This document shows, one piece after another, positions 1 through 64,000 of a DNA stretch of 64,000 nucleotides. The position numbers were made by a program, and so were the translations under genes. A model generated the notes under the pieces. That model saw only the letters and a program-made list of their open reading frames with translations. It was not told the origin of the DNA and did not search any database. The DNA lies in assembly GCA_050246755.1 (NCBI GenBank), contig JBFWVL010000001.1, positions 640,001 through 704,000 of the forward strand, given 5' to 3'. Source of the DNA: Bacteriovoracia bacterium (GTDB taxonomy: Bacteria > Bdellovibrionota > UBA1018 > CAIPTA01). Numbering within the stretch: position 1 is the first letter of the stretch; each line of letters opens with the position of its first letter.

Positions 1-1947
1 GTGCAAAAGATATTTTCGGGACTCATCCGAGAGGGCATAGGGCTCTAAGTGCACATTGGCCGCGCCATTGAGCTCCACATTGCGGCGGCACTTTTCTCGC
101 ATGCGCGGATCCGGCTCAAAGGCCACCACGCGGCCGCCGCTTCCCACGCGCCTTGCTAGGTGGAGAGATGTCTCACCGATATTTGCGCCCACGTCGATCA
201 CGGCGTCGCCCCGTGCGGCCAAGCGATATAGCTGATTCTTAGCGCCTTCCATTTTTCCGTAGTATATGTGCCAGTCCAGAAAATCACCGAGGTCGAGTTC
301 GTAGGAAAAGCCCTCGCGGCGTACCGAGCGGCGGCATAAGTTCGGGTATTGATAATGATTGGGCGCGGCCTTCACCACCCAGTTTGGCACCCAAGGGAGC
401 GCGCAGAAACGAGCGAGCAGAGAATCCAACCCGGTGAGCAAAATTAGGGCGCGGCCGGCATTCAATATTTTCGTTTTTCGGCCCTCACCATAAGAGTATT
501 TCCTATCGGAAGCCACTCCTTCGCTTGCCCGCGCGAAGAATAGCCACACGCCCACGCTTCCACAAACCACGCAGAGCAGGGCCTGGCTCCAGCCGTACGC
601 CGGGGCCGATAAATAGAAGATCGCCGGCAGGAGCGCTAGCGCCGCGAAACAGGCCAGCAGTGGCCAAAAAAATTCCGGCAACGCTGGGCGCCGCACCACA
701 AAAATTCCCAGCGAATAGACGGCTAAAAAAATACTGAGCGCGCAGTAGGTGACCGTAACCGCCACCGCACCGAGCACCGGAAACAGCAGAAGCGGCAGGA
801 CCACGGAAAGCCCGTAAAAAAAACACCAGGCCAGAGCGTAGGGCCTAAACCGCCCAGACCCCAACAGTACTGCGAGCCCCGGTTGCGCCAGGAGAAAGAA
901 AAAATCTCCGAGCAGCTGCCAGCCTAGAAAACTTCCCGCATGCAAAAAATCGCGGCTGAAGAAAATCATCAGCACCAGAGAGGGCGCAAAAAGAATTCCC
1001 GCTTGAAATAGCACCGCCAACCCAGCAGTTACGGTAAGCGACTCCGCCCAGGCCGCATGGAGTTCTTTGGGTTCGGTGTCCTTTCCCGCTAAAGGATAAA
1101 GGCCGGCCCAAATGCCATTCATGATTAACTGAGAATAGAGGCCCGAGATCACGCACGCCGCTTGGTAGGCGCCATTCATATCGGCGCCGAAATGGGCCAG
1201 CAGCTTCATCCTAATCAGCATTCCCGCCAAATACGCGAATGTGCTGGTGGCGCTCGTGGCCACGCTGGAAGAGGCCAGCTCCCGGACTACCGCGTGCGAC
1301 CAACCGAAGGAAAGCATGTTCCGCGCAGTTTCCACTTTCAGGCACTGCCGAAATACGCAAATCGCCCAGATAAAAGTAGCGAAACCCGTGGCCCAAAAGG
1401 CCCCGGCCACTCCCCAGAAATAAATTCCCGCCGCGAAGACCACCACTTCCACCAAGGCACCCGCGGCATTCGCACGCGACCAATCGTCGTAGTGTCCGTG
1501 CGCGAAGAGAATTCCTTGGAAGTAGGCTCCGATCATTACCTGAAAAGGTACGGCTAGCAGCGCGGCGATCACCAAGCGCGGCTCCGATTCACCAAAAATT
1601 TGGAACCCTAGCCAGTGCCGGAAAGCAATTACCACGACGGCCAATAGGAGATTGGCGCCACAAAGCAAAGTAAAAGAAGTGGCCAATACTTCCTTCCTTC
1701 TCGATGAGCCTAAGGCGAGGCCATAGCTTCGGATGAAACCGGCGCTGATGGACAAAGATCCCCAGGTGAGCCCGAGCAGCTGCAACTGGCCGCCTATACC
1801 GATAAGCCCTACGCCCGAGGCGCCCAAAAAAAGAGCGGCCATTTTTGTTTTGGCAAAACCAGAAAAAATCCTCGCCACCGTCCCGAATCCCATTACGAGA
1901 TTGGCGCGCAGCGAAGGGAACGATCCTAAGAGTTTACGAAAATTCAT
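1..1947 (-). CDS. Wzx-type (WzxE-like) polysaccharide flippase fused in frame to a C-terminal FkbM-family methyltransferase; 3' end lies outside the window
   Basis: Manual translation from ATG at 1947 (ATGA overlap with the upstream GT stop) finds no stop to the window edge. First ~477 codons are polytopic with WzxE-like motifs (KTKMAALFLGASGVGLIG, GADMNGAYQA, FSRDF...WQLLGDFF). It then continues into VIDVGANIG...VVAFEPD (FkbM). Confidence 0.85.
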   Translation of the reverse strand, partial: MNFRKLLGSFPSLRANLVMGFGTVARIFSGFAKTKMAALFLGASGVGLIGIGGQLQLLGLTWGSLSISAGFIRSYGLALGSSRRKEVLATSFTLLCGANLLLAVVVIAFRHWLGFQIFGESEPRLVIAALLAVPFQVMIGAYFQGILFAHGHYDDWSRANAAGALVEVVVFAAGIYFWGVAGAFWATGFATFIWAICVFRQCLKVETARNMLSFGWSHAVVRELASSSVATSATSTFAYLAGMLIRMKLLAHFGADMNGAYQAACVISGLYSQLIMNGIWAGLYPLAGKDTEPKELHAAWAESLTVTAGLAVLFQAGILFAPSLVLMIFFSRDFLHAGSFLGWQLLGDFFFLLAQPGLAVLLGSGRFRPYALAWCFFYGLSVVLPLLLFPVLGAVAVTVTYCALSIFLAVYSLGIFVVRRPALPEFFWPLLACFAALALLPAIFYLSAPAYGWSQALLCVVCGSVGVWLFFARASEGVASDRKYSYGEGRKTKILNAGRALILLTGLDSLLARFCALPWVPNWVVKAAPNHYQYPNLCRRSVRREGFSYELDLGDFLDWHIYYGKMEGAKNQLYRLAARGDAVIDVGANIGETSLHLARRVGSGGRVVAFEPDPRMREKCRRNVELNGAANVHLEPYALSDESRKYLLH

Positions 1948-3059
1948 CGGTAGAGCTCCCGCAATCCGTCCACCATTTTTTCCATGGAAAAAAGACTACG
2001 TGCCTCAACCGCGCCGGCAGCGGCTAAGCGCCTGGCCTCTTCTGGACTCCGCAGCAAGCGTAGTATCCCCGCCCCGATGGCCGCGGCATCGCGAAATGGA
2101 ACGGTGAGCGTATTTTCCCGGTCGCGCAGAACCTCCGGCGCCACTCCCGAAAGCGTGGTCACCGAGGGTACCGAGCTGAGCAGAGCTTCGATGTATACCT
2201 GCCCGAATGCTTCGCTCACGCGATCGACCGGCACGTGCACGAAAACATCAAAGCTTCGCATCAGGGCCGGAGAGTCGCTTTCGAAGGCGATTTCACGGTA
2301 AGCATACGGCGGTAATTTCCGCAATGCGTGCTGGATCTCCGCGCGCCCAGCCCCCTGGCCGGCATTCGCCAGAACTAGGCAAGCTTCGGGGAATTCCCGC
2401 AATACTTCCGCAAAAGCCTCGATCACGTAGGGCACGCCTTTAATGGGAACATAGCGGGAGATCACCCCCACCACCGGGGCCTTCGCGGCGTAGCCATATT
2501 TATTTTTTACGGCCGAAATGCGCGCGGCGCTTACGCCGGCGAACTCGCTCGGCTCGAATCCTAAGTGCACAACCTTGATTTTCTGCTTCTCTACTTTTTC
2601 TTTCTGGATCAAATACTCTTCCACATTGCGGCACGTAGCCACGATCTTGGTGGAAAGGCCGTTGGCCAAAAAATCATATCCTTTGGCGTACCATGGTCCT
2701 AGCTCATGCGGATTGGAATGATGGCGGGTATAGATCCGGTTCGGCACCCGCATTACCCATGCAGCAACTAAACCCGCCAGATTCGCCGCCAGCAAATGCG
2801 TATGCACGGTGCCCGGCCGAAGCTGCCGAAATATTTTCAGCAGCGAAAAAAAAGCGGAAAAAATATCGGCACGTCCGGCATAGGGAACTATCCGCACTTC
2901 CGCCCCTAGGCCGCGCAGCTGCTCTTCGAGCTTGCCAGGACCGGAATTCATCAGCACGAACACGATTCGCCAGCTTTCCCCTGTGGCCTTGGCCGCCAGC
3001 CAGGCGAATCCCGGCGCGTCTTGCACTTCCGAAATAACGTAGACCACCGTAGTACTCAC
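1944..3059 (-). CDS. GT4-family glycosyltransferase
   Basis: GT-B motifs VHTH, SRYVPIKG, EAFGQVYIEA. Confidence 0.9.
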   Translation of the reverse strand: MSTTVVYVISEVQDAPGFAWLAAKATGESWRIVFVLMNSGPGKLEEQLRGLGAEVRIVPYAGRADIFSAFFSLLKIFRQLRPGTVHTHLLAANLAGLVAAWVMRVPNRIYTRHHSNPHELGPWYAKGYDFLANGLSTKIVATCRNVEEYLIQKEKVEKQKIKVVHLGFEPSEFAGVSAARISAVKNKYGYAAKAPVVGVISRYVPIKGVPYVIEAFAEVLREFPEACLVLANAGQGAGRAEIQHALRKLPPYAYREIAFESDSPALMRSFDVFVHVPVDRVSEAFGQVYIEALLSSVPSVTTLSGVAPEVLRDRENTLTVPFRDAAAIGAGILRLLRSPEEARRLAAAGAVEARSLFSMEKMVDGLRELYR

Positions 3060-4168
3060 GGCCGCTCCTCCATCCGGAATACGCGCTCGAACACGGAAAG
3101 ATAAATAGGCTGGTTCGCCTGCACCGAATAAAGCTGTTCCACCCGGCTCCTGGCTTCCTCCCCCAGGCGCTTCCGCAGGGGCGCGTTGCGCAGCAGTTCC
3201 CTAAGTGTCGCGAGCCATTCTTCCTCGGTCTTTACTAGAAAACCCGAGCGTCCGTTTTCGATCACCCGGAAATTGGCGCCGATCGCGGTAGCGACCGTGG
3301 GAATTCCGAGGGCCATGTATTGCAGAGCCTTGAGACCACTCTTTCCCAATACCCATTCTTCCTCGGGTAACGGATAGACTCCGATATCGATTTCCTGAAG
3401 CTCGCTCACCTCGGACGCTTCCGTCCACTTCCGGCACTTCACCTCTACTCCGGGAATCACGAACTCCTCGGTGCCGATCACCTTAACTACGAATCGGTCG
3501 GTCAAGGCCAGCTTCTGAAAAACTCCCTCGAGCAGCTTAAGGTAGGGAACCGTACTGTGGCTCCCGCTCCAGCCGATCACCAAGGGGTGATCGTTCAGAT
3601 AGCGATTCACCGGACGATAGGCGTCGGTGCGGATGGTAGACGAAATATCCGTGGTGCGATCGTTGAACATCCGCACGTGGGCATCTAGGTAAGGGGTGCA
3701 GGTGATCACGTGATCAGCTTTTTCCATTAAGAAGGAATATTTGCGGGGATTTTTCCAGCGCGCGGCCACTCTATTCACCTGCGAGCTCGGGCCGAGGTAT
3801 ACTAGATCGTCGATATCATAGATCAAGCGCCGGGAAAGGCGGCGGAAAAGGCTTTCGAGCCCGGCGCCGCCAAACGGAGCGGCGTGCAGAAAAATATAAG
3901 TTCCGTCGAAAAATGGCGTGCGGAAAAGGTCAAAAATGCGGCGAAGGTAACCGCCGAGCACGCCAGCGGCCTTACGCACATAGTTCCCGCGCTGGTAGAG
4001 AATCTTCCAGGTGCCCTGCGAAAAAAATGGGGATACGGTGATCGAATATCCTTGTGCCCGCAGAAAATCGAAGTACTGCTCGTATTTCAGCCGCTGCCCC
4101 GGGGCTACGCCTTCGGGGTAAGGACAAAGCAATAGAATTTGTTTTTTCTTTCGCTTCAGGGAAAGCAA
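3056..4168 (-). CDS. GT4-family glycosyltransferase
   Basis: YDIDD, IGWSGS, DIGVYPL...GKSGLKALQYMALGIP motifs; start uncertain. Confidence 0.9.
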   Translation of the reverse strand: MLSLKRKKKQILLLCPYPEGVAPGQRLKYEQYFDFLRAQGYSITVSPFFSQGTWKILYQRGNYVRKAAGVLGGYLRRIFDLFRTPFFDGTYIFLHAAPFGGAGLESLFRRLSRRLIYDIDDLVYLGPSSQVNRVAARWKNPRKYSFLMEKADHVITCTPYLDAHVRMFNDRTTDISSTIRTDAYRPVNRYLNDHPLVIGWSGSHSTVPYLKLLEGVFQKLALTDRFVVKVIGTEEFVIPGVEVKCRKWTEASEVSELQEIDIGVYPLPEEEWVLGKSGLKALQYMALGIPTVATAIGANFRVIENGRSGFLVKTEEEWLATLRELLRNAPLRKRLGEEARSRVEQLYSVQANQPIYLSVFERVFRMEERP

Positions 4169-5877
4169 GCAAGGACCTCGGCTTTCAGTAAATTGGCATC
4201 GGGCAAAAATAGGTGCAACGGATCAAAAAGAAGAGGCTGGACTGTACCGCCACGCCCAAGCACGTTCCAAATCTCATCGTCCGTGAGGCCGACCTCTCGC
4301 GCCACGAAGCGCATTGCGGCCAGCAGGCTTTCGTGGCTTCCCTTCTCGTAAAGCGCCCTATGTTTCAGCGGCACCACCGCGCCGTTTTTTACGGTATAGT
4401 CGAAACCTTCTTGCTGGTTGAAACCAATTGCGCCCGATAAACGGAGCGCGCCGGCCGCTTTTCGGGCCGCGCCTTTCCAGGAAGGCGGCAATCGGCGTAA
4501 GCGGTTTAATCGGTAGGGCCGATCCTTGCTCCATAGCGCGTAAGTAACGGAAAGCGCCGAAGGATAGAAAACCAGATGCGGCACCTGCGAATCCACGAAC
4601 TCGATTTTCCCTAACTCGTTCGTATAGATCTGGCTGATCTTCAGCCCCCGCTCCTCCCGATCAAAAAGAATCGACTCGTACCCCGGGCCATAAGCCGCCA
4701 GCGAGGTGAGCAGCAGGTTTCCATGGTGGTGGATGCTTTGATGAGAAATATCGGTGCGCCCATCGGGCCGGGGGATCCAAATATTCGCCACCAAGGTGAA
4801 AGCCGGATCCTCGATCATCGGAATCGCCACCACTGGGTTGATGCGTTCGCCCCGGCGAAATTCCGCCGAAAGCACGAACTTTTTCAGCAAGCCGCGTAAT
4901 ACGCTGGCGTCCGCGCCGAGCTGGGCTAATACCGGCCTCGCCAACACGTGCGCCCGTCGGTAGTCGGGTCCAGAAAATATTTTCCGCAGAGCGCTTCGTG
5001 CTTCATCTAATTTTTTTTCTAGGTCCGACCCGGCGGACCCGGAAAAAATCCGGGAGGTAAATTCGCCCAAGCGGTTCTCGTGGATCAAAATATAATTCCC
5101 GTCCCGGTAATCCGCGCCTCGCTGCTCCACCAAAAGTTTTTTGTCGGTATCGTAGGAGAAAGTACGGTAGCCCAGATCCGCGATCAGCCCGTGCAGGCTC
5201 TCGGGCGTGATTTTAAATCCCGCAAGAAAAAGCGGGCATATCTCCATCAGCACCACCGGCTGATCCCTGCCCAGCAAAGCTGCCATGCCCTTCAGCGCAA
5301 AATACTCGGCCCCTTCAATATCAATCTTTATGAAGGCCACGCGTGCGATCCGCTCACGCCATTCCGCGCTGTCCAGCGCCGCCACCTGACACCTCACCTT
5401 CACGCTTTTTTTGAAGCTGTAGTGAGAATCCATGCCCGAGTTATCGCGGCCGGAAATATGCGCCTGTCCCGCGCTCGGAGTGCCTACGTCTTGGAGGGGC
5501 AGCTCGAATTCCACGATTCCATTTCGCTCGCCTACTCCCACAGAGTGTAGCTCCACGTTCTTCAGCCGGAGCTTGTGCACGATCGCCGCCAAATCGGCGG
5601 CGGTGCTAGGAATCGGCTCAAAGGCATGCACTTTACCGGAACCACAAAGGGCCGATAAACGGCTGGTGTAGTATCCGAAATTTGCGCCGATATCGAGCAC
5701 GTGATCTCCGCTGCGCACGAACCATGGCAAAATCGCCATCTCGGGCTCTTCCACTAGGCGGTACCTGATATCTCGTAGCTTGGCACGCCGGTGAAACCAA
5801 CTGTAGCCGCGGCCGCCGAGCATTTTTTTTATGACCGGTTTCAGTACCCGGCGCGTAACAGAATTTACCGAGGCCAT
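4156..5877 (-). CDS. FkbM-family methyltransferase with an extra ~290-aa C-terminal cupin-like domain
   Basis: N-half has VLDIGANFG, FEP and IKIDIEGAE. C-half has ANIW...HQSIHHHG...PHLV. Confidence 0.85.
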   Translation of the reverse strand: MASVNSVTRRVLKPVIKKMLGGRGYSWFHRRAKLRDIRYRLVEEPEMAILPWFVRSGDHVLDIGANFGYYTSRLSALCGSGKVHAFEPIPSTAADLAAIVHKLRLKNVELHSVGVGERNGIVEFELPLQDVGTPSAGQAHISGRDNSGMDSHYSFKKSVKVRCQVAALDSAEWRERIARVAFIKIDIEGAEYFALKGMAALLGRDQPVVLMEICPLFLAGFKITPESLHGLIADLGYRTFSYDTDKKLLVEQRGADYRDGNYILIHENRLGEFTSRIFSGSAGSDLEKKLDEARSALRKIFSGPDYRRAHVLARPVLAQLGADASVLRGLLKKFVLSAEFRRGERINPVVAIPMIEDPAFTLVANIWIPRPDGRTDISHQSIHHHGNLLLTSLAAYGPGYESILFDREERGLKISQIYTNELGKIEFVDSQVPHLVFYPSALSVTYALWSKDRPYRLNRLRRLPPSWKGAARKAAGALRLSGAIGFNQQEGFDYTVKNGAVVPLKHRALYEKGSHESLLAAMRFVAREVGLTDDEIWNVLGRGGTVQPLLFDPLHLFLPDANLLKAEVLACFP

Positions 5878-7115
5878 CGGCTTTCCCCTTTCTGGCCCTT
5901 ACCGGGCGATAAAAAATCGTAGATTTCCGCATAGCCGGCCAAGGCGCGGCCCAGCGAGAATTCCTTTTCGGCCACCGCCCGTATCGCCGCACCGTCGATG
6001 GCTAGCAAATCCGGGATTCTTTCTGCGGCACGCTGAAGTTCCGAAGCGGAAAAATCTTTCACTAGGTGGCCTAAATCGTGATCAGCAAAAATGCGAGATT
6101 GGTCGCCGATTCCGTGATTCGCGATCACCGGAACTCCGGCCGCCATGAATTCCCCTAGCTTGGTGGCCGAAGAAGATATTTTCGAATAGCAGGGACGAAT
6201 AAAAAATATTCCCACATCCACCATCGATAGCAGCCCGGGCACCTCCCGTCGGTCGGCCGCCACCACGACGATAGCGGAGGCCGCTACTTCGCACTTGGCC
6301 GCGGCCGCCAGGATCAGCTTGGGAGCATCCGGGGTAATAAGGAGAAATTTCGCCGTCGGAGTCCGAGCTTGAATTTTCTGGAAGAGGCTCATCATTTCTT
6401 CAATGCAATACCAGGTGCCCACGGAACCCAAGTACCCGCAAACTAAACCACTATCCTTCAATGCAACCTTTACCTGCGGCGCGCCGGAAGAATTTTCCGT
6501 TTTTGCAAACAACCCGATCTCCACGCAACAGGGAATCACCCAGAGGCGCTCTTCGAGACGGGATTCCCTAATTCCCCTCCAAGAAAGCATTTCTTCGCGC
6601 GCGGCCTCGGTGAGACAAACGACGGCGTCGGCCCGCAGGAGAAGATTTCTCTCTAGCCGCTTAAAGAGCCGAAAAATAAATCGGTAGGCGGGTTTCCGCA
6701 TATTCCAGAGGCCCCCGTCTACGCGCTCGTCCGCCCAAAATCCGCGCATATCGAAAATCAACTTGGTGCGGCTGATTCGCTTCAAGGCCAGCCCTACCAC
6801 GGCCGGCACATAGCTACGCACGTGCACGGCCTCAAAACTCCCGGCCCGCCATGCGCAAAAGGCCATCCGCCAGATATCCCATACGGTGGAGAGAACCGGC
6901 GGGCGCTTATGATACCAGAGACGCTGCCAAGCGATTCCCTTCGAGGCGAGCTCCGCGTTCACCGCTGCTCCTCGCTTCGAAAAATTTTCCCGCTTTTCGC
7001 AGCTCAATACGGTAATGCGATGCCCGGCCGCAGCCAACCCGTAGATATAGGGAAGAATCTGGGAAGCCCCTAGGTTATCCGTTAACCCATCGTAGGTAAT
7101 ATATAGGCATTTCAT
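5865..7115 (-). CDS. GT4-family glycosyltransferase
   Basis: HVRSY, FDMRGFWADE, SSATKLGEFMAAGVP. Confidence 0.9.
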   Translation of the reverse strand: MKCLYITYDGLTDNLGASQILPYIYGLAAAGHRITVLSCEKRENFSKRGAAVNAELASKGIAWQRLWYHKRPPVLSTVWDIWRMAFCAWRAGSFEAVHVRSYVPAVVGLALKRISRTKLIFDMRGFWADERVDGGLWNMRKPAYRFIFRLFKRLERNLLLRADAVVCLTEAAREEMLSWRGIRESRLEERLWVIPCCVEIGLFAKTENSSGAPQVKVALKDSGLVCGYLGSVGTWYCIEEMMSLFQKIQARTPTAKFLLITPDAPKLILAAAAKCEVAASAIVVVAADRREVPGLLSMVDVGIFFIRPCYSKISSSATKLGEFMAAGVPVIANHGIGDQSRIFADHDLGHLVKDFSASELQRAAERIPDLLAIDGAAIRAVAEKEFSLGRALAGYAEIYDFLSPGKGQKGESRWPR

Positions 7116-7948
7116 CGCGCTGTTTTTCTTGCGGTAAGCGTCCAGTGAGGCTGGGCGTCGGAAAATCTAACGTCTTCAAAGCCGGCGGCCTTCATCATGC
7201 GGATGATTTGTTGCCGGGAAAATCGCTGCTCGAGCTTCGTGCCGAAGCGATCAAGCGCGTCGGTACGCATTACGTAAAAAGATTTATCGCCGTAGTAGCG
7301 CAATGGCCAATGCGGGATGGCGCCGCCTTTTATTCTTTCCGCCAAGGCACCGCCGCGGGCCATAGGCCAGTAGACCACCGCCGCTAAAAACTCGCAGGCG
7401 GCGAATCTCGATCGGCGCGGCAGGCGGCAAATAAGCCGTCGCAAAAGATCCGTGATGCGCCAAACAGCGCGGAAATACCAAGGGCGATTTTCAAAGTTAT
7501 AATAAAGGTAAAGCAGTACCGGTGCCCGGTCGCGCATTTTCCTCGCTAGCTCTACGAGCGCCGCCTGGGTATCAGGAACGTGATGCAGAACTCCCAGCGA
7601 ATACGCAAAATCTAGCGACTCATCGGCAAGGGGCAGGCGCCCGGCATCTCCCTGAATAATTTGCACATTAGAATGCGCCCGCAAATTTCTCTCCGCTACT
7701 TGGAGGGCGCCGGCGCTCGCATCGATCGCCCACAGCGCGCCCACCTTCGGCGCCACGCAGGCCGCCCAGCGCCCGGATCCGCAGCCAATATCTGCCCCAA
7801 TGGCTTCCTTATGCAGTACTTCGCTTGGCAGCAGAGAGAAATAGTCATGGAAAATCGCGCACCGTTCTTCCGGAACTAAATGCGATTGATTGAACCTAAT
7901 CCACTCTTCCCCAAAGCCTTGTACGGTGCGTTCGTCGATATTGCTCAT
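7112..7948 (-). CDS. Class I SAM-dependent methyltransferase (polysaccharide-locus type)
   Basis: DIGCGSGRW SAM motif; DFAYSLGVLHH. Confidence 0.9.
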   Translation of the reverse strand: MSNIDERTVQGFGEEWIRFNQSHLVPEERCAIFHDYFSLLPSEVLHKEAIGADIGCGSGRWAACVAPKVGALWAIDASAGALQVAERNLRAHSNVQIIQGDAGRLPLADESLDFAYSLGVLHHVPDTQAALVELARKMRDRAPVLLYLYYNFENRPWYFRAVWRITDLLRRLICRLPRRSRFAACEFLAAVVYWPMARGGALAERIKGGAIPHWPLRYYGDKSFYVMRTDALDRFGTKLEQRFSRQQIIRMMKAAGFEDVRFSDAQPHWTLTARKTAR

Positions 7949-10059
7949 ACTGTTCGCACCGCTTCCCGGCTTTCCGGACTAATTTTTACCAGTGCAGGAT
8001 AGCCGTGGCGTCCGTAACCGCCGTAGCCGTAGTGCTGGCTGGGCGGAACTTTATTCAATACGGCATAGAGCTCGCGGCCGTGCGCAGTCCACAGACCTTC
8101 CACCGAATCGTGCAGTACGCGCAGCCGGGTTTCGTTCAGCGCCACGATCACGATCGGGATCTCCGCGGCTTTGGCGATCAGGCTTGAATCCCCCGAAACT
8201 CCGATTGGCGCCGAATCGATCACGATAAAATCGTAGAGCGCGCGGAAATCGTCGAGTAGCTGACTGAAGTCGCGCGAGGCCAAAATGGCGGTCGGATTAG
8301 ATCGGCGGAGGCCCGCCGGTAAAAAATCCAGGCCTTCGGCGACTTTAGCGATACGGGCATTACCGAAATTTTCCCGGTGTCCCACCACTTCGCATAAGCC
8401 TTCTTTGCCTAGCGCATTCTGGTTCTGGCTCAGGGCCGGTGCCCGCAAGTCGGCATCCACCAATAGCACCCGGTTTTCGCAGCTGGCTAGGGCACGGGCG
8501 ATCCGCTCGGAGGTAAACGTCTTGCCTTCGCTCGGTTCAGAGCTGGTTACCGCCACTACCTGGCCGCGACCAGCCCCGGTTCGATCGCGGATTTCCATGA
8601 TACGCGCCGAAATCTGCATGGCCGAAGAATTGATCTTCTGCGCCATCGCCAGCGAAATGGGCCGACGGAGCTGACTCTCCCGCCGCGAGAAAAACCTCCA
8701 GAAACCTCCTTTAACGTGGCCGTAAGGCAAACTGCCAAGCAGCGAAAGGCCTGCTTCCTCGATATCGATCTTAGACGCCGCCAAGGGATTCACCGTCTCC
8801 ACCGCGAAAGCCACGAAACTCGAGAGAATCATGGCCACCACAAAGCTCACCAGCAACTTGGAAGGCAGGCTCTCGCTCGGCTGCACTACTTCGGGACGTG
8901 AAGGCTCGAGAAGATGAAATTTGCTCCGCGCCGAGATCCGGCGCATTTCCATCTGAAAATCGTGCTTCTTTAATTCTTGGTGGAGCGAGGTTTCCAGCTC
9001 TAAGTTCTTTTTTAGCTCCATGAGCTGCTGCTCGGCGTGTTCATCGAAATTCGTCTGTAAGGATCTTAGCTGCCGCTGCAAGCTGGCGTTGCGCGCGCGC
9101 AGGGATTCATCGAACTTACGGAGCGAAGCGAGCTTACGGCGGACGCCGAACTTATAGTCAAAAGGCTCTGCACTGGAGGCGGGGCCCGCCTCGCCGATCC
9201 TATCGATCTCGTTTTTATTTTGGTCGATCTGTAACTGATTTTCCGCGAGGGCCCGTTTCAGCTCTACGGAGCGGATGGTGGCCTCATCGAAGTTTTGGCT
9301 CATCGTGAGCAAGCTCTTTCCTCTTTTGAAATCGGCGATGGCCTGCTCGGTCTTGCGGATAGCTTCCTGAGACTTATTCGCTTGAATCCGGAGATAGACT
9401 TCGGAGTCTTGCAGATCCTGCACCTCGAATTCGATCAGGGCATTCACCGCGGACCGGGCTAAAAGGTTCGTCAGCCGCGACACGATCTCGGCGGAACTCG
9501 ACTGCACGTGAATTGAGAACGCATCGATACCGTCTTTTGAAAATGCGATCATGCTCTGCAGACTTTCCGCCAGCCGATCCACCGGAATATCCTTCACCAC
9601 CCGGCCGAGGTCCGTCTCCGCGTGAGATTGCGAAAAAAAGCTCACCCGCTTCGACGGACCGAAATCCCCGAAGGGCAGCACGCTGAGCTCGGGATCGGCT
9701 TGCACGTCGCGCGCCGCCCGCTCGTAGAAAGCGTGGATCCGTAGCTGGTTGAGGTAACGGTCTACTTCGCGTCCGTCCACGTCGAATCCGGAAAATCCGC
9801 CGAGCCGGGCGGAGAGAGACTGGAGGGGATTATTGATGGCGGCCTGGAGCATCAGCGTTGCTTTGGTGCGATACGAAGGGCTGAGAAAATGCAGTACCGT
9901 GGAAGTACCGGCACAAAAGAAAATCACGACCAAGTAAAGACGAAGATGCCGGCTCACTAGCTGAAGAACTTTTTCGACCGGATTCTGAGCGAGCGAAGAC
10001 GCCGACGATTTTGCCGTCCCGATCGTTCTTCCTGAATGATCCTGGCGCCGATTACTCAC
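7945..10059 (-). CDS. wzc: Wzc-type polysaccharide co-polymerase / BY tyrosine kinase
   Basis: Two TM helices flanking a coiled coil; Walker A SSEPSEGKT, VDADLR, IDSAP; Tyr-rich tail HYGYGGYG. Confidence 0.9.
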   Translation of the reverse strand: MSNRRQDHSGRTIGTAKSSASSLAQNPVEKVLQLVSRHLRLYLVVIFFCAGTSTVLHFLSPSYRTKATLMLQAAINNPLQSLSARLGGFSGFDVDGREVDRYLNQLRIHAFYERAARDVQADPELSVLPFGDFGPSKRVSFFSQSHAETDLGRVVKDIPVDRLAESLQSMIAFSKDGIDAFSIHVQSSSAEIVSRLTNLLARSAVNALIEFEVQDLQDSEVYLRIQANKSQEAIRKTEQAIADFKRGKSLLTMSQNFDEATIRSVELKRALAENQLQIDQNKNEIDRIGEAGPASSAEPFDYKFGVRRKLASLRKFDESLRARNASLQRQLRSLQTNFDEHAEQQLMELKKNLELETSLHQELKKHDFQMEMRRISARSKFHLLEPSRPEVVQPSESLPSKLLVSFVVAMILSSFVAFAVETVNPLAASKIDIEEAGLSLLGSLPYGHVKGGFWRFFSRRESQLRRPISLAMAQKINSSAMQISARIMEIRDRTGAGRGQVVAVTSSEPSEGKTFTSERIARALASCENRVLLVDADLRAPALSQNQNALGKEGLCEVVGHRENFGNARIAKVAEGLDFLPAGLRRSNPTAILASRDFSQLLDDFRALYDFIVIDSAPIGVSGDSSLIAKAAEIPIVIVALNETRLRVLHDSVEGLWTAHGRELYAVLNKVPPSQHYGYGGYGRHGYPALVKISPESREAVRTV

Positions 10060-10123
10060 GGGTTGATTCTACTCCTTGAATCAATTTGCTAGCCCATATT
10101 CCAATAGGATAAATTGAATAGAA

Positions 10124-11317
10124 ATGATTGTTAAGCAAAAGTTGCGTACACGCCCGCCCGGTGGGCCGGCCCAAACCATCATCCTCGCGGCGAATACCGC
10201 CTGGTACCTTGCGAATTTTCGCCTTAATCTCGCGCGTGCGCTCCGGGCCGCCGGTTACCGCGTATTGCTCATTGCCCCTCGCGATGAGTTCGCGGAAAAA
10301 TTATCCGCCGAAGGCTTCGAGTACGTGGGCTGGAACCTATCCCGCACCGGTCTCGGAGTGCGTGAAACAGCACGCGCTTTCTGGAGCCTCTATATCGTGT
10401 ACCGGCGGGAGCGCCCAATCGCGGTGCATCACTTCACGCTAAAATGTATTTTACTCGGGAGCGCGGCGGCGGCGCTGGCCCGGGTGCCAAATGTCTTCCA
10501 TTCGGTCACGGGGCTTGGGCATCTTTTCATTCATAGATCTTTGCGCATTCGTTCTCTTCGCTCCATCACGGTTTTGCTCCTGCGTGTATTTTTTTTCTTC
10601 ACGAAACCACGGATGATTTTTCAAAATCACCAAGACTGCGCCCGCTTCCGCTCCCTACGCCTCGCTCCTCCCGCACGCAGCCACCTTATTCCTACTTCCG
10701 GCATCGATGTCGCCTTCTACCGTCGCGAAGCGCCGCCCAGAATTCCCTCCGGCGAACGGCCGATCGTGCTCTACGCGGGCCGCATATTGGCGGAAAAAGG
10801 AGTGAGGGAATTCGTGGCCGCCGCCTCGCGGCTTCGCGCCGAAGGAATAGAGGCGCGCTTTCTGCTCGCAGGCGCGACGGACGCCGGCAACCCTTCTTCC
10901 ATCGCCCCCTCGCAACTCGCCAGCTGGAAACGAGACGGAAACGTAGAATTGCTGGGCCATGTTTCCGATCTGCGCCCGCTCATGGCCGAGTCCGCCGTGT
11001 TCGTATTACCCTCCTATCGCGAGGGCGGATCCCGCGTAATCCTCGAGGCGGCCGCGATGGAACTGCCGATAATCACCACCGACGTGCCGGGTTGCGAGAA
11101 TCTCGTCGATCACGGAAAAACCGGCTTAGTGGTACCCGTTCGCGATGCCGCCAGCCTCGCCGGAGCGATTCGCGATCTGATTGCCAACCGGGAAACTGCG
11201 GCTCGCATGGGCGCCGCCGGGCGGGCAAAGGTAATCCGCGAATTCTCCGATGAGATAGTCGTCCGCGCCACGCTCAGTGCCTATTCCTCGGCCGGCATCT
11301 CCGGCTCTTGCCTCTGA
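10124..11317 (+). CDS. GT4-family glycosyltransferase (CapM-like)
   Basis: NFR, GRILAEKG, LPSYREG...EAAA, TTDVPGC. Confidence 0.9.
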   Translation: MIVKQKLRTRPPGGPAQTIILAANTAWYLANFRLNLARALRAAGYRVLLIAPRDEFAEKLSAEGFEYVGWNLSRTGLGVRETARAFWSLYIVYRRERPIAVHHFTLKCILLGSAAAALARVPNVFHSVTGLGHLFIHRSLRIRSLRSITVLLLRVFFFFTKPRMIFQNHQDCARFRSLRLAPPARSHLIPTSGIDVAFYRREAPPRIPSGERPIVLYAGRILAEKGVREFVAAASRLRAEGIEARFLLAGATDAGNPSSIAPSQLASWKRDGNVELLGHVSDLRPLMAESAVFVLPSYREGGSRVILEAAAMELPIITTDVPGCENLVDHGKTGLVVPVRDAASLAGAIRDLIANRETAARMGAAGRAKVIREFSDEIVVRATLSAYSSAGISGSCL

Positions 11318-12570
11318 GCTAAGTAAGCCAGCAGCAGCAATAGCAGCGGAAGCACCTGCAGACGGAAACGAAAAGCCGAGCCGAGATTTTGGTAAGACAC
11401 GTAGCTATAGATAAAGCTCCACGAAAAAAGCAGGCTAATCGCCCACACCGCCGCCGGGTCGAAAAGCCGTCGCCAGGTGAAACGGCGGATCGAAAGATAA
11501 ATCAGGAATAGCAGGAATAAATTCTCGATTCCGGCCAGCGTCCCAAAGAGGTTGCGCACTTCTCCTGGTAAAGGACGCAGAAGCGCCGTGAACATTCCCG
11601 CCGGCGCAAACGCGATCATTTCCCCGATTGACTGGAACTCCGGAACCTCTTGCCGCGAGCCACCGACGCTCCAAGAGCGCGAGATAATATTAGTTTTCCG
11701 CACCAAATCATCCACGCTCTTAAAAGTGAAGTGCTCCACGAAAATCTGTGCTGAAAGAAATAGCAGCGCCACGGAAAATAGCGCGTACCCGACCCGGTAG
11801 AAGGCGCCGCGCACGTAAAAGAACCCGAGTGGCAGCATGGGCAGAGCGAGGATGAAGGCCGTCCAGGGGCGAATGCTCGAGGCTAACACCGCCCCCGCGA
11901 ACGCGGGAAGAATCCAAATGAGGTTTCTGGTGGCCATCCAGTAGAGAACTCCCGCGGCGTAAACCGATATACCGAGCAGCATAATCGGATCTTTTCCTAA
12001 AATCGAAGACCAAAAGACGACCGAAGGGAACGCACCTAAAAAAAGCAATAACCGAGGATTCCTCCGCCCCGAATACCGAATCGCCGCCGAATAAATTAAA
12101 TATATCGATAATAGACCGATCAACGAAAAAATAACTTTTAGCGCGTGGTAGGAATTCGAGCTCGGCAGCCACTTATTAATATACCAAATTAGCCAGCCGA
12201 TATTGCCGGTGCCTTTTCCGAATCCCGTGAGGCTGGTATCGAAATTAATTTCTTTCGCTTCGAGGTAGTAGGTATAGGCATCGAGACCGTAGTTATTTTC
12301 GTATAGCAGCATGAAGCCCAAGGTAGTGAGGCAGCGGAGGATCCAGAGCACCGCCAAAATCCGACGGTCCTCTCGAGACAACGGCGAGATCCAGAGCGCC
12401 AGTCCGATGCCGAACGCCAGCACCAGCGCGGTGGCATAGTCTGTGGCTACGTTTGCCGAAGGAATGAAGTGCCCCCACTCCGTGACGCAGGCGAGAAACA
12501 CGCAGGCCGCAATACCCCCCAATATTCCCATCACGGCGCCGGTACTTGTTTGTGAGAAAAACCTACTCAT
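11281..12570 (-). CDS. Putative Wzy-type polysaccharide polymerase (polytopic membrane protein)
   Basis: ~11 hydrophobic segments; DA..YY, WSS..GKD and NLGSAFRFR motifs; ATG at 12570 overlaps the upstream stop (ATGA). Confidence 0.7.
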   Translation of the reverse strand: MSRFFSQTSTGAVMGILGGIAACVFLACVTEWGHFIPSANVATDYATALVLAFGIGLALWISPLSREDRRILAVLWILRCLTTLGFMLLYENNYGLDAYTYYLEAKEINFDTSLTGFGKGTGNIGWLIWYINKWLPSSNSYHALKVIFSLIGLLSIYLIYSAAIRYSGRRNPRLLLFLGAFPSVVFWSSILGKDPIMLLGISVYAAGVLYWMATRNLIWILPAFAGAVLASSIRPWTAFILALPMLPLGFFYVRGAFYRVGYALFSVALLFLSAQIFVEHFTFKSVDDLVRKTNIISRSWSVGGSRQEVPEFQSIGEMIAFAPAGMFTALLRPLPGEVRNLFGTLAGIENLFLLFLIYLSIRRFTWRRLFDPAAVWAISLLFSWSFIYSYVSYQNLGSAFRFRLQVLPLLLLLLAYLAQRQEPEMPAEE

Positions 12571-14102
12571 ACCGCAGTTTGATTTGTATTCGCACCGTGG
12601 GCGTCGGCGTGGGCCAGCTGGAAGAGATAATTTGACTCCGTGCCAGCTTCTCCTTCCGCGAGCACTTCTTGCACTTCCCAATCTACATTGAGGTAGCTAT
12701 TCGAATATTGAAGCGCAAATAAATTTTGAAAGTCCTGGAGTTTTCCCATGAGCAAAGCCTTCGTAGCGATGCGTTCTCTGGCATGCACTCGGCCCTCGAA
12801 AAAAATATGCATCTCGGAATTCTTTATGAAGTAGTTATCACCTTTCGTCAAAATCGATTCGACAACCAAGTTGAGACTGCGCATGATCTCAACGATCCTT
12901 CCCTTTTCCTCCCATAATCCGCACTGAAAGAGCGGCTCGAGGTTCACCTTCGCCACCAAGCAGGGTTGAAAGCCGAGCTTCAGGGATGCTGGTCGCGAGG
13001 AGTTGTCGCCAAAAGAAGCCGCCAAACTCCCAGTACGGCTCATCTCGAGCAGCTTCAAAAAATAAACCGGCACGCAGATTCCCGCCGCCACGATCACCAA
13101 CAGCAGCGTCACGGCGATGGGAAGAGAGAAACCTACACGGAAGCTCTCGCTGCGCGCCAACTCGATCACGAGGAAAGCGCTCGTCTGCAGGTAGAGCGTA
13201 AGCCCTAAAATAAGCGTCACCACCCGCGCCGGGGGTAGATTCATCCGCAGCAAGCGGTGGTGCAAATGGCCACGGTCGGCTTTAAAGATTGGATTTCTCG
13301 AGCGCAGCCGCCGTAAAGTGCATAAGCCCATGTCGAGGATCGGGTAGCCAAGCATCATCAGAAGCCCAAAAACCTCCGAGAAAGAGGCCGTAGACACCGG
13401 CCCCGCCAATGAAGTAAGTCCGATGAGAAAGCCAATCGGCAAACTGCCGTTATCGCCAAAAAAGACGGAAGCCGGGCTCCAGTTCTTCGCGAGGAATGCT
13501 AATACCGCGGGCAGCAGCAGGGCGCTCACAAGCAGGCTCAAGATTCCCTGATTCGCCCCGACCGCCAAAATCGCAATACTCGCCAGAATGAAGGCCGAGA
13601 TCCCGCCGGCCAGGCCGTCGAGCCCGTCCACCAGATTCATCGCGTTGCTTACGCCCACCAACCAGACACCCGCGAGAGGCCAGGCAAGCCAGCCAATTCT
13701 CGCCTGCCAGCCCAGACAGAATTCTCTTATTTCCGGCACCGCCGCGATCACCACCGCCGCCACGAGGAACTCTACCGGCAATTTCACTCGCGGCGAGAGG
13801 CCGCGCAAATCGTCGTAAAGGCCAAGCGCGCATAGCACGCCCGCGCCTCCCGCGATCCACGAAAAAGACCAAGCGAGGTTGGTCCACAGCTGAGGGTGTA
13901 GAGAAAAATAAATGGCGCAGGATAGATACCAGGCGGCCATCACCGAGATCCCGCCCACCATCGGCATCGGATGCAGGTGACGCCGGCGCGAGCTCGGGTG
14001 GTCCACCCAGCCCACCTTCTTAGCGAAGGGAATACTCGCTCGCAAAATGGCGTGCGCCAAAAGAAATGACAGAAAAGGAAACCACAAATCGCGAATGTTC
14101 AT
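12567..14102 (-). CDS. MraY/WecA-family undecaprenyl-phosphate sugar-1-phosphate transferase with a C-terminal soluble extension
   Basis: GLYDD, NLVDGLDGLA, FFGDNGS, DRGHLHHRL motifs. Confidence 0.9.
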   Translation of the reverse strand: MNIRDLWFPFLSFLLAHAILRASIPFAKKVGWVDHPSSRRRHLHPMPMVGGISVMAAWYLSCAIYFSLHPQLWTNLAWSFSWIAGGAGVLCALGLYDDLRGLSPRVKLPVEFLVAAVVIAAVPEIREFCLGWQARIGWLAWPLAGVWLVGVSNAMNLVDGLDGLAGGISAFILASIAILAVGANQGILSLLVSALLLPAVLAFLAKNWSPASVFFGDNGSLPIGFLIGLTSLAGPVSTASFSEVFGLLMMLGYPILDMGLCTLRRLRSRNPIFKADRGHLHHRLLRMNLPPARVVTLILGLTLYLQTSAFLVIELARSESFRVGFSLPIAVTLLLVIVAAGICVPVYFLKLLEMSRTGSLAASFGDNSSRPASLKLGFQPCLVAKVNLEPLFQCGLWEEKGRIVEIMRSLNLVVESILTKGDNYFIKNSEMHIFFEGRVHARERIATKALLMGKLQDFQNLFALQYSNSYLNVDWEVQEVLAEGEAGTESNYLFQLAHADAHGANTNQTAV

Positions 14103-14151
14103 CCATGAACCTCGTTAAGCTTCATCCTGAAGCGAAAACATTTAAAAAACT

Positions 14152-14658
14152 TTAGAGCTCCTTCTTAATCAAAATTCCCGTTAGTGCCGCCGTCAGCAAG
14201 GTGGCCACCACGGTAATCGTAAGCATCGTATTATTGGAGACCGCCGGCTTTTCGGTGGGAATAAATACGGTATCTTCCCCTCTCAGAATCGGCGATTTCC
14301 CGCTGCTAGCTAGAAGATCGTGAAAATCTACCTTGTCAATCCTGCCCGCACGCTCGTTCTTGATCGTGATATCGTCCATCGCGGAGTTATCGCCGGTTCC
14401 GCCGGCGATCGAGAGCAAGGTAGTTAGGCTCGTATTCTGCGGCACGTGGTAGATTCCGGGGCGGTGCACATTCCCCAGCAAAAAAACCGGCATGAGCTTT
14501 TGCTCGAGCTCATCGCCATAAATATATTCGGAAAGCTGCTGAATATTCTGCTTTTCCCGCTCGAAGGTTCCGGCCCTTTCCGCCGCCACGGCGCTGCGAG
14601 AGAACGAAAGAATGAGGATCCACACGAACGCTTCTCTGCTTTGTTTCCACACAGTCAT
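14152..14658 (-). CDS. SLBB-domain polysaccharide export (short OPX/Wza-like) protein
   Basis: VFLLGNVHRPGIY...AGG and LRGEDTVFIP SLBB motifs; C-terminal hydrophobic helix; start placed at ATG 14658. Confidence 0.8.
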   Translation of the reverse strand: MTVWKQSREAFVWILILSFSRSAVAAERAGTFEREKQNIQQLSEYIYGDELEQKLMPVFLLGNVHRPGIYHVPQNTSLTTLLSIAGGTGDNSAMDDITIKNERAGRIDKVDFHDLLASSGKSPILRGEDTVFIPTEKPAVSNNTMLTITVVATLLTAALTGILIKKEL

Positions 14659-14726
14659 GCCTAAATAATACCAGCTATTGGCGAGGGGTCGAAAAAATAA
14701 TTGTGCAATTGTTGCGATCGCTTGGC

Positions 14727-15614
14727 TCACGCCACCGGATGCGATGAGAATTCACAAATGATTTCGGTCTTGCAATCCGTCAACACGGTGCCCGCATGGA
14801 TTGGCAACCCGGTATCCGCCAAATAAATCATTGCGCCCTTCGATTCCAAGTAACCCACTAAAGCTGCAGCCGAAGATCCATGTTCACGTAAATTCTGGTC
14901 GGAAAGCTCGAGGAAAATTTTGGGACGGAAACGATCGATCGTCTGTGCTGCCCCTTGGAGAACCTGTAGCTCGAAACCCTCCACGTCGATCTTGATCGCG
15001 TCCACATTTTCGATTTTCGATTCCTCTATGTAATCGTCCATACGCACCACCGGCACTTGGGTATAGTCTTTTCCGGCCGGACTTTCCGGCAGAATCCGGT
15101 TCATGCCTGGGTTGCGCTCACATACGCGATAAAGATTTAGCCGCGCGTTTCTGGCACCGAGGGCGCATGGTTCGAGCACCACATTCGCCAGACCGTTGAT
15201 CTCTACGTTTTTCTTGCAACGGGCAAAGTTCATCCCGTCGGGCTCAAATCCAATCACCCGTCCTCCGCTCCCCACCGCCCGCGCGAAACGCATCACAGTA
15301 GATCCAATATTGGCCCCCACGTCGAGCACCGTGCCATCGCGCCTCACCATGGAGAAATATTTGTCCTGCTCTTTCTCTCGGAGCTCAAAGTACACCGCCC
15401 AATCCACGAGGTCGGAAATATCGAGCTCGAACTCCAGGCCAAATCGCGAAACCCGGCGCCAGCTCGGCTTAGGATATTGGTAATGATTCGGAATCACCTT
15501 CGTCCACCGCGATTCCAGCGGCGCGCCCTGCACGAAACGAAGTAATATCTTTTCGGTCGCGGGAAAAATAAATATCCGGCGCAACTGATTAAGAACGGTC
15601 GTTTTTATTTTCAC
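14727..15614 (-). CDS. FkbM-family methyltransferase
   Basis: VLDVGANIG, FEPD, IKIDVEGFE. Confidence 0.9.
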   Translation of the reverse strand: MKIKTTVLNQLRRIFIFPATEKILLRFVQGAPLESRWTKVIPNHYQYPKPSWRRVSRFGLEFELDISDLVDWAVYFELREKEQDKYFSMVRRDGTVLDVGANIGSTVMRFARAVGSGGRVIGFEPDGMNFARCKKNVEINGLANVVLEPCALGARNARLNLYRVCERNPGMNRILPESPAGKDYTQVPVVRMDDYIEESKIENVDAIKIDVEGFELQVLQGAAQTIDRFRPKIFLELSDQNLREHGSSAAALVGYLESKGAMIYLADTGLPIHAGTVLTDCKTEIICEFSSHPVA

Positions 15615-16147
15615 TTTATTTCCACGCTAACGATTCCGGCCTTCGCCGCGAGTTTGATCGCCGCCAAAGCAACCGTCTCGCTCAGCGAGGATTCCTGCAG
15701 CTGAAACTCTACGGCGGCTCCGTCCTTATTCTCGTGCAGCCATGCTTCCCCGCTAAACGTTTGACCTAACGGCGATTTGGCCCTCACCTTCCATGGCCCA
15801 GCCGGCCGGCTCCGTCTTCCTCTCACCCATACCTCTACCGATTTTTCCTCCGGCAACAAGGCCGTGAGGAAACTGGATTTCGTGTCCAGGCGAAAATACA
15901 CTTCATCCGCACCGGTACTTTTTTCCGTAATCTTAAAAAACTCTTCCAGCCTGGAAGACGATTTCCCCTTACCCACCGCTTGCGGGACTCCCGGGGTGAA
16001 CAGCGCGGCCACGATCTCCGAAGGCGCGGCATAAACTTGACGCGACACTACGGGAACTTTCAGGTCGGCGGCGCCGGCCGGCCCAAACTTGAGCAGGAGA
16101 AAAATAAATGAAAAGGACCACGGAAGTCGCGTCGTAATGGTGATCAT
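15611..16147 (-). CDS. Hypothetical exported protein, possibly SRPBCC/START-like fold
   Basis: Signal-peptide-like N-terminus; stop overlaps the start of the downstream FkbM gene; fold is a guess. Confidence 0.6.
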   Translation of the reverse strand: MITITTRLPWSFSFIFLLLKFGPAGAADLKVPVVSRQVYAAPSEIVAALFTPGVPQAVGKGKSSSRLEEFFKITEKSTGADEVYFRLDTKSSFLTALLPEEKSVEVWVRGRRSRPAGPWKVRAKSPLGQTFSGEAWLHENKDGAAVEFQLQESSLSETVALAAIKLAAKAGIVSVEIK

Positions 16148-16283
16148 TACAATAGTTTAGCAATTGTTGTGCATGCAGCAGTAATAAAATAATGCGACGG
16201 CAGGATACTCTAGCTACACACGGCGGCAGGTAGCGCGAAGGCCGGACTTAGTCGTCGCAAAAATTATCTTTCGCTTTTAAACA

Positions 16284-18299
16284 CTAAGGAACGATCGCGC
16301 AGTTCTTGAAAGCCCAAGGCCCCTTCTTCGGCGAACCCGGCGAAACGAGCTTGTTCAGGAAATCGACCGCGAGCTGCGCGGACCATCGGCCCTGGAACTG
16401 CTCGTAGTAGGGAAGCATCGCGGTGGCGGGAATCACCATCTCCGGCGAAAGTAGCGCGGCGGCCCCTACCTTCACCGTCATCTGCTTTTCGCCCTTCGCT
16501 TTCTGTACCATGATGCTGGTAATCTGCTGCTTGGCCGGCTTGCCGAGCTTATAGAAATCGCAGCTGATCTTGGCGTCGCGCAGCTGAATTTCCTGAGCCC
16601 AAGTGATCGCGGCGATATCGAGCTTGAAATTCACGTCCACCGGAAACTTCTGCAACGCTTCATCGTCGGAACCCGAGAAGCCTTGGAGCTTCAGCGTCAC
16701 GTTCAGCGTGCCCTCGCTCGATTTCGCGAGCTTTCCGGCGCGCACGAGGAGCTGAAGAGCGAGCGGAGCAGTGCTGAGGGCAGGCACGGTGAGATCACGG
16801 ATCTCCGCCGGCGAGGCGAGATTAAATACTCTTCCATCGGCAAGCTGCACGTATACCTCGGAGCCGGGAACGGTCTTCGAAGACCAGTCCAGCGCCACTT
16901 CGAAGCGCTGGGTGCCGCGGGGGCCTAGGTCCTGCCTGCCCGAGTTCTTCAGCGTGAAGCTCAGCTGCTGGGCCACCGAAAAATTCCCGCTCACCTTTTT
17001 TACGCTACCAGAGAGCGCGATCGGCCAACCGATGACTAAGCCGGATTCGAGCTCACCGCCGATGCGGATATTATTGATTCCGATTTGCAACCCCACGGCG
17101 GCGTTATCGCCGATCAGGGAATTACGGTTCGGAACCTGCATCATGAGCTGGCCCTTGCGGAAACGGAGCACATCGCTCTGGGTGCCGGCGGCAATCACCG
17201 GGAAGGAAGTCACCATTGGCCCAGGGGCAACAAGTGTGGAACTCGGAAACATCGAAACCTGAATAGTCTGCGCCGCGGGCGAAGGCATCGGGCCTGTATT
17301 TTTCAATTGCACGGCCACGAGGTGCGCCCGTTCGCCCGGCTCGAGGATTCCATCCTCATCGTCGTCGATGAAACTGGCGGAGGCCACTTCGAGGCGGAAG
17401 GGGGCGTCGAAGCTCTGGGTAGTGCCGTCCGCCGAAACTAATTGAAAGCTGCGGGTACCGGTGCGGCCATCGCTGCCGCCGTAACCACTCGAACCGCTAC
17501 GGCCATTGCTGCCGCTGCGGCCGTCACTGCCATTACGACCGTCGCTGCCATTCCAGCCGGAGGAACCATCGGCGCCGCCAATAAATTCGCCTTTATCATT
17601 CTTGCAGGTATTTCTTCCGCCCGATCCGCCGCGGCCACCCGATCCGCCTCGACCACCGTAGCCACCTCGGCCGCCCGAGCCACCGTAGCCACCCGAACCG
17701 CCGGCCCCTCCTTCACCCCGGCGCACGTCCACTTGCACGAGCAGCATCAGCTCACTCTGGTCGGGAGCCGTCGAGACTACCACGGAGCCGCCGCTTCCGC
17801 CGTTCCCGCCATTTCCACCGTCGCCGCCGTCTTCGCCGTCCGTTCCGTTGGTGCCGTCACTGCCGTCGGTTCCGTTCGATCCGTTTCCGCCGCTGCCGGG
17901 AGGACAACCATCGGAACCGTTCGATCCGTCGGAACCATCGCGGCCGCTCCATCCGTCCGAGCCATTGCGCCCATCGCTGCCATTGGAACCCGAAGATCCG
18001 TTGGCGCCGTCGCCACCGCGCGCACGTGCCACGATGCCGCGCAAATCCTTGAGCGCAATTTGCTGCGAGATCTCGGTCGTCTTGCCGCCTCGCGTGCGGG
18101 TGCCGGTAAGGGAAACCACCGTCTTCGCGGCGTCGGCGTAAGCGAGGTGAAGAACAATACTGCCGCCCTTGGTGCCGTCATAGCCGCTGTAAGATCCGTC
18201 CGAGCCAGAGGCGTCGATAACAATGGTGTCACTGTCGGCGTGGGCAGAGGCGGCGAGCAGGCTCGCGAAGAGTACGAAAGCACCGAATACTTTTTTCAT
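16284..18299 (-). CDS. Secreted collagen-like (Gly-X-Y) protein with C-terminal Ig-like domains
   Basis: Signal peptide MKKVFGAF...AHA; two long Gly-X-Y tracts; DDDEDGILEPGE motif. Confidence 0.85.
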   Translation of the reverse strand: MKKVFGAFVLFASLLAASAHADSDTIVIDASGSDGSYSGYDGTKGGSIVLHLAYADAAKTVVSLTGTRTRGGKTTEISQQIALKDLRGIVARARGGDGANGSSGSNGSDGRNGSDGWSGRDGSDGSNGSDGCPPGSGGNGSNGTDGSDGTNGTDGEDGGDGGNGGNGGSGGSVVVSTAPDQSELMLLVQVDVRRGEGGAGGSGGYGGSGGRGGYGGRGGSGGRGGSGGRNTCKNDKGEFIGGADGSSGWNGSDGRNGSDGRSGSNGRSGSSGYGGSDGRTGTRSFQLVSADGTTQSFDAPFRLEVASASFIDDDEDGILEPGERAHLVAVQLKNTGPMPSPAAQTIQVSMFPSSTLVAPGPMVTSFPVIAAGTQSDVLRFRKGQLMMQVPNRNSLIGDNAAVGLQIGINNIRIGGELESGLVIGWPIALSGSVKKVSGNFSVAQQLSFTLKNSGRQDLGPRGTQRFEVALDWSSKTVPGSEVYVQLADGRVFNLASPAEIRDLTVPALSTAPLALQLLVRAGKLAKSSEGTLNVTLKLQGFSGSDDEALQKFPVDVNFKLDIAAITWAQEIQLRDAKISCDFYKLGKPAKQQITSIMVQKAKGEKQMTVKVGAAALLSPEMVIPATAMLPYYEQFQGRWSAQLAVDFLNKLVSPGSPKKGPWAFKNCAIVP
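17458..18017 (-). repeat. Coding 9-nt-period low-complexity repeats (Gly-X-Y triplets)
   Basis: GSN/GSD/GRN/GTD/GYG/GSG triplets in two blocks separated by a ~25-aa spacer. Confidence 0.85.
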
Positions 18300-18564
18300 A
18301 GGATCTCCAAAGTTCAGGGCCATTACGGCTCCGCTTTTATTCCCGTTCCTCGCTTTTCACCAAGGAGAAAAAGCGCGTAGTGCCTGAAAACTTAATTTAC
18401 AGGCGAATTTCACCGTGAAGGGGAATGCGATAGAGCAAGTTCGGGGCCAACGTAAAATTCAAAATTTAGAGCTGTGCACAATAGGAAATTTGTTTGCTTC
18501 AGCGATCTTTATCTTTTAGTTTCCCGGCGAACCGTTGGCCTTTTTCTACGAGATAGGAACTTTT

Positions 18565-19593
18565 ATGCGAATGATCTCTCTTACGATTCTTGGTTTCTCC
18601 CTCCTCGCTTCGGCCGCATACGCCGAACCTTCCACCCTCGCCGTGAGCATCGGTTCGAGCGCTCCGAAGGAATCTGCCTTCAAGCTCAAAGCCGGCCCTA
18701 GCCGCAACGAAGGCGGAGAACATCTGGTGCTGCGCCTCAGCTCGGTGAAGACGGTTACCGGAATCAAAATTTCTGGTTTCTCGGCAGGCCGCAAAGGCAA
18801 GACGGTGATCCGCAATGCGGTGGCCTTCAACGGCACCACGCAGACCGTGCTCGAGGGACTCACCAAGTTCGCGAAAGTAACGGCGGGTAATCCCACCAAC
18901 TACAAAAACTTAGTGCAGGTAGCGGACGGCCAGTTCGTGGAAGTGGCTCCGAACGCCGCGATGGGAAAACTTGACCTCACCGTGGAAGGCATGACCTCCT
19001 CCGACTCTTCCCTCCTCCTCGAAGTAACCTTCGCCGACTCGGTAACCGCCGATCACTTCCTGCTCACCCGCTCGGGCGACAAGGAAACGGCCGGCAATTA
19101 CCTGAACGAATCCAGCTACGCTAAGTTCACGGCCGCCCAGCTCGCCACCGTGATGAAAGTAGCCGCCGAACCCACCGCCGCAGAACTGGCCGGGAATACC
19201 TTCCTCTGCACCAGCTACTCGAAGCTCGATCCCATTCGCCTGGATTTCAAAACCCGCACCTACTACAGCGGCCCCGCCGGCGAGCTCCTCTCCAAGAGCG
19301 ACGCCGAAGGCCTCGATGATCGCTGGAACCACGCCGAGGACGGCCTCACGAAAGTGATCGAAAAGAAAAATGGCTGCGGCACTTTCAATACGCTGCACGT
19401 AGTTCGTCGCACCGGCGAAGGAAACCTCATCGCCGAAGTGGTGCTCGACCTCGATAACTACATCGATCTCTGCACCAAAGCCGGATACGATACTTCCGCC
19501 ACGCGGGAACTTCAGATGTACTCTAACTTTGCCTCAGTGCTGAATGCGAAATACGTGGCTGGTAATTACGAGTTCTGCAAGCCGAAGCAGTAG
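18565..19593 (+). CDS. Hypothetical secreted protein
   Basis: Signal peptide (ASAAYA); AGGA RBS before ATG 18565; genome-like codon bias; terminator downstream. Confidence 0.8.
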   Translation: MRMISLTILGFSLLASAAYAEPSTLAVSIGSSAPKESAFKLKAGPSRNEGGEHLVLRLSSVKTVTGIKISGFSAGRKGKTVIRNAVAFNGTTQTVLEGLTKFAKVTAGNPTNYKNLVQVADGQFVEVAPNAAMGKLDLTVEGMTSSDSSLLLEVTFADSVTADHFLLTRSGDKETAGNYLNESSYAKFTAAQLATVMKVAAEPTAAELAGNTFLCTSYSKLDPIRLDFKTRTYYSGPAGELLSKSDAEGLDDRWNHAEDGLTKVIEKKNGCGTFNTLHVVRRTGEGNLIAEVVLDLDNYIDLCTKAGYDTSATRELQMYSNFASVLNAKYVAGNYEFCKPKQ

Positions 19594-19615
19594 ACCTGAT
19601 TTTTCCGAAAATGAG

Positions 19616-19650
19616 AAAGCCTTCCAGCGCGAGCTAGAAGGCTTTTTATT
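19616..19650 (+). terminator. Intrinsic terminator, probably bidirectional
   Basis: AAAGCCTTC...GAAGGCTTTTT hairpin between convergent ORFs. Confidence 0.75.
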
Positions 19651-19696
19651 TGGTTGGGGGCGGATGATGCTCGAACTTTCGTTCAGCGTGGATGCC

Positions 19697-19957
19697 TTAG
19701 TTACAGCGCAGGTGGCTTGGAACAGGATACATGCAAGCGCTTGCATCTTCATCGTAGGGGCCAGGCAGGCAGGCCGCTATAATACAGAAGCCACCGTCGC
19801 TACTTCGAGCCGGGCCTGGATCGGCAGATATACACTCATAGGCGTGAGGATGTTTAGCGCAGTAACGCGCATTGGGATTCTGAGACTTCGATGAAGCTGT
19901 TGCTTGGGCTACCCCTGCAAATCCGAATACCAATAAACAATAAAATAACTTCGCCAT
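19697..19957 (-). CDS. Small Cys-rich secreted hypothetical protein
   Basis: 86 aa; signal-like N-terminus (AQA); 6 Cys in the mature part; GAGG RBS. Confidence 0.55.
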   Translation of the reverse strand: MAKLFYCLLVFGFAGVAQATASSKSQNPNARYCAKHPHAYECISADPGPARSSDGGFCIIAACLPGPYDEDASACMYPVPSHLRCN

Positions 19958-20132
19958 AGAAGCCTCGTGGTGGTTTTAAAACATACCTAATCCGAACGGT
20001 TTAAGCGCAGAGATATATCGCTACGCGTCAAGACGGTCAATAGTAAACTTCACCAAGGTCTTTACGTTGCTGGCAGATCAATGCCTTCGTTTCAACAAGA
20101 TCCTCTGCCCTAAGAAACCACCAAAAATAGCG

Positions 20133-20402
20133 TCATTGGGACAGCATGAGTGCCGCCGAACCATGAGCCACACACCCCCAAAAGAAACCCATTATGAAGA
20201 GCTGGACAATCGAAAAGGGAGTCAAAAATCTTATCCATTGCTTGAGAAAAGCCAACAGCGTGAATAAGACTCCGCCCAGTAGTCCCGAAAGCGGAATGAG
20301 GATCTGCAAGTACGAGAGCGTTGGCCCGACAGAAGTGCACGCTAGGAGCACTCCCAACAAAATCCCCAATACCGCAAGAATCGCAAAATGAAAGGGCTTC
20401 AA
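20133..20402 (-). CDS. Small hypothetical membrane protein (3 TM)
   Basis: 89-aa hydrophobic ORF with TTG start; a competing frame (20110..20412) exists. Confidence 0.4.
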   Translation of the reverse strand: MKPFHFAILAVLGILLGVLLACTSVGPTLSYLQILIPLSGLLGGVLFTLLAFLKQWIRFLTPFSIVQLFIMGFFWGCVAHGSAALMLSQ

Positions 20403-20556
20403 TATTACTCATCTTTTAGTGGGCCTACATAGTAAAAGCAAATCAGATCTTAGATTCTAAACAGAATGTACTTAGTAATTCCCTGGCTTTTGGAACAGGC
20501 CTGTATTCCAAATACAGACTGAATCCAGCAAACGGTTAGCCGTCTTCAGTATTCCG

Positions 20557-20592
20557 AAAAAAAAGCTTTCGAACGGAGGTTCGAAAGCTTTT
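20557..20592 (-). terminator. Intrinsic terminator of tRNA-Gln
   Basis: Perfect inverted repeat AAAAGCTTTCGAAC-GGAG-GTTCGAAAGCTTTT; the A-run gives a U-tail on the minus strand. Confidence 0.85.
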
Positions 20593-20597
20593 AAAAA

Positions 20598-20672
20598 TGG
20601 TTGGGGTGCTAGGATTCGAACCTAGGAATGACGGAATCAAAATCCGTTAACTTACCACTTGTCGACACCCCA
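20598..20672 (-). tRNA. tRNA-Gln(TTG), CCA encoded
   Basis: Reverse complement TGGGGTG TC GAC AAGTGGTAA GTT A ACGGA TTTTGAT TCCGT CATT CCTAG GTTCGAATC CTAG CACCCCA A CCA folds as a cloverleaf. Confidence 0.95.
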
Positions 20673-20768
20673 ACTCTGCAGATTGGTTATGCCATAACCT
20701 CGCTTAGATGCAATAGTTCCGGTCAGGTACACGGGATTTCTGCTCTGAGTCATTTCGGGTTTTTCGCG

Positions 20769-21281
20769 TCAATCCCAGCTAATGGTACCGCTGGTGCCAC
20801 CACTCGACTGTTTCTTCAGCCAAGCGTGCACCCGATGGGTGCGGCCCTCGAAGTACGTGTCTTCGGTGAACTCGAGGTCGTTGCCCACCTTCGTCCACGT
20901 CACGATCACTTTCCTCGCGGGGTACGGGAAGCGATTATCCAGGTAAGGATCATTGAGCTCGAAGCTAACGGAGCCTCTTTCGCTCGCGCGGCCCACCACG
21001 CGGTTGTCTTTCCAGAGCTGATCACCGTGTACGTCGAAGGAGACCGCATCCCAGGTGGTTACCACTTGGGCGCAGTTGCTCTCGATTTTGTGCACGGTCA
21101 CGGTTTCTTCGTTATGGGTGAGATTCAGCTCTACGCTGCAGGAAGAATGACCATAGAGAGTGTCGGAAACGGTAGCGGTGCCGCGCCAGCTTCCGCTGTC
21201 GGGGGCGAGGTCGCAACCGGTGAGGCCGAGGACGAACGATCCGGGGATGAGGGCGATGAGGAATTTCTTGTAGGTTTTCAT
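20769..21281 (-). CDS. Hypothetical lipoprotein
   Basis: AAGGAG RBS before ATG 21281; lipobox LTGC; beta-rich. Confidence 0.8.
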   Translation of the reverse strand: MKTYKKFLIALIPGSFVLGLTGCDLAPDSGSWRGTATVSDTLYGHSSCSVELNLTHNEETVTVHKIESNCAQVVTTWDAVSFDVHGDQLWKDNRVVGRASERGSVSFELNDPYLDNRFPYPARKVIVTWTKVGNDLEFTEDTYFEGRTHRVHAWLKKQSSGGTSGTISWD

Positions 21282-21455
21282 GCAGGCTCCTTCTTTTTCG
21301 TAGATTCGGCCAGAGGCGGAATTTTTGACACAGAAGAGCGGGCTTTCGAGGGTGAGGTGGCTCTTTGGCCGCACGTACCGTGCGGGATCTTGTTTGGCGA
21401 TTGCGGGCGCGGATGCTATTTTTAGAGGGAATATTCGACTTTAAGGGAGACCTCC

Positions 21456-24400
21456 ATGGCCGCCAATCGTTTCGTGAAATTCACGTTTTTCCTTTTCACC
21501 TTCACGGCGTTTTTGCTCACCGGATGCGGAAGCTCAAACGAGAATAATTCGTTGGGCCAAGCCCAGGCGGAAAGCTGCACGCTTTCCCGCGCCGCGAATG
21601 GAGTGACGGACCCCAGCCGATGCGTGACGGACCAGTTCCAGCAGCCCACGCCACCCGCCACGAAAAAAGTGGATGTGCTCTTCGTGATGGATAATTCGGA
21701 AAGCATGAACCGCCACTGGCAACTGATGGCGCAAAAAATCGATCGCCTCATCCGCGAATTGCCGGCCGGCCAGGATATCCGCTTCGCCGTGATCATGGGC
21801 ACGATCCAGAAAAATACCGGCGTGCTTTTCTCGGCGCCCTCGGTGCCCAAAGTTTTGGACGGCACCAAGATGAGCTCGGCCCAGATTTCGGCTGCCCTCT
21901 CGAAAACCTTCGCCGAAGCACTCAAAGATAAAAACGTGGACTGGATCGGTGCGGGCGAAGCACTGATGTATAGCACCTACTACGCGGCCACCACGCACGC
22001 CAAAGAGATTCAGGCCCAAGGATTTTTCCGGGCCGATGCGGCCCTCGACGTGATTTTCATGAGCGACGATGCCGACGAAAGTTTCCCCTATCCCAGCAAG
22101 CAATTCTGGGATCTTCCGCCGAAATGCAACTGGTCGCACCACGAGAAGATGAGAAGGAGCTACCACCTCCCGCGCGGGATCAACGTGGATTCCACCTTCG
22201 CGGCCCTGCACAGCCTCAAGGGTGATCAGCCGGTGATCGCGAACGCCTTCGTGAACATCACCCGCGCCGATATCTTGGTAGACAATAAGCTTTCGGACAA
22301 ATGCATCTTCGATTCCCCCGGCCTCGGCTATTTCCAGATGGTGCAAAAAACGAACGGGGTGCTCTACAGCATCCACGGTGATAAAGGTGCCGGCCTCTCC
22401 CTTTGTGGTAAGGCGCTTAATACTCGCCTGGCCTTGATCCACGATTTCACTCTTTCCAAACCTTCGGATCTGGTGGACCCCGCTTCCATCGAAGCCAGCG
22501 TGGACGGCGAGAAGGTGGCCCATACCTACAACGCCGCCTCCAACGTGGTTCACCTGGAAAATTCCGGCCGCGCCGGCAGCACCGTGGCGATCCATCACTG
22601 CGAACCCGCGCCGCAGAACGAGTGGGCAATCAGCGCTTTCACGGGCAGCGCGGCCCAAACCACCGCGGCCCTGAGTTGGGAAACCGGGGAAACCGAGTCC
22701 AACAGCAAAGTGCTCTACGGAACGGATCCGAACGCGCTGAACGATTCCGTGAGCGATGCCTCGATGAGCCGGTCCCATGCTCTGCAGGTTTCCGGCCTTA
22801 GCCCAAACACCGTTTACTATTTCCAAGCCGTTTCAAAAGATAAAGATGGGCTCGAAAGAACTAGTGACGTGATTTCTCTGCGCACGAAACCCGACTGGGC
22901 CATCTCCCAGGTTTCAGCCCAAGCCTCGAGAAATACCGCCAGCGTCTCGTGGAATACCGCCGCGTATCCCACCTTCGGCCGCATCGTGTGGGGAACCTCG
23001 GCAAATCAGTTGGTAAATGCCAGCGCCGAAACTGCGCAGACGAACGCGCATACTGTGATGGTTGCGGATCTTTCTCCGAATACCGTTTACTACTTCCAGG
23101 CGATTTCCCGGGATGAATTCGGCCTCGAGAAGAGAAGCGCCGTGGTGAGCGCACGCACGGTAACCGATTGGTCAATCGTGGGCTTCGGCGGCAGTGCTTC
23201 GCGCACCGGCGCCACGCTCAGCTGGCAAACTCCCGAGTACGCTACTTCCGGCGTTGTGAAATATGGGCTTTCTGCGAATGCGCTCACGAACTCAGTGAAT
23301 GCCGAAGGCGAATCCACTTCTCACAGCGTTTCGCTAGCGAACCTGAATTCCGGCACTACTTACTACTTCCAGGCCTTCGCCGCCGACGATCTCGGCGCGG
23401 AGAAGAAGAGCGCGATCATTTCGCTCACCACCGTGGCCGACTGGGCGCTGGGAGACCTGACCCTAGGAGTTACGGAGAAGAGCTTCACCGCCAGCTTCTC
23501 CACGCCCGGCTATCCCACCACTGCCCGCATTCTCTGGGGCAGCTCGCCTTCGCTTGGTAACGAGGCCGACGCCGGCGACGGAATCGATCATCTCGCCACG
23601 GTAGAGGGCCTCAATCCCGATACCGATTACTATGTGCAAGCGGTAGCCAAGGATAACCTGGGCGTGGAACGCCAAGGCCTCGTGAAGGTGGTGCACACCA
23701 ATCCGATTCCTCTTCCCCAATGGTCCATCACGGATATCGCGGGAACGGCCACGGTGAATTCCGTTTCGCTTTCGTGGAATACAAGCGAGTACGCCACGAT
23801 CGGTACCGTGCGCTTTGGAAAATCTCCTGATGCCCTCTCGGGGTCGGTGGCCGAATGCGGATCGGGCATCACGCACTCCGTTACCGCGGCGGGCCTCGAT
23901 CCGGATACCACCTACTACTTCCAGATCGTAGCCCGCGATGATCGCGGCCAGGAGCAAACCAGCACCACGATCGCGATCCGCACCCAGACCCTCCCGCTGC
24001 CGAACTGGGAGATCACGGATTTCAATGGAACTCCCAGCATCCACTCCGTGAGTCTCCTCTGGAACACGAGTGCCTATGCCACCAAGGGTAAAGTGCGCTG
24101 GGGCCTGAGCCGCTCCGCACTTGATCAAGAAACCGCCGCGGAAACCAATGCCGCTACGGTTCACGGCACCCAGGTTACCGGCCTCAACGCAAATACCACG
24201 TACTATTTCCAAGTAGTGGCTTCCGACGATCGCGGCCAGGAAAAATCGAGTGAGGTGATCAGCGTAAGAACCGCCGTCGGTGTTCCGAATTGGAAAATCA
24301 CGGGCTTCGATGCCTCTACCAACGCGAATTCCGCCACCGTTATCTGGCAGACCGACGTTCCCACGAAAAGCACCCTGAGCGTGGGACTAAGCGAGACCGA

Positions 24401-24866
24401 TCTCACCTTCAAAACGATCGAGCTAAACGCCTTCAACGAATCCCACCTGGTGACCGTTACCGGGCTGAGCCCGAATACGCGCTACTACTTCCGCGTATTG
24501 GCCACCGACGGGGACGGAGGATCCGTAACGAGCACGGTGCTCACGAAAACGACGAAGCCGGCGGGCAAATCGAAGTTGACCGAGCCCAGCTGGAAGATCA
24601 CGGGATTCGACGGATCCACTAACTCCAATAGCGCCACGCTCATCTGGCAAACGGACGACGTGCCCACCAAGGCCGTAGTGCGGGTGGGACTGACGCCCAC
24701 GAATCTCACTTACCGTGAAGTGGACGTTCCGGATTTCGATCCCGTCCACCTCGTGACGGTTTCGAATCTTCCACCGCGCACGAAGTTCTACTTCCGGGTT
24801 TGGGCCACGGACCAAAACGGTCTTGAGTCCACCAGCACGGTGCTCTCGAAAACCACTAAGCCCTAA
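21456..24866 (+). CDS. Large surface lipoprotein: vWA domain plus 8 fibronectin type III-like repeats
   Basis: Lipobox LTGC; VDVLFVMDNSESM (MIDAS DxSxS); 8 repeats of W.I...W.T...H...L.P.T.YY. Confidence 0.9.
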   Translation: MAANRFVKFTFFLFTFTAFLLTGCGSSNENNSLGQAQAESCTLSRAANGVTDPSRCVTDQFQQPTPPATKKVDVLFVMDNSESMNRHWQLMAQKIDRLIRELPAGQDIRFAVIMGTIQKNTGVLFSAPSVPKVLDGTKMSSAQISAALSKTFAEALKDKNVDWIGAGEALMYSTYYAATTHAKEIQAQGFFRADAALDVIFMSDDADESFPYPSKQFWDLPPKCNWSHHEKMRRSYHLPRGINVDSTFAALHSLKGDQPVIANAFVNITRADILVDNKLSDKCIFDSPGLGYFQMVQKTNGVLYSIHGDKGAGLSLCGKALNTRLALIHDFTLSKPSDLVDPASIEASVDGEKVAHTYNAASNVVHLENSGRAGSTVAIHHCEPAPQNEWAISAFTGSAAQTTAALSWETGETESNSKVLYGTDPNALNDSVSDASMSRSHALQVSGLSPNTVYYFQAVSKDKDGLERTSDVISLRTKPDWAISQVSAQASRNTASVSWNTAAYPTFGRIVWGTSANQLVNASAETAQTNAHTVMVADLSPNTVYYFQAISRDEFGLEKRSAVVSARTVTDWSIVGFGGSASRTGATLSWQTPEYATSGVVKYGLSANALTNSVNAEGESTSHSVSLANLNSGTTYYFQAFAADDLGAEKKSAIISLTTVADWALGDLTLGVTEKSFTASFSTPGYPTTARILWGSSPSLGNEADAGDGIDHLATVEGLNPDTDYYVQAVAKDNLGVERQGLVKVVHTNPIPLPQWSITDIAGTATVNSVSLSWNTSEYATIGTVRFGKSPDALSGSVAECGSGITHSVTAAGLDPDTTYYFQIVARDDRGQEQTSTTIAIRTQTLPLPNWEITDFNGTPSIHSVSLLWNTSAYATKGKVRWGLSRSALDQETAAETNAATVHGTQVTGLNANTTYYFQVVASDDRGQEKSSEVISVRTAVGVPNWKITGFDASTNANSATVIWQTDVPTKSTLSVGLSETDLTFKTIELNAFNESHLVTVTGLSPNTRYYFRVLATDGDGGSVTSTVLTKTTKPAGKSKLTEPSWKITGFDGSTNSNSATLIWQTDDVPTKAVVRVGLTPTNLTYREVDVPDFDPVHLVTVSNLPPRTKFYFRVWATDQNGLESTSTVLSKTTKP

Positions 24867-24875
24867 AATAGAAAA

Positions 24876-24904
24876 GAGGCGGAGTCCGCTAGGACCTCCG
24901 CCTC
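24876..24904 (-). terminator. Terminator hairpin between the convergent vWA gene and clpB
   Basis: GAGGCGGAG...CTCCGCCTC with an A-tract on its left. Confidence 0.7.
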
Positions 24905-24917
24905 CAGTGGAGGGAAT

Positions 24918-27074
24918 CTAGGCCGGCAGGATCTTCAATCCGCCTTCGGCCTTCACTACCTTAAAGCTCGAGCCCGCTTTGTACGCACCCGCAAGCACGG
25001 TTTGCGCCAGCGGGTTCTGAAGCTCGCGCTGGATCGCGCGGCGCACGGGGCGCCCGCCGAACTCTGGATCCCAGCCGGCTTCGGCGAGGTAGTCGATCGC
25101 GGCGGGTTCTACGTCGAGGGTAATGCCCTTCGCGTTCACGAGTCGCTTCACTTCGCCGATCTGGATTTCCACGATGCGGTGGATCTGGTCTTTGCCGAGG
25201 TTCTCAAATACCACCACGTCGTCCACGCGGTTGAGGAATTCGGGCTTCACGGTTTGGCGCAAGGTTTCTTGCACGGCTTCTTTTCGTTTCTCACGCGAAA
25301 GCGAAGCATCGAGGAAAAAACGAGCGCCGATATTCGAGGTGAGGATGATCACGGTATTAGAGAAGTCCACCACGCGGCCCTGGCCGTCGGTGAGGCGGCC
25401 GTCGTCGAATACTTGTAGGAAAATATTCTGCACATCGGGATGGGCTTTCTCGAACTCGTCGAAGAGGAGCACGGAATATGGGCGGCGGCGCACGCTCTCG
25501 GTGAGCTGGCCACCCTCTTCGTAGCCCACGTAGCCCGGAGGGGCGCCGATGAGGCGGGCCACGGAGTGCTTCTCCATGTACTCACTCATATCGATGCGCA
25601 CCATGGCGGCTTCGTCGTCGAAGAGGAACTGCGCGAGGGCTTTGGCGGTTTCGGTTTTTCCCACGCCGGTGGGGCCGAGGAAGATGAAGGAACCAATGGG
25701 ACGATTCTCGCCCTGCAATCCGGCACGCGAGCGGCGGATGGCGTTGGCCACGGCCTCGAGGGCTTCGTCTTGCCCGACCACACGCTGGCGCAAACGCTCT
25801 TCCATCTTGAGTAATTTTTCCTGTTCACCCTCGAGCATTTTGCTCACGGGGATGCCGGTCCACTTGGAAACCACCTGGGCGATGTCTTCTTCGTCCACTT
25901 CTTGGCGCACGAGCTGAGCGCCCTCGGCGGAGAGATCAGCGCTCTGTTTAGCCAATTCTTTTTCGAGGTTGGGTAATTTTCCGTAGCGAAGCTCGGCGGC
26001 TTTTTCGAGATTGCCCTGGGCCTGGGCCACTTCGGCCTCCCCGCGCAGGCGCTCGATCTCTTCTTTGGTGCGGGTGATGCCGGTGATCACGTCTTTTTCT
26101 TTGCGCCAAATGGTCTTGAGCTTGGTGGTTTTTTCTTTAAGTCCAGAGATCTCGCCTTCGAGCACGCCGAGTCTATCTTTGGAAGCCCGGTCGGTTTCCT
26201 TTCTCAGCGCCTGGCGCTCAATTTCGAGCTGCAGCAGGCGGCGATCGAGTTGGTCGATCTCTTCGGGCATGGAATCGATTTCCATCCGCGTTTTGGCGGC
26301 GGCTTCGTCCATGAGGTCGATGGCCTTATCGGGCAGGAAGCGGTCGGTAATGTAGCGGTGGGAAAGCGTGGCCGCGGCTACCAACGCGGAATCCTTGATC
26401 GTTACCCCATGATGCACTTCGTATTTTTCTTTGAGGCCGCGCAAGATGGAAATCGTGTCTTGCACGCTGGGCTCAAGCACGAGGCACTGCTGGAAGCGGC
26501 GCTCGAGGGCCGGATCTTTCTCGATGTACTTTTTGTATTCGTTGAGGGTGGTGGCGCCCACGCAGCGAATCTCGCCGCGCGCGAGAGCGGGTTTGAGCAA
26601 GTTTGAGGCGTCCATCGCGCCTTCAGCGGCACCAGCGCCCACGAGGGTGTGGATCTCGTCGATGAAAAGCACGATCGCGCCTTCTTTTTTCTCCTGCGAA
26701 TCCTGCACGCCCTTCAGCAAAGCTTTCAGGCGCTCTTCGAATTCCCCGCGGAACTTGGCGCCGGCGATGAGCGCGCCCATATCGAGAGATAGTAAGCGGT
26801 TATTTTTTAGGCTCTCCGGTACGTCACCGCTGGCGATGCGCTGGGCGAGGCCTTCCACCACGGCAGTTTTCCCCACTCCGGGCTCGCCGATGAGCACGGG
26901 ATTATTTTTCGTGCGGCGGGAAAGGATCTGCATCACGCGGCGGATCTCATCGTCGCGGCCGATCACGGGGTCTAGTTTTCGCTCCTTGGCGAGTTTAGTA
27001 AGATCGCGGGTATAGGCGGTGAGCGGATCTTTTTCTTGCCCGTTCGGTACGTTGTATCCTTGGTTATTTGCCAT
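24918..27074 (-). CDS. clpB: ClpB disaggregase lacking the N-terminal Clp-repeat domain
   Basis: Two AAA+ modules ([16 protein letters not shown]); full M-domain coiled coil ([10 protein letters not shown]); AGGAGG RBS before ATG 27074. Confidence 0.93.
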
Positions 27075-27255
27075 AGAATTTCCTCCTGAGGTGGCCGGCG
27101 CAATGGCGCTCTCTTCCCTCAAAGAAAAGATGGTCATTATTTTACGTATGTCCAGATATCCATAAGTAACTGAAATTACTGTGCTTATACGACGCAATGC
27201 TTTGCCGGTGAAAGGCTTGAGTTCTCCGGGGGAGAAACTTAAGATCCATTGGCCG

Positions 27256-28665
27256 ATGCCACAGACCACTCTCAGCTTAGCCACCGCCGCTCTCGGGGCC
27301 GGTTTTTACCCCATAGAAAAATCGGAACAGTCCGAATGGGTTTGGTCGCAAGCGGGCACAGCCTCGATTCGCGGCACTGCTCCTGGCCGGCTGGAATATA
27401 AGTTTACGGCTCCCTGCATGGGCACCGAGGTCCGCTTGGAGCTCAATGGCAACCTCGCCGGCGTCTATACCTCCAACCATGATTGGCAGGATTTTTCTGG
27501 CAGCCTTTCTCTTCCGGAGCAATGGTCGCTCACGTTTGTGACGAATCGCTGGAACGGCAATGGCGCGGCGTTCGCGAAAGATGATTCCCGGGAAATCGCG
27601 CTTTTATTTAGCACGCTGGCGGTAAACCAAAATCCGGCGAATGCAAAACACAAAAACCTGAAAGGTAGAATTTGCCCGCTTCCCTTCGCGCGCCAGGAAT
27701 CTTTGCGTCCCTACACCCCTTGCTGCCGCTGGTTTCTCGAAGAGGAAATTCATTCGCAGGCTCACGAAGCGGATCCCTGGAATGGGGAAACCGCGCGGAA
27801 GCTGCGGGAAAGTATCTACGATGGATCCTACCGCTTCTGCAAAAGAGATCTCTGCCAAGTTCCCTTGCTGGGAATGGATGAGCTCGAGCAAGCGGAAATT
27901 CCCATCCACGCGGACAATATAAAGGCGATCCGCGCCGGCCAGGCTTATATGCCGAAAGGGCCCACCTCCCTCGCCATCTCCGCCGATCCGCGCTGCAATC
28001 TGGCTTGCTCTACCTGCCGCTCCCAACTGATCACCCAGCTCTCGAGCGAGGATCAAAAGGAAATGGATGCGCTCGATACGCTGCTGACCGAAAAACGCGA
28101 CTCCCTGCAAACGATCACCTTCGCGGTGAATGGCGACGTATTTTTCAGCCCCTACCTCAGAGGCCATCTCCAAAAGACCACCCGTGAAAAATTTCCCTGC
28201 CTAAAATCCATCGAGATTCTCTCGAACGGATTATTGTTCGACCAAAAAGCCCTTGATCAACTTCGTCCCGGATCGGATTTTATCAAGCGCGTGTGCATCA
28301 CCGTGGACGCCGGCGATGCGGAAACCTACCAAAGGGTCAGGGGCGGCAACTGGGAGCGGCTGGTGAAAAACCTCGAGTGGATGGCGGAACTGCGACGTTC
28401 CGGCCGGTTCGAGTGGCTCCGCCTTATTTTCGTGGTGCGGAAAGCTAATTACCGCTCCCTGCCCGATTTTTTTGCCCTGGCCGCGCGCCTGCAGGCCGAC
28501 GACGTACTGCTTTCCAAGCTGCAAAACTGGACGGAGATGAAGGACGATTTTCTTACCGAAGCGGTATGCGATCCTAGGCATGAAGAGCACGCCGGCCTGA
28601 AGGGGATTCTGTCTTCCCTGGAATCGCGGCCACAAAGCTTTCGCATTCAATCAAATTTAGTTTAA
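27256..28665 (+). CDS. Radical SAM protein with N-terminal beta domain and a SPASM/twitch-like Cys cluster placed before the SAM domain
   Basis: CNLACSTC (CxxxCxxC); CPLPF...PCC...WNG...C....C; start placed at ATG 27256. Confidence 0.85.
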
Positions 28666-28675
28666 GATCGGCATC

Positions 28676-29806
28676 ATGTTAGGCTTGTTCAAAAAAATCG
28701 CCCCCTTTTTCACCGGCCCGGCGCCCTATTTATTTTTGAGCGCCTCCCGCAAAATCGGCCCGAATGATACCTGCCTCTTTTCTATCTATGATCCCTCCCT
28801 CGACGAAGTGAGCAACGTGGAAATACCCCTGCACCTCGCCCACTCCGTGGTAGGCAATGCCCAAAGCCGCCGCCGGGCGATCGCGGTCGAGCAATACGGC
28901 TCGAAAATGTGCGAGGTAGATCTAGTGGATAAGCGGGTTTCGCGCTTGATCGAGGCCGGAAAAGGCCGCGCTTTTTACGGACACGGAACTTTTTCCGCCG
29001 ACGCCAAATTATTTTTCTCCACGGAAATTTCGACCGACGAAAAAGAAGAAGGCTTTCTCGTGGTGCGCGACGGCGCGACTCTCGCCGAGCTCGACATATT
29101 ACCCACTTACGGCCGCCGCCCCCACGATATTGCGCTGGTGGAAAATGGCACCATGCTCTTCGTGGCCAATCAAGGGGCCGCCCATACCGAGCCGAACGGC
29201 GAGCTCACCAGCCTAGTATTCATCGATCTCGCTTCCGGAAAACTCGTGCGCAAGATGGAAGATTCCCGGGCCGGCTTTCTTTTCAGCCACCTCGCCACCA
29301 ATAAGCTCGGCCATATGGCGGCCGCCCTTTTTCACCCTCAGCCCAAGCAGGATCCGGAATCGATAAAAATCCGCAAACTGCTGGATAATCCCGAAACCCG
29401 GGCGGAGGGCGTGAAACGAACCATAGAAACGATCGAATACCGTTCGGCTCCCCTATTCTTCGTGGGCGCTGATTTGCGGGAACACGCTCCCGAATCGGCC
29501 TACGCCGAAATGAGAATGACCCTGAGCCTCTGCATGCATTCCGAAAAACCCGTGCTCGGCGCCATTCACGTGATGAGCGGCTTGGTCACTTTTTCGGACG
29601 CGAGCACGAATACCTTGCTCCATGCTGAAAAAATCGACGAAGTCCCGCAAGGAATCGCCCTCACCGAAGACGGAAAGGCCTTCGTAGTTTCTACGATGAG
29701 CGATTCGCTTTTTTATTTCGACGCCGGGAACTTCCGGTTAATGAAAAGAATCCGGCCGCGGGGATTCCAGTTCGGACACCACCTACTCGCCTGGAAAACC
29801 GCTTAG
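28676..29806 (+). CDS. DUF1513-like beta-propeller protein
   Basis: FYGHGTFS.D...STE, G..PHD and VANQG motifs. Confidence 0.75.
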   Translation: MLGLFKKIAPFFTGPAPYLFLSASRKIGPNDTCLFSIYDPSLDEVSNVEIPLHLAHSVVGNAQSRRRAIAVEQYGSKMCEVDLVDKRVSRLIEAGKGRAFYGHGTFSADAKLFFSTEISTDEKEEGFLVVRDGATLAELDILPTYGRRPHDIALVENGTMLFVANQGAAHTEPNGELTSLVFIDLASGKLVRKMEDSRAGFLFSHLATNKLGHMAAALFHPQPKQDPESIKIRKLLDNPETRAEGVKRTIETIEYRSAPLFFVGADLREHAPESAYAEMRMTLSLCMHSEKPVLGAIHVMSGLVTFSDASTNTLLHAEKIDEVPQGIALTEDGKAFVVSTMSDSLFYFDAGNFRLMKRIRPRGFQFGHHLLAWKTA

Positions 29807-29809
29807 GCC

Positions 29810-31345
29810 TTATTCTTCTTCGGGCGCCTTGCCGGCTTTTTTACTTAGGTCGAGCGAAGTAATCGCCAAGCCTTCGTCACGGCGGAAACGCAGCAGGTAC
29901 ACGCGCGGCTCCTTGAACAGGGCATAGAAGGATTTCAAGTTCGTCACCGGTTTTTGGTCCACTTCCACGATCAAGTCTTTTTGCTCGAGGCCGGCTTCGT
30001 CGGCTGGGCCGTCGGGGGTAACGCGCGAAACTACCACGCCTTTGGCGCTGGGGGGCAGGCCGAGCTCCCGGCGGGTTTCGGTATCGAGGTCTTCCACGTT
30101 CATCCCGAGATTGAGGGCGGGCTTGGCCGTCTTGGATTTGGGCGCGGTGCCTTGGCCAATGATATTCTCGCGGCTGGGCCGCTTGCCTACCATCACCTTG
30201 AAATCTTTTTCCTTCTCGGAGCGTAGCACGCGCACGTCGATAGCCTTGCCGGGCTCGAGGGAAGAAACCGTATTCACCAGCTGGCGGCCGTCGAGAATTC
30301 GTTTGCCGTTGATGCTGAGAATAACGTCGTAGGGCTGAATACCGGCCTTAGCGGCGGGCTCTCCGTCGTAAACTTCGCTCACGATCACGCCACGCGTATT
30401 TTTGGGAAGCTTCAAGTTCTTCGCGATCTGTGGGCTGATCTCGGTGATGTTCACGCCGATGAAGCCACGAGTTACGGTGCCTTTCGAACGAAGCTCCGGC
30501 AGGATGCGCTTCACGTAATTTATGGGAATGGCGAAGCCGATCCCCTGGGCCGCGGCATTGATCAAAGTATTGATCCCGATCACTTCGCCCGCGGTGTTGA
30601 TGAGGGGGCCGCCGGAATTCCCCGGGTTAATCGGCGTGTCGGTTTGCAGGTAATTCGCGAACTGCGAAATCGGGAGCACCACGCGTTCCTTGGCCGAAAT
30701 GATTCCCTTGGTGACGGTATGCCCGTGACCGAAAGGATTACCCACCGCCATCACCCACTCGCCTACCTGAAGGGCGTCGGAATCGCCGAGCGGAGCAGCC
30801 TTAAGCTTGCGCGATGTTTTGATTTTGAGCAGAGCCACGTCGGCGTCGGCGTCGCCGCCCACTACCTTCGCGTCGATGCCCTCGCGGTCGGCGTCTTCTT
30901 CGGTGAGGATGATCTTGATTTCGTCGGCATCGGCGATCACGTGGTAGTTCGTTACGATCAAGCCTTCTTTTTCGTCGATGATAAAACCCGAGCCGAGACT
31001 AGTGGATTTACGGGTCTGCGGATTCTGCTGTTGGGGCATGTTCGGCACGAACTCTTCGCCGAAAAACTGCTCGAAGAAACGCTTATACATTTCCGCCTGG
31101 GGCCCGCTGCCGTAAGGATTAGCCACGGTCTGGGTGGTATAGATATTCACCACGGAAGGCACCAGACGCTTCGAAAGATCCACGAAAAGATCTTTGAGGT
31201 TATCGGTTACGGCGGCGTGGGCCTGCTCGCCCCGCATTTCGGTACTGGCTAATTTGGAAATCCAGTTTCCGAGGCTGGTAGCACTGTAGCCGAAGCCTAA
31301 AACAACCACGGCGAGAACGAGAACGGAGTATTTGCTTAGTTTCAT
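29810..31345 (-). CDS. Do/HtrA (DegP/DegQ) serine endoprotease with 2 PDZ domains
   Basis: TNYHV, DVALLK, GNSGGPL catalytic motifs. Confidence 0.95.
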   Translation of the reverse strand: MKLSKYSVLVLAVVVLGFGYSATSLGNWISKLASTEMRGEQAHAAVTDNLKDLFVDLSKRLVPSVVNIYTTQTVANPYGSGPQAEMYKRFFEQFFGEEFVPNMPQQQNPQTRKSTSLGSGFIIDEKEGLIVTNYHVIADADEIKIILTEEDADREGIDAKVVGGDADADVALLKIKTSRKLKAAPLGDSDALQVGEWVMAVGNPFGHGHTVTKGIISAKERVVLPISQFANYLQTDTPINPGNSGGPLINTAGEVIGINTLINAAAQGIGFAIPINYVKRILPELRSKGTVTRGFIGVNITEISPQIAKNLKLPKNTRGVIVSEVYDGEPAAKAGIQPYDVILSINGKRILDGRQLVNTVSSLEPGKAIDVRVLRSEKEKDFKVMVGKRPSRENIIGQGTAPKSKTAKPALNLGMNVEDLDTETRRELGLPPSAKGVVVSRVTPDGPADEAGLEQKDLIVEVDQKPVTNLKSFYALFKEPRVYLLRFRRDEGLAITSLDLSKKAGKAPEEE

Positions 31346-31590
31346 TTTTTACTCACTTCCAGGAACTTCATCTGCACTTCGTACAGCACCCGTTCCAGTA
31401 ATTTGTCTTCGTCGGGGGTTAGGTTATTAAGAGTTTTTTGTTTAATCATTTGCAGCAGATCAATATTCTGCCGCGCCATTTCGAGGTCGAGCTCCTGCTT
31501 ATTCGAATCAGGGCGTGGGGCTAGGCCGAGGCCCATCATTGCGGCCGAAGCCACGGAAAGTACGAAAGTCGGAAAATCGATAGCGCTCAT
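31342..31590 (-). CDS. DUF1844-family protein
   Basis: F..FVLS...A...LG...P...ARQNIDLL....KT.NNL...E pattern. Confidence 0.85.
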   Translation of the reverse strand: MSAIDFPTFVLSVASAAMMGLGLAPRPDSNKQELDLEMARQNIDLLQMIKQKTLNNLTPDEDKLLERVLYEVQMKFLEVSKK

Positions 31591-31614
31591 AGGGGAATGT
31601 TATGGCAAAGACGC

Positions 31615-32346
31615 TCAGCTTTCGCAAGCGCCGGGGCCGAGAAGACTCGCCCGGCGATCCTGAACGGAGGGCTGCAAAAAATAGAAATGAAATGGTTGAG
31701 ATTCTAGGGCCAGCGGAGAAACCAGGAAAAGCGAATCCATCGCAAGATTCCAGCGTTCGAGCGGAATCTTCCTCGCGAGCACGGAAACCTTTTGCAGCAT
31801 CGCAGCAATTCTAAACCGGTCCACTTGCTGCGCTGCGAGTAAGTCCGCGTTCAATACTTTTTTCGGGCTAGCCGCCAATCGGAGGCAGAAAGTGAGAGGG
31901 GGGGAAAAAAGAAACTGAAAAACAAAGGGATAGGCTTGGAGAAACTGAGCAAAGGGAAAAAGCGCCAGAGCCACAATCGTGTGCCGAGAGCGCCCGCGGG
32001 CATACACGTGCGCCAAGCAAAGCGCCAAGGCGGCATCCAACTCTTCCCCCGAAAGGGTACGCACTAGGCCCTCGCTCAGCACCACATAGGCCGAACGCCC
32101 CCTCCTCACCAATAAGGCATTTGGAGAAAACTCGGGCAAAACGCGCAGCTCGGGAACTCGCACGCGGTAGGCCGCCGCCACCGCCTCTAGCCTCTCCTGT
32201 ACCTGTAACCAGATAGGCTCTTGGCGCTGGGCCGGATTGGCTTCTAAGTGCCGCAAAAGACGGGGTAAAGCTAGCCAGCCCAAATACCAGGCATAGAGTA
32301 GACCCACAAATAGTAGAGCGCCAAAAACGGCGAAAAAGACATTCAT
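31615..32346 (-). CDS. M48/HtpX-like membrane protein, catalytically degenerate
   Basis: PNA...SEGL...L..EEL.A scaffold, but HExxH is replaced by LCLAH. Confidence 0.7.
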   Translation of the reverse strand: MNVFFAVFGALLFVGLLYAWYLGWLALPRLLRHLEANPAQRQEPIWLQVQERLEAVAAAYRVRVPELRVLPEFSPNALLVRRGRSAYVVLSEGLVRTLSGEELDAALALCLAHVYARGRSRHTIVALALFPFAQFLQAYPFVFQFLFSPPLTFCLRLAASPKKVLNADLLAAQQVDRFRIAAMLQKVSVLARKIPLERWNLAMDSLFLVSPLALESQPFHFYFLQPSVQDRRASLLGPGACES

Positions 32347-32376
32347 CTCCTTTCTTTTATATCCGATAAGTTGGGG

Positions 32377-32589
32377 ATGAGCGACGACGATCTAATCTGT
32401 ATCTGCATGAGCGTATCGCGGGGCGAAATTAGGGCCGCGGTGAAGAGTGGTAACGATAGCCTAGAGGGGCTAAAGGCCTCACTATTTTGCTGCACTGGCT
32501 GCGGAACCTGTGAGGGCCGCGTGCGCAAGGTAATGGAAGAAACCCAGGCCGAAGCGCAAGCGCCTACTCTCGAAAAAACCGGAAGCTAA
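32377..32589 (+). CDS. BFD-like [2Fe-2S]-binding protein
   Basis: ICICMSVS...TGCGTC. Confidence 0.85.
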   Translation: MSDDDLICICMSVSRGEIRAAVKSGNDSLEGLKASLFCCTGCGTCEGRVRKVMEETQAEAQAPTLEKTGS

Positions 32590-32626
32590 TACGCCAATTT
32601 AAAAAATTTCGAATCCCAAAATCCGC

Positions 32627-33943
32627 CTAAGCGGATTTTTTGCCTTTGCCCTTGGTGCTTACGCCCTCGAGCTGAATGCCGGACTGAGGCGCACCGGGTA
32701 TGAGGGTTCTCTCCGATTGCTCATCGTCGGAACCGCCGTCGCGCACGGCAAATTGGGAAGTATTGCTCGCTTGTTGTAGAAGCTCATTGGCCTCTACGCC
32801 GGCCTGGGTTCCGCCCACCATTCCCGAAAGCTTAAGCACGAGGTCTTCCTTCTTATCGCTGTTTAGGATCGCTTCTTCCTGCGTGATCAGCCCGTCGCGC
32901 ACGAGCTGCTCGAGCGCCTGGTTCATGCTTTGCATTTTGTAATAAAGGTTCGAGCTTTCCATCACCACGTCGAGCTCGTTGATGCGGTTTTCCGCGATCA
33001 GCTTTTCCACCGTGGGGGACCGAGTGAGGATTTCGCAGGCCGCGATGCGCCCTTTGCCATCAGCCCGGCGCACGAGACGCTGCGTAACCACCCCGAGAAT
33101 GCAACTAGCGAGCTGGATGCGGAGCTGATTCTGCGCATCGGCCGGAAAACTATCGAGGATACGATCGATGCTCTGGGCGGCATCGTTGGTGTGCAGAGTG
33201 CTCACCACGAGGTGCCCGGTTTCGGCGGCGGTGATGGCCGTTTGGATCGTGGCGAAATCACGCATCTCCCCGATCATGATCACATCGGGATCCTGGCGGA
33301 GGGCGGCCCGGAGCGCCAACGGCATGCTCACGGCATCTACCCCAACTTCTCTCTGAGAAATGGTGCCGATCTTATCTTCGAAAATATATTCGATCGGATC
33401 TTCGATCGTGACCACGTGCACCCGCGCATTGCGGTTGATGTGCTCGATCACTCCGGCGAGGGTGGTGGATTTTCCGGAACCGGTAGCGCCCGTGAGCAGC
33501 AGCAGGCCCCGCGGCTTGAGCGCGAGCTCGCCCACTACCGGCGGCAAGCCCAGTGAACCGAGCAGCGGAACTTCGAGGGGCACCACGCGGATCACGAAGG
33601 CGAGGGTGCCCTTCTGCATGAACACATTGGCGCGAAAGCGCGAAAGGCCCGGCACTAAATAACCAAAATCTATTTGAAGGCCTTCTTCGAATTCCTTGAT
33701 CTGCTTCTGCGTCATGGTGCTATAGGCCAGGCGCTTCACTTCTTCGTGCGAAAGCGGGGGAAGCTTCGCGGGCAGCAGTTTTCCATTGATCCGGTAGAGA
33801 GGCGGCCGCCCGGCCTTCACGTGCAAGTCAGAAGCCTTATGTTTCACGAGGCCCTTGAGCAGGGAATAAATAGTGGTGGTCTTATCGCTGGATTCCGCGA
33901 CCGGCTCGGTTAAAATCTGTTCGGCGGCTACTTCGTCCGGCAT
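32627..33943 (-). CDS. pilT: PilT/PilU-family type IV pilus retraction ATPase
   Basis: ASDLH, GATGSGKST, TIEDPIE, RQDPDVIMIGEMRD, AETGHLVVSTLHT. Confidence 0.9.
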   Translation of the reverse strand: MPDEVAAEQILTEPVAESSDKTTTIYSLLKGLVKHKASDLHVKAGRPPLYRINGKLLPAKLPPLSHEEVKRLAYSTMTQKQIKEFEEGLQIDFGYLVPGLSRFRANVFMQKGTLAFVIRVVPLEVPLLGSLGLPPVVGELALKPRGLLLLTGATGSGKSTTLAGVIEHINRNARVHVVTIEDPIEYIFEDKIGTISQREVGVDAVSMPLALRAALRQDPDVIMIGEMRDFATIQTAITAAETGHLVVSTLHTNDAAQSIDRILDSFPADAQNQLRIQLASCILGVVTQRLVRRADGKGRIAACEILTRSPTVEKLIAENRINELDVVMESSNLYYKMQSMNQALEQLVRDGLITQEEAILNSDKKEDLVLKLSGMVGGTQAGVEANELLQQASNTSQFAVRDGGSDDEQSERTLIPGAPQSGIQLEGVSTKGKGKKSA

Positions 33944-33944
33944 T

Positions 33945-34766
33945 TTAACCCGCCCTACGCGCCAACTCGGCGGTTAGAAAACGGACTTCGATGATTTTTA
34001 CGGCCATGCGAATGGCTTGCTCGAGGAATTCTACGTCTCGTTCGTGGAAGCTGCCGCCAGCGTGCCGATTGAAAAGCTCGATCACCCCATAGAGTTGGTT
34101 CGTGATCACGATCGGCGCGGCGAGGCAGGTGCGCGTATCGAATCCCGTGCCCGCGCTGATGGCCCGCAGCTGCATCTCATCGCTGGCGAGATCTTTCAGC
34201 AGCACCGTCTGGCGGCTCTCCGCCACGTGGCCCACGATGCCCTTGTTGGCCGGCACGCGGAAAGACTTCAGCTGTTCGGCGTCGCCGCCGCCCACGCTGG
34301 CGCGAAAAAAGAATTCTTTGGATTCGGAGTCGAACTCGAGAATGGACCCCGCTTCGGCGTTCAATCCGTCCACGATCGCCTTCAGCACGCCTTCCATCAT
34401 TTCAGAAAATGGGCGGTCACAAACCACGAGGTCAAAAAGCTTGGCGGCCATTTCCCAGCGGGCGTTCGCCTGCAAGCCGTCGAGGCTACCGTCTTCCACC
34501 GTTACCGGAACGTTCTCGGAGAGAGCCTGAAGCATGTCGAGATTTTCTTCGGGTACGCCAATCAGTTCGTGAATGGCGTCGGCCGCTTCGTTCAGCACGC
34601 TCGCGGGATTTCCGGGCTCGGAAAAATCCAATACGATGCCGTCGAGTCCGGGGTCCTCGAAATTCTGGGCGAGCCCTTCTTCACGATCTACCGGCAGATC
34701 CGGAATATCGCTGAATTCGGGTGGCTTTTTCTTAGCGGCGTTCGACAAAAGAATTCTCCCCTTCAC
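33945..34766 (-). CDS. Stand-alone GAF-domain protein with acidic N-terminus
   Basis: GIVGHVA...LAAPI...GVIELFN...F...D. Confidence 0.85.
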   Translation of the reverse strand: MKGRILLSNAAKKKPPEFSDIPDLPVDREEGLAQNFEDPGLDGIVLDFSEPGNPASVLNEAADAIHELIGVPEENLDMLQALSENVPVTVEDGSLDGLQANARWEMAAKLFDLVVCDRPFSEMMEGVLKAIVDGLNAEAGSILEFDSESKEFFFRASVGGGDAEQLKSFRVPANKGIVGHVAESRQTVLLKDLASDEMQLRAISAGTGFDTRTCLAAPIVITNQLYGVIELFNRHAGGSFHERDVEFLEQAIRMAVKIIEVRFLTAELARRAG

Positions 34767-34877
34767 GCAATGCGCTTAAGGACTAATCGGAACTCTAAGC
34801 CATTGACTTGAGGGAAGTTTCCCGCCACACGCTATAATTTAATTATTAATTTCAACCACTTGGAGATGAACGCGCGG

Positions 34878-35684
34878 CTATTTTTTCTTTGCCACGAGGC
34901 TGGCGGTCGCGCTTTTGCCGTCGTTCTCTTCGGAATAGTGCAGGATCTCGAAATCGCCGAAGGCTTTCTTCAGCTCGCCCGCTTCCAATAAATAATCTTT
35001 GTCCATCGAGGATCCGCCGGGATTCTTCAGGTGAGCCGTGGTGTAGGTCTGAAATACCACCACCCCGCCGGATTTCAGCCCCGCTTTGATTTCCGGGATG
35101 AGCGAGCGCTGCAGGTAGAAGAAATTGATGATCGCGGTGTAGGATGCCGGCTTAATATGATATTTGTTTAGGTCCGCGTTCACCGTTTGGATCTTCACGC
35201 CGTTTTCGGCCGCAAGCTTCTTGGCTTTGCGCAATCCCACCACGGAAATATCCACGCCTTCCACGAGGAAGCCTTTTTTGGCGAGGAAAACGGCATTACG
35301 ACCCTCCCCCGTGGCGATGTCCAGCGCGCGGCCTTTAGGGAGGCTGTCCACGAAGCGCACGAGAAACTCGGCGGGGTCTTTTCCGAATACGTAGTCTTTA
35401 CGGGCGTAGGTTTTATCCCAGGCGGTACGGTCGTCGCCGAAATCGCTGTCGCCGGTGATGGCCATGAGGCGGGTGGTGCGATTCTTTTTCGAATCAGAGA
35501 CGGGCCCCTCGGGCTCTTCTTCCGCGCGGAGTGTGGAGGAGACTAAGAGGGAGAGCGAAAATACAAAAAAAATTGCCCTGCCGATACTTCCTCTCCGCGG
35601 GGTTTTGCTCTCTAGGGAGCTCGCACGGTTTACGAAAACACGGCGAAAACGGAAGGAAATAGGGTCAGGGCAAGTTGGGGTCAT
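34878..35684 (-). CDS. Class I SAM methyltransferase (TehB-like) with an N-terminal hydrophobic segment
   Basis: ALDIATGEGRNAVFLA, GVDIS; start uncertain. Confidence 0.85.
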   Translation of the reverse strand: MTPTCPDPISFRFRRVFVNRASSLESKTPRRGSIGRAIFFVFSLSLLVSSTLRAEEEPEGPVSDSKKNRTTRLMAITGDSDFGDDRTAWDKTYARKDYVFGKDPAEFLVRFVDSLPKGRALDIATGEGRNAVFLAKKGFLVEGVDISVVGLRKAKKLAAENGVKIQTVNADLNKYHIKPASYTAIINFFYLQRSLIPEIKAGLKSGGVVVFQTYTTAHLKNPGGSSMDKDYLLEAGELKKAFGDFEILHYSEENDGKSATASLVAKKK

Positions 35685-35691
35685 ATTCCAA

Positions 35692-36231
35692 TTAGAATAT
35701 GCGCTTCATCTTCCTCTGCAAAGTGCGGCGGTCGATTCCAAGCAATAAAGCGGCTTTGCTTACGTTGCCTTTAGTGGCCTTGAGGGCCTTTTCGATTCCA
35801 ACGCGCTCCAAGATATTGAGGTTGTAGGAACGGAACTCGGATTCGTCCATACCGGGAACGCGCTTTTTCTTCTTATCGATCAAGCGCTGGGCCTCGTTGA
35901 GGATCGCGTCCACGTCGCAGGGCTTCTGCAGCACGGAATCGGCGCCTTCCTTCATCGACTCCACGGCCATGGGGATACTGCCGTAGCCGGTGAGCAAAAT
36001 ATAAACGGGCTGAGGATTGAATACGTGCATCTCGCGAAGCACGGAAATTCCATCGAGGCCGGGCATGCGGTAGTCGAGGAGAACTAGATCCGGCGAATTC
36101 TCGCGGAAAATTCCCATGGCTTCTGGCTCGCTCTGGGCGGTCCAAGCGCGCATGCGGCGTTTTTCGAACGCGCCTTTTAGGCTATTACGGAAAGTCTCAT
36201 CATCATCCACGATCAATACGCTAGAAACCAT
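35692..36231 (-). CDS. RegA/PrrA-like response regulator (REC plus Fis HTH)
   Basis: VDDD, LDYRMP, LTGYGSI, KP; GNVSKAA.LLGIDRRTLQRK. Confidence 0.9.
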   Translation of the reverse strand: MVSSVLIVDDDETFRNSLKGAFEKRRMRAWTAQSEPEAMGIFRENSPDLVLLDYRMPGLDGISVLREMHVFNPQPVYILLTGYGSIPMAVESMKEGADSVLQKPCDVDAILNEAQRLIDKKKKRVPGMDESEFRSYNLNILERVGIEKALKATKGNVSKAALLLGIDRRTLQRKMKRIF

Positions 36232-36254
36232 TTTAGACCCCTTTTTTGTACCAT

Positions 36255-37550
36255 TTAGGCCGAGACAGCTTGGTCATCAAACGCCTCGAACCTAGGTAAA
36301 GTGACCCGTAGGATAGCACCGCGACCGGAATGATCGGCAACGACAATCCTGCCGCACACGTGTTCCAGCAGGTAGTAACTCATATACAGCCCTAAACCAG
36401 AGCTAAGTTCTTGAGTTTTCGTGGAAAAGAAGGCTTCAAATGCACGCTCTTTACCCTCTTCCGTGAAACCCGGACCATTATCGGCCACCTCAAAGACTAA
36501 GCTTCCTTCTATCAAATCCTGATAAGCTTGCACTACTATTCGGGCGTCGGGTTCATTTTTCACCGCATACAGCGCGTTTTTCAGCAAATTTTCAAAAACC
36601 TGCCGCAAAACTAGCTCGGGCACCCCAATTTTTTCGGGAAGATCGTGCACCCTCAGCTCGAACTCCACGCTTCTCTTTACTGGATGTTTTTTTGCGTCCT
36701 CCTGCCGAACTGATTCATAAATATCCCGCAGCCAATCGCGAATCTCCACGGCAGAGTAGCGAATATCGTCACTCGAGCGCACCAGAGTATGGGAGTAGCC
36801 CAGTAAAAGCGAAACGATGTCTCCGCATCGTTTGGCCTCGCCCGCGATCAAAGTGAGTTCCTTCTTTAGGGCCGCCGGAGCTTCCGCGATGCTTTCTCTC
36901 GCGAGCAGAAGGATGGAATTGAGCGGGGTTCCGATCTCGTGCGCTAGCCCCGCCACTAGGCGTCCCAGAGCCTCCATCTTCAGATGAAAGCGAGCTTCAT
37001 CCTGCGCGCGGCCCAGGCGATGAAGAAAAATCAAAATGAAAGCGGTGGTAACCACTATCATCAGAATCATTCCCAAGGGAAAAGCGAGCCATACGGGGGA
37101 AGCACGAAGTGCAAACGCTTTTCCCTGCACCACCAGCGGAGGGGCGAAAGCCAATAGCGCTACGCAGGCCGAAGCCACCGCCGCGGTAGTGAGGGTGAAC
37201 ACCGGGCTCAGTAAAAGGCCGGCGACCATCACGTGGAAAAGAAAAAATTCCACGAAAGGGTTCATGAGACCGCCGCTTTCCCACAATAGGAAGGTAAGCG
37301 CGCAAAAATCCACTACCACCTGCAAACAAAGAAAAGCCTGTAAGCTCAATGGAATCACTTGCTCGATTTTTGGCAGTAGCCCGTTCCATAATGCCAACGC
37401 GGCCAGCAAGGCCATGATGGGAATGATTCTCAGTACGATACCAGCTGCGTCGCCAGCTAGAACGGCCAGGGACAAACCGAAAATAGTTACCCAGCGCAAA
37501 TTGCGCAGCCAAGCGGGAGATTCGAGCTCGAAATGTATCGGTATCGCCAT
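36255..37550 (-). CDS. RegB/PrrB-like membrane sensor histidine kinase
   Basis: LRW, GG..NPF quinone-site motif, AHEIGTPL, RC, DNGPG. Confidence 0.9.
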   Translation of the reverse strand: MAIPIHFELESPAWLRNLRWVTIFGLSLAVLAGDAAGIVLRIIPIMALLAALALWNGLLPKIEQVIPLSLQAFLCLQVVVDFCALTFLLWESGGLMNPFVEFFLFHVMVAGLLLSPVFTLTTAAVASACVALLAFAPPLVVQGKAFALRASPVWLAFPLGMILMIVVTTAFILIFLHRLGRAQDEARFHLKMEALGRLVAGLAHEIGTPLNSILLLARESIAEAPAALKKELTLIAGEAKRCGDIVSLLLGYSHTLVRSSDDIRYSAVEIRDWLRDIYESVRQEDAKKHPVKRSVEFELRVHDLPEKIGVPELVLRQVFENLLKNALYAVKNEPDARIVVQAYQDLIEGSLVFEVADNGPGFTEEGKERAFEAFFSTKTQELSSGLGLYMSYYLLEHVCGRIVVADHSGRGAILRVTLPRFEAFDDQAVSA

Positions 37551-37589
37551 GCAGCCTCCTCGCGGCCGCTCCTGAGCTGGCGCGCCCCT

Positions 37590-38594
37590 CTAGTTTAACC
37601 CCGAGAGAACCAGATCGTGCACGCGCAAAACGCCCACACACCCGCCCTCGTCGTCTACCACGGGCAGGAAGCTAAGCTGCCCCGCCCGGTTCTCCATCAC
37701 GTCGAGAGCGTCGGCGGCCTTGGTCTTGGGCCCAACCGATTTCGGCTTCTTCGTCATGATGTCGCCAGCCTTTAGGCCAAAAAACGTCTCCTTTTTCAAG
37801 AGAGCGCGGCGAATATCCCCTTCCACCACCACACCCGCAAGCTTAGGGAGGCCGCCGGAGGTCTTTCCGTCGGCAATGCAGATTCCGCTGTGGCGAAATT
37901 TCGTGAGGGCGATCACCACTTCATCGATCGAAGCGTCGGGCGCAAGCACCGCGAACTCACCCGCTCCGTGCATCAAATCTTCCACGAGCGTGAGCAAGCG
38001 GCGGCCAAGCTTTCCGCCCGGATGAAACTTCGCGAACTTATCGGGACCAAAACCCGCGCGCAGCTTGAGGGCCATCGCCACCGCATCGCCCACCGCCATC
38101 GCGAGCGTGGAGGAAGCCGTGGGCGCAAGATTATCGGGGCAAGCCTCGGAAGAGATGCTCGAGGAAATCACCGCATGCGCGTGCTTGGCGATGGACCCAT
38201 TGGGATTTCCTAAAATCGCCACCACTCCCCGGCAAAGATCCTGGGCGGCCGCGAGCATCAACAAAACTTCTTGGGAGGATCCGCTATGCGAAAAAACCAC
38301 TAAGGCATCGTTGGGCGCCAGAACTCCGAGGTCGCCGTGCAGCGCCTCGGTGGGATGCAAAAAAACCGCCACGCTGCCGGTGCTGGTGAGCGTGGCCGCA
38401 ACTTTCTGGGCCACATTTCCGGATTTTCCCACTCCCGAAACCACCACTTTGCCGCCCTTCGCGAGCGTCTCGTGGAGAAAATCCACCGCCTGCACGAAAG
38501 ATTCTCCGAGAGCGCCGGCGGCGCTAGCTAACGCTTCCGCCTCTACGCGTAATACGCGGCGGCCTTCTTCGAGGGTATTGTTTTGTTGCGGCAC
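37590..38594 (-). CDS. kdsD: KpsF/GutQ-family arabinose-5-phosphate isomerase
   Basis: GVGKSG, EALHGDLG, LAPTAS, FHPGGKLG plus 2 CBS domains. Confidence 0.93.
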   Translation of the reverse strand: MPQQNNTLEEGRRVLRVEAEALASAAGALGESFVQAVDFLHETLAKGGKVVVSGVGKSGNVAQKVAATLTSTGSVAVFLHPTEALHGDLGVLAPNDALVVFSHSGSSQEVLLMLAAAQDLCRGVVAILGNPNGSIAKHAHAVISSSISSEACPDNLAPTASSTLAMAVGDAVAMALKLRAGFGPDKFAKFHPGGKLGRRLLTLVEDLMHGAGEFAVLAPDASIDEVVIALTKFRHSGICIADGKTSGGLPKLAGVVVEGDIRRALLKKETFFGLKAGDIMTKKPKSVGPKTKAADALDVMENRAGQLSFLPVVDDEGGCVGVLRVHDLVLSGLN

Positions 38595-38711
38595 GGTGGA
38601 TTTATACTATTTCAGAAAGGAATTGGCAGCAAATAGCGGAAAAAATCTGCGTTTACAGTTACGCTATTTGCTGTCAGCGAATTTAACGCAATCTCTAATG
38701 GAGGGAAAGTC

Positions 38712-40313
38712 ATGCGCGTCATCAATCCATTCCTGGTAATTTCTCTGGCCCTGCTTTCCGGTTCCGCCTGGGCGGTTCCTTCGGACTCTTACCTTTTCAA
38801 CGTAAAATCACAGACCGCGGCCGCGAAATCGCCGCCCGCCTTCTGGGACGTTCTTTTCGGCCGCGCAAAACTCGATGCCGATCTCACCGTGAAAGTTACC
38901 GATGCCGCCACCGGGCTGCCGATGGCCGGGGCCGCCGTGATGGTGGGAACGAAAAATGGCGATCCCTTCACCGAAAACGTGGTGCGCACCGATGAGGCCG
39001 GCCTCGCCGCCTTCACCCACGAAAGCCTGCGTTCCGGTACCCCGCGCCCCATCACGGTGGGCAAAGCGGGCTTCACGGTGGTATCGCTCTTACAGAACAC
39101 CAACAACGTGGTGGACGTGGCTCTCCAGAAAATCCAGGGCGAGCGCGACTACGGCTTTATGCGCGGAAAATTGACGGGCTTTCCGCCCGGTTTCGACAGC
39201 GGAACGCTGGAGCTTGGCCTCTTCGTGCCGGCCACCCGCCCCGCCGATCTTCTGAGCTTCGATCTCGGCCTCTTCGTGTCGAGCTACAAAGTAAAGATCG
39301 ACGTCTACGGCGAGCGCGAAGTGCCCGGCAATGCCGTGCTTCCGAACCAAAGCAAACGCTGGGGGCTCATCCCGCTCAGCTTCAATAAACCCGACTACAT
39401 CATGCCGCTCCCGAACGGGCTCGAAACCCATATGGCGGGAATGGTGGGCTCAGTGGCGATCAGCCCGGCCGTGACCGCGATCCGCAATAAAGATTTTATC
39501 TCGGTGCTGAACATCACTTCCTTCAACCACGTGGGCTGGACCAGCCGCCGCGTGAAAGTGAACGGCGACGATAACTTCGACATCAACGCCCGCCACGAAG
39601 TTACTCCGGCAATGCTCACTTCGAAAGTAAGCGGCGTGCCCGAGAAGCTCGATGTGGTTTCGATCTCGCTGGTGGACCCCGAAGGCGATGGCGGCGATTT
39701 CGTGGCGATGGACATCAAGGCACAGAAAGCCGAAGAAGTGAAAAACGGGAATACCCAGTTCAAGCTCGGCCTGCTGAAGAATCGCGTGCAAGGCGCCGCT
39801 TACTATATCTTCACGGGAATCTTCGACCGCAAGCAACTCAGCTCGAGCCCGCTGAACATTGCTGCCACCCCAGACTACCGCTGGATCGTGGGCTCCACGA
39901 AACCCGTGGGCAGCGCCCGCGCGGCCGAAACCCGTTTCTCCTCATTCCTCAAGCAGATGAAGCCGCAGGGCGTGAGCCAGGGCAACCGAGAATACCGCTT
40001 CAGCACGGCCAGCAACTCGAAGGTGGAACCCGACTTCACGATGGTGAACATCGTTTCCGAAAAACAGAATCAGCGCACCCAAGGTATCACGCGCGCGATC
40101 CTTTGGTCGTCGATCGTGCAGGGCGGGATAACCCAGTTGAACCTTCCCGACCTCGGCCGCCCCGTGCTGCCGAATCCAGACAGCTCCAAAGGCGAGCGTT
40201 TCTTCTGGGAAGTGGTGGCGATAAAAACCCGTCAGCCGGCGAAATCCGAGCTCGACCTGCAGTCGGCCCTAAGGAATGTGGAGCATGTTTCGAGCTTTAC
40301 GAAAGCGTTCTAA
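38712..40313 (+). CDS. Hypothetical secreted protein with a carboxypeptidase-regulatory-like beta domain
   Basis: Signal peptide (AWA); V.DA.TG.P..GA.V...TD..G motif. Confidence 0.8.
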   Translation: MRVINPFLVISLALLSGSAWAVPSDSYLFNVKSQTAAAKSPPAFWDVLFGRAKLDADLTVKVTDAATGLPMAGAAVMVGTKNGDPFTENVVRTDEAGLAAFTHESLRSGTPRPITVGKAGFTVVSLLQNTNNVVDVALQKIQGERDYGFMRGKLTGFPPGFDSGTLELGLFVPATRPADLLSFDLGLFVSSYKVKIDVYGEREVPGNAVLPNQSKRWGLIPLSFNKPDYIMPLPNGLETHMAGMVGSVAISPAVTAIRNKDFISVLNITSFNHVGWTSRRVKVNGDDNFDINARHEVTPAMLTSKVSGVPEKLDVVSISLVDPEGDGGDFVAMDIKAQKAEEVKNGNTQFKLGLLKNRVQGAAYYIFTGIFDRKQLSSSPLNIAATPDYRWIVGSTKPVGSARAAETRFSSFLKQMKPQGVSQGNREYRFSTASNSKVEPDFTMVNIVSEKQNQRTQGITRAILWSSIVQGGITQLNLPDLGRPVLPNPDSSKGERFFWEVVAIKTRQPAKSELDLQSALRNVEHVSSFTKAF

Positions 40314-40827
40314 ACACTGGCTAGCGCTGGGATGCATCGTGGGCGCCGGCCTCGGCTGCTCCAACCTGCCCTTCGTGCCGATCAACCACGCGCCGAGCCG
40401 TATCTTTCTCACGGATTTTTCCACCGCGTGGACCGCGGCCCTCGAGGCCGTTTCCGCTGGTCGCGATGTAGTGCGCGTGAACAACCGCGAGTCCGGAATC
40501 ATCGAGACGAACTGGATCAATAATACCGAATCTCGCAACTTTCTCGACGTTTTCTCCAACGAAGATTTCTTCCTGCAGATGCGCTACAAGCTGCAAGTGC
40601 AGGTGCGTGAGGGCAAGAAAAACGACCAGCAAGCGGTGATGGTGCGCGTGCTAAAACAGCAGCAGCGGCAAAATACTTTCCTCGGCGGCTGGATGGACGT
40701 GGAATCCGACGGGCTGGAAGAATCCGTTTACCTCTACCGGATCGGGCGCCTGGTGGCTATCCAGCAGTTCACCGAAGACCAGCAAGAAAAGCAAAAAGAA
40801 ATCGACGACGGCGATACGTTGTTCTAG
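40276..40827 (+). CDS. Lipoprotein, BamC-like domain
   Basis: Lipobox GLGC; W.A...A...GIIETNW...RYKL pattern; start uncertain. Confidence 0.65.
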   Translation: MWSMFRALRKRSKHWLALGCIVGAGLGCSNLPFVPINHAPSRIFLTDFSTAWTAALEAVSAGRDVVRVNNRESGIIETNWINNTESRNFLDVFSNEDFFLQMRYKLQVQVREGKKNDQQAVMVRVLKQQQRQNTFLGGWMDVESDGLEESVYLYRIGRLVAIQQFTEDQQEKQKEIDDGDTLF

Positions 40828-40881
40828 CCGCTTCCTCCGCGGAACCCCCATAGAATCAGCTAATTTCAGCAGCCTCTTTTT

Positions 40882-42249
40882 TCAAAACTTTGCCTGCAAG
40901 GGGCGAGGATCGCCGGCGCCCCTATACCGCCGCCACAACTCGCGGACCAAAAAAAGAATAAATACGAAAAGACAAACGCGAAACGGCGTTTGGTAATATC
41001 CGTAGGAAGAAAATACGATCACTCCCGAAAGAGAAAGCGGCGCCACGAATCCAGCGGCAAACAAAGTTTGCCGCCATCCCACGAAAAACAGTGCCAGCAG
41101 GAATACGCCCAAGAAAATTGCCCGGGCGATTAAACCCAGCCAAAAATTCGGATTGACGTTATGGTCATAAAGACGCCAGCTCCAAATATCCCAGTCCACG
41201 ATATTCCAAATTCGTTTTGCATGAAGTCTCAGCATATCCCAGGGATAATTTCTCCAAAATCGCAGGTAATCTTGGCGCAAAATCTTTCCGTATTCCGGGG
41301 AATAAAGGTTTACCTTCGGGGCCACCGCCCTGGCGAACCGATACTCGAAATAATCATTCCAGGTATTCTCGGCAACCGCTCCCGGCGGAATCTCGGCGGC
41401 CGGCACGAAACCAGGATAAATCCGCTGATCAGGCCCAATATGCCCACCGAACTCCAATAACCCGGCATGAATACTATGCCATATAGGGTGGCCCGTTCCC
41501 GGATGAAGGATCTTATCCTTCCACATCAGCGCCGTTAAAACCAGCATGCCCGTGAGAACCCTCCGGCGAAACTTTTCCGGAGAAACATCGCTCTTAAAGA
41601 ACCGGGCCGAAAATACCGGGAATACCAAAACCGGAAGCAGCGAGACGACCACCAGCCAGGATGAGGAGCGCGTAAAATTACACAGGTAAATCCCAAACGC
41701 ACCGGCAATGCCGACGGCCACCGCTCTCTTTCCCCGCAATTTGGCCGAAGCGAAAACAAGGATGCCCAAAAAGCATGCCGCATACAGGGGTATCGAATAT
41801 ACATCGAGGGAATACAAGTTCTGAGATACCTGCGGCGCGAGGTAAATCACTCCCTGAATGACTCCGCCCCATATATTTCCGAAAACTTTACTCAACAGGA
41901 AATAAAGGAGCATGGACATAAAAATAAAAATACCATTTACCAATAGTGGCAGCGCGGGCGGAATTTTTTCCCTGGGATGAATTCCGATGTACTTCGGTTG
42001 AAGTAGATAGGCAGCCTTCGCTAGATGAGCCAAGCCCAAATCGTCGAAATTTGCATCGAGATCAGGAAGATGCGGAATATCTTTTTTCACCCATCGGTTG
42101 GCGCGACGCTGCCCGGCCAAGCAGGAATTGCCCACGCGAGTGCCCTGCGAAAGCTCGGGGTATTTAGGATAGTAAAAATATCCCGCCGTCATCACGAGCA
42201 GAGGCAATAGAATTGGCCAGTTTTTAGGAAGTTTTTTCCAGCGCAGCAT
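40882..42249 (-). CDS. Hypothetical polytopic membrane protein, possibly GT-C-like
   Basis: Multiple TM segments, early DD pair and a large loop containing HPIWHSIHAGL. Confidence 0.65.
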   Translation of the reverse strand: MLRWKKLPKNWPILLPLLVMTAGYFYYPKYPELSQGTRVGNSCLAGQRRANRWVKKDIPHLPDLDANFDDLGLAHLAKAAYLLQPKYIGIHPREKIPPALPLLVNGIFIFMSMLLYFLLSKVFGNIWGGVIQGVIYLAPQVSQNLYSLDVYSIPLYAACFLGILVFASAKLRGKRAVAVGIAGAFGIYLCNFTRSSSWLVVVSLLPVLVFPVFSARFFKSDVSPEKFRRRVLTGMLVLTALMWKDKILHPGTGHPIWHSIHAGLLEFGGHIGPDQRIYPGFVPAAEIPPGAVAENTWNDYFEYRFARAVAPKVNLYSPEYGKILRQDYLRFWRNYPWDMLRLHAKRIWNIVDWDIWSWRLYDHNVNPNFWLGLIARAIFLGVFLLALFFVGWRQTLFAAGFVAPLSLSGVIVFSSYGYYQTPFRVCLFVFILFLVRELWRRYRGAGDPRPLQAKF

Positions 42250-42295
42250 ACCTAAATACCTACCAGCCGGGATAGACAGCAGGAAAGAAAAACGC

Positions 42296-43177
42296 TTAGG
42301 ACGCGAGCATTTTCTCGAATTCGGAAAGAAGCTCGGCTTCTTTTTCTTTGGGAGATTTTTCGGCGGCAGGAGCTTCTGCGGTAGGAGTTACGGGCGCAAG
42401 CACGTTCGTATTCGTTTCGGCGGCTTTCACCGGTTCAGCGGCGGGAGCTGGAGCGGCGGCCACTACCGGTGCTGGTGCCGGCTCGGGAGCGGCGGGGGCA
42501 GGCTCCGCCGGAACCACTTTCAGTTCGGGCTGCTGAGGAGCCCCACCGGAAATCGTTACCTCAACGGGCGCAGCCGGAGCGGCCGCGGCTACCGTAGTAG
42601 CTCCGCCTTTCTCGTACTGCTCTACCTTAGTGCGGAGAACTTCGTTCTCCTTCTGGAATTTTTTCAGGTTGGCCAAGTCGTCTTCGATCACTTCGTATTC
42701 TTGGAGCTTGGCTTTAAGGTCTTCTAGTTCTTTCACGGCGGCCGGATTCGGCGCGGCGGCCCCACCAGCTGCAGGTGCGGCGGCGAGTTTTTGCTCCAAC
42801 GCGGTTTTTTCGGCGCGGAGTCCGTTCAGCATGCGATCGAAATCTAGGGCGCGCTGGTCGGCGAGCGAAAGCTGGGCGCGGAGGGCTTCGAGCTCACGGC
42901 CGAGAGCAGGATCATTTCCTGCCACCACGGTCGTAACCGATCCGGTAACCGGGGGAGCCTCACCAAATAAACGATAACGAAGTTCGGCTTCGTCGGAACG
43001 GGCCTTGTCCAAATATGCACGCACTAGGGCGGCGGGAACCCATTCGGCGGTCTCCCGCTTCTTCTTGCGAATAAGCGTCCAGTAAACCGTAATGGCCGCT
43101 ACCGCACAAATAAGTGCGATTTCAGCTCCTACGAGCTCCTCGGAAAACTTACTAAAGAATAGCGCTATGGCGTCCAA
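42296..43177 (-). CDS. Membrane-anchored coiled-coil protein with Ala/Pro-rich linker
   Basis: N-terminal TM, heptads, KLQEYEVIEDDLANLK, terminal helix ELLSEFEKML. Confidence 0.8.
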   Translation of the reverse strand: MDAIALFFSKFSEELVGAEIALICAVAAITVYWTLIRKKKRETAEWVPAALVRAYLDKARSDEAELRYRLFGEAPPVTGSVTTVVAGNDPALGRELEALRAQLSLADQRALDFDRMLNGLRAEKTALEQKLAAAPAAGGAAAPNPAAVKELEDLKAKLQEYEVIEDDLANLKKFQKENEVLRTKVEQYEKGGATTVAAAAPAAPVEVTISGGAPQQPELKVVPAEPAPAAPEPAPAPVVAAAPAPAAEPVKAAETNTNVLAPVTPTAEAPAAEKSPKEKEAELLSEFEKMLAS

Positions 43178-43203
43178 GAGAACCTCTTGCTACACTTCGG
43201 CTT

Positions 43204-44001
43204 ATGCCTAGTGGGAAGACCTTCACTCCACTTTTCGGTACTTTCGTGATTCTCCTTAGCCCTTTTTTCCCTATTAGTGAAAATGCGGCATTGGCCGCGA
43301 AACCCCCTTATATCGTGGTCCTAGACCCGGGGCATGGCGGCGTGGATACAGGTACGCTCGCGGGAACCGGTAAAAAACGCATACTCGAAAAAGACATTAC
43401 TCTCGCCATCACCATCCGCACCGAGAAGATCCTAAATGATCCTAAATACGCAAAAACCTTGGGCCGCAAGATCAAGGTACTCGTAACCCGCCGTTCCGAT
43501 GTGGAGGTGCCCCTCGAAGCCCGCGCCGAGCTCGCCAAAAGCAACCACGCGGATCTCTTCGTGTCCATCCACGTGAACTCCGACACTACCCACACCGTGC
43601 AGGGCCTCGAGACGTATTTCCTGAACAATACCGACTCCGAGAGCAGCTCCAAGCTCGAGCAAATCGAGAACCGCACGAGCAAAAAATACGGGAGCGGAAA
43701 ATCCCTCCTGATGCGTACCGTAGCCGCCGACGCCGTAACCGAAGTATCCCGGGAAGCCGCCAAAACCATCCATTCGAGCCTCGCCGACCACTTGCGCAGC
43801 GAAGACGTGCCTTTCCACGACCGGGGCGTGAAACAAGCCATGCTCTACGTATTATTGGACTCCCAGGTGCCCGCCGTTTTGATCGAGGCTTTTTACCTGA
43901 GCCATAAGAAGGACTTGATCCTGATCACGGACCCGGAGAACCGACAGAAAATTGCCGAGGGGATCGCCAAGGGCGTACTGAGATTTTTGGCCCTACAATA
44001 G
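43204..44001 (+). CDS. N-acetylmuramoyl-L-alanine amidase (Amidase_3), catalytic domain only
   Basis: VLDPGHGG, EKD, FVSIHVN, GLETY, PAVLIE. Confidence 0.92.
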   Translation: MPSGKTFTPLFGTFVILLSPFFPISENAALAAKPPYIVVLDPGHGGVDTGTLAGTGKKRILEKDITLAITIRTEKILNDPKYAKTLGRKIKVLVTRRSDVEVPLEARAELAKSNHADLFVSIHVNSDTTHTVQGLETYFLNNTDSESSSKLEQIENRTSKKYGSGKSLLMRTVAADAVTEVSREAAKTIHSSLADHLRSEDVPFHDRGVKQAMLYVLLDSQVPAVLIEAFYLSHKKDLILITDPENRQKIAEGIAKGVLRFLALQ

Positions 44002-44177
44002 CTTAGTCCACCGCTGATTACATTCCATACACCCCTGCCCAATGTGTAGACAGCTAACACCTGCCCAAAACATATACACAGATTATATGCGTTCCCATAA
44101 TGGGGTTCTATAATCCTAGTTTATGCTTCCTCCGAAAAATCAGGGGCTTAGGTGTCCTGTCTCGCTCCCGACACCCC

Positions 44178-44194
44178 TTGGCACAACGCTTGCG
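44178..44194 (+). promoter_or_regulatory. Sigma-54 (-24/-12) promoter
   Basis: TTGGCACAACGCTTGCG matches TGGCAC-N5-TTGC with exact GG-N10-GC spacing, ~105 nt upstream of ATG 44299. Confidence 0.8.
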
Positions 44195-44298
44195 ATTACC
44201 TGATCAGAAGTAGATGTATCTGTTCTGAGACAGGCCCCGGCCCAACCAGTAACAAGTGCAATGCAGAATTAGTTAAACGCGATTTGTTGGAGGTCCCT

Positions 44299-44796
44299 AT
44301 GAAAATCACTAAGCAAGCAAGAGCAGCTTTGTTTGTGATGCTGTTAGCAATCAGTATCCTGCCAGGCTGTGGTAAAAATAAAAACCAAGGCGACGTTGGA
44401 ATCGGTGTAGCACCGATCGGACTGTTCCCGGGCGCACCCGCCGGAAGCACGTCTTTCGCATTCTACGGAAATGGCCAAGTAGGCGCCGGCAGCGGTCTCT
44501 ACGGAAATTTCTCGGCAGGTGGTAGCGGCCAAGTTTTGGGCCCTCAATACCGCCGCACCAACGGCTCCGGCGACCAGATCCTAGTATCCGTAAGCGGAGC
44601 TACTGGTTACGGAACGAGCCAAGTAACCGTATCGGGCATCGTATCCCTCGCGCCCTCTACCGTAGCTTGGTACCAAGTTAACTGTGGTGGCATGCCCAAC
44701 ATGGTTGTCTTCCAAGGACAAGTTCTCAACGCAACCGGTGTGATCCAATCTTCGATCCCCGTAGGCTTGGGCTACTCCTGCGGACTCAGCCTCTAA
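44299..44796 (+). CDS. Gly-rich hypothetical lipoprotein (165 aa)
   Basis: GGAGG RBS; lipobox LPGC; two further Cys. Confidence 0.85.
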   Translation: MKITKQARAALFVMLLAISILPGCGKNKNQGDVGIGVAPIGLFPGAPAGSTSFAFYGNGQVGAGSGLYGNFSAGGSGQVLGPQYRRTNGSGDQILVSVSGATGYGTSQVTVSGIVSLAPSTVAWYQVNCGGMPNMVVFQGQVLNATGVIQSSIPVGLGYSCGLSL

Positions 44797-44805
44797 TCTT
44801 TCACG

Positions 44806-45018
44806 GTGTCCAAATCTCGTAGCTTCGAAACACCCACATCGCGTGTGTCAAAGCTAAAGTAGAAGTGAATAGTTAGAGTTCCCCGCTGTACGTATGCTCC
44901 TCGCTAAAGTTGAAGTTGTAGTTCATGTTGTAAAAAGTTTCTGAACTACGAGAAGAAACGATATTCCTGCTCTCTCGTTTCTAGGACATTGGGCCCCGCT
45001 TAATAGCGGGGCTTTTTT
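44806..45018 (+). ncRNA. Candidate structured RNA (long 3' UTR or sRNA)
   Basis: Nested complementary segments: 44806-11/44984-89, 44815-22/44946-53, 44954-61/44975-82; ends in a terminator. Confidence 0.45.
44993..45018 (+). terminator. Intrinsic terminator
   Basis: GCCCCGCT-TAAT-AGCGGGGC-TTTTTT. Confidence 0.9.
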
Positions 45019-45192
45019 ATTTGTATCAAGCGAAGCAGAAATCCTCGCCGCTACCTAAGAAAAGCCTCAAATCCTCCTAAAAGCCCTACTTAGAATGGGG
45101 CTTCTTCATTTACGCCTTGGCACTCCTCCTCCCCCAGGATAAATTTAGGGGAAGCGCCTCACCCCTTTTGGTGAAGCCGGAGGAATTTAGTC

Positions 45193-45726
45193 ATGAAGAC
45201 CCTTCTATTGATTGCCTTTTTTTTTACCGTAAGTTCCGCCAAAGCCGCGACCCTGATGGATCTCCGGTGCAGCGAAAAGGGCTTCGACAAAAACTTCTAC
45301 GTCACCAATAAGAACGGCGAGAAACACCTCAAGGAAGATATCCGTTTCGAAAACAAGGCCAGCTGCGAAGCCGCCCTGGAAAAAGCCCGTAAAAATCCCG
45401 CCAATGTAAGCTGCGTTCCCGCCGAGCTTGGCCTCTCGCGCATGTTCACGCTGTATAGCTTCCAGAGCGGAAAACAAATCGGCCGCTCGGTTTTCGGCAA
45501 AGAACGCTGCGACCAGCAGGCCGACTCCGCTAAACCCGATTTCGTTTGCGCGCTCGAAGCCGGCATCGCCTCCGTGAAATTCCTGCGCTTCAATCAGTCC
45601 GGCGCCCCCTTGGACCAGCAGACTTATACCACCTTGGCTGATTGCACCAAAGAGAAGGCGAAGTCATCCCCTTCCGCCACCGAAGACGCCGCTCCCGCCG
45701 GCGACTCGAATACTTCCGCGAATTAA
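45193..45726 (+). CDS. Hypothetical secreted Cys-rich protein with three internal repeats
   Basis: GGAGG RBS; signal AKA; three C...(F/Y).....C units. Confidence 0.8.
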   Translation: MKTLLLIAFFFTVSSAKAATLMDLRCSEKGFDKNFYVTNKNGEKHLKEDIRFENKASCEAALEKARKNPANVSCVPAELGLSRMFTLYSFQSGKQIGRSVFGKERCDQQADSAKPDFVCALEAGIASVKFLRFNQSGAPLDQQTYTTLADCTKEKAKSSPSATEDAAPAGDSNTSAN

Positions 45727-45770
45727 TCCGCCGGTTTGTCTCCCGCGGGGGTTTACGCTATAGTTTTGCG

Positions 45771-46811
45771 ATGTCCCTCGAGAATAAAACCCCTTTTCTC
45801 CTCCCGAAAAACGGCAAAAAAAATACCCTGAGCGGAGCCGCGCCCAGCGGAAATCTCACGCTCGGAAATTATATCGGGGCGATCACGAACTGGGGCGCTC
45901 TCCAGGAAGAATTCAATTGCTACTACATGGTGGTGGACCTGCACTCGATCACCACGAAGCAGGATCCGAAAATCCTGCGCGAGCGCAGCCTGAGCTTTTA
46001 TGCCCAGTACCTCGCCTGCGGCCTGGACCCCGAAAAGAACGTGATCTTCCTGCAGAGCCACGTGAGCGAGCACGCGGAGCTCGCCTGGGCATTGAATTGC
46101 TTCACTCCCTTCGGCGATCTTTCGCGGATGACGCAGTTTAAGGACAAGAGCCTCAAGCACGCCAAGAATATCAACGCCGGGCTCTTCACCTACCCCGTGC
46201 TGATGGCCGCCGATATCCTTCTTTACGATGCGCACGTGGTGCCCGTGGGCGAAGACCAAAAGCAGCACCTCGAACTCACGCGCGACGTGGCAATGCGGTT
46301 CAATAATGAGTTCGGCGAAACCTTCGCGGTGCCCGATCCGATGATTCCCAAAGTAGGTGCACGCATCATGGCGCTGCTCGAGCCCACGAGAAAAATGGAT
46401 AAGTCGGATCCGAATCCGAACAATACGGTTTTCCTGCTGGATGAACCGAAGGTGCTCGAGAAGAAGTTCAAGAGCGCCACCACGGATTCGGGCAGCGAGA
46501 TCAAATTCGACGAAGAGAATAAACCCGGCGTCTCGAATCTAATGCAGATTCATTCCGTGCTGAGCGGAAAATCCATCCCTGAATTGGAACAGCATTTCAC
46601 GGGTAAAATGTACGGCCACCTCAAGGTGGAAACCGCGGCGGTGGCGATCGAAAAATTCACCCCGGTGCAGGAGCGCTACAAACAGCTCATGGGCGATAAA
46701 GCTTACCTCGCCGAGGTGATGAAAAAGAACGCCCTCCGCGCCAAAGAGCACGCGGCCAAAACTCTGGCCCGGGCCTACGAAAAAATCGGATTTATTCCCA
46801 AAGGCTTCTAG
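45771..46811 (+). CDS. trpS: Tryptophan--tRNA ligase
   Basis: TLGNY, YPVLMAADIL, VPVGEDQKQHLEL, KMDKS. Confidence 0.97.
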   Translation: MSLENKTPFLLPKNGKKNTLSGAAPSGNLTLGNYIGAITNWGALQEEFNCYYMVVDLHSITTKQDPKILRERSLSFYAQYLACGLDPEKNVIFLQSHVSEHAELAWALNCFTPFGDLSRMTQFKDKSLKHAKNINAGLFTYPVLMAADILLYDAHVVPVGEDQKQHLELTRDVAMRFNNEFGETFAVPDPMIPKVGARIMALLEPTRKMDKSDPNPNNTVFLLDEPKVLEKKFKSATTDSGSEIKFDEENKPGVSNLMQIHSVLSGKSIPELEQHFTGKMYGHLKVETAAVAIEKFTPVQERYKQLMGDKAYLAEVMKKNALRAKEHAAKTLARAYEKIGFIPKGF

Positions 46812-46904
46812 GCATCGGCTCTCGCCTATCCGACTGGGCGAGTCCGCTATTATTCCCCTCCCTTCACCTGGGATTCGCCACCAGGAATCTGCGATACTAA
46901 GAAA

Positions 46905-47777
46905 ATGAACGCCTCCTTCGGAGAATTCGCCGCCTACCTCCGGCTCGATAAAGGGCTCTCGGAAAAAACCGTGGCGAGCTACCTCTCCGACCTCCACCTT
47001 ATCGGCAAGGAAACGGAATTGCTCGCCATGAGCGAGGCCCAGGTGGAAAGCCAGCTCAGTGCCTGGAGAAAAGCAGGCCTCGCGGCTTCTTCGGTACAAA
47101 GAAAAGTTGCGAGCCTGCGTGCGTTTTTCGCATTCCACCAACGCAATGATTCGGATCTCCAGGATCCCACGAGCAAAATCGAATTGAAGTGCGCGCGCAG
47201 GCCCTTGCCCAAAGCGCTTTCAGCCGAAAATATTCGAAAAATATTGAGTGCGCCCAACCTAGAGACCCCGGAAGGCTTTCGCGATCGTGCCTGGATCGAA
47301 TTGCTCTACGCTTGCGGCCTGCGCGTTTCGGAACTCGTGGGCCTCAAACCGGGAAACTTGCAGTTAGGCTCTTCACAATTGCGCGTGATGGGCAAAGGCT
47401 CGAAGGAACGCATCATTCCCATAGGGAAATCCGCGATCGCCTGGCTGGAGCGCTACCTGAAAGAGGCGTATCCTAAGCTCAATCAGGGATTGGCCTGCGA
47501 GTTTCTTTTTATCGAGCCCAAGGGGCCGCGCCCTCTCACCCGCCAGGAAATTTGGCAGCTGCTGAAGAACTATGCAAAAAAAGGCGGCGTGAAAGAACAC
47601 GTGAGCCCGCATCAGCTGCGCCATAGCTTTGCCACGCATTTGCTGGAAGGCGGGATGAACCTGCGCTCCGTGCAAACATTGCTGGGGCATAGCGATATCT
47701 CTACCACCCAAATCTATACCCAAGTGGAAGCGGCCCGCCTGGTGGATGCGCACCGGAAGTTTCACCCTCGAAAGTAG
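46905..47777 (+). CDS. xerD: Site-specific tyrosine recombinase XerD
   Basis: LYACGLRVSEL, GKGSKER, SPHQLRHSFATHLL, LGHSDISTTQIY, FHPR; syntenic with trpS/scpAB. Confidence 0.9.
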   Translation: MNASFGEFAAYLRLDKGLSEKTVASYLSDLHLIGKETELLAMSEAQVESQLSAWRKAGLAASSVQRKVASLRAFFAFHQRNDSDLQDPTSKIELKCARRPLPKALSAENIRKILSAPNLETPEGFRDRAWIELLYACGLRVSELVGLKPGNLQLGSSQLRVMGKGSKERIIPIGKSAIAWLERYLKEAYPKLNQGLACEFLFIEPKGPRPLTRQEIWQLLKNYAKKGGVKEHVSPHQLRHSFATHLLEGGMNLRSVQTLLGHSDISTTQIYTQVEAARLVDAHRKFHPRK

Positions 47778-47810
47778 TGCAGGGACGAAGGTTAGTGATA
47801 TAACCCTCCT

Positions 47811-48503
47811 ATGAACTTCGACCCAGTAGAGATCTTCCGCAATATCCTGATCTTCATGCCGGCCTTTCTGTTCGCGCTCGTGGTGCACGAATATGCGCAC
47901 GCCTGGATGGCAACCAAGTTCGGCGATAATACTTCCGAATGGAGCGGCCGTCTCACGATGAACCCCACGGCGCATATCGATCCCCTGGGCACCCTGATTT
48001 TTCCCATCGCCAGCATTGCCATGGGCTCGCATATCTTCTTCGGCTGGGCCAAGCCCGTGCCGATCAATCCCAGCCTCTTCTCCAGCTACCGAAAGGGCTT
48101 ATTCTGGGTCGCCTTTGCGGGCCCTCTCTCGAATATCATCACCGGATTTCTATCGGCCTTTCTGCTCGTGGGTTTCCTTGCCTACGTTCCCCGCGATTTC
48201 GCCTTTTATGCCGGCGCTCAGGGAATTCTCGAGAGCTTCCTCATGCTGAACTTCTCTTTGGCGATTTTTAATCTGCTACCGGTGCCTCCGCTGGATGGGT
48301 CCAACATAGTTTTGAGCTTTCTTAGCTATAATGCGTCGCAAAAATTTATGGCCATCCAGCAGTATGCCAATATCTTATTGATATTCATGCTCTTTACCGG
48401 AGCCCTCTCCTTCATCCGCATCCCCATCATCCTGCTCGTAAACCTTTCGCTAAACCTCGCAACCAGTGTGTTTGGCTTTGCGTTACCTGGTTATTCTGGT
48501 TAA
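47811..48503 (+). CDS. Site-2 protease (M50) family protein
   Basis: HEYAH, AGPLSN, FNLLPVPPLDG. Confidence 0.93.
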   Translation: MNFDPVEIFRNILIFMPAFLFALVVHEYAHAWMATKFGDNTSEWSGRLTMNPTAHIDPLGTLIFPIASIAMGSHIFFGWAKPVPINPSLFSSYRKGLFWVAFAGPLSNIITGFLSAFLLVGFLAYVPRDFAFYAGAQGILESFLMLNFSLAIFNLLPVPPLDGSNIVLSFLSYNASQKFMAIQQYANILLIFMLFTGALSFIRIPIILLVNLSLNLATSVFGFALPGYSG

Positions 48504-48515
48504 ATTCTTCCGGTA

Positions 48516-49322
48516 ATGAATACAGAACTCCGTGTAAAACTGGCCAGCTTTGAAGGGCCCTTGGATCTCCTTTTGTACCTTATCCAAAAGGACGAGATCG
48601 ATATCCGTAATATCAAAATTGCGGAAATCACCCATCAGTACCTTCGCACCCTCGATTTGATGCGCGAGCATAACCTCGATATCGCCGGTGATTTCTTGCT
48701 GATGGCAAGTACTCTTATTTATATCAAGAGCCGCACCATGCTGCCCAACCAAGACGAAGCCACGGCCCTGGACGGCGACGAGATCCAGACACAGGAAGAG
48801 CTCATGCGCCGCCTGCTGGAACACCAGCGCTACCGCGCGATGGCCCTCGATTTCAAACAGATGCCCGTGCTCGGCGCGGACTTCTTCAAGCGCCCGCCGC
48901 CGAACGAAAAAGAGAAGAAAGAGCAGCTCCTGAAAGAAATGAATCTTTCGGATCTCACGCTCGCGTTCCAAGATTTGCTGATGCGCTCGCGCCGCCCAAC
49001 GGCAAAGGTGAAAAAAGATAAGCTCTCGATCGCCGACGCCGCCAAGCGGATCGCCGATAAGCTGGGCTCCCAGGAAATCACCGACTTCCAAACCCTTTTC
49101 GCCGAAACCGCCGATCGCAACGAAGTGGTAGTTACCTTCCTCGCCATTCTCGAGCTCGGCCGCCTGCAGAAAATCCGCGTGCTCCAGCACAGCGTTTACG
49201 GAACCATTTATATCGTGCTCCGCGAGCGTCTCAACCTTGAGACGATGGAGAAACTTTTCGAATCAGGAGACTCGTATGCCTACCAACAACGACCAGCACC
49301 AGCTCCCGCCGCAACCCTCTGA
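48516..49322 (+). CDS. scpA: Segregation and condensation protein A
   Basis: FEGPLDLLL, TFLAILEL. Confidence 0.95.
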   Translation: MNTELRVKLASFEGPLDLLLYLIQKDEIDIRNIKIAEITHQYLRTLDLMREHNLDIAGDFLLMASTLIYIKSRTMLPNQDEATALDGDEIQTQEELMRRLLEHQRYRAMALDFKQMPVLGADFFKRPPPNEKEKKEQLLKEMNLSDLTLAFQDLLMRSRRPTAKVKKDKLSIADAAKRIADKLGSQEITDFQTLFAETADRNEVVVTFLAILELGRLQKIRVLQHSVYGTIYIVLRERLNLETMEKLFESGDSYAYQQRPAPAPAATL

Positions 49323-50310
49323 TATGCAGCCTGACGAAATCCACAATCTCGGCGCGGAATCCGAAGAGTCAGCGGCTCCGTTCGCTGGCTTTGAATCCGA
49401 TCCCGGCCTGGAAAATCCCGCGGAAGCGGCTCCCACTGAAGGCGAAACCACGGCCGCTCCCGCCGAACCTATTTTCTACCGCGATCTCTCGAGCGCCGAA
49501 CTGCAAAGTGCCGTGGAAACGATCCTTTTCCTCCAGCACAAACCGATTTCGATCAATAAGCTCCGCGAACTGATTCATCCCGAGATCGCCGAAGACGAAT
49601 TCCGCACCGCCGTTTCCAATATTATGGCCTCCTATTTCGACGAGAGCCGTGGCATCGAGCTCGTGGAAGTAGCCGGCGGCTTCCAATTCCGCACTAAGGC
49701 TGAGAACAAAGAATTCGTGCGCCGCCTCTACCAAATCGCCCCGATGAAGCTCACTAATGCCATGCTCGAAGTATTGGCGATTGCGGCCTATAACCAGCCA
49801 CTTACCCGGGAAACCATCGATAAAATCCGGGGCGTGGATTCCAGCCACCTCGTAAGGGCGCTCCTGGACAAAAAAATGCTGCGGATCGCCGGAAAGAGCG
49901 ACGAACTTGGCCGCCCTATGATATATGCCACTACGAAAGAATTCCTCGAGCTCTTTGGTCTGCGCGATTTGAGCGCATTGCCCTCGCTCCGCGAACTGGA
50001 AGAAATGCTCCCCGCGAACGAAGTGGGTGGCGAAGTTTCCGAAGAAGAGCTGCTAGCCAAAGAAATGGAAGGCATCGTAGAGGAATCGCATCCGCTCGAG
50101 TTCAACGACCTCGAGCTCGAAGATTTGGAAGCCCATGAAACGCAGAAAATCGTATCGGCCGAACCAGCCGTTCAAGCACAAACGGACAGCGACGGACGCG
50201 CGACGCGCTACGGAAGCTCCACGGACCTCAACGAAGCCCAACCAGGAGATCTCGATCTCTCGCCAGAAGCTTCTCGACGTATCACGCCTGGACAAGAAGG
50301 CAACGCTTAG
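49276..50310 (+). CDS. scpB: Segregation and condensation protein B with acidic extensions
   Basis: AGGAG RBS before ATG 49276; VAGGFQFRT, IAYNQP-like, IRGVDS, GRP..Y.TT.EFL. Confidence 0.95.
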   Translation: MPTNNDQHQLPPQPSDMQPDEIHNLGAESEESAAPFAGFESDPGLENPAEAAPTEGETTAAPAEPIFYRDLSSAELQSAVETILFLQHKPISINKLRELIHPEIAEDEFRTAVSNIMASYFDESRGIELVEVAGGFQFRTKAENKEFVRRLYQIAPMKLTNAMLEVLAIAAYNQPLTRETIDKIRGVDSSHLVRALLDKKMLRIAGKSDELGRPMIYATTKEFLELFGLRDLSALPSLRELEEMLPANEVGGEVSEEELLAKEMEGIVEESHPLEFNDLELEDLEAHETQKIVSAEPAVQAQTDSDGRATRYGSSTDLNEAQPGDLDLSPEASRRITPGQEGNA

Positions 50311-51151
50311 GGCGAAGAGCCCTTCGTTCAAAAAGCTCCCCAGGCTGCGCGAAGCCCCCGGAGAGAGCGCCGGCAAAAAATCTAAAACCGCCACCGATGG
50401 CAAAGAGCGCTTGCAAAAAATCATCGCCGAGGCCGGCATTTGCTCCCGCCGCAAAGCTGAAGAGCTTATTTTGCTCGGCGAAGTGAAGGTAAATGGCGTG
50501 GTGGTAAATACCCTCGGCGCCAAGGCCGACCCGCGGGAAGACGCCATATCCGTGGAAGGAAAAGTGATCGAGCCTGATCGCGAGGATCGCCAATACTACC
50601 TGCTCAATAAACCTCGCGGTTATATCACCTCCACCAGCGATCCCCAGGGCCGCCCCACCGTAATGGAACTCATGCGCGGAATCGCTTCCCGCATCTATCC
50701 CGTAGGCCGCCTGGATTTTGCGAGCGAAGGCCTGCTTCTCCTCACCAACGATGGCGACGTGGCCCATAAGCTCATGCACCCCTCTTCGGGAATCAAGCGC
50801 ACTTACGCCGTGAAGGTAAAGGGCGAGGTTACGGACGAACAAATCAAGCTCCTGCGCAAAGGCATTCACCTTAGCGACGGCTTTGTGAAGCCCATTCGAG
50901 TGGCCCGCATCAAAGGCGAGCGCCTGATGAATAAAGAGTGGATCGAGATCGCGATCACCGAAGGCAAGAACCTGGAGATCCGCCGTCTTTTCGCGGTACT
51001 TGACCTCGAGGTGGAGCGCTTGCGCCGCATCGCGATCGGGCCGATCGAAATCGGGTCTATTCCGGTCGGGAAATTCGTGCGTTTGGCCAAATACCAGGTG
51101 GAAGAAATTTTCGCGGCGGCGCAAAAAGACCGCGAAGAGCGGGAAGAGTAA
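50135..51151 (+). CDS. rluB: RsuA/RluB-family pseudouridine synthase
   Basis: ERLQK..A.AG.CSRR S4 domain; NKP, VGRLD, EGK; start uncertain. Confidence 0.9.
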   Translation: MKRRKSYRPNQPFKHKRTATDARRATEAPRTSTKPNQEISISRQKLLDVSRLDKKATLRAKSPSFKKLPRLREAPGESAGKKSKTATDGKERLQKIIAEAGICSRRKAEELILLGEVKVNGVVVNTLGAKADPREDAISVEGKVIEPDREDRQYYLLNKPRGYITSTSDPQGRPTVMELMRGIASRIYPVGRLDFASEGLLLLTNDGDVAHKLMHPSSGIKRTYAVKVKGEVTDEQIKLLRKGIHLSDGFVKPIRVARIKGERLMNKEWIEIAITEGKNLEIRRLFAVLDLEVERLRRIAIGPIEIGSIPVGKFVRLAKYQVEEIFAAAQKDREEREE

Positions 51152-51202
51152 ACTTTTCTACGCTGGGCATATAGTTTAAGATCCAAAGCAGAGGAAACCA
51201 CG

Positions 51203-51763
51203 ATGAATAAAAATCTAAAGAGCGATCGCAATACCTTGGCCGTAGTTTGGGTAATCTTCGGAACCCTGGCCCGCCTCATCCCCCATGCTCCTAATATGAC
51301 ACCCACCACTAGCATCGCGCTTTTCAGCGGATCTCAGCTCGGGCGTGTTCTTTCTTTCGTGGTGAGCTTTCTCACGCTGATCGCTTCCGATCTTTTGCTC
51401 GCTAAAATCACGGGCTACCCGGCCTTCGGCGTCTGGTCTTTCTTCACTTATTCCGGCTTTGCCGCGATCATCGTGGCCGGCTTCTGGTTAAAAGCAAATC
51501 CATCCGCGCTCCGCACTGGCTCTTACCTCGTGGCTTCTTCTTTGGGTTTCTGGCTCTGGACAAACTTCGGTATCTGGATCACCGGCGACCACGGACTGTA
51601 CGCGCGCACCTTCGAAGGCCTAGTGGCGTGCTACGTAGCGGCGCTTCCCTTCCTCGGCAATGCCCTGGCTGGAGATTTAATTTGGGGAAGTGTATTCTTC
51701 TTGAGCTTCTACGGGGTGCGCCGCCTGGCTCCCCGTTTCGGTATTTCGGTTCAGAACACCTAA
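51203..51763 (+). CDS. DUF6580-like putative transport membrane protein
   Basis: RLIPH.PN.TP, SD, TNFG.W, CY..ALPF motifs. Confidence 0.8.
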   Translation: MNKNLKSDRNTLAVVWVIFGTLARLIPHAPNMTPTTSIALFSGSQLGRVLSFVVSFLTLIASDLLLAKITGYPAFGVWSFFTYSGFAAIIVAGFWLKANPSALRTGSYLVASSLGFWLWTNFGIWITGDHGLYARTFEGLVACYVAALPFLGNALAGDLIWGSVFFLSFYGVRRLAPRFGISVQNT

Positions 51764-53028
51764 GGTTTCAGCTTAATCAGATAAAGCGCGGATTTTTCGT
51801 CTTTCATTTCCACTTTACCCGCGCTTTTGTCCCAACTTCCTTCTAGGCCAAAATCATTGTCCACAATGATGGCGATCGTATCGTTGTCCACCAAATCGAT
51901 CCCTTCGGCCTTGGATTCTTTCACGCCGAGGGCGGCGAGATCGCAAACTTCCTCTTTTTCGAGAACGATCACGCCTTCTCCCAGGAGCGCCCCGGCCTTC
52001 GTGGTCTCGAGCGTTCCGCCCGGCCCCGCTAACTTCTCGGGAAGCAGCTGCAGGTTCGTGGCCTTGCCGATACGGAAGCGATAAATTTTCTTCACGCTTT
52101 TCTTACCCACTTTTCCGTTTTGCTCGATCACCAGAAACTGGCCAGGGGCTTCGTAGGCGATATCGCCGATTTTATCGGATTTTCCTGGGCCCTGAACATA
52201 TCCGTACTGGGCCAAGGTTTTTCTACCGGCGGGATCTACTTCCACCATGCGCACGAATTTCGATTTGTCCGAATTCTTCTGCTTGGGGCTGCGAGGGTTA
52301 TCTAGGGGACTCTGGAGCATTCCGTAAAGCTTGCCGTCTCCGAGAGTCACGCCTTCGAAACCACGGTTCAGGCGGATTTGTTCGAAAACTTTCGGTAGTC
52401 CTTGTCCCGGCTTCATCCTTTCGAGAAGTTTTCCTTCCGCCGAAAAAAGAGCGAGCGAGGGGCCGTATTCTTCTCCGATCCAAAAAGAACCATCGGGGTT
52501 AAGCGCGATTCCTTCGGGATCCATTCCGTAGGGATCGTAGGGCAGAGGAACGCCCTTGAGATCAACGGGCATTTCACCGCCTTCGCGATTCGGGAGTCCG
52601 CTCAAAGGCTTGCCATCGGGGCGCAACAGCGAAATAACTTTTTCCACCTCGAAGGTTCCCGCCGCTGGATCGGCCACCAGAAAAATGATCCTGGGCTGAA
52701 AGGCCGGCAATACGAAGGGCCGGGTGGTGATTCCATTTTTAACTTCCTCCGTGGCGTTGGGCCCACGATCAGAAAGCGAAAGAAAACGGAGCTTACCGTC
52801 GGGATTTTTTCCCAGAAATTTCAGGCCGGAGAATCCTCCCAGTTCGATGGCCTGGCCGGCTTCGGATACTCCTATCGAGCCGGACACTTTCAGCTCTAGC
52901 CGCTGCATCTGGTGTGGTTTCATGGCGGATGACTCCGATTTGCCCGCAGGTAACGGCCGAGGTGAAGTAACCTGATGAGCGCAGCCCGCCAGTAACACTC
53001 CAAGAATCGATAGGGGCAAATATTTCAT
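51760..53028 (-). CDS. Esterase-like activity of phytase family lipoprotein
   Basis: Lipobox LAGC; GGFSG, SDRGPN, DPEGI, EEYGP, NRGFEG, DNDF. Confidence 0.88.
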   Translation of the reverse strand: MKYLPLSILGVLLAGCAHQVTSPRPLPAGKSESSAMKPHQMQRLELKVSGSIGVSEAGQAIELGGFSGLKFLGKNPDGKLRFLSLSDRGPNATEEVKNGITTRPFVLPAFQPRIIFLVADPAAGTFEVEKVISLLRPDGKPLSGLPNREGGEMPVDLKGVPLPYDPYGMDPEGIALNPDGSFWIGEEYGPSLALFSAEGKLLERMKPGQGLPKVFEQIRLNRGFEGVTLGDGKLYGMLQSPLDNPRSPKQKNSDKSKFVRMVEVDPAGRKTLAQYGYVQGPGKSDKIGDIAYEAPGQFLVIEQNGKVGKKSVKKIYRFRIGKATNLQLLPEKLAGPGGTLETTKAGALLGEGVIVLEKEEVCDLAALGVKESKAEGIDLVDNDTIAIIVDNDFGLEGSWDKSAGKVEMKDEKSALYLIKLKP

Positions 53029-53029
53029 T

Positions 53030-54955
53030 TTATTCCGTCCGGTTTCGCACGAGATCCTGCACCACCGAAGGATCGGCGAGCGTGGAGGTATCTCCTAAGT
53101 TTTCAAACTGATTTTCGGCAATCTTGCGCAGAATTCTCCGCATGATTTTTCCGGAACGGGTTTTTGGCAGCCCCGGCGCCCATTGAATTTTTTCCGGAGC
53201 GGCGATCGCGCCGATCTCTTTCCTCACCCACAGCCCCAGCTCCTTCTTCAGCTCTTCGCTGGGAGTGGCGTCCGCCTTGAGCGTAACGTAGGCGTAGATG
53301 CCTTGGCCTTTGATGTCGTGGGGGAAGCCCACCACGGCGGCTTCCGCCACCTTGGGATGCGCTACGAGGGCGCTCTCGATCTCGGCCGTACCGAGGCGAT
53401 GGCCGGAAACGTTGAGCACGTCATCTACGCGGCCAGTGATCCAGTAGTAACCGTCGGCGTCCCGGCGGCATCCGTCGCCCGAGAAATACTTGCCAGGAAA
53501 GGCGGAGAAATAGGTTTGCACGAACCGGTCGTGATCCCCATGTACGGTGCGCATCTGCCCGGGCCAGGAATCAAGAATGCAAAGATTGCCCTCGGCCTCT
53601 CCCTCGAGAATTTTTCCCTTATCATCCACGAGGGCGGGTTTTACGCCGAAGAATGGTAAGGTAGCCGATCCGGGCTTGAGCGGCATCGCCCCGGGCAACG
53701 GGGAAATCATGATGCCGCCGGTTTCGGTTTGCCACCAAGTGTCCACTACGGGGCAGCGTTTCTCGCCTACCACGCGATGGTACCAAAGCCAGGCCTCGGG
53801 ATTAATGGGCTCGCCCACCGATCCCAGCAGGCGGAGGCTCTTGCGGGAAGTTTTTTGCACTGGCGCATCGCCTTCGCGCATGAGCGCGCGGATCGCGGTG
53901 GGCGCCGTATAAAATATATTTACTTTATGCTTGTCGATCACCTCCCAGAAGCGGGAGGCGCTTGGGTAATTCGGCACCCCTTCGAACATCAGCGTGGTGG
54001 CGCCGTTGGCGAGTGGTCCGTAGACGATATAACTATGGCCGGTAACCCAGCCCACGTCGGCCGTGCACCAATAGACTTCCCCTTCGCGGTAGTCGAACAC
54101 GTAGCGATGGGTGAGCGAGGTATAGAGCAGGTAGCCCGCGGTGGTATGAAGCACGCCCTTGGGCTTATTGGTGGAACCGGAAGTGTAGAGGATAAAGAGC
54201 GGGTCCTCGGCATCCATGATCTCCGCCGGGCAGTCTTTGCTCGCCTTCCTCATTTCATCGAGAAGCCAAACATCTCGGCCTTTTTCGAAAGGCACTTCGG
54301 ATCCGGTATGCTTCACCAGAAAAACCTTTTCGATGAGCCCGCTCTTCTCAATGGCGGCGTCCACGTTCGTTTTCAGGGCGATTTTCTTGCCGGCGCGCAA
54401 GCCTTCGTCGGCGGTGATCACGAAACGGCTTTTGGAATCGGTAATCCGATCGGCCACCGATTCCGCGCTGAAACCACCAAATACCACGCAGTGAGGAGCA
54501 CCGATCCGTGCGCACGCCAGCATAGCGAAGGCCGCCTCGGGAATCATCGGCAGGTAGATAGTAACGAAATCACCTTTTTTTACGCCGGAAGCCTTCAGCA
54601 CGTTCGCCATGCGGCATACTTGCTCATGCAACTCTCCGTACGAAATCTTACGTACCGCAGCCGAAGGGGAATCCGGCTCCCACAGAATCGCCGTCTGGCC
54701 GGACCGCTTCGGCAGGTGGCGATCAATGCAATTGTAGGTAACGTTGAGCTTACCGCCCTCGAACCAACGGATTTTTACCGGGGGCTCGAAGCTCGTATTT
54801 TTCACCTTCGCCCACTTTTGGGCCCAATCGAGGGTGGAGGCCTGCTTGGCCCAAAAACCTTCGGGATCACGCATTGATTCGTCGTAGAGTTTTTTATAGT
54901 CGCCGGGGCCGCAAAGGGCTTCGAAGTTTTCCGGAATAGGTATGATTTCACTCAT
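53030..54955 (-). CDS. acs: Acetyl-CoA synthetase
   Basis: [31 protein letters not shown]. Confidence 0.97.
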
Positions 54956-55040
54956 CCTTCCATCCAAACAGGCGGAGCGCTTTCCGTCAAATCCCCCGGC
55001 AATTATTGAGTCGCTCCGGCATTCACACTACACTGTCGGA

Positions 55041-55811
55041 ATGCGCATCCTCGCCTTATGCCTATTGACCCTCTGCGTTGCCCCCTATGCAACTGGCAAG
55101 AAGCTTGCGCCGCGCCCCATTCCTGTTCCCGTTCCCGAAGACAAAATTCTAGGAAGAATTTTCGAAACTCCGGTCAAGGGAGCTATTCCCGCTTTTTTCT
55201 ATGAAGCCAAACGGACTAAAGAAGGCGCCAAAACTCTCTCCACCACCACTTACCGCGATCCCACCGGCAAAGTTTTGGTGGAAGAAACCACCACCTACGA
55301 AAATGGAAAATTGCTTCGCTATACTTATCAGCAAAAGCAGGTGAACGAATCGGGCGAGATTGATTTCCGCGACGGAAAAGTATTTTACAAATTCCGCACT
55401 CCGCACCGGGAAGACACGGACTCCGAAAGCATCGAGCCGAATATGATCGTGCCCGATATGGTGGTGGGCGTGGTGCAGGATCACTGGCAAGAACTAATGA
55501 ACGACGACACGGTGAAGACCCGCTTCCTCGTGCTCGAGCGACAGGACAGCTTCGGCTTCAAGTTCTACAAAGACCAAGAGCGAGTACTCGACGGAATACC
55601 GGTGGTAGACTTCATCCTCAAGCCGTCAAGCTTCCTGATCGCCGCCATCGCGCCCAAGATCCGGATCACGATGGAGAAGGCCGCCCCCCACCGCGCGGTG
55701 GAGATGGAAGGCGTATTGCCGATTCGCATTCCCGAGATTTCGCCGCCGCGGCAACGCTCCGACTACCGCGCCCTGGATGGCTTGCTGAAATTCGATCTGC
55801 CGAAAAAATAA
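55041..55811 (+). CDS. Hypothetical secreted beta-rich protein
   Basis: Signal peptide after ATG 55041; genome-like codon usage. Confidence 0.75.
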   Translation: MRILALCLLTLCVAPYATGKKLAPRPIPVPVPEDKILGRIFETPVKGAIPAFFYEAKRTKEGAKTLSTTTYRDPTGKVLVEETTTYENGKLLRYTYQQKQVNESGEIDFRDGKVFYKFRTPHREDTDSESIEPNMIVPDMVVGVVQDHWQELMNDDTVKTRFLVLERQDSFGFKFYKDQERVLDGIPVVDFILKPSSFLIAAIAPKIRITMEKAAPHRAVEMEGVLPIRIPEISPPRQRSDYRALDGLLKFDLPKK

Positions 55812-56666
55812 TTACGCGTCGGGATTGAGGTCCGGCGGAATCTGGGTACTATCGTCGTCGCCCGTTTCGCTATCCTCTACGGTTTCTTCTTCCACCACCG
55901 CCGAATCCGGCGCCGTTTCCGGGACCGCTTCAAAAGAAAATGGGGTAGCTACCAGCTGTTCGTAGTCCGCCTGGCTTACGCGTCCGGTGGCCACCAGCTT
56001 GCCGAGGATAGCCCGCACAGTGGAGCGCGCGTAAGGCGTGAGCGTTTGCTTACGAAAGGAAACGCTGTATTTCTTCGGGCTGGGAAGCAGCATCGCTAGA
56101 AAAGCTCCCTCTTTGGCGCTGAGCTCGGAAGGAGATTTATGAAAGTAATATTGGCTGGCGGGGCCGATGCCATATACGCCCGGCCCGAACTCCACCACGT
56201 TCAGGTAAATTTCAAGGATGCGTTTCTTCCCCACGTGGCGTTCCACGCGGATCGCGAGCACGGCCTCCTGAATTTTTCTCCATATCGTCTTTTCCCCGGT
56301 GAGGTACACGTTCTTCACCATTTGCTGCGTGATCGTGGAGCCTCCGCGCGCGAACTTTCCTTTTTTCAGATTCGTGGTGAAGGAATCCCAGATTTGCTGG
56401 AAGTCGAAACCGTTATGCTGGTAGAACGCCCAGTCCTCGCTAAGCACGATCGCAGAAACAGCGAGCGGACTGATGGCGCCGAGGCTAGTCCAGCCGGCGG
56501 GGCGGGCCTTTTGGATCTCCGCCGTGGCCGTCTTTTCCTTCGGATCGTAGTTTACGCGCACGAAGGAAGTGCGCAGCTCCCCCACGTCGGTGAGAACGCG
56601 GAACATATGAAAGGCCAACAAGTAAAAGCCGCCGAAGCAAATTAGGAGTAGCGCAAACCGCCGCAT
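55812..56666 (-). CDS. mtgA: Monofunctional peptidoglycan transglycosylase (GT51)
   Basis: ED..F..H.G, GGSTITQQ..KN, RK..E, K.RILE.YLN. Confidence 0.92.
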   Translation of the reverse strand: MRRFALLLICFGGFYLLAFHMFRVLTDVGELRTSFVRVNYDPKEKTATAEIQKARPAGWTSLGAISPLAVSAIVLSEDWAFYQHNGFDFQQIWDSFTTNLKKGKFARGGSTITQQMVKNVYLTGEKTIWRKIQEAVLAIRVERHVGKKRILEIYLNVVEFGPGVYGIGPASQYYFHKSPSELSAKEGAFLAMLLPSPKKYSVSFRKQTLTPYARSTVRAILGKLVATGRVSQADYEQLVATPFSFEAVPETAPDSAVVEEETVEDSETGDDDSTQIPPDLNPDA

Positions 56667-56748
56667 CTTAAACGGGTAACACGAATCTGGGCTTAGTCTC
56701 ACGCGAAAAATCGAAGCGGCAATCCGGAATCAGCGGTATCCTGTAGCG

Positions 56749-57918
56749 ATGGATAATATCACCCACTCCCTGATCGGTTTGGCGGCGGGCGAGGCCTGGA
56801 GCAGCGCACGCAAAAAGAAACAGGCGCCCCTCTGGATCGCCTCGATGCTGGCCAATAATATTCCGGACATCGACGTGCCACTCGGTTCCGTTTTCCTGCA
56901 GGACTCTCTCTCACGACTGCTCTCCCATCGCGGGTATTCCCATACGTTACTCTTGGCTCCCATTCAGGGACTTATCGTTTTTTTCCTGCTCTGGCTCTGC
57001 TACCGCAAACGCTCCGACTTTCCCGCGCGCGACGTGCTCGCCATTTCCCTGCTTGGGCCCTTCCTGCATATTTTCGCCGACTCCTGGAACTCCTACGGCG
57101 TCCACCCCTTCTGGCCCTTTCACAACGAATGGTTCTACGGCGATTTCGTGTTCATCCTCGAGCCTTGGGTGTGGGTGATCGTGCTGCCCGCGCTGTTCTT
57201 CGCCACCTCCTCAAAAATTCTACGCTCGGTATTTGCGGTGATCGGCGGAGGCATAGTGGCGGTCGCCTGGATCAATGATTTAGTGCCACCGCTGGTGGCG
57301 GGAATGCTTTCCATTTTCCTCGTGGGATTTTTGCTGCTTTTGCGGAAAGTGCCCTCTCCCGGAAAAAGAATCTCCTGCGCCATTTCCGCCATCGCAATTT
57401 TCCTCGGCACCTTTTCCTTCACGAGCCGGAGTCTAGCCCAACGATTCGCCCAACCGGGATTTGAACTCGCCCTCTCCCCTTACCCCGGCAATCCCTTCTG
57501 CTGGACGGCGCATTCCGCCGGCTTCATGGGCGACGAGTACCAGGCCACCGTGATGCGGTTGGCGCCCTGGCCGAAGCTCTTTCCGGTGCAGAAATGCCCA
57601 CTGTTTTTCTCTTCGGGCACTTCCGCTCCTCTCGAAAAGGTGGACCAAACGCAGTCGCCCGAGCGGATCGTGCTGGGCTTATTCCGTGCGAAGAAATCGG
57701 AGCTTGAAGCCTTAGGTAAAGATTGCCAAGGCGATGCTTTCCTCCGCTTCGCGCGCATTCCCTTCTGGAAACCCGAGGGGAGTCACTTCGTGATGGGCGA
57801 TTTACGCTTCGATCGCGGAGGAGGAAGAGGTTTTGCCACCGCGAAGGTGGACGGAGGGCCTTGCCCGGATTTCACCGGCCCGTGGATCGGGCGCTTCTCT
57901 CCCGAGCATTCGCACTAA
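56749..57918 (+). CDS. Inner-membrane metal-dependent hydrolase (YdjM-like)
   Basis: MDNITH, PDID, HRGYSHT, H.FAD..NSYG. Confidence 0.88.
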   Translation: MDNITHSLIGLAAGEAWSSARKKKQAPLWIASMLANNIPDIDVPLGSVFLQDSLSRLLSHRGYSHTLLLAPIQGLIVFFLLWLCYRKRSDFPARDVLAISLLGPFLHIFADSWNSYGVHPFWPFHNEWFYGDFVFILEPWVWVIVLPALFFATSSKILRSVFAVIGGGIVAVAWINDLVPPLVAGMLSIFLVGFLLLLRKVPSPGKRISCAISAIAIFLGTFSFTSRSLAQRFAQPGFELALSPYPGNPFCWTAHSAGFMGDEYQATVMRLAPWPKLFPVQKCPLFFSSGTSAPLEKVDQTQSPERIVLGLFRAKKSELEALGKDCQGDAFLRFARIPFWKPEGSHFVMGDLRFDRGGGRGFATAKVDGGPCPDFTGPWIGRFSPEHSH

Positions 57919-58769
57919 CGCACTTTTTTGGGCTGGCAGTTCAAGCAGAAATGCGTGGAGCGCCCGGCCAACTGGATTCTTTGGATCTTCTTCCCGCAAG
58001 TGGAGCAGGCTTCGCCGGTTTTTCCGTAGACCAATAGATTCTGGGCGTATGCGCCCTTTTCGCCTTCGGCATTCACGTAGTCATTGATCGTACTACCGCC
58101 AGCAGCGATGGATTTATGAAGAAGTGTAAGGATTGCGTCCCAGAGCGCTTTCGGATCTTTCACCTTCGGAGAAGATCTCGTCGGATGCACGCCCACGGCG
58201 TGGAGCGCCTCGTCGGCATAGATATTTCCCACGCCGGCGACCGCACTTTGGTCGAGAAGAAGAGCCTTAATGGGTTTTTTCTTGGTGCGCATTGCCTGCA
58301 GAAAAACATCCAGGGCACGCTCCGGATCGAGAATGGGATCCGGCGCGATTTTCTTTTTCGCAAAATAATTCTCTTCGCTTCTCACCGCCGTAAGCGTGCC
58401 GAAGCGGCGGGTATCGATGAAAAGTACGCGGTGATTTTCGAAAATGAAACGTGATCGCACCTGCAGGCCCTTGCCTTTTTTCTGGCCGATCACTTGGCGA
58501 ACATGGGGAGCGATCGTGGGCGAGGACTGCTCGAGGAATTTCCCGGTCATTCGTAAATGCCCCACGAGAGAAAGGCCTTTTTCGAAACGGAAGATGAGGT
58601 ATTTCCCTCTCCGGGCCGTCTCGGTGAGACGGAGGTTTCGAAAGGAGACGGGCTTTACTTCCGATTCAAACCAAACGCGGGCGTCGAAAATCTCGATTGT
58701 GGAGAGCTTCTGGCCGGCCAGATATTTCAAGCCTCGCACTACGGTTTCGACTTCGGGAAGCTCGGGCAT
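57915..58769 (-). CDS. mutM: Formamidopyrimidine-DNA glycosylase
   Basis: MPELPEVE, HLRMTG, GVGNIYADE, C4 zinc finger. Confidence 0.96.
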   Translation of the reverse strand: MPELPEVETVVRGLKYLAGQKLSTIEIFDARVWFESEVKPVSFRNLRLTETARRGKYLIFRFEKGLSLVGHLRMTGKFLEQSSPTIAPHVRQVIGQKKGKGLQVRSRFIFENHRVLFIDTRRFGTLTAVRSEENYFAKKKIAPDPILDPERALDVFLQAMRTKKKPIKALLLDQSAVAGVGNIYADEALHAVGVHPTRSSPKVKDPKALWDAILTLLHKSIAAGGSTINDYVNAEGEKGAYAQNLLVYGKTGEACSTCGKKIQRIQLAGRSTHFCLNCQPKKVR

Positions 58770-59040
58770 GAGAAGAACCTACCTAAACGCAGATTCTCCC
58801 GCAAGGACGCATCCAGTCTCGCTGCGCGCCTCTTTTGTTAATGAAACGTAAGGAAAGAAACGCGTACCCTAACCGCTTTCGCCAGTACGATCGGGGAAAA
58901 CATCTTCACGGCTTTTTGCCACTATAAAACGCGCTAAAAAGCATAACCTGACGGCTAGACCCCAAGCCCAACAGTAACCATTTAATTTTAATGATCTTTT
59001 CAGTGAACCTGGAAACGAGCCAGTACTTAAAAATGCTTCA

Positions 59041-59090
59041 TATTGTGACAATTTGTGACGATATGTTATAAAATGCGACAGTGTGTTATA
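59041..59090 (+). promoter_or_regulatory. Five phased 10-bp imperfect direct repeats (candidate TA operator) next to a TATAAT box
   Basis: tattgtgaca / atttgtgacg / atatgttata / aaatgcgaca / gtgtgttata, then cTATAAT and an AGGAG RBS. Confidence 0.65.
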
Positions 59091-59116
59091 CTATAATAAG
59101 CATCTAGGAGAGACCT

Positions 59117-59530
59117 ATGCAGAAGCAAATCAGGTTCGACGACGAAGACTTTCTTCAATTAGCAGAGACGCGGGCAAATGGCGCCTACCGTAAGCCCAGT
59201 AAACAAATTCAATATTGGGCGGAGATCGGACGCAAGGTGGAAGAGAACCTTACTTTTCGCGACCTCCAGGCTCTTGCCAACGAGGAAGTAGAAGTTTTCG
59301 TGAGACCTAAACTATCCCCTCGAGTGGAACTTAATGAAGTAAGAGCCAACCTGGAAGCCGCCCGTGACTCAGGCACCCTATTAGAAAGTATCGGTATCGG
59401 CAAAGCATCCTTCGAAGCCAGCCCGGATCATCCGGATATGGTGATTCGGTTACAAAATGGGAAACGTGAGCTTGGCACCTTCGAGAACGGCGTCTTTAAG
59501 ATCGCTCGTCCCTCTAAGAAAAGTAAATGA
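59117..59530 (+). CDS. ParD-like (RHH) antitoxin
   Basis: IRFDDE...A......R...KQIQYWAEIGR..E pattern; coupled to the next gene. Confidence 0.75.
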   Translation: MQKQIRFDDEDFLQLAETRANGAYRKPSKQIQYWAEIGRKVEENLTFRDLQALANEEVEVFVRPKLSPRVELNEVRANLEAARDSGTLLESIGIGKASFEASPDHPDMVIRLQNGKRELGTFENGVFKIARPSKKSK

Positions 59531-60114
59531 AGCAGCTCTGGATTTTAACCGGCGGAAATGGCTCGGGAAAATCCACCTTCTTCAAAATCATGCTTAAGCC
59601 TCTCGGCGTATCTTTCGTGAACGCCGATATGCTCGCCCTCACGCTAGGCGAGCCCATTACCGATGAGAAAAGCCGCCAGGCCCAAAAAATGGCGCTCGCG
59701 CTATTCCACGAGAAAATTTCCAAAGGCGACAACTTTTGCTTCGAAACCGTTTTCTCTCATCCCTCAAAGTTGGAGCTAATCCGGGAGGCACAGGAATCTG
59801 GATACGAAGTAACGCTCGTCTATATCCACCTCGCCAACGACTCCCTCAATCAAGCGCGGGTATACCAAAGGGTGGCCGAAGGCGGCCATAATGTGCCGGC
59901 CGACAAGATCAAATCTCGTATTCCCCGCACGATGGAAAACGTGCACCTCGCCTTGCCCATGGTTAGAGATGCCGTTCTCTACGACAATTCTTATTCGGAA
60001 TCTAACGGCGGAGCTTTTCAGGAAATCGCGCAAGTCCACCAAGGCACGGTGGTCTCGAGCATAGATCCTCTACCCGCCTGGGCCACAGAAATGCTGGCCG
60101 GGCTTTCTCATTAA
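59527..60114 (+). CDS. Zeta-toxin-family P-loop kinase
   Basis: GGNGSGKST, VNAD, FETVFS, RV..GGH.VP, DNS. Confidence 0.85.
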   Translation: MKQLWILTGGNGSGKSTFFKIMLKPLGVSFVNADMLALTLGEPITDEKSRQAQKMALALFHEKISKGDNFCFETVFSHPSKLELIREAQESGYEVTLVYIHLANDSLNQARVYQRVAEGGHNVPADKIKSRIPRTMENVHLALPMVRDAVLYDNSYSESNGGAFQEIAQVHQGTVVSSIDPLPAWATEMLAGLSH

Positions 60115-60120
60115 ATAGTT

Positions 60121-60801
60121 TTATTTCGCGGGCTGCTTGGCGCGCTTCTGGGCGTCTTCTTTGATGCCGGTCACGTCGGAATCGCGGTTTCCGGGATTTC
60201 CCGTCTTAGGCATGGCAGGCGCGCCCTTAGGCGCCTGTTTCAGCGGCGGCGCGGTACCGGGAACTGACTTCGCGCCATCGAAGCCCACCGAGGCTTTATC
60301 GGTAGCGTCGCGTAGGGAGAGCGCCTGCTGGTAGACGGCTTTCGCCTGAATGATTTCTTTATCCAAGCCGTTCACGATCGGCTGCAGCTGAGGGAAATTT
60401 TCGGTGAAGCAATCGGCGCTAGGCTCTTCCTCATTCACCTCGGCAAAATCCATCATCGCTTCGCCGTAGCTGGCGATTAGCGCCGAGTTCTTCTGCATCT
60501 GGGTGATTTCCCGGTAAAGATCCTCGGCCACACTTTGGTAGGAGCTCTCGCTCGTGGACATCTGGTGCTGCTGGCGATCCTTCATGCCCTGCTGCAATTC
60601 AGCCAAGCGTTTCACGGTTTGCTCGCTCGCGCGTTTCCAGCTCTCGTGCACGGACTGGGCGCAGGCCTTGGCATGTACCACGGCCAAGGCATTTTGCGAG
60701 CATTGCCGGATTTGCGCGGATACCGCGGCTAAGGGCACGCAATCATCGGCGGCTAGGGCAGAGAAAGGAAGAATCAAGGCGGCGAAGGCAAGTTTCAACA
60801 T
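60121..60801 (-). CDS. Hypothetical secreted helical protein
   Basis: Signal peptide (ALA); 4 Cys; long amphipathic helices. Confidence 0.75.
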   Translation of the reverse strand: MLKLAFAALILPFSALAADDCVPLAAVSAQIRQCSQNALAVVHAKACAQSVHESWKRASEQTVKRLAELQQGMKDRQQHQMSTSESSYQSVAEDLYREITQMQKNSALIASYGEAMMDFAEVNEEEPSADCFTENFPQLQPIVNGLDKEIIQAKAVYQQALSLRDATDKASVGFDGAKSVPGTAPPLKQAPKGAPAMPKTGNPGNRDSDVTGIKEDAQKRAKQPAK

Positions 60802-60809
60802 ACTCTATC

Positions 60810-61460
60810 CTATGAAGTTACGTTTTCGCTGTCGATAACTTTATGCTGGGCCGTGGCCTTCTCGCTCCTGCGCTTAGGCGTGGGCCGTACGAGAGGAACC
60901 ATGGCATCGAGCAGGCGCTCGATCTTAAAACGCTTGTTCTTCACGGTTTGTACGCCCGAAACCACGAATACCTGTGCGTTCTGGAGATTATTGAAGAGCA
61001 TGGCGTTCCTATAGGGAGGCTCATGCACCATGTCCATTTTGCCGAACTCCCCGGCCCAGTTAGAGCTCTTTGCGTAGTGGTCACCGGCGAAAAATAAAAT
61101 ACATTTACCTAAACCGGCGGCCTTCTCGATGGCGGGAACCCGCACCATGCTCTTAAAGAAGCGGCTGCGTTCGCCGCCATGCTTGGTTTTGATTTCCCCG
61201 CGCTGCGGAACGGCCACCATCACGAAATCACTCTTGCCGGCCTTAAAACTCTCGAAGGAATGCTTTGAGGCGTCCACTCCACTAGCGGATTTGCCCACGC
61301 CGCCGTTAATACCGCCGAGCTTTGGAATATAGCCGGTTATTCTTTTCAGCTTGAAGTTAGCGGGGTATTCCACCGGATTTTCGCCGGGGCGGCAGTCGTA
61401 GGCCAGGGCAGGAAAAGCGGCGAAAGACAAAAAAAGCAGGGTAATCAGGGGAGTGCGCAT
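60810..61460 (-). CDS. Hypothetical secreted protein, possibly 3D/DPBB-like peptidoglycan-active domain
   Basis: Signal peptide after ATG 61460; ITGY.P...GG...ASG, VAVP, A.D and MDM motifs. Confidence 0.6.
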   Translation of the reverse strand: MRTPLITLLFLSFAAFPALAYDCRPGENPVEYPANFKLKRITGYIPKLGGINGGVGKSASGVDASKHSFESFKAGKSDFVMVAVPQRGEIKTKHGGERSRFFKSMVRVPAIEKAAGLGKCILFFAGDHYAKSSNWAGEFGKMDMVHEPPYRNAMLFNNLQNAQVFVVSGVQTVKNKRFKIERLLDAMVPLVRPTPKRRSEKATAQHKVIDSENVTS

Positions 61461-61525
61461 AGAGTATTCCTTTCGGAAAGAGTTCACTTACCCCTCTATC
61501 GTCGCATGAATCGAAAAAATTCAAC

Positions 61526-62662
61526 TCAGGAAATTCCCTGTCTCTCGCCGGAGACATCCCCTAAATCGTGTACGGCCAGCAGCCATCCGAGGGCGAGAGG
61601 AGCGATATGTAGGGTGAAATTGCCGAAAGCATTTACGGAGAGAGCGGTAAATGCCAATAAAGCCGAAAGGCGCGCTGGATCCTTCCACGATCGCTGGATA
61701 CCAGTGAACACCCGCGCCAGTAATGGGCTTAAAATGGCCAATCCGAAGAATCCCGTCTCGTATACCCACTGCAAAAGCTCATTATGTGCCTGGAGAAAAC
61801 GTCCTCCCGCGAAGCCTTGGTGATAGCGTGAAAAAAGGGAGCTGAAGGAGAGCAGCCCATAGCCGAGGACGGGCCTTTCGCTGATGGCCGAAAGCGTTTG
61901 CCCCCAAATGAAAAATCGCCCGTTTTCGAAGAAAAAACTTTCGGGCGAGGCCGTGCTTACCGCAAATAGCAACGCGGCCGCACCCAGCGCATAGGCCAGA
62001 AAAAGCGAGCGCCGCCAAGATGTTTTAACGAACGCCCACACTGCCAACACGGCGCAGAGGGATGCGAAGGAAAAAGCGGAAGAGGAAATACATACACAAA
62101 CTGCGGCCACGAAAAAAAGTTTCCACTCGCGGCGCCCGAGGTGCCAGGCCGCCATCATCGCCATCCAGGCGCCGAAAATCGTGTGGTGGCCGAGAAAACC
62201 AGACGGAGAGCCGATATAGGCTGGGTCTTTCAGGCCGAAGACGGGGTCGAGCTGGGCCACCTGCAGGAAGGCGAAGGCGGCGTTGAGGAGGGTGAGCGAA
62301 GCCCCCAGCCAAAGCAGGGATTGCTTCCCCTCCCCTCGCATCCAAGCCCGGAGGCTCCGCGTGGCGATCCAGAGAAGAAGAAAACCAAAAACAAAAGCCA
62401 TCGCGGCCCATCCATTGGGGCGCAAACAGGCATGCAGGAAAATTCCGCAGAAAAAAATCAGGGCGAGATAATCGTGAGCGAGAGAGCGAACGCTTGCCGC
62501 AGCGAGGCGGAAATTGGCTAGTAATAGAACCGCGCTCGAGGCCAATAGCCAAATCCACTTGGGCTCACGGATCTCATCGCCCACGCCGGGAAAAACCGCA
62601 AAGCTAGCGCCCAACAGAAGGCCAATGGCGGCAATAGAAAAAAATGAAATTCTTTGGCTCAA
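61526..62662 (-). CDS. O-antigen ligase / O-oligosaccharyltransferase (Wzy_C) family protein
   Basis: GR..IW...P..GYG...AHNELLQ...E.G..G. Confidence 0.88.
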   Translation of the reverse strand: MSQRISFFSIAAIGLLLGASFAVFPGVGDEIREPKWIWLLASSAVLLLANFRLAAASVRSLAHDYLALIFFCGIFLHACLRPNGWAAMAFVFGFLLLWIATRSLRAWMRGEGKQSLLWLGASLTLLNAAFAFLQVAQLDPVFGLKDPAYIGSPSGFLGHHTIFGAWMAMMAAWHLGRREWKLFFVAAVCVCISSSAFSFASLCAVLAVWAFVKTSWRRSLFLAYALGAAALLFAVSTASPESFFFENGRFFIWGQTLSAISERPVLGYGLLSFSSLFSRYHQGFAGGRFLQAHNELLQWVYETGFFGLAILSPLLARVFTGIQRSWKDPARLSALLAFTALSVNAFGNFTLHIAPLALGWLLAVHDLGDVSGERQGIS

Positions 62663-63561
62663 AAGTTTTTAAATAATTTTAGGTAGGTTTTCGTGTCCGT
62701 ACCGGGCGAGCTCACGTAAACATTGGAGGAGGTCGCCACGTTATAGTATTGGCTCAGCCCATCGGTGAGATCATATTGCGCCACCGGGGCGCCGCTGCAG
62801 GAGGGACTTCCATAGATAACGATTCCGATGGGAGGGCTCACTCCCAGGCCATTATTTGCGGGGCCCACGGGAATCCTAATCGAAGTATCCGCGCTGGCTC
62901 CGCTTAGGCTCGCGCAGCTGGTAGTGAGGGATTGGTTGGCGATGAACATGGGTAATCCAGGCTGCTTTTCGCCCGCGAATACCCGGATCTTCACGCCGTA
63001 GCTGCTGCTTGTGACGGGCGTGCAGGAGGAAGGATTATTCTCGCAGATCGAAACATGCAGCGTGTCGAAGTCGGTTGCGCTACCGGACTGGTAGCGCGAA
63101 GCCTCCACATTGGAGAACGCGCTGTCGTTACCGAAACTGCAATTCGCTTCGGTAAGGTCCAGCATCACGGTTACATTCGTTCCCGTTAAATTTACGTCGG
63201 CGCCGCCATTGCCAAAGGCGCATCTCGTTTGCCCATTCATCACTCCGCTCGAGCCATCGTTGCTGAACGCGTATACTTTGAAGCTACCGTTCGGCACCAC
63301 AAGGGTCTGCCCCATCGCCTCCGCTTCGCTGGGAAAAGCGAAGGCATTGCCACCACTATTAGAGATACCGTTGCGGGCAAAATAAACCATCAATCCGCCA
63401 TTTTGCGATGCGGACATCTGCATTCCAGGATGGCTGGATTTGAATTGTACGCGGGTATAGTCGTTTTTTAGGCGGCCGAACCTATCGTTCATGCGGCCGC
63501 AAGCCATCACCAGCAGAAATAGCGATAAAAAGACGGCGATCGAAGCGGCGCTTTGTTTCAT
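62659..63561 (-). CDS. Ser/Asn/Gly-rich hypothetical lipoprotein
   Basis: Lipobox VMAC; GAGG RBS; several Cys; stop overlaps the ligase start. Confidence 0.8.
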   Translation of the reverse strand: MKQSAASIAVFLSLFLLVMACGRMNDRFGRLKNDYTRVQFKSSHPGMQMSASQNGGLMVYFARNGISNSGGNAFAFPSEAEAMGQTLVVPNGSFKVYAFSNDGSSGVMNGQTRCAFGNGGADVNLTGTNVTVMLDLTEANCSFGNDSAFSNVEASRYQSGSATDFDTLHVSICENNPSSCTPVTSSSYGVKIRVFAGEKQPGLPMFIANQSLTTSCASLSGASADTSIRIPVGPANNGLGVSPPIGIVIYGSPSCSGAPVAQYDLTDGLSQYYNVATSSNVYVSSPGTDTKTYLKLFKNF

Positions 63562-63624
63562 AACCTCAATAGGCTAAACGAAATCGCCGTTTTTCGGTAA
63601 CGGTTTTCCTGCCTCAGAAGCGAT

Positions 63625-64000
63625 CTATAGCAGGCTAAGCGTATTGCTAAGCGGCAGATCCCGTGAGGAAGAGCCTACGCGCACTTCGAACTGGCCGGCA
63701 TCCACGCGCCAGTCGTGCGTGCCTACGTCGTAGTACGCGAAGGAACGGGCCTCAAGCTTGAGCTTGATACGGCGGGTCTCCCCTGGCTGCAGCTCCACGC
63801 GCTCGAAGCCCTTCAGTTCCTGGAAGGGCCGATCGATACGGGGATTCAGCGCCCGCACGAAGAGCTGGGCCACTTCAGCGCCGGCCCGCTTACCACTATT
63901 GGTCAGATCGAATTCTACTTCCACTTGCGGGCTGGACGCCTTCGCGTCAAGCAGGTTCACGGAGAGGTTCGAGTAACTAAAAGTGGTATAGGAAAGACCG
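63625..64000 (-). CDS. GH3 beta-glucosidase, C-terminal Fn3-like domain (5' part outside the window)
   Basis: GLSYTTFSY, N.G.RAGAEVAQL, RP.QELKGF.RV.L.PGE, VGSSSRD. Confidence 0.9.
   Translation of the reverse strand, partial: GLSYTTFSYSNLSVNLLDAKASSPQVEVEFDLTNSGKRAGAEVAQLFVRALNPRIDRPFQELKGFERVELQPGETRRIKLKLEARSFAYYDVGTHDWRVDAGQFEVRVGSSSRDLPLSNTLSLL

Follow-up and report, generated by a model that had tools for sequence, protein, structure and literature searches.

Organization of the locus

The window analysed here, a stretch of 64,000 nucleotides (G000:C1:640001-704000) from an uncultured Bdellovibrionota bacterium, contains a surface-polysaccharide cluster of the Wzx/Wzy type, and the last gene of its operon is a fusion of a flippase gene and a methyltransferase gene. 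The cluster genes are listed below in window coordinates.

1..1947, minus strand: fused flippase-methyltransferase gene, in-window part (residues 1-649 of 787), extending about 416 nt further, to G000:C1:639584
1944..3059, minus strand: GT4 glycosyltransferase, with a 4-nt overlap between its stop and the ATG of the fused gene
3056..4168, minus strand: group 1 glycosyltransferase
4156..5877, minus strand: 573-aa protein whose FkbM domain (residues 62-238) precedes an uncharacterised C-terminal half
5865..7115, minus strand: GT4-type glycosyltransferase
7112..7948, minus strand: class I methyltransferase (Methyltransf_11)
7945..10059, minus strand: Wzc-like co-polymerase and tyrosine autokinase (TIGR01007, 111.4 bits against a cut-off of 108; AAA_31)
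11281..12681, minus strand: polytopic membrane protein with about ten or more hydrophobic segments, candidate Wzy polymerase
12567..14102, minus strand: WecA/MraY-family initiating phosphoglycosyl transferase (PF00953, E 3.3e-32; TIGR02380, E 5.5e-35, under its cut-off)
14152..14730, minus strand: SLBB-domain protein, Wza-like export component
14727..15614, minus strand: stand-alone FkbM paralogue of 295 aa (41% identity to residues 489-774 of the fused protein)

The cluster encodes several glycosyltransferases and six methyltransferase domains, five of which are not in the fused gene. The flippase is thus co-encoded with an initiating transferase and with chain-length and export proteins, and the polymerase is represented by the polytopic candidate only, a protein that matched no Pfam or NCBIfam family. 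Pfam MOP and ABC-transporter families (including ABC_tran, ABC2_membrane and Wzt_C) gave no match in the 29 cluster ORFs scanned, among which the fused protein is the only MOP transporter found. Two PF01943 genes exist in the genome, about 345 kb from the cluster.

The minus-strand frame is open from the ATG at 1947 to window position 1, and our recomputation returned the same 649 codons that an earlier, sequence-only reading of this DNA had given. In the genome, the stop codon is reached beyond the window edge, and the full gene (L001:1084-3447, minus strand) encodes a protein of 787 aa. A read check across the junction of the two halves (window 490-540, approximately 1990-2040 of L001) had been proposed in that reading; contigs from four of four runs, belonging to three studies, span the junction with 0 gaps. 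The assembly itself may derive from two of these runs, and the other two, X3 and X4, are other samples (junction contigs of 1611 nt and 221 nt, respectively). X4 differs from the gene by seven substitutions, three of them synonymous and four producing three conservative residue changes, since two of them share a codon, and none of the seven creates a stop codon. Because the frame has no stop codon, ribosomes on the flippase must continue into the methyltransferase, and flippase and methyltransferase form one genuine in-frame polypeptide.

Two other candidates for the nature of the junction were rejected. The first was translation only from an in-frame GTG at window 516, an alternative that the sequence-only reading had itself named. 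This codon is V478, inside the linker; AGGA abuts it without a spacer and the GTG is not kept in the aligned homologues, so that nothing specific points to a separate internal start. The second was an assembly error, against which stand the gap-free contigs of the four runs and eight homologues with the same open frame. Sequence words of the stretch were nearly absent from two metatranscriptome runs of one study, an observation that has no bearing on expression.

Architecture of the fused protein

The fused protein is divided as follows.

673..1908, minus strand: 12-helix Wzx/MOP core, residues 14-425 (phmmer, Foldseek, NCBIfam WzxE)
535..669, minus strand: two extra hydrophobic helices, TM13-14, approximately residues 427-471 (AlphaFold, hydropathy), which WzxE lacks
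478..534, minus strand: linker, residues 472-490, 19 residues, K/R-rich and poorly conserved
328..477, minus strand: conserved helical extension at the N-terminus of the methyltransferase, residues 491-540 (K491, N496, R499 and a PNHYQYP motif invariant)
1..195, minus strand: beginning of the FkbM (Methyltransf_21) core (Pfam domain 585-749; residue 650 onward lies outside the window)

In a phmmer search against the PDB, residues 14-425 were aligned end to end with residues 6-420 of WzxE (9g95_A, E 7.9e-8). Foldseek, with an AlphaFold model of mean pLDDT 82.4 as query, matched WzxE again (9g9n_A, E 6.5e-13, TM 0.88 by target, 20% identity); the best five matches are all WzxE chains (TM by target 0.85–0.88), followed by MATE and MurJ structures, and the 12-helix MATE-like fold with its two six-helix bundles is present in the flippase half when the models are compared. 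The NCBIfam WzxE profile is covered at 406 of its 416 positions (E 2e-17), but the score, 63.6 bits, stays far below the equivalog cut-off of 325, and the fused protein is therefore not a WzxE orthologue. A Pfam check of the two halves confirmed the FkbM half (PF05050) but not the Wzx half: the Wzx models PF01943, PF13440 and PF14667 have no match to the fused protein at E-values up to 1.

The complete WzxE-like flippase of about 477 codons recognized earlier was right within a few residues, as the final membrane helix reaches to about residue 471, but a transporter of 12 helices has to be corrected to one of 14, two of which follow the WzxE-like core. AlphaFold places these two helices at 427-447 and 453-479, and the hydropathy segments are 421-452 and 452-475. 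Six charged residues within helices (R26, K33, K35, R158, R246 and D348) are invariant in nine sequences, and R421-R422 align with the C-terminal Arg cluster of WzxE. As described for WzxE, both termini are cytoplasmic and the Arg cluster, which is vital for activity, lies at the cytoplasmic entrance (PMC11706664). Judged by sequence and model, residues 1-471 are probably a Wzx-type MOP flippase, whose role would be to carry an undecaprenyl-pyrophosphate-linked unit across the inner membrane.

The linker had been called short and hydrophilic, and such it is: 19 residues, rich in K and R and variable in the homologues, in which its variable core is 3–11 residues long. The linker sequence quoted in the sequence-only reading, RASEGVASDRKYSYGEGRKTK, corresponds to residues 473-493, and the pLDDT of the AlphaFold model falls below 50 at residues 477-488. 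The 14-helix assignment puts 17–24 K+R in the inside loops versus 2–5 in the outside loops in nine of nine sequences, a charge distribution that supports a cytoplasmic position of both the N- and the C-terminus, as in WzxE. With 14 helices and both ends inside, the methyltransferase would be cytoplasmic, the point for which the sequence-only reading had proposed a topology prediction. Docking of residues 1-478 against residues 489-787 (alignment A1), run without controls, returned a score of 0.00, which weighs neither way on binding.

As predicted from its sequence, the C-terminal half is a complete FkbM-family SAM-dependent methyltransferase, in accordance with the earlier assignment. PF05050 is matched over profile positions 1-172 of 173 (E 9.2e-24, 84.9 bits, cut-off 22.7), and TIGR01444 reaches 66.4 bits against a cut-off of 37.7 on the part shortened by the window edge. 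The motifs DVGANIGET (D585-T593), FEPDP (F610-P614) and KIDVEGFE (K695-E702, of which I696 varies) are conserved in all nine sequences, and we take them to be involved in SAM binding, as in class I methyltransferases. The N-terminal extension corresponds to the native N-terminus of the stand-alone relatives, which are about 295 aa long and begin at profile positions 484-490; the stand-alone enzyme in locus L103, for example, starts ...RTKILNGLR. An ESM Atlas structural match covers residues 483-778 (TM 0.93), and no solved structure related to this half was found by sequence at E-values up to 0.01. The target of methylation would be a sugar hydroxyl.

Distribution of the fusion

The same architecture, a search for which in related genomes had been suggested, was found in none of 40 close relatives and none of 400 same-phylum genomes, where only single halves occur, and it recurs only in rare metagenomic proteins. 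Nor do all relatives have two separate genes, the situation that the sequence-only reading had set against its own proposal: eight independent metagenomic homologues (764–786 aa, 38–62% identity, 97–99% coverage) are all single-frame fusions (8/8). In the flippase tree, nine fused proteins and a single stand-alone one, P0013, make up one clade (SH-aLRT 98). P0018 is fused and belongs to another branch of the tree, and in P0046 the order is reversed, the methyltransferase preceding the flippase. In P0031 and P0141, the same methyltransferase subfamily follows a polytopic N-terminal domain that the flippase profile does not match. The fused proteins thus span at least three flippase lineages and both domain orders. 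The eight same-order fused 90% clusters that were looked up are singletons, and the cluster of P0046 has three members; P0046 is the one fused relative with a source name, and it is labelled only 'FkbM family methyltransferase'. The proteins retrieved also include 21 flippase-only and more than 110 methyltransferase-only ones, and the close stand-alone flippase homologues are about 470–525 aa long. In short, the fusion is rare but recurring. The sequence-only reading knew of no described example, and a literature search limited to the articles themselves likewise found no described flippase-methyltransferase fusion.

A motif scan (alignment A1), which used methyltransferase motifs only, returned at least 600 stretches and at least 80 loci; tblastn with the flippase half at 1e-5 matched none of the 80 loci listed, a biased sample in which the lack of fused forms is weak evidence. 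Elsewhere in the genome search, the flippase half matched only three other loci (L005, L007 and L008). The nearest ESM Atlas clusters include no fused one, in a comparison limited to clusters of at least 50 members and, with feature scores of 0.84, serving as a lead only.

Fusions of the methyltransferase subfamily with GT4 glycosyltransferases occur as well, with either partner first, and so do tandem fusions of the subfamily with itself. The nearest stand-alone relatives that carry a name are encoded between GT2 and GT4 genes, and two of these loci also contain ABC-transporter genes. In one genome of the same class, a stand-alone enzyme comes immediately after the GT4 orthologue, in the absence of a flippase. 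The occurrence in GT4 fusions, in tandem and in ABC-transporter loci fits a modular tailoring enzyme, and the stand-alone enzymes in glycosyltransferase and ABC loci, and the one without a flippase, indicate that proximity to a flippase is not required for an enzyme of this type. A split analogue exists in locus L033, where 7 nt separate the end of a PF01943 flippase gene from the FkbM gene that follows it.

Comparison with known systems

WzxE, the lipid III flippase of E. coli (9g95/9g9n; PMC11706664), shares the 12-helix MOP/MATE-like fold with the fused protein over an end-to-end alignment, and is described as having cytoplasmic termini and basic residues after helix 12, as predicted here. 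Both belong to Wzx/Wzy-type pathways with a WecA-type initiating transferase. However, WzxE stands alone, with about 416 aa, whereas the fused protein adds two helices and an enzyme of 300 aa. The stand-alone FkbM methyltransferases (PF05050/TIGR01444), including the paralogue at 14727-15614, match the C-terminal half over the full length and have the same invariant motifs, but they are soluble proteins of about 290–305 aa, encoded near GT2/GT4 genes or in ABC-transporter loci, with no transporter joined to them.

MviN (MurJ) of Mycobacterium tuberculosis is likewise a MOP flippase for a lipid-linked precursor with an extra cytoplasmic C-terminal domain (PMC12599244). According to that account, the added domain of MviN is an inactive pseudokinase scaffold, which is phosphorylated by PknB and recruits FhaA, whereas the added domain of the fused protein, judged by its motifs, looks like an active tailoring enzyme that would act on the cargo. 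WbdD, the kinase and methyltransferase of E. coli O9a, also ties methylation to the export of a lipid-linked glycan (PMC3482155, PMC7685785). In these accounts, however, it operates in an ABC pathway and caps the finished polymer, which is recognised by the carbohydrate-binding domain of the transporter. WbdD, unlike the fused protein, is neither fused to a transporter nor of the FkbM type, and a cap system of the WbdD type has no ABC_tran, ABC2_membrane or Wzt_C match in the 29 cluster ORFs here.

Origin and possible role of the fused protein

We consider the product to be probably a bifunctional flippase-methyltransferase, in which the finished lipid-linked unit is methylated at the membrane before flipping. 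Most likely, adjacent flippase and methyltransferase genes were fused by loss of the intervening stop codon. The N-terminal 471 residues would move the repeat unit, linked to undecaprenyl pyrophosphate, through the inner membrane, and the flexible 19-residue linker would emerge into the cytoplasm after the last helix and lead into the methyltransferase. The enzyme thus tethered would methylate the finished unit at the membrane just before it is flipped. Methylation would then be matched 1:1 with export, and an obligatory checkpoint is not implied. Both the lipid-linked nature of the substrate and a kinetic coupling of methylation and flipping are inferred.

The strongest alternative, less likely though still to be reckoned with, is a neutral operon fusion, in which two neighbouring genes were joined when a stop codon was lost, each domain works just like its stand-alone relatives, and tethering brings no kinetic or quality-control benefit. 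Both halves are mostly found as stand-alone proteins, the fusion is rare and patchy (0/400 same-phylum genomes, singletons for all eight same-order 90% clusters), the linker is variable and of low model confidence, the stand-alone P0013 is nested in the fused clade, and the methyltransferase has various fusion partners and also occurs in ABC-transporter loci; all of these speak for such an event. On the other hand, the fused state has been kept down to 38% identity, it occurs in three or more flippase lineages and with either domain first, which is more than one accident would explain, and the methyltransferase is predicted to fall on the cytoplasmic side in both orders.

A stricter version of the coupling, in which the flippase accepts only a methylated unit, received at its cytoplasmic entrance straight from the active site of the methyltransferase, seems doubtful to us. 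The methyltransferase is predicted to be held by a short linker beside that entrance, the fusion arose more than once, and Wzx proteins are reported to be faithful to their own lipid-linked oligosaccharide (PMC11706664). The five further methyltransferase domains of the cluster are unfused, however, and related flippases do their work with no enzyme attached. A late methylation by an enzyme tethered at the entrance of the flippase is better supported than the modify-then-flip checkpoint proposed in the sequence-only reading.

It is quite improbable that the membrane half has lost transport and serves as an anchor only, with another flippase exporting the unit. The missing Pfam Wzx match and the two canonical PF01943 genes elsewhere in the genome would agree with such a loss, but this is the sole MOP-type protein found in the cluster, the full 12-helix WzxE fold and the invariant in-helix charges have been kept, and the close stand-alone homologues have nothing to anchor. 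Least probable by far is an artefact or a pair of products, since the GTG in the linker, even with AGGA just upstream, lacks both spacing and conservation, and the open junction recurs in four runs and eight homologues.

The fusion bears on how Wzx proteins recognize finished repeat units and on the stage at which O-methyl decoration is added. A tailoring enzyme at the cytoplasmic entrance of a flippase argues for methylation on the lipid-linked unit before export, at least here, and the single polypeptide offers a test system, for biochemistry and cryo-EM, of substrate hand-over and flippase selectivity. If the flippase did accept only methylated units, the Wzx/Wzy pathway would have a built-in completion check, a counterpart of the terminal capping of ABC pathways, and the repeated independent fusions in both orders would reflect selection for hand-over. 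Because the Pfam Wzx models miss this flippase subfamily and P0046 bears an FkbM label only, clusters of this kind may be scored as lacking a flippase. In the bacterium studied here, the fused gene suggests that the sugar unit is methylated where it is exported.

The fused gene and its junction

The stop-free minus-strand frame that the sequence-only reading had described was borne out: it runs from ATG 1947 to position 1 of the window (649 codons), and in the genome it reaches a stop after 787 codons. The gene and the other features referred to here are as follows (G000:C1 is the source contig, on which the window spans 640001-704000; L001 and L002 are stretches of the same genome).

L001:1084-3447, minus strand: fused gene at full length (Wzx-type flippase, linker at about residues 472-490, FkbM methyltransferase)
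L002:13169-14707 (G000:C1:638169-639707, just left of the window), plus strand: 512-aa ORF, convergent with the fused gene, their 3' ends overlapping by 124 nt; no match in Pfam or NCBIfam, and no hydrophobic segments found
Window 4156-5877, minus strand: 573-aa protein, FkbM domain at residues 62-238; C-terminal half (about 330 aa) without a family match
Window 16284-18323, minus strand: 679-aa protein adjoining the polysaccharide cluster, with DUF7932 as its sole match
Window 21456-24866, plus strand: 1136-aa protein with five purple-acid-phosphatase N-terminal/fibronectin-III-like repeats
G000:C1:290768-299729: two canonical PF01943 flippase genes (L095, L096), 5 kb apart

There is a 4-nt overlap between the ATG of the fused gene and the stop codon of a GT4 glycosyltransferase gene upstream. 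Because the same-strand genes abut or overlap from about window 10059 downwards, the fused gene is the last of a tight operon.

Logan contigs from four sequencing runs (X1-X4, three studies) were compared with L001:1000-3500, and in this check, which the earlier reading had called for, contigs of all four runs cross the junction without a gap. Those of X1 and X2, one of which may be the run behind the assembly, cover the entire segment with no difference. A 1611-nt contig of X3, a different sample, spans the junction without any difference or gap, and a 221-nt contig of X4 does so with two substitutions. The X4 contigs carry seven substitutions in total, none creating a stop codon: three are synonymous, and four lead to the conservative changes T207A (two in one codon), V410I and A516T. 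Among 5.8 billion protein clusters searched, eight full-length homologues were found (764-786 aa, 38-62% identity, 97-99% query coverage), all from metagenome assemblies. When these were aligned with the source protein, the linker proved variable in sequence, with a variable core of 3-11 residues, and the frame is nonetheless kept. The flippase-methyltransferase architecture is real, rare and recurrent.

The two halves

The sequence-only reading had identified both halves correctly. The N-terminal half matched no Pfam Wzx model at E-values up to 1, the FkbM domain being the sole Pfam match of the whole protein. The NCBIfam WzxE model matched residues 15-418 (E = 2e-17, 406 of 416 model positions), and WzxE was the sole phmmer match among PDB sequences (E = 7.9e-8, residues 14-425 against 6-420). 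In an AlphaFold2 model built on the nine-sequence alignment (mean pLDDT 82.4), only the C-terminal tail and residues 477-488 were of low confidence. Foldseek placed WzxE chains at ranks 1-5 among PDB structures (TM-score by target 0.85-0.88, E-values down to 6.5e-13), followed by MATE and MurJ structures. The transporter half probably works like WzxE, yet it is not a WzxE orthologue (63.6 bits, far under the equivalog cut-off of 325).

Beyond the 12-helix core, the model and hydropathy indicate two additional hydrophobic helices (about residues 427-471). With the 14 helices taken from these two sources and the N-terminus assumed to lie inside, the Lys plus Arg count is 17-24 in the inside loops and 2-5 in the outside loops in all nine fused sequences. 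PMC11706664 describes both termini of WzxE as cytoplasmic and its C-terminal arginine cluster R413-415, beside the cytoplasmic entrance, as vital for activity; in a pairwise alignment the cluster corresponds to R421-R422 of the fused protein. Since the two extra helices would bring the chain back to the cytoplasm, the methyltransferase domain is predicted to lie in the cytoplasm, tethered close to the flippase entrance.

The PF05050 match covers the full profile length (E = 9.2e-24, 84.9 bits against a cut-off of 22.7), and the motifs DVGANIGET, FEPDP and KIDVEGFE are conserved in all nine fused sequences. A conserved segment, K491-P535, follows the linker and precedes the Rossmann core; it lies outside the linker proper and coincides with the start of stand-alone relatives (about 290-305 aa). 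Judged by its sequence, the enzyme half is an ordinary member of the FkbM family.

The polysaccharide cluster

The 30 kb around the fused gene form a polysaccharide cluster. Among its products are an initiating transferase of WecA/MraY type, a tyrosine autokinase resembling Wzc, an SLBB (Wza-like) protein, a polytopic protein without a family (a polymerase candidate) and at least seven glycosyltransferases. Its enzymes for sugar nucleotides are a 4,6-dehydratase-type protein, a DegT aminotransferase, an asparagine-synthase-type amidotransferase and a nucleotidyltransferase. With six methyltransferase domains (window 1-16147 and L002 3356-14707), of which three are FkbM and three belong to other class I types, the cluster suggests that the polysaccharide is heavily methylated. 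The three FkbM domains are the genome's full set, and one of them belongs to a stand-alone 295-aa paralogue that shares 41% identity with the fused domain. No MOP or ABC-transporter Pfam family was found among 29 scanned cluster ORFs. The two PF01943 genes of the genome are about 345 kb away, and their proximity to each other makes a second polysaccharide locus probable. The RpoB of this genome shares 99% identity with a protein labelled as from a Bdellovibrionota MAG; further named matches, at 73-74%, are assigned to Bdellovibrionales, Oligoflexia or Bacteriovoracia.

Distribution of the fusion

A profile of the nine fused proteins was searched against 1.84 billion cluster representatives, and the best 150 matches were sorted by half-profiles and Pfam. 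Among these 150, seven are fused in the same order (P0005, P0006, P0009, P0010, P0018, P0031 and P0141) and one in reverse (P0046, 798 aa; methyltransferase 32-261, flippase 305-778), 21 are flippase-only (330-524 aa, mostly 430-525 aa) and more than 110 methyltransferase-only; there are also methyltransferase-GT4 fusions in both orders (P0081, 688 aa; P0147, 666 aa) and a tandem methyltransferase (P0156, 566 aa). The polytopic N-terminal halves of P0031 and P0141 gave no match to the flippase half-profile at E-values up to 10, that of P0141 having a weak, sub-threshold PF13440 match; these two probably belong to another flippase lineage that has been fused with a methyltransferase of the same subfamily.

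In a maximum-likelihood tree built quickly from 31 flippase domains (short search, unrooted), nine fused proteins form one starred clade (SH-aLRT 98), within which the stand-alone P0013 is nested as sister of P0010 (100). P0018, a long branch, and P0046 sit in the other main branch, and at least three changes between the fused and unfused states are needed on this unrooted tree. The same architecture, which the earlier reading proposed to seek in related genomes, is present in the eight metagenomic homologues, but 40 close relatives and 400 genomes sampled across the phylum yielded single halves only. All eight same-order fused 90% clusters looked up are singletons, and that of P0046 has three members (with P0279 and P0280). 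Source names accompany two of the ten clusters looked up: 'FkbM family methyltransferase' for P0046 and 'O-antigen/teichoic acid export membrane protein' for P0013.

Origin and possible function

The simplest origin is loss of a stop codon between adjacent genes. A split arrangement occurs in L033, a locus of another genome, where 7 nt separate the end of a PF01943 flippase gene from an FkbM gene (order: PF01943 flippase, FkbM, second FkbM, GT2, Wzy_C). In L103, from the same class, the gene for a stand-alone methyltransferase of 305 aa comes immediately after the orthologue of the upstream GT4 gene, the two overlapping at ATGA; the N-terminus of that methyltransferase (...RTKILNGLR) matches the linker end of the fused protein. 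Around the closest named stand-alone relatives, the order GT2, FkbM methyltransferase, GT4 recurs in four Bacteroidota loci (L015, L017, L019 and L021); L017 also contains Wzm/Wzt genes of an ABC transporter, and in L016 the gene immediately upstream of the methyltransferase gene encodes an ABC-transporter ATPase.

A full-text literature search (subscription journals and supplements outside its scope) found no description of a Wzx-methyltransferase fusion; one of the papers it returned mentions only that two methyltransferase genes may be fused. MviN of M. tuberculosis is likewise described as a MOP flippase extended at its C-terminus by a cytoplasmic domain, there a regulatory pseudokinase (PMC12599244), whereas that of the fused protein is an FkbM methyltransferase. 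WbdD is described as tying methylation to export in an ABC-transporter pathway (PMC3482155; PMC7685785). Unlike the methyltransferase of the fused protein, WbdD is separate from the transporter and is not of the FkbM type.

Methyltransferase and flippase need have no necessary functional link, given that members of the same methyltransferase subfamily also act on their own, are found joined to glycosyltransferases, and are encoded in loci that carry ABC-transporter genes (L016, L017). That the fusion is neutral, with no benefit from joining the halves, is countered by its retention down to 38% identity and its recurrence in several lineages and in both domain orders. The checkpoint proposed by the sequence-only reading, which requires flipping to depend on methylation, is hypothetical. 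The reading with the best support is that the protein is bifunctional, with a tailoring methyltransferase tethered on the cytoplasmic side at the entrance to the flippase; as a hypothetical mechanism, the finished lipid-linked unit would be methylated at the membrane, directly before export.
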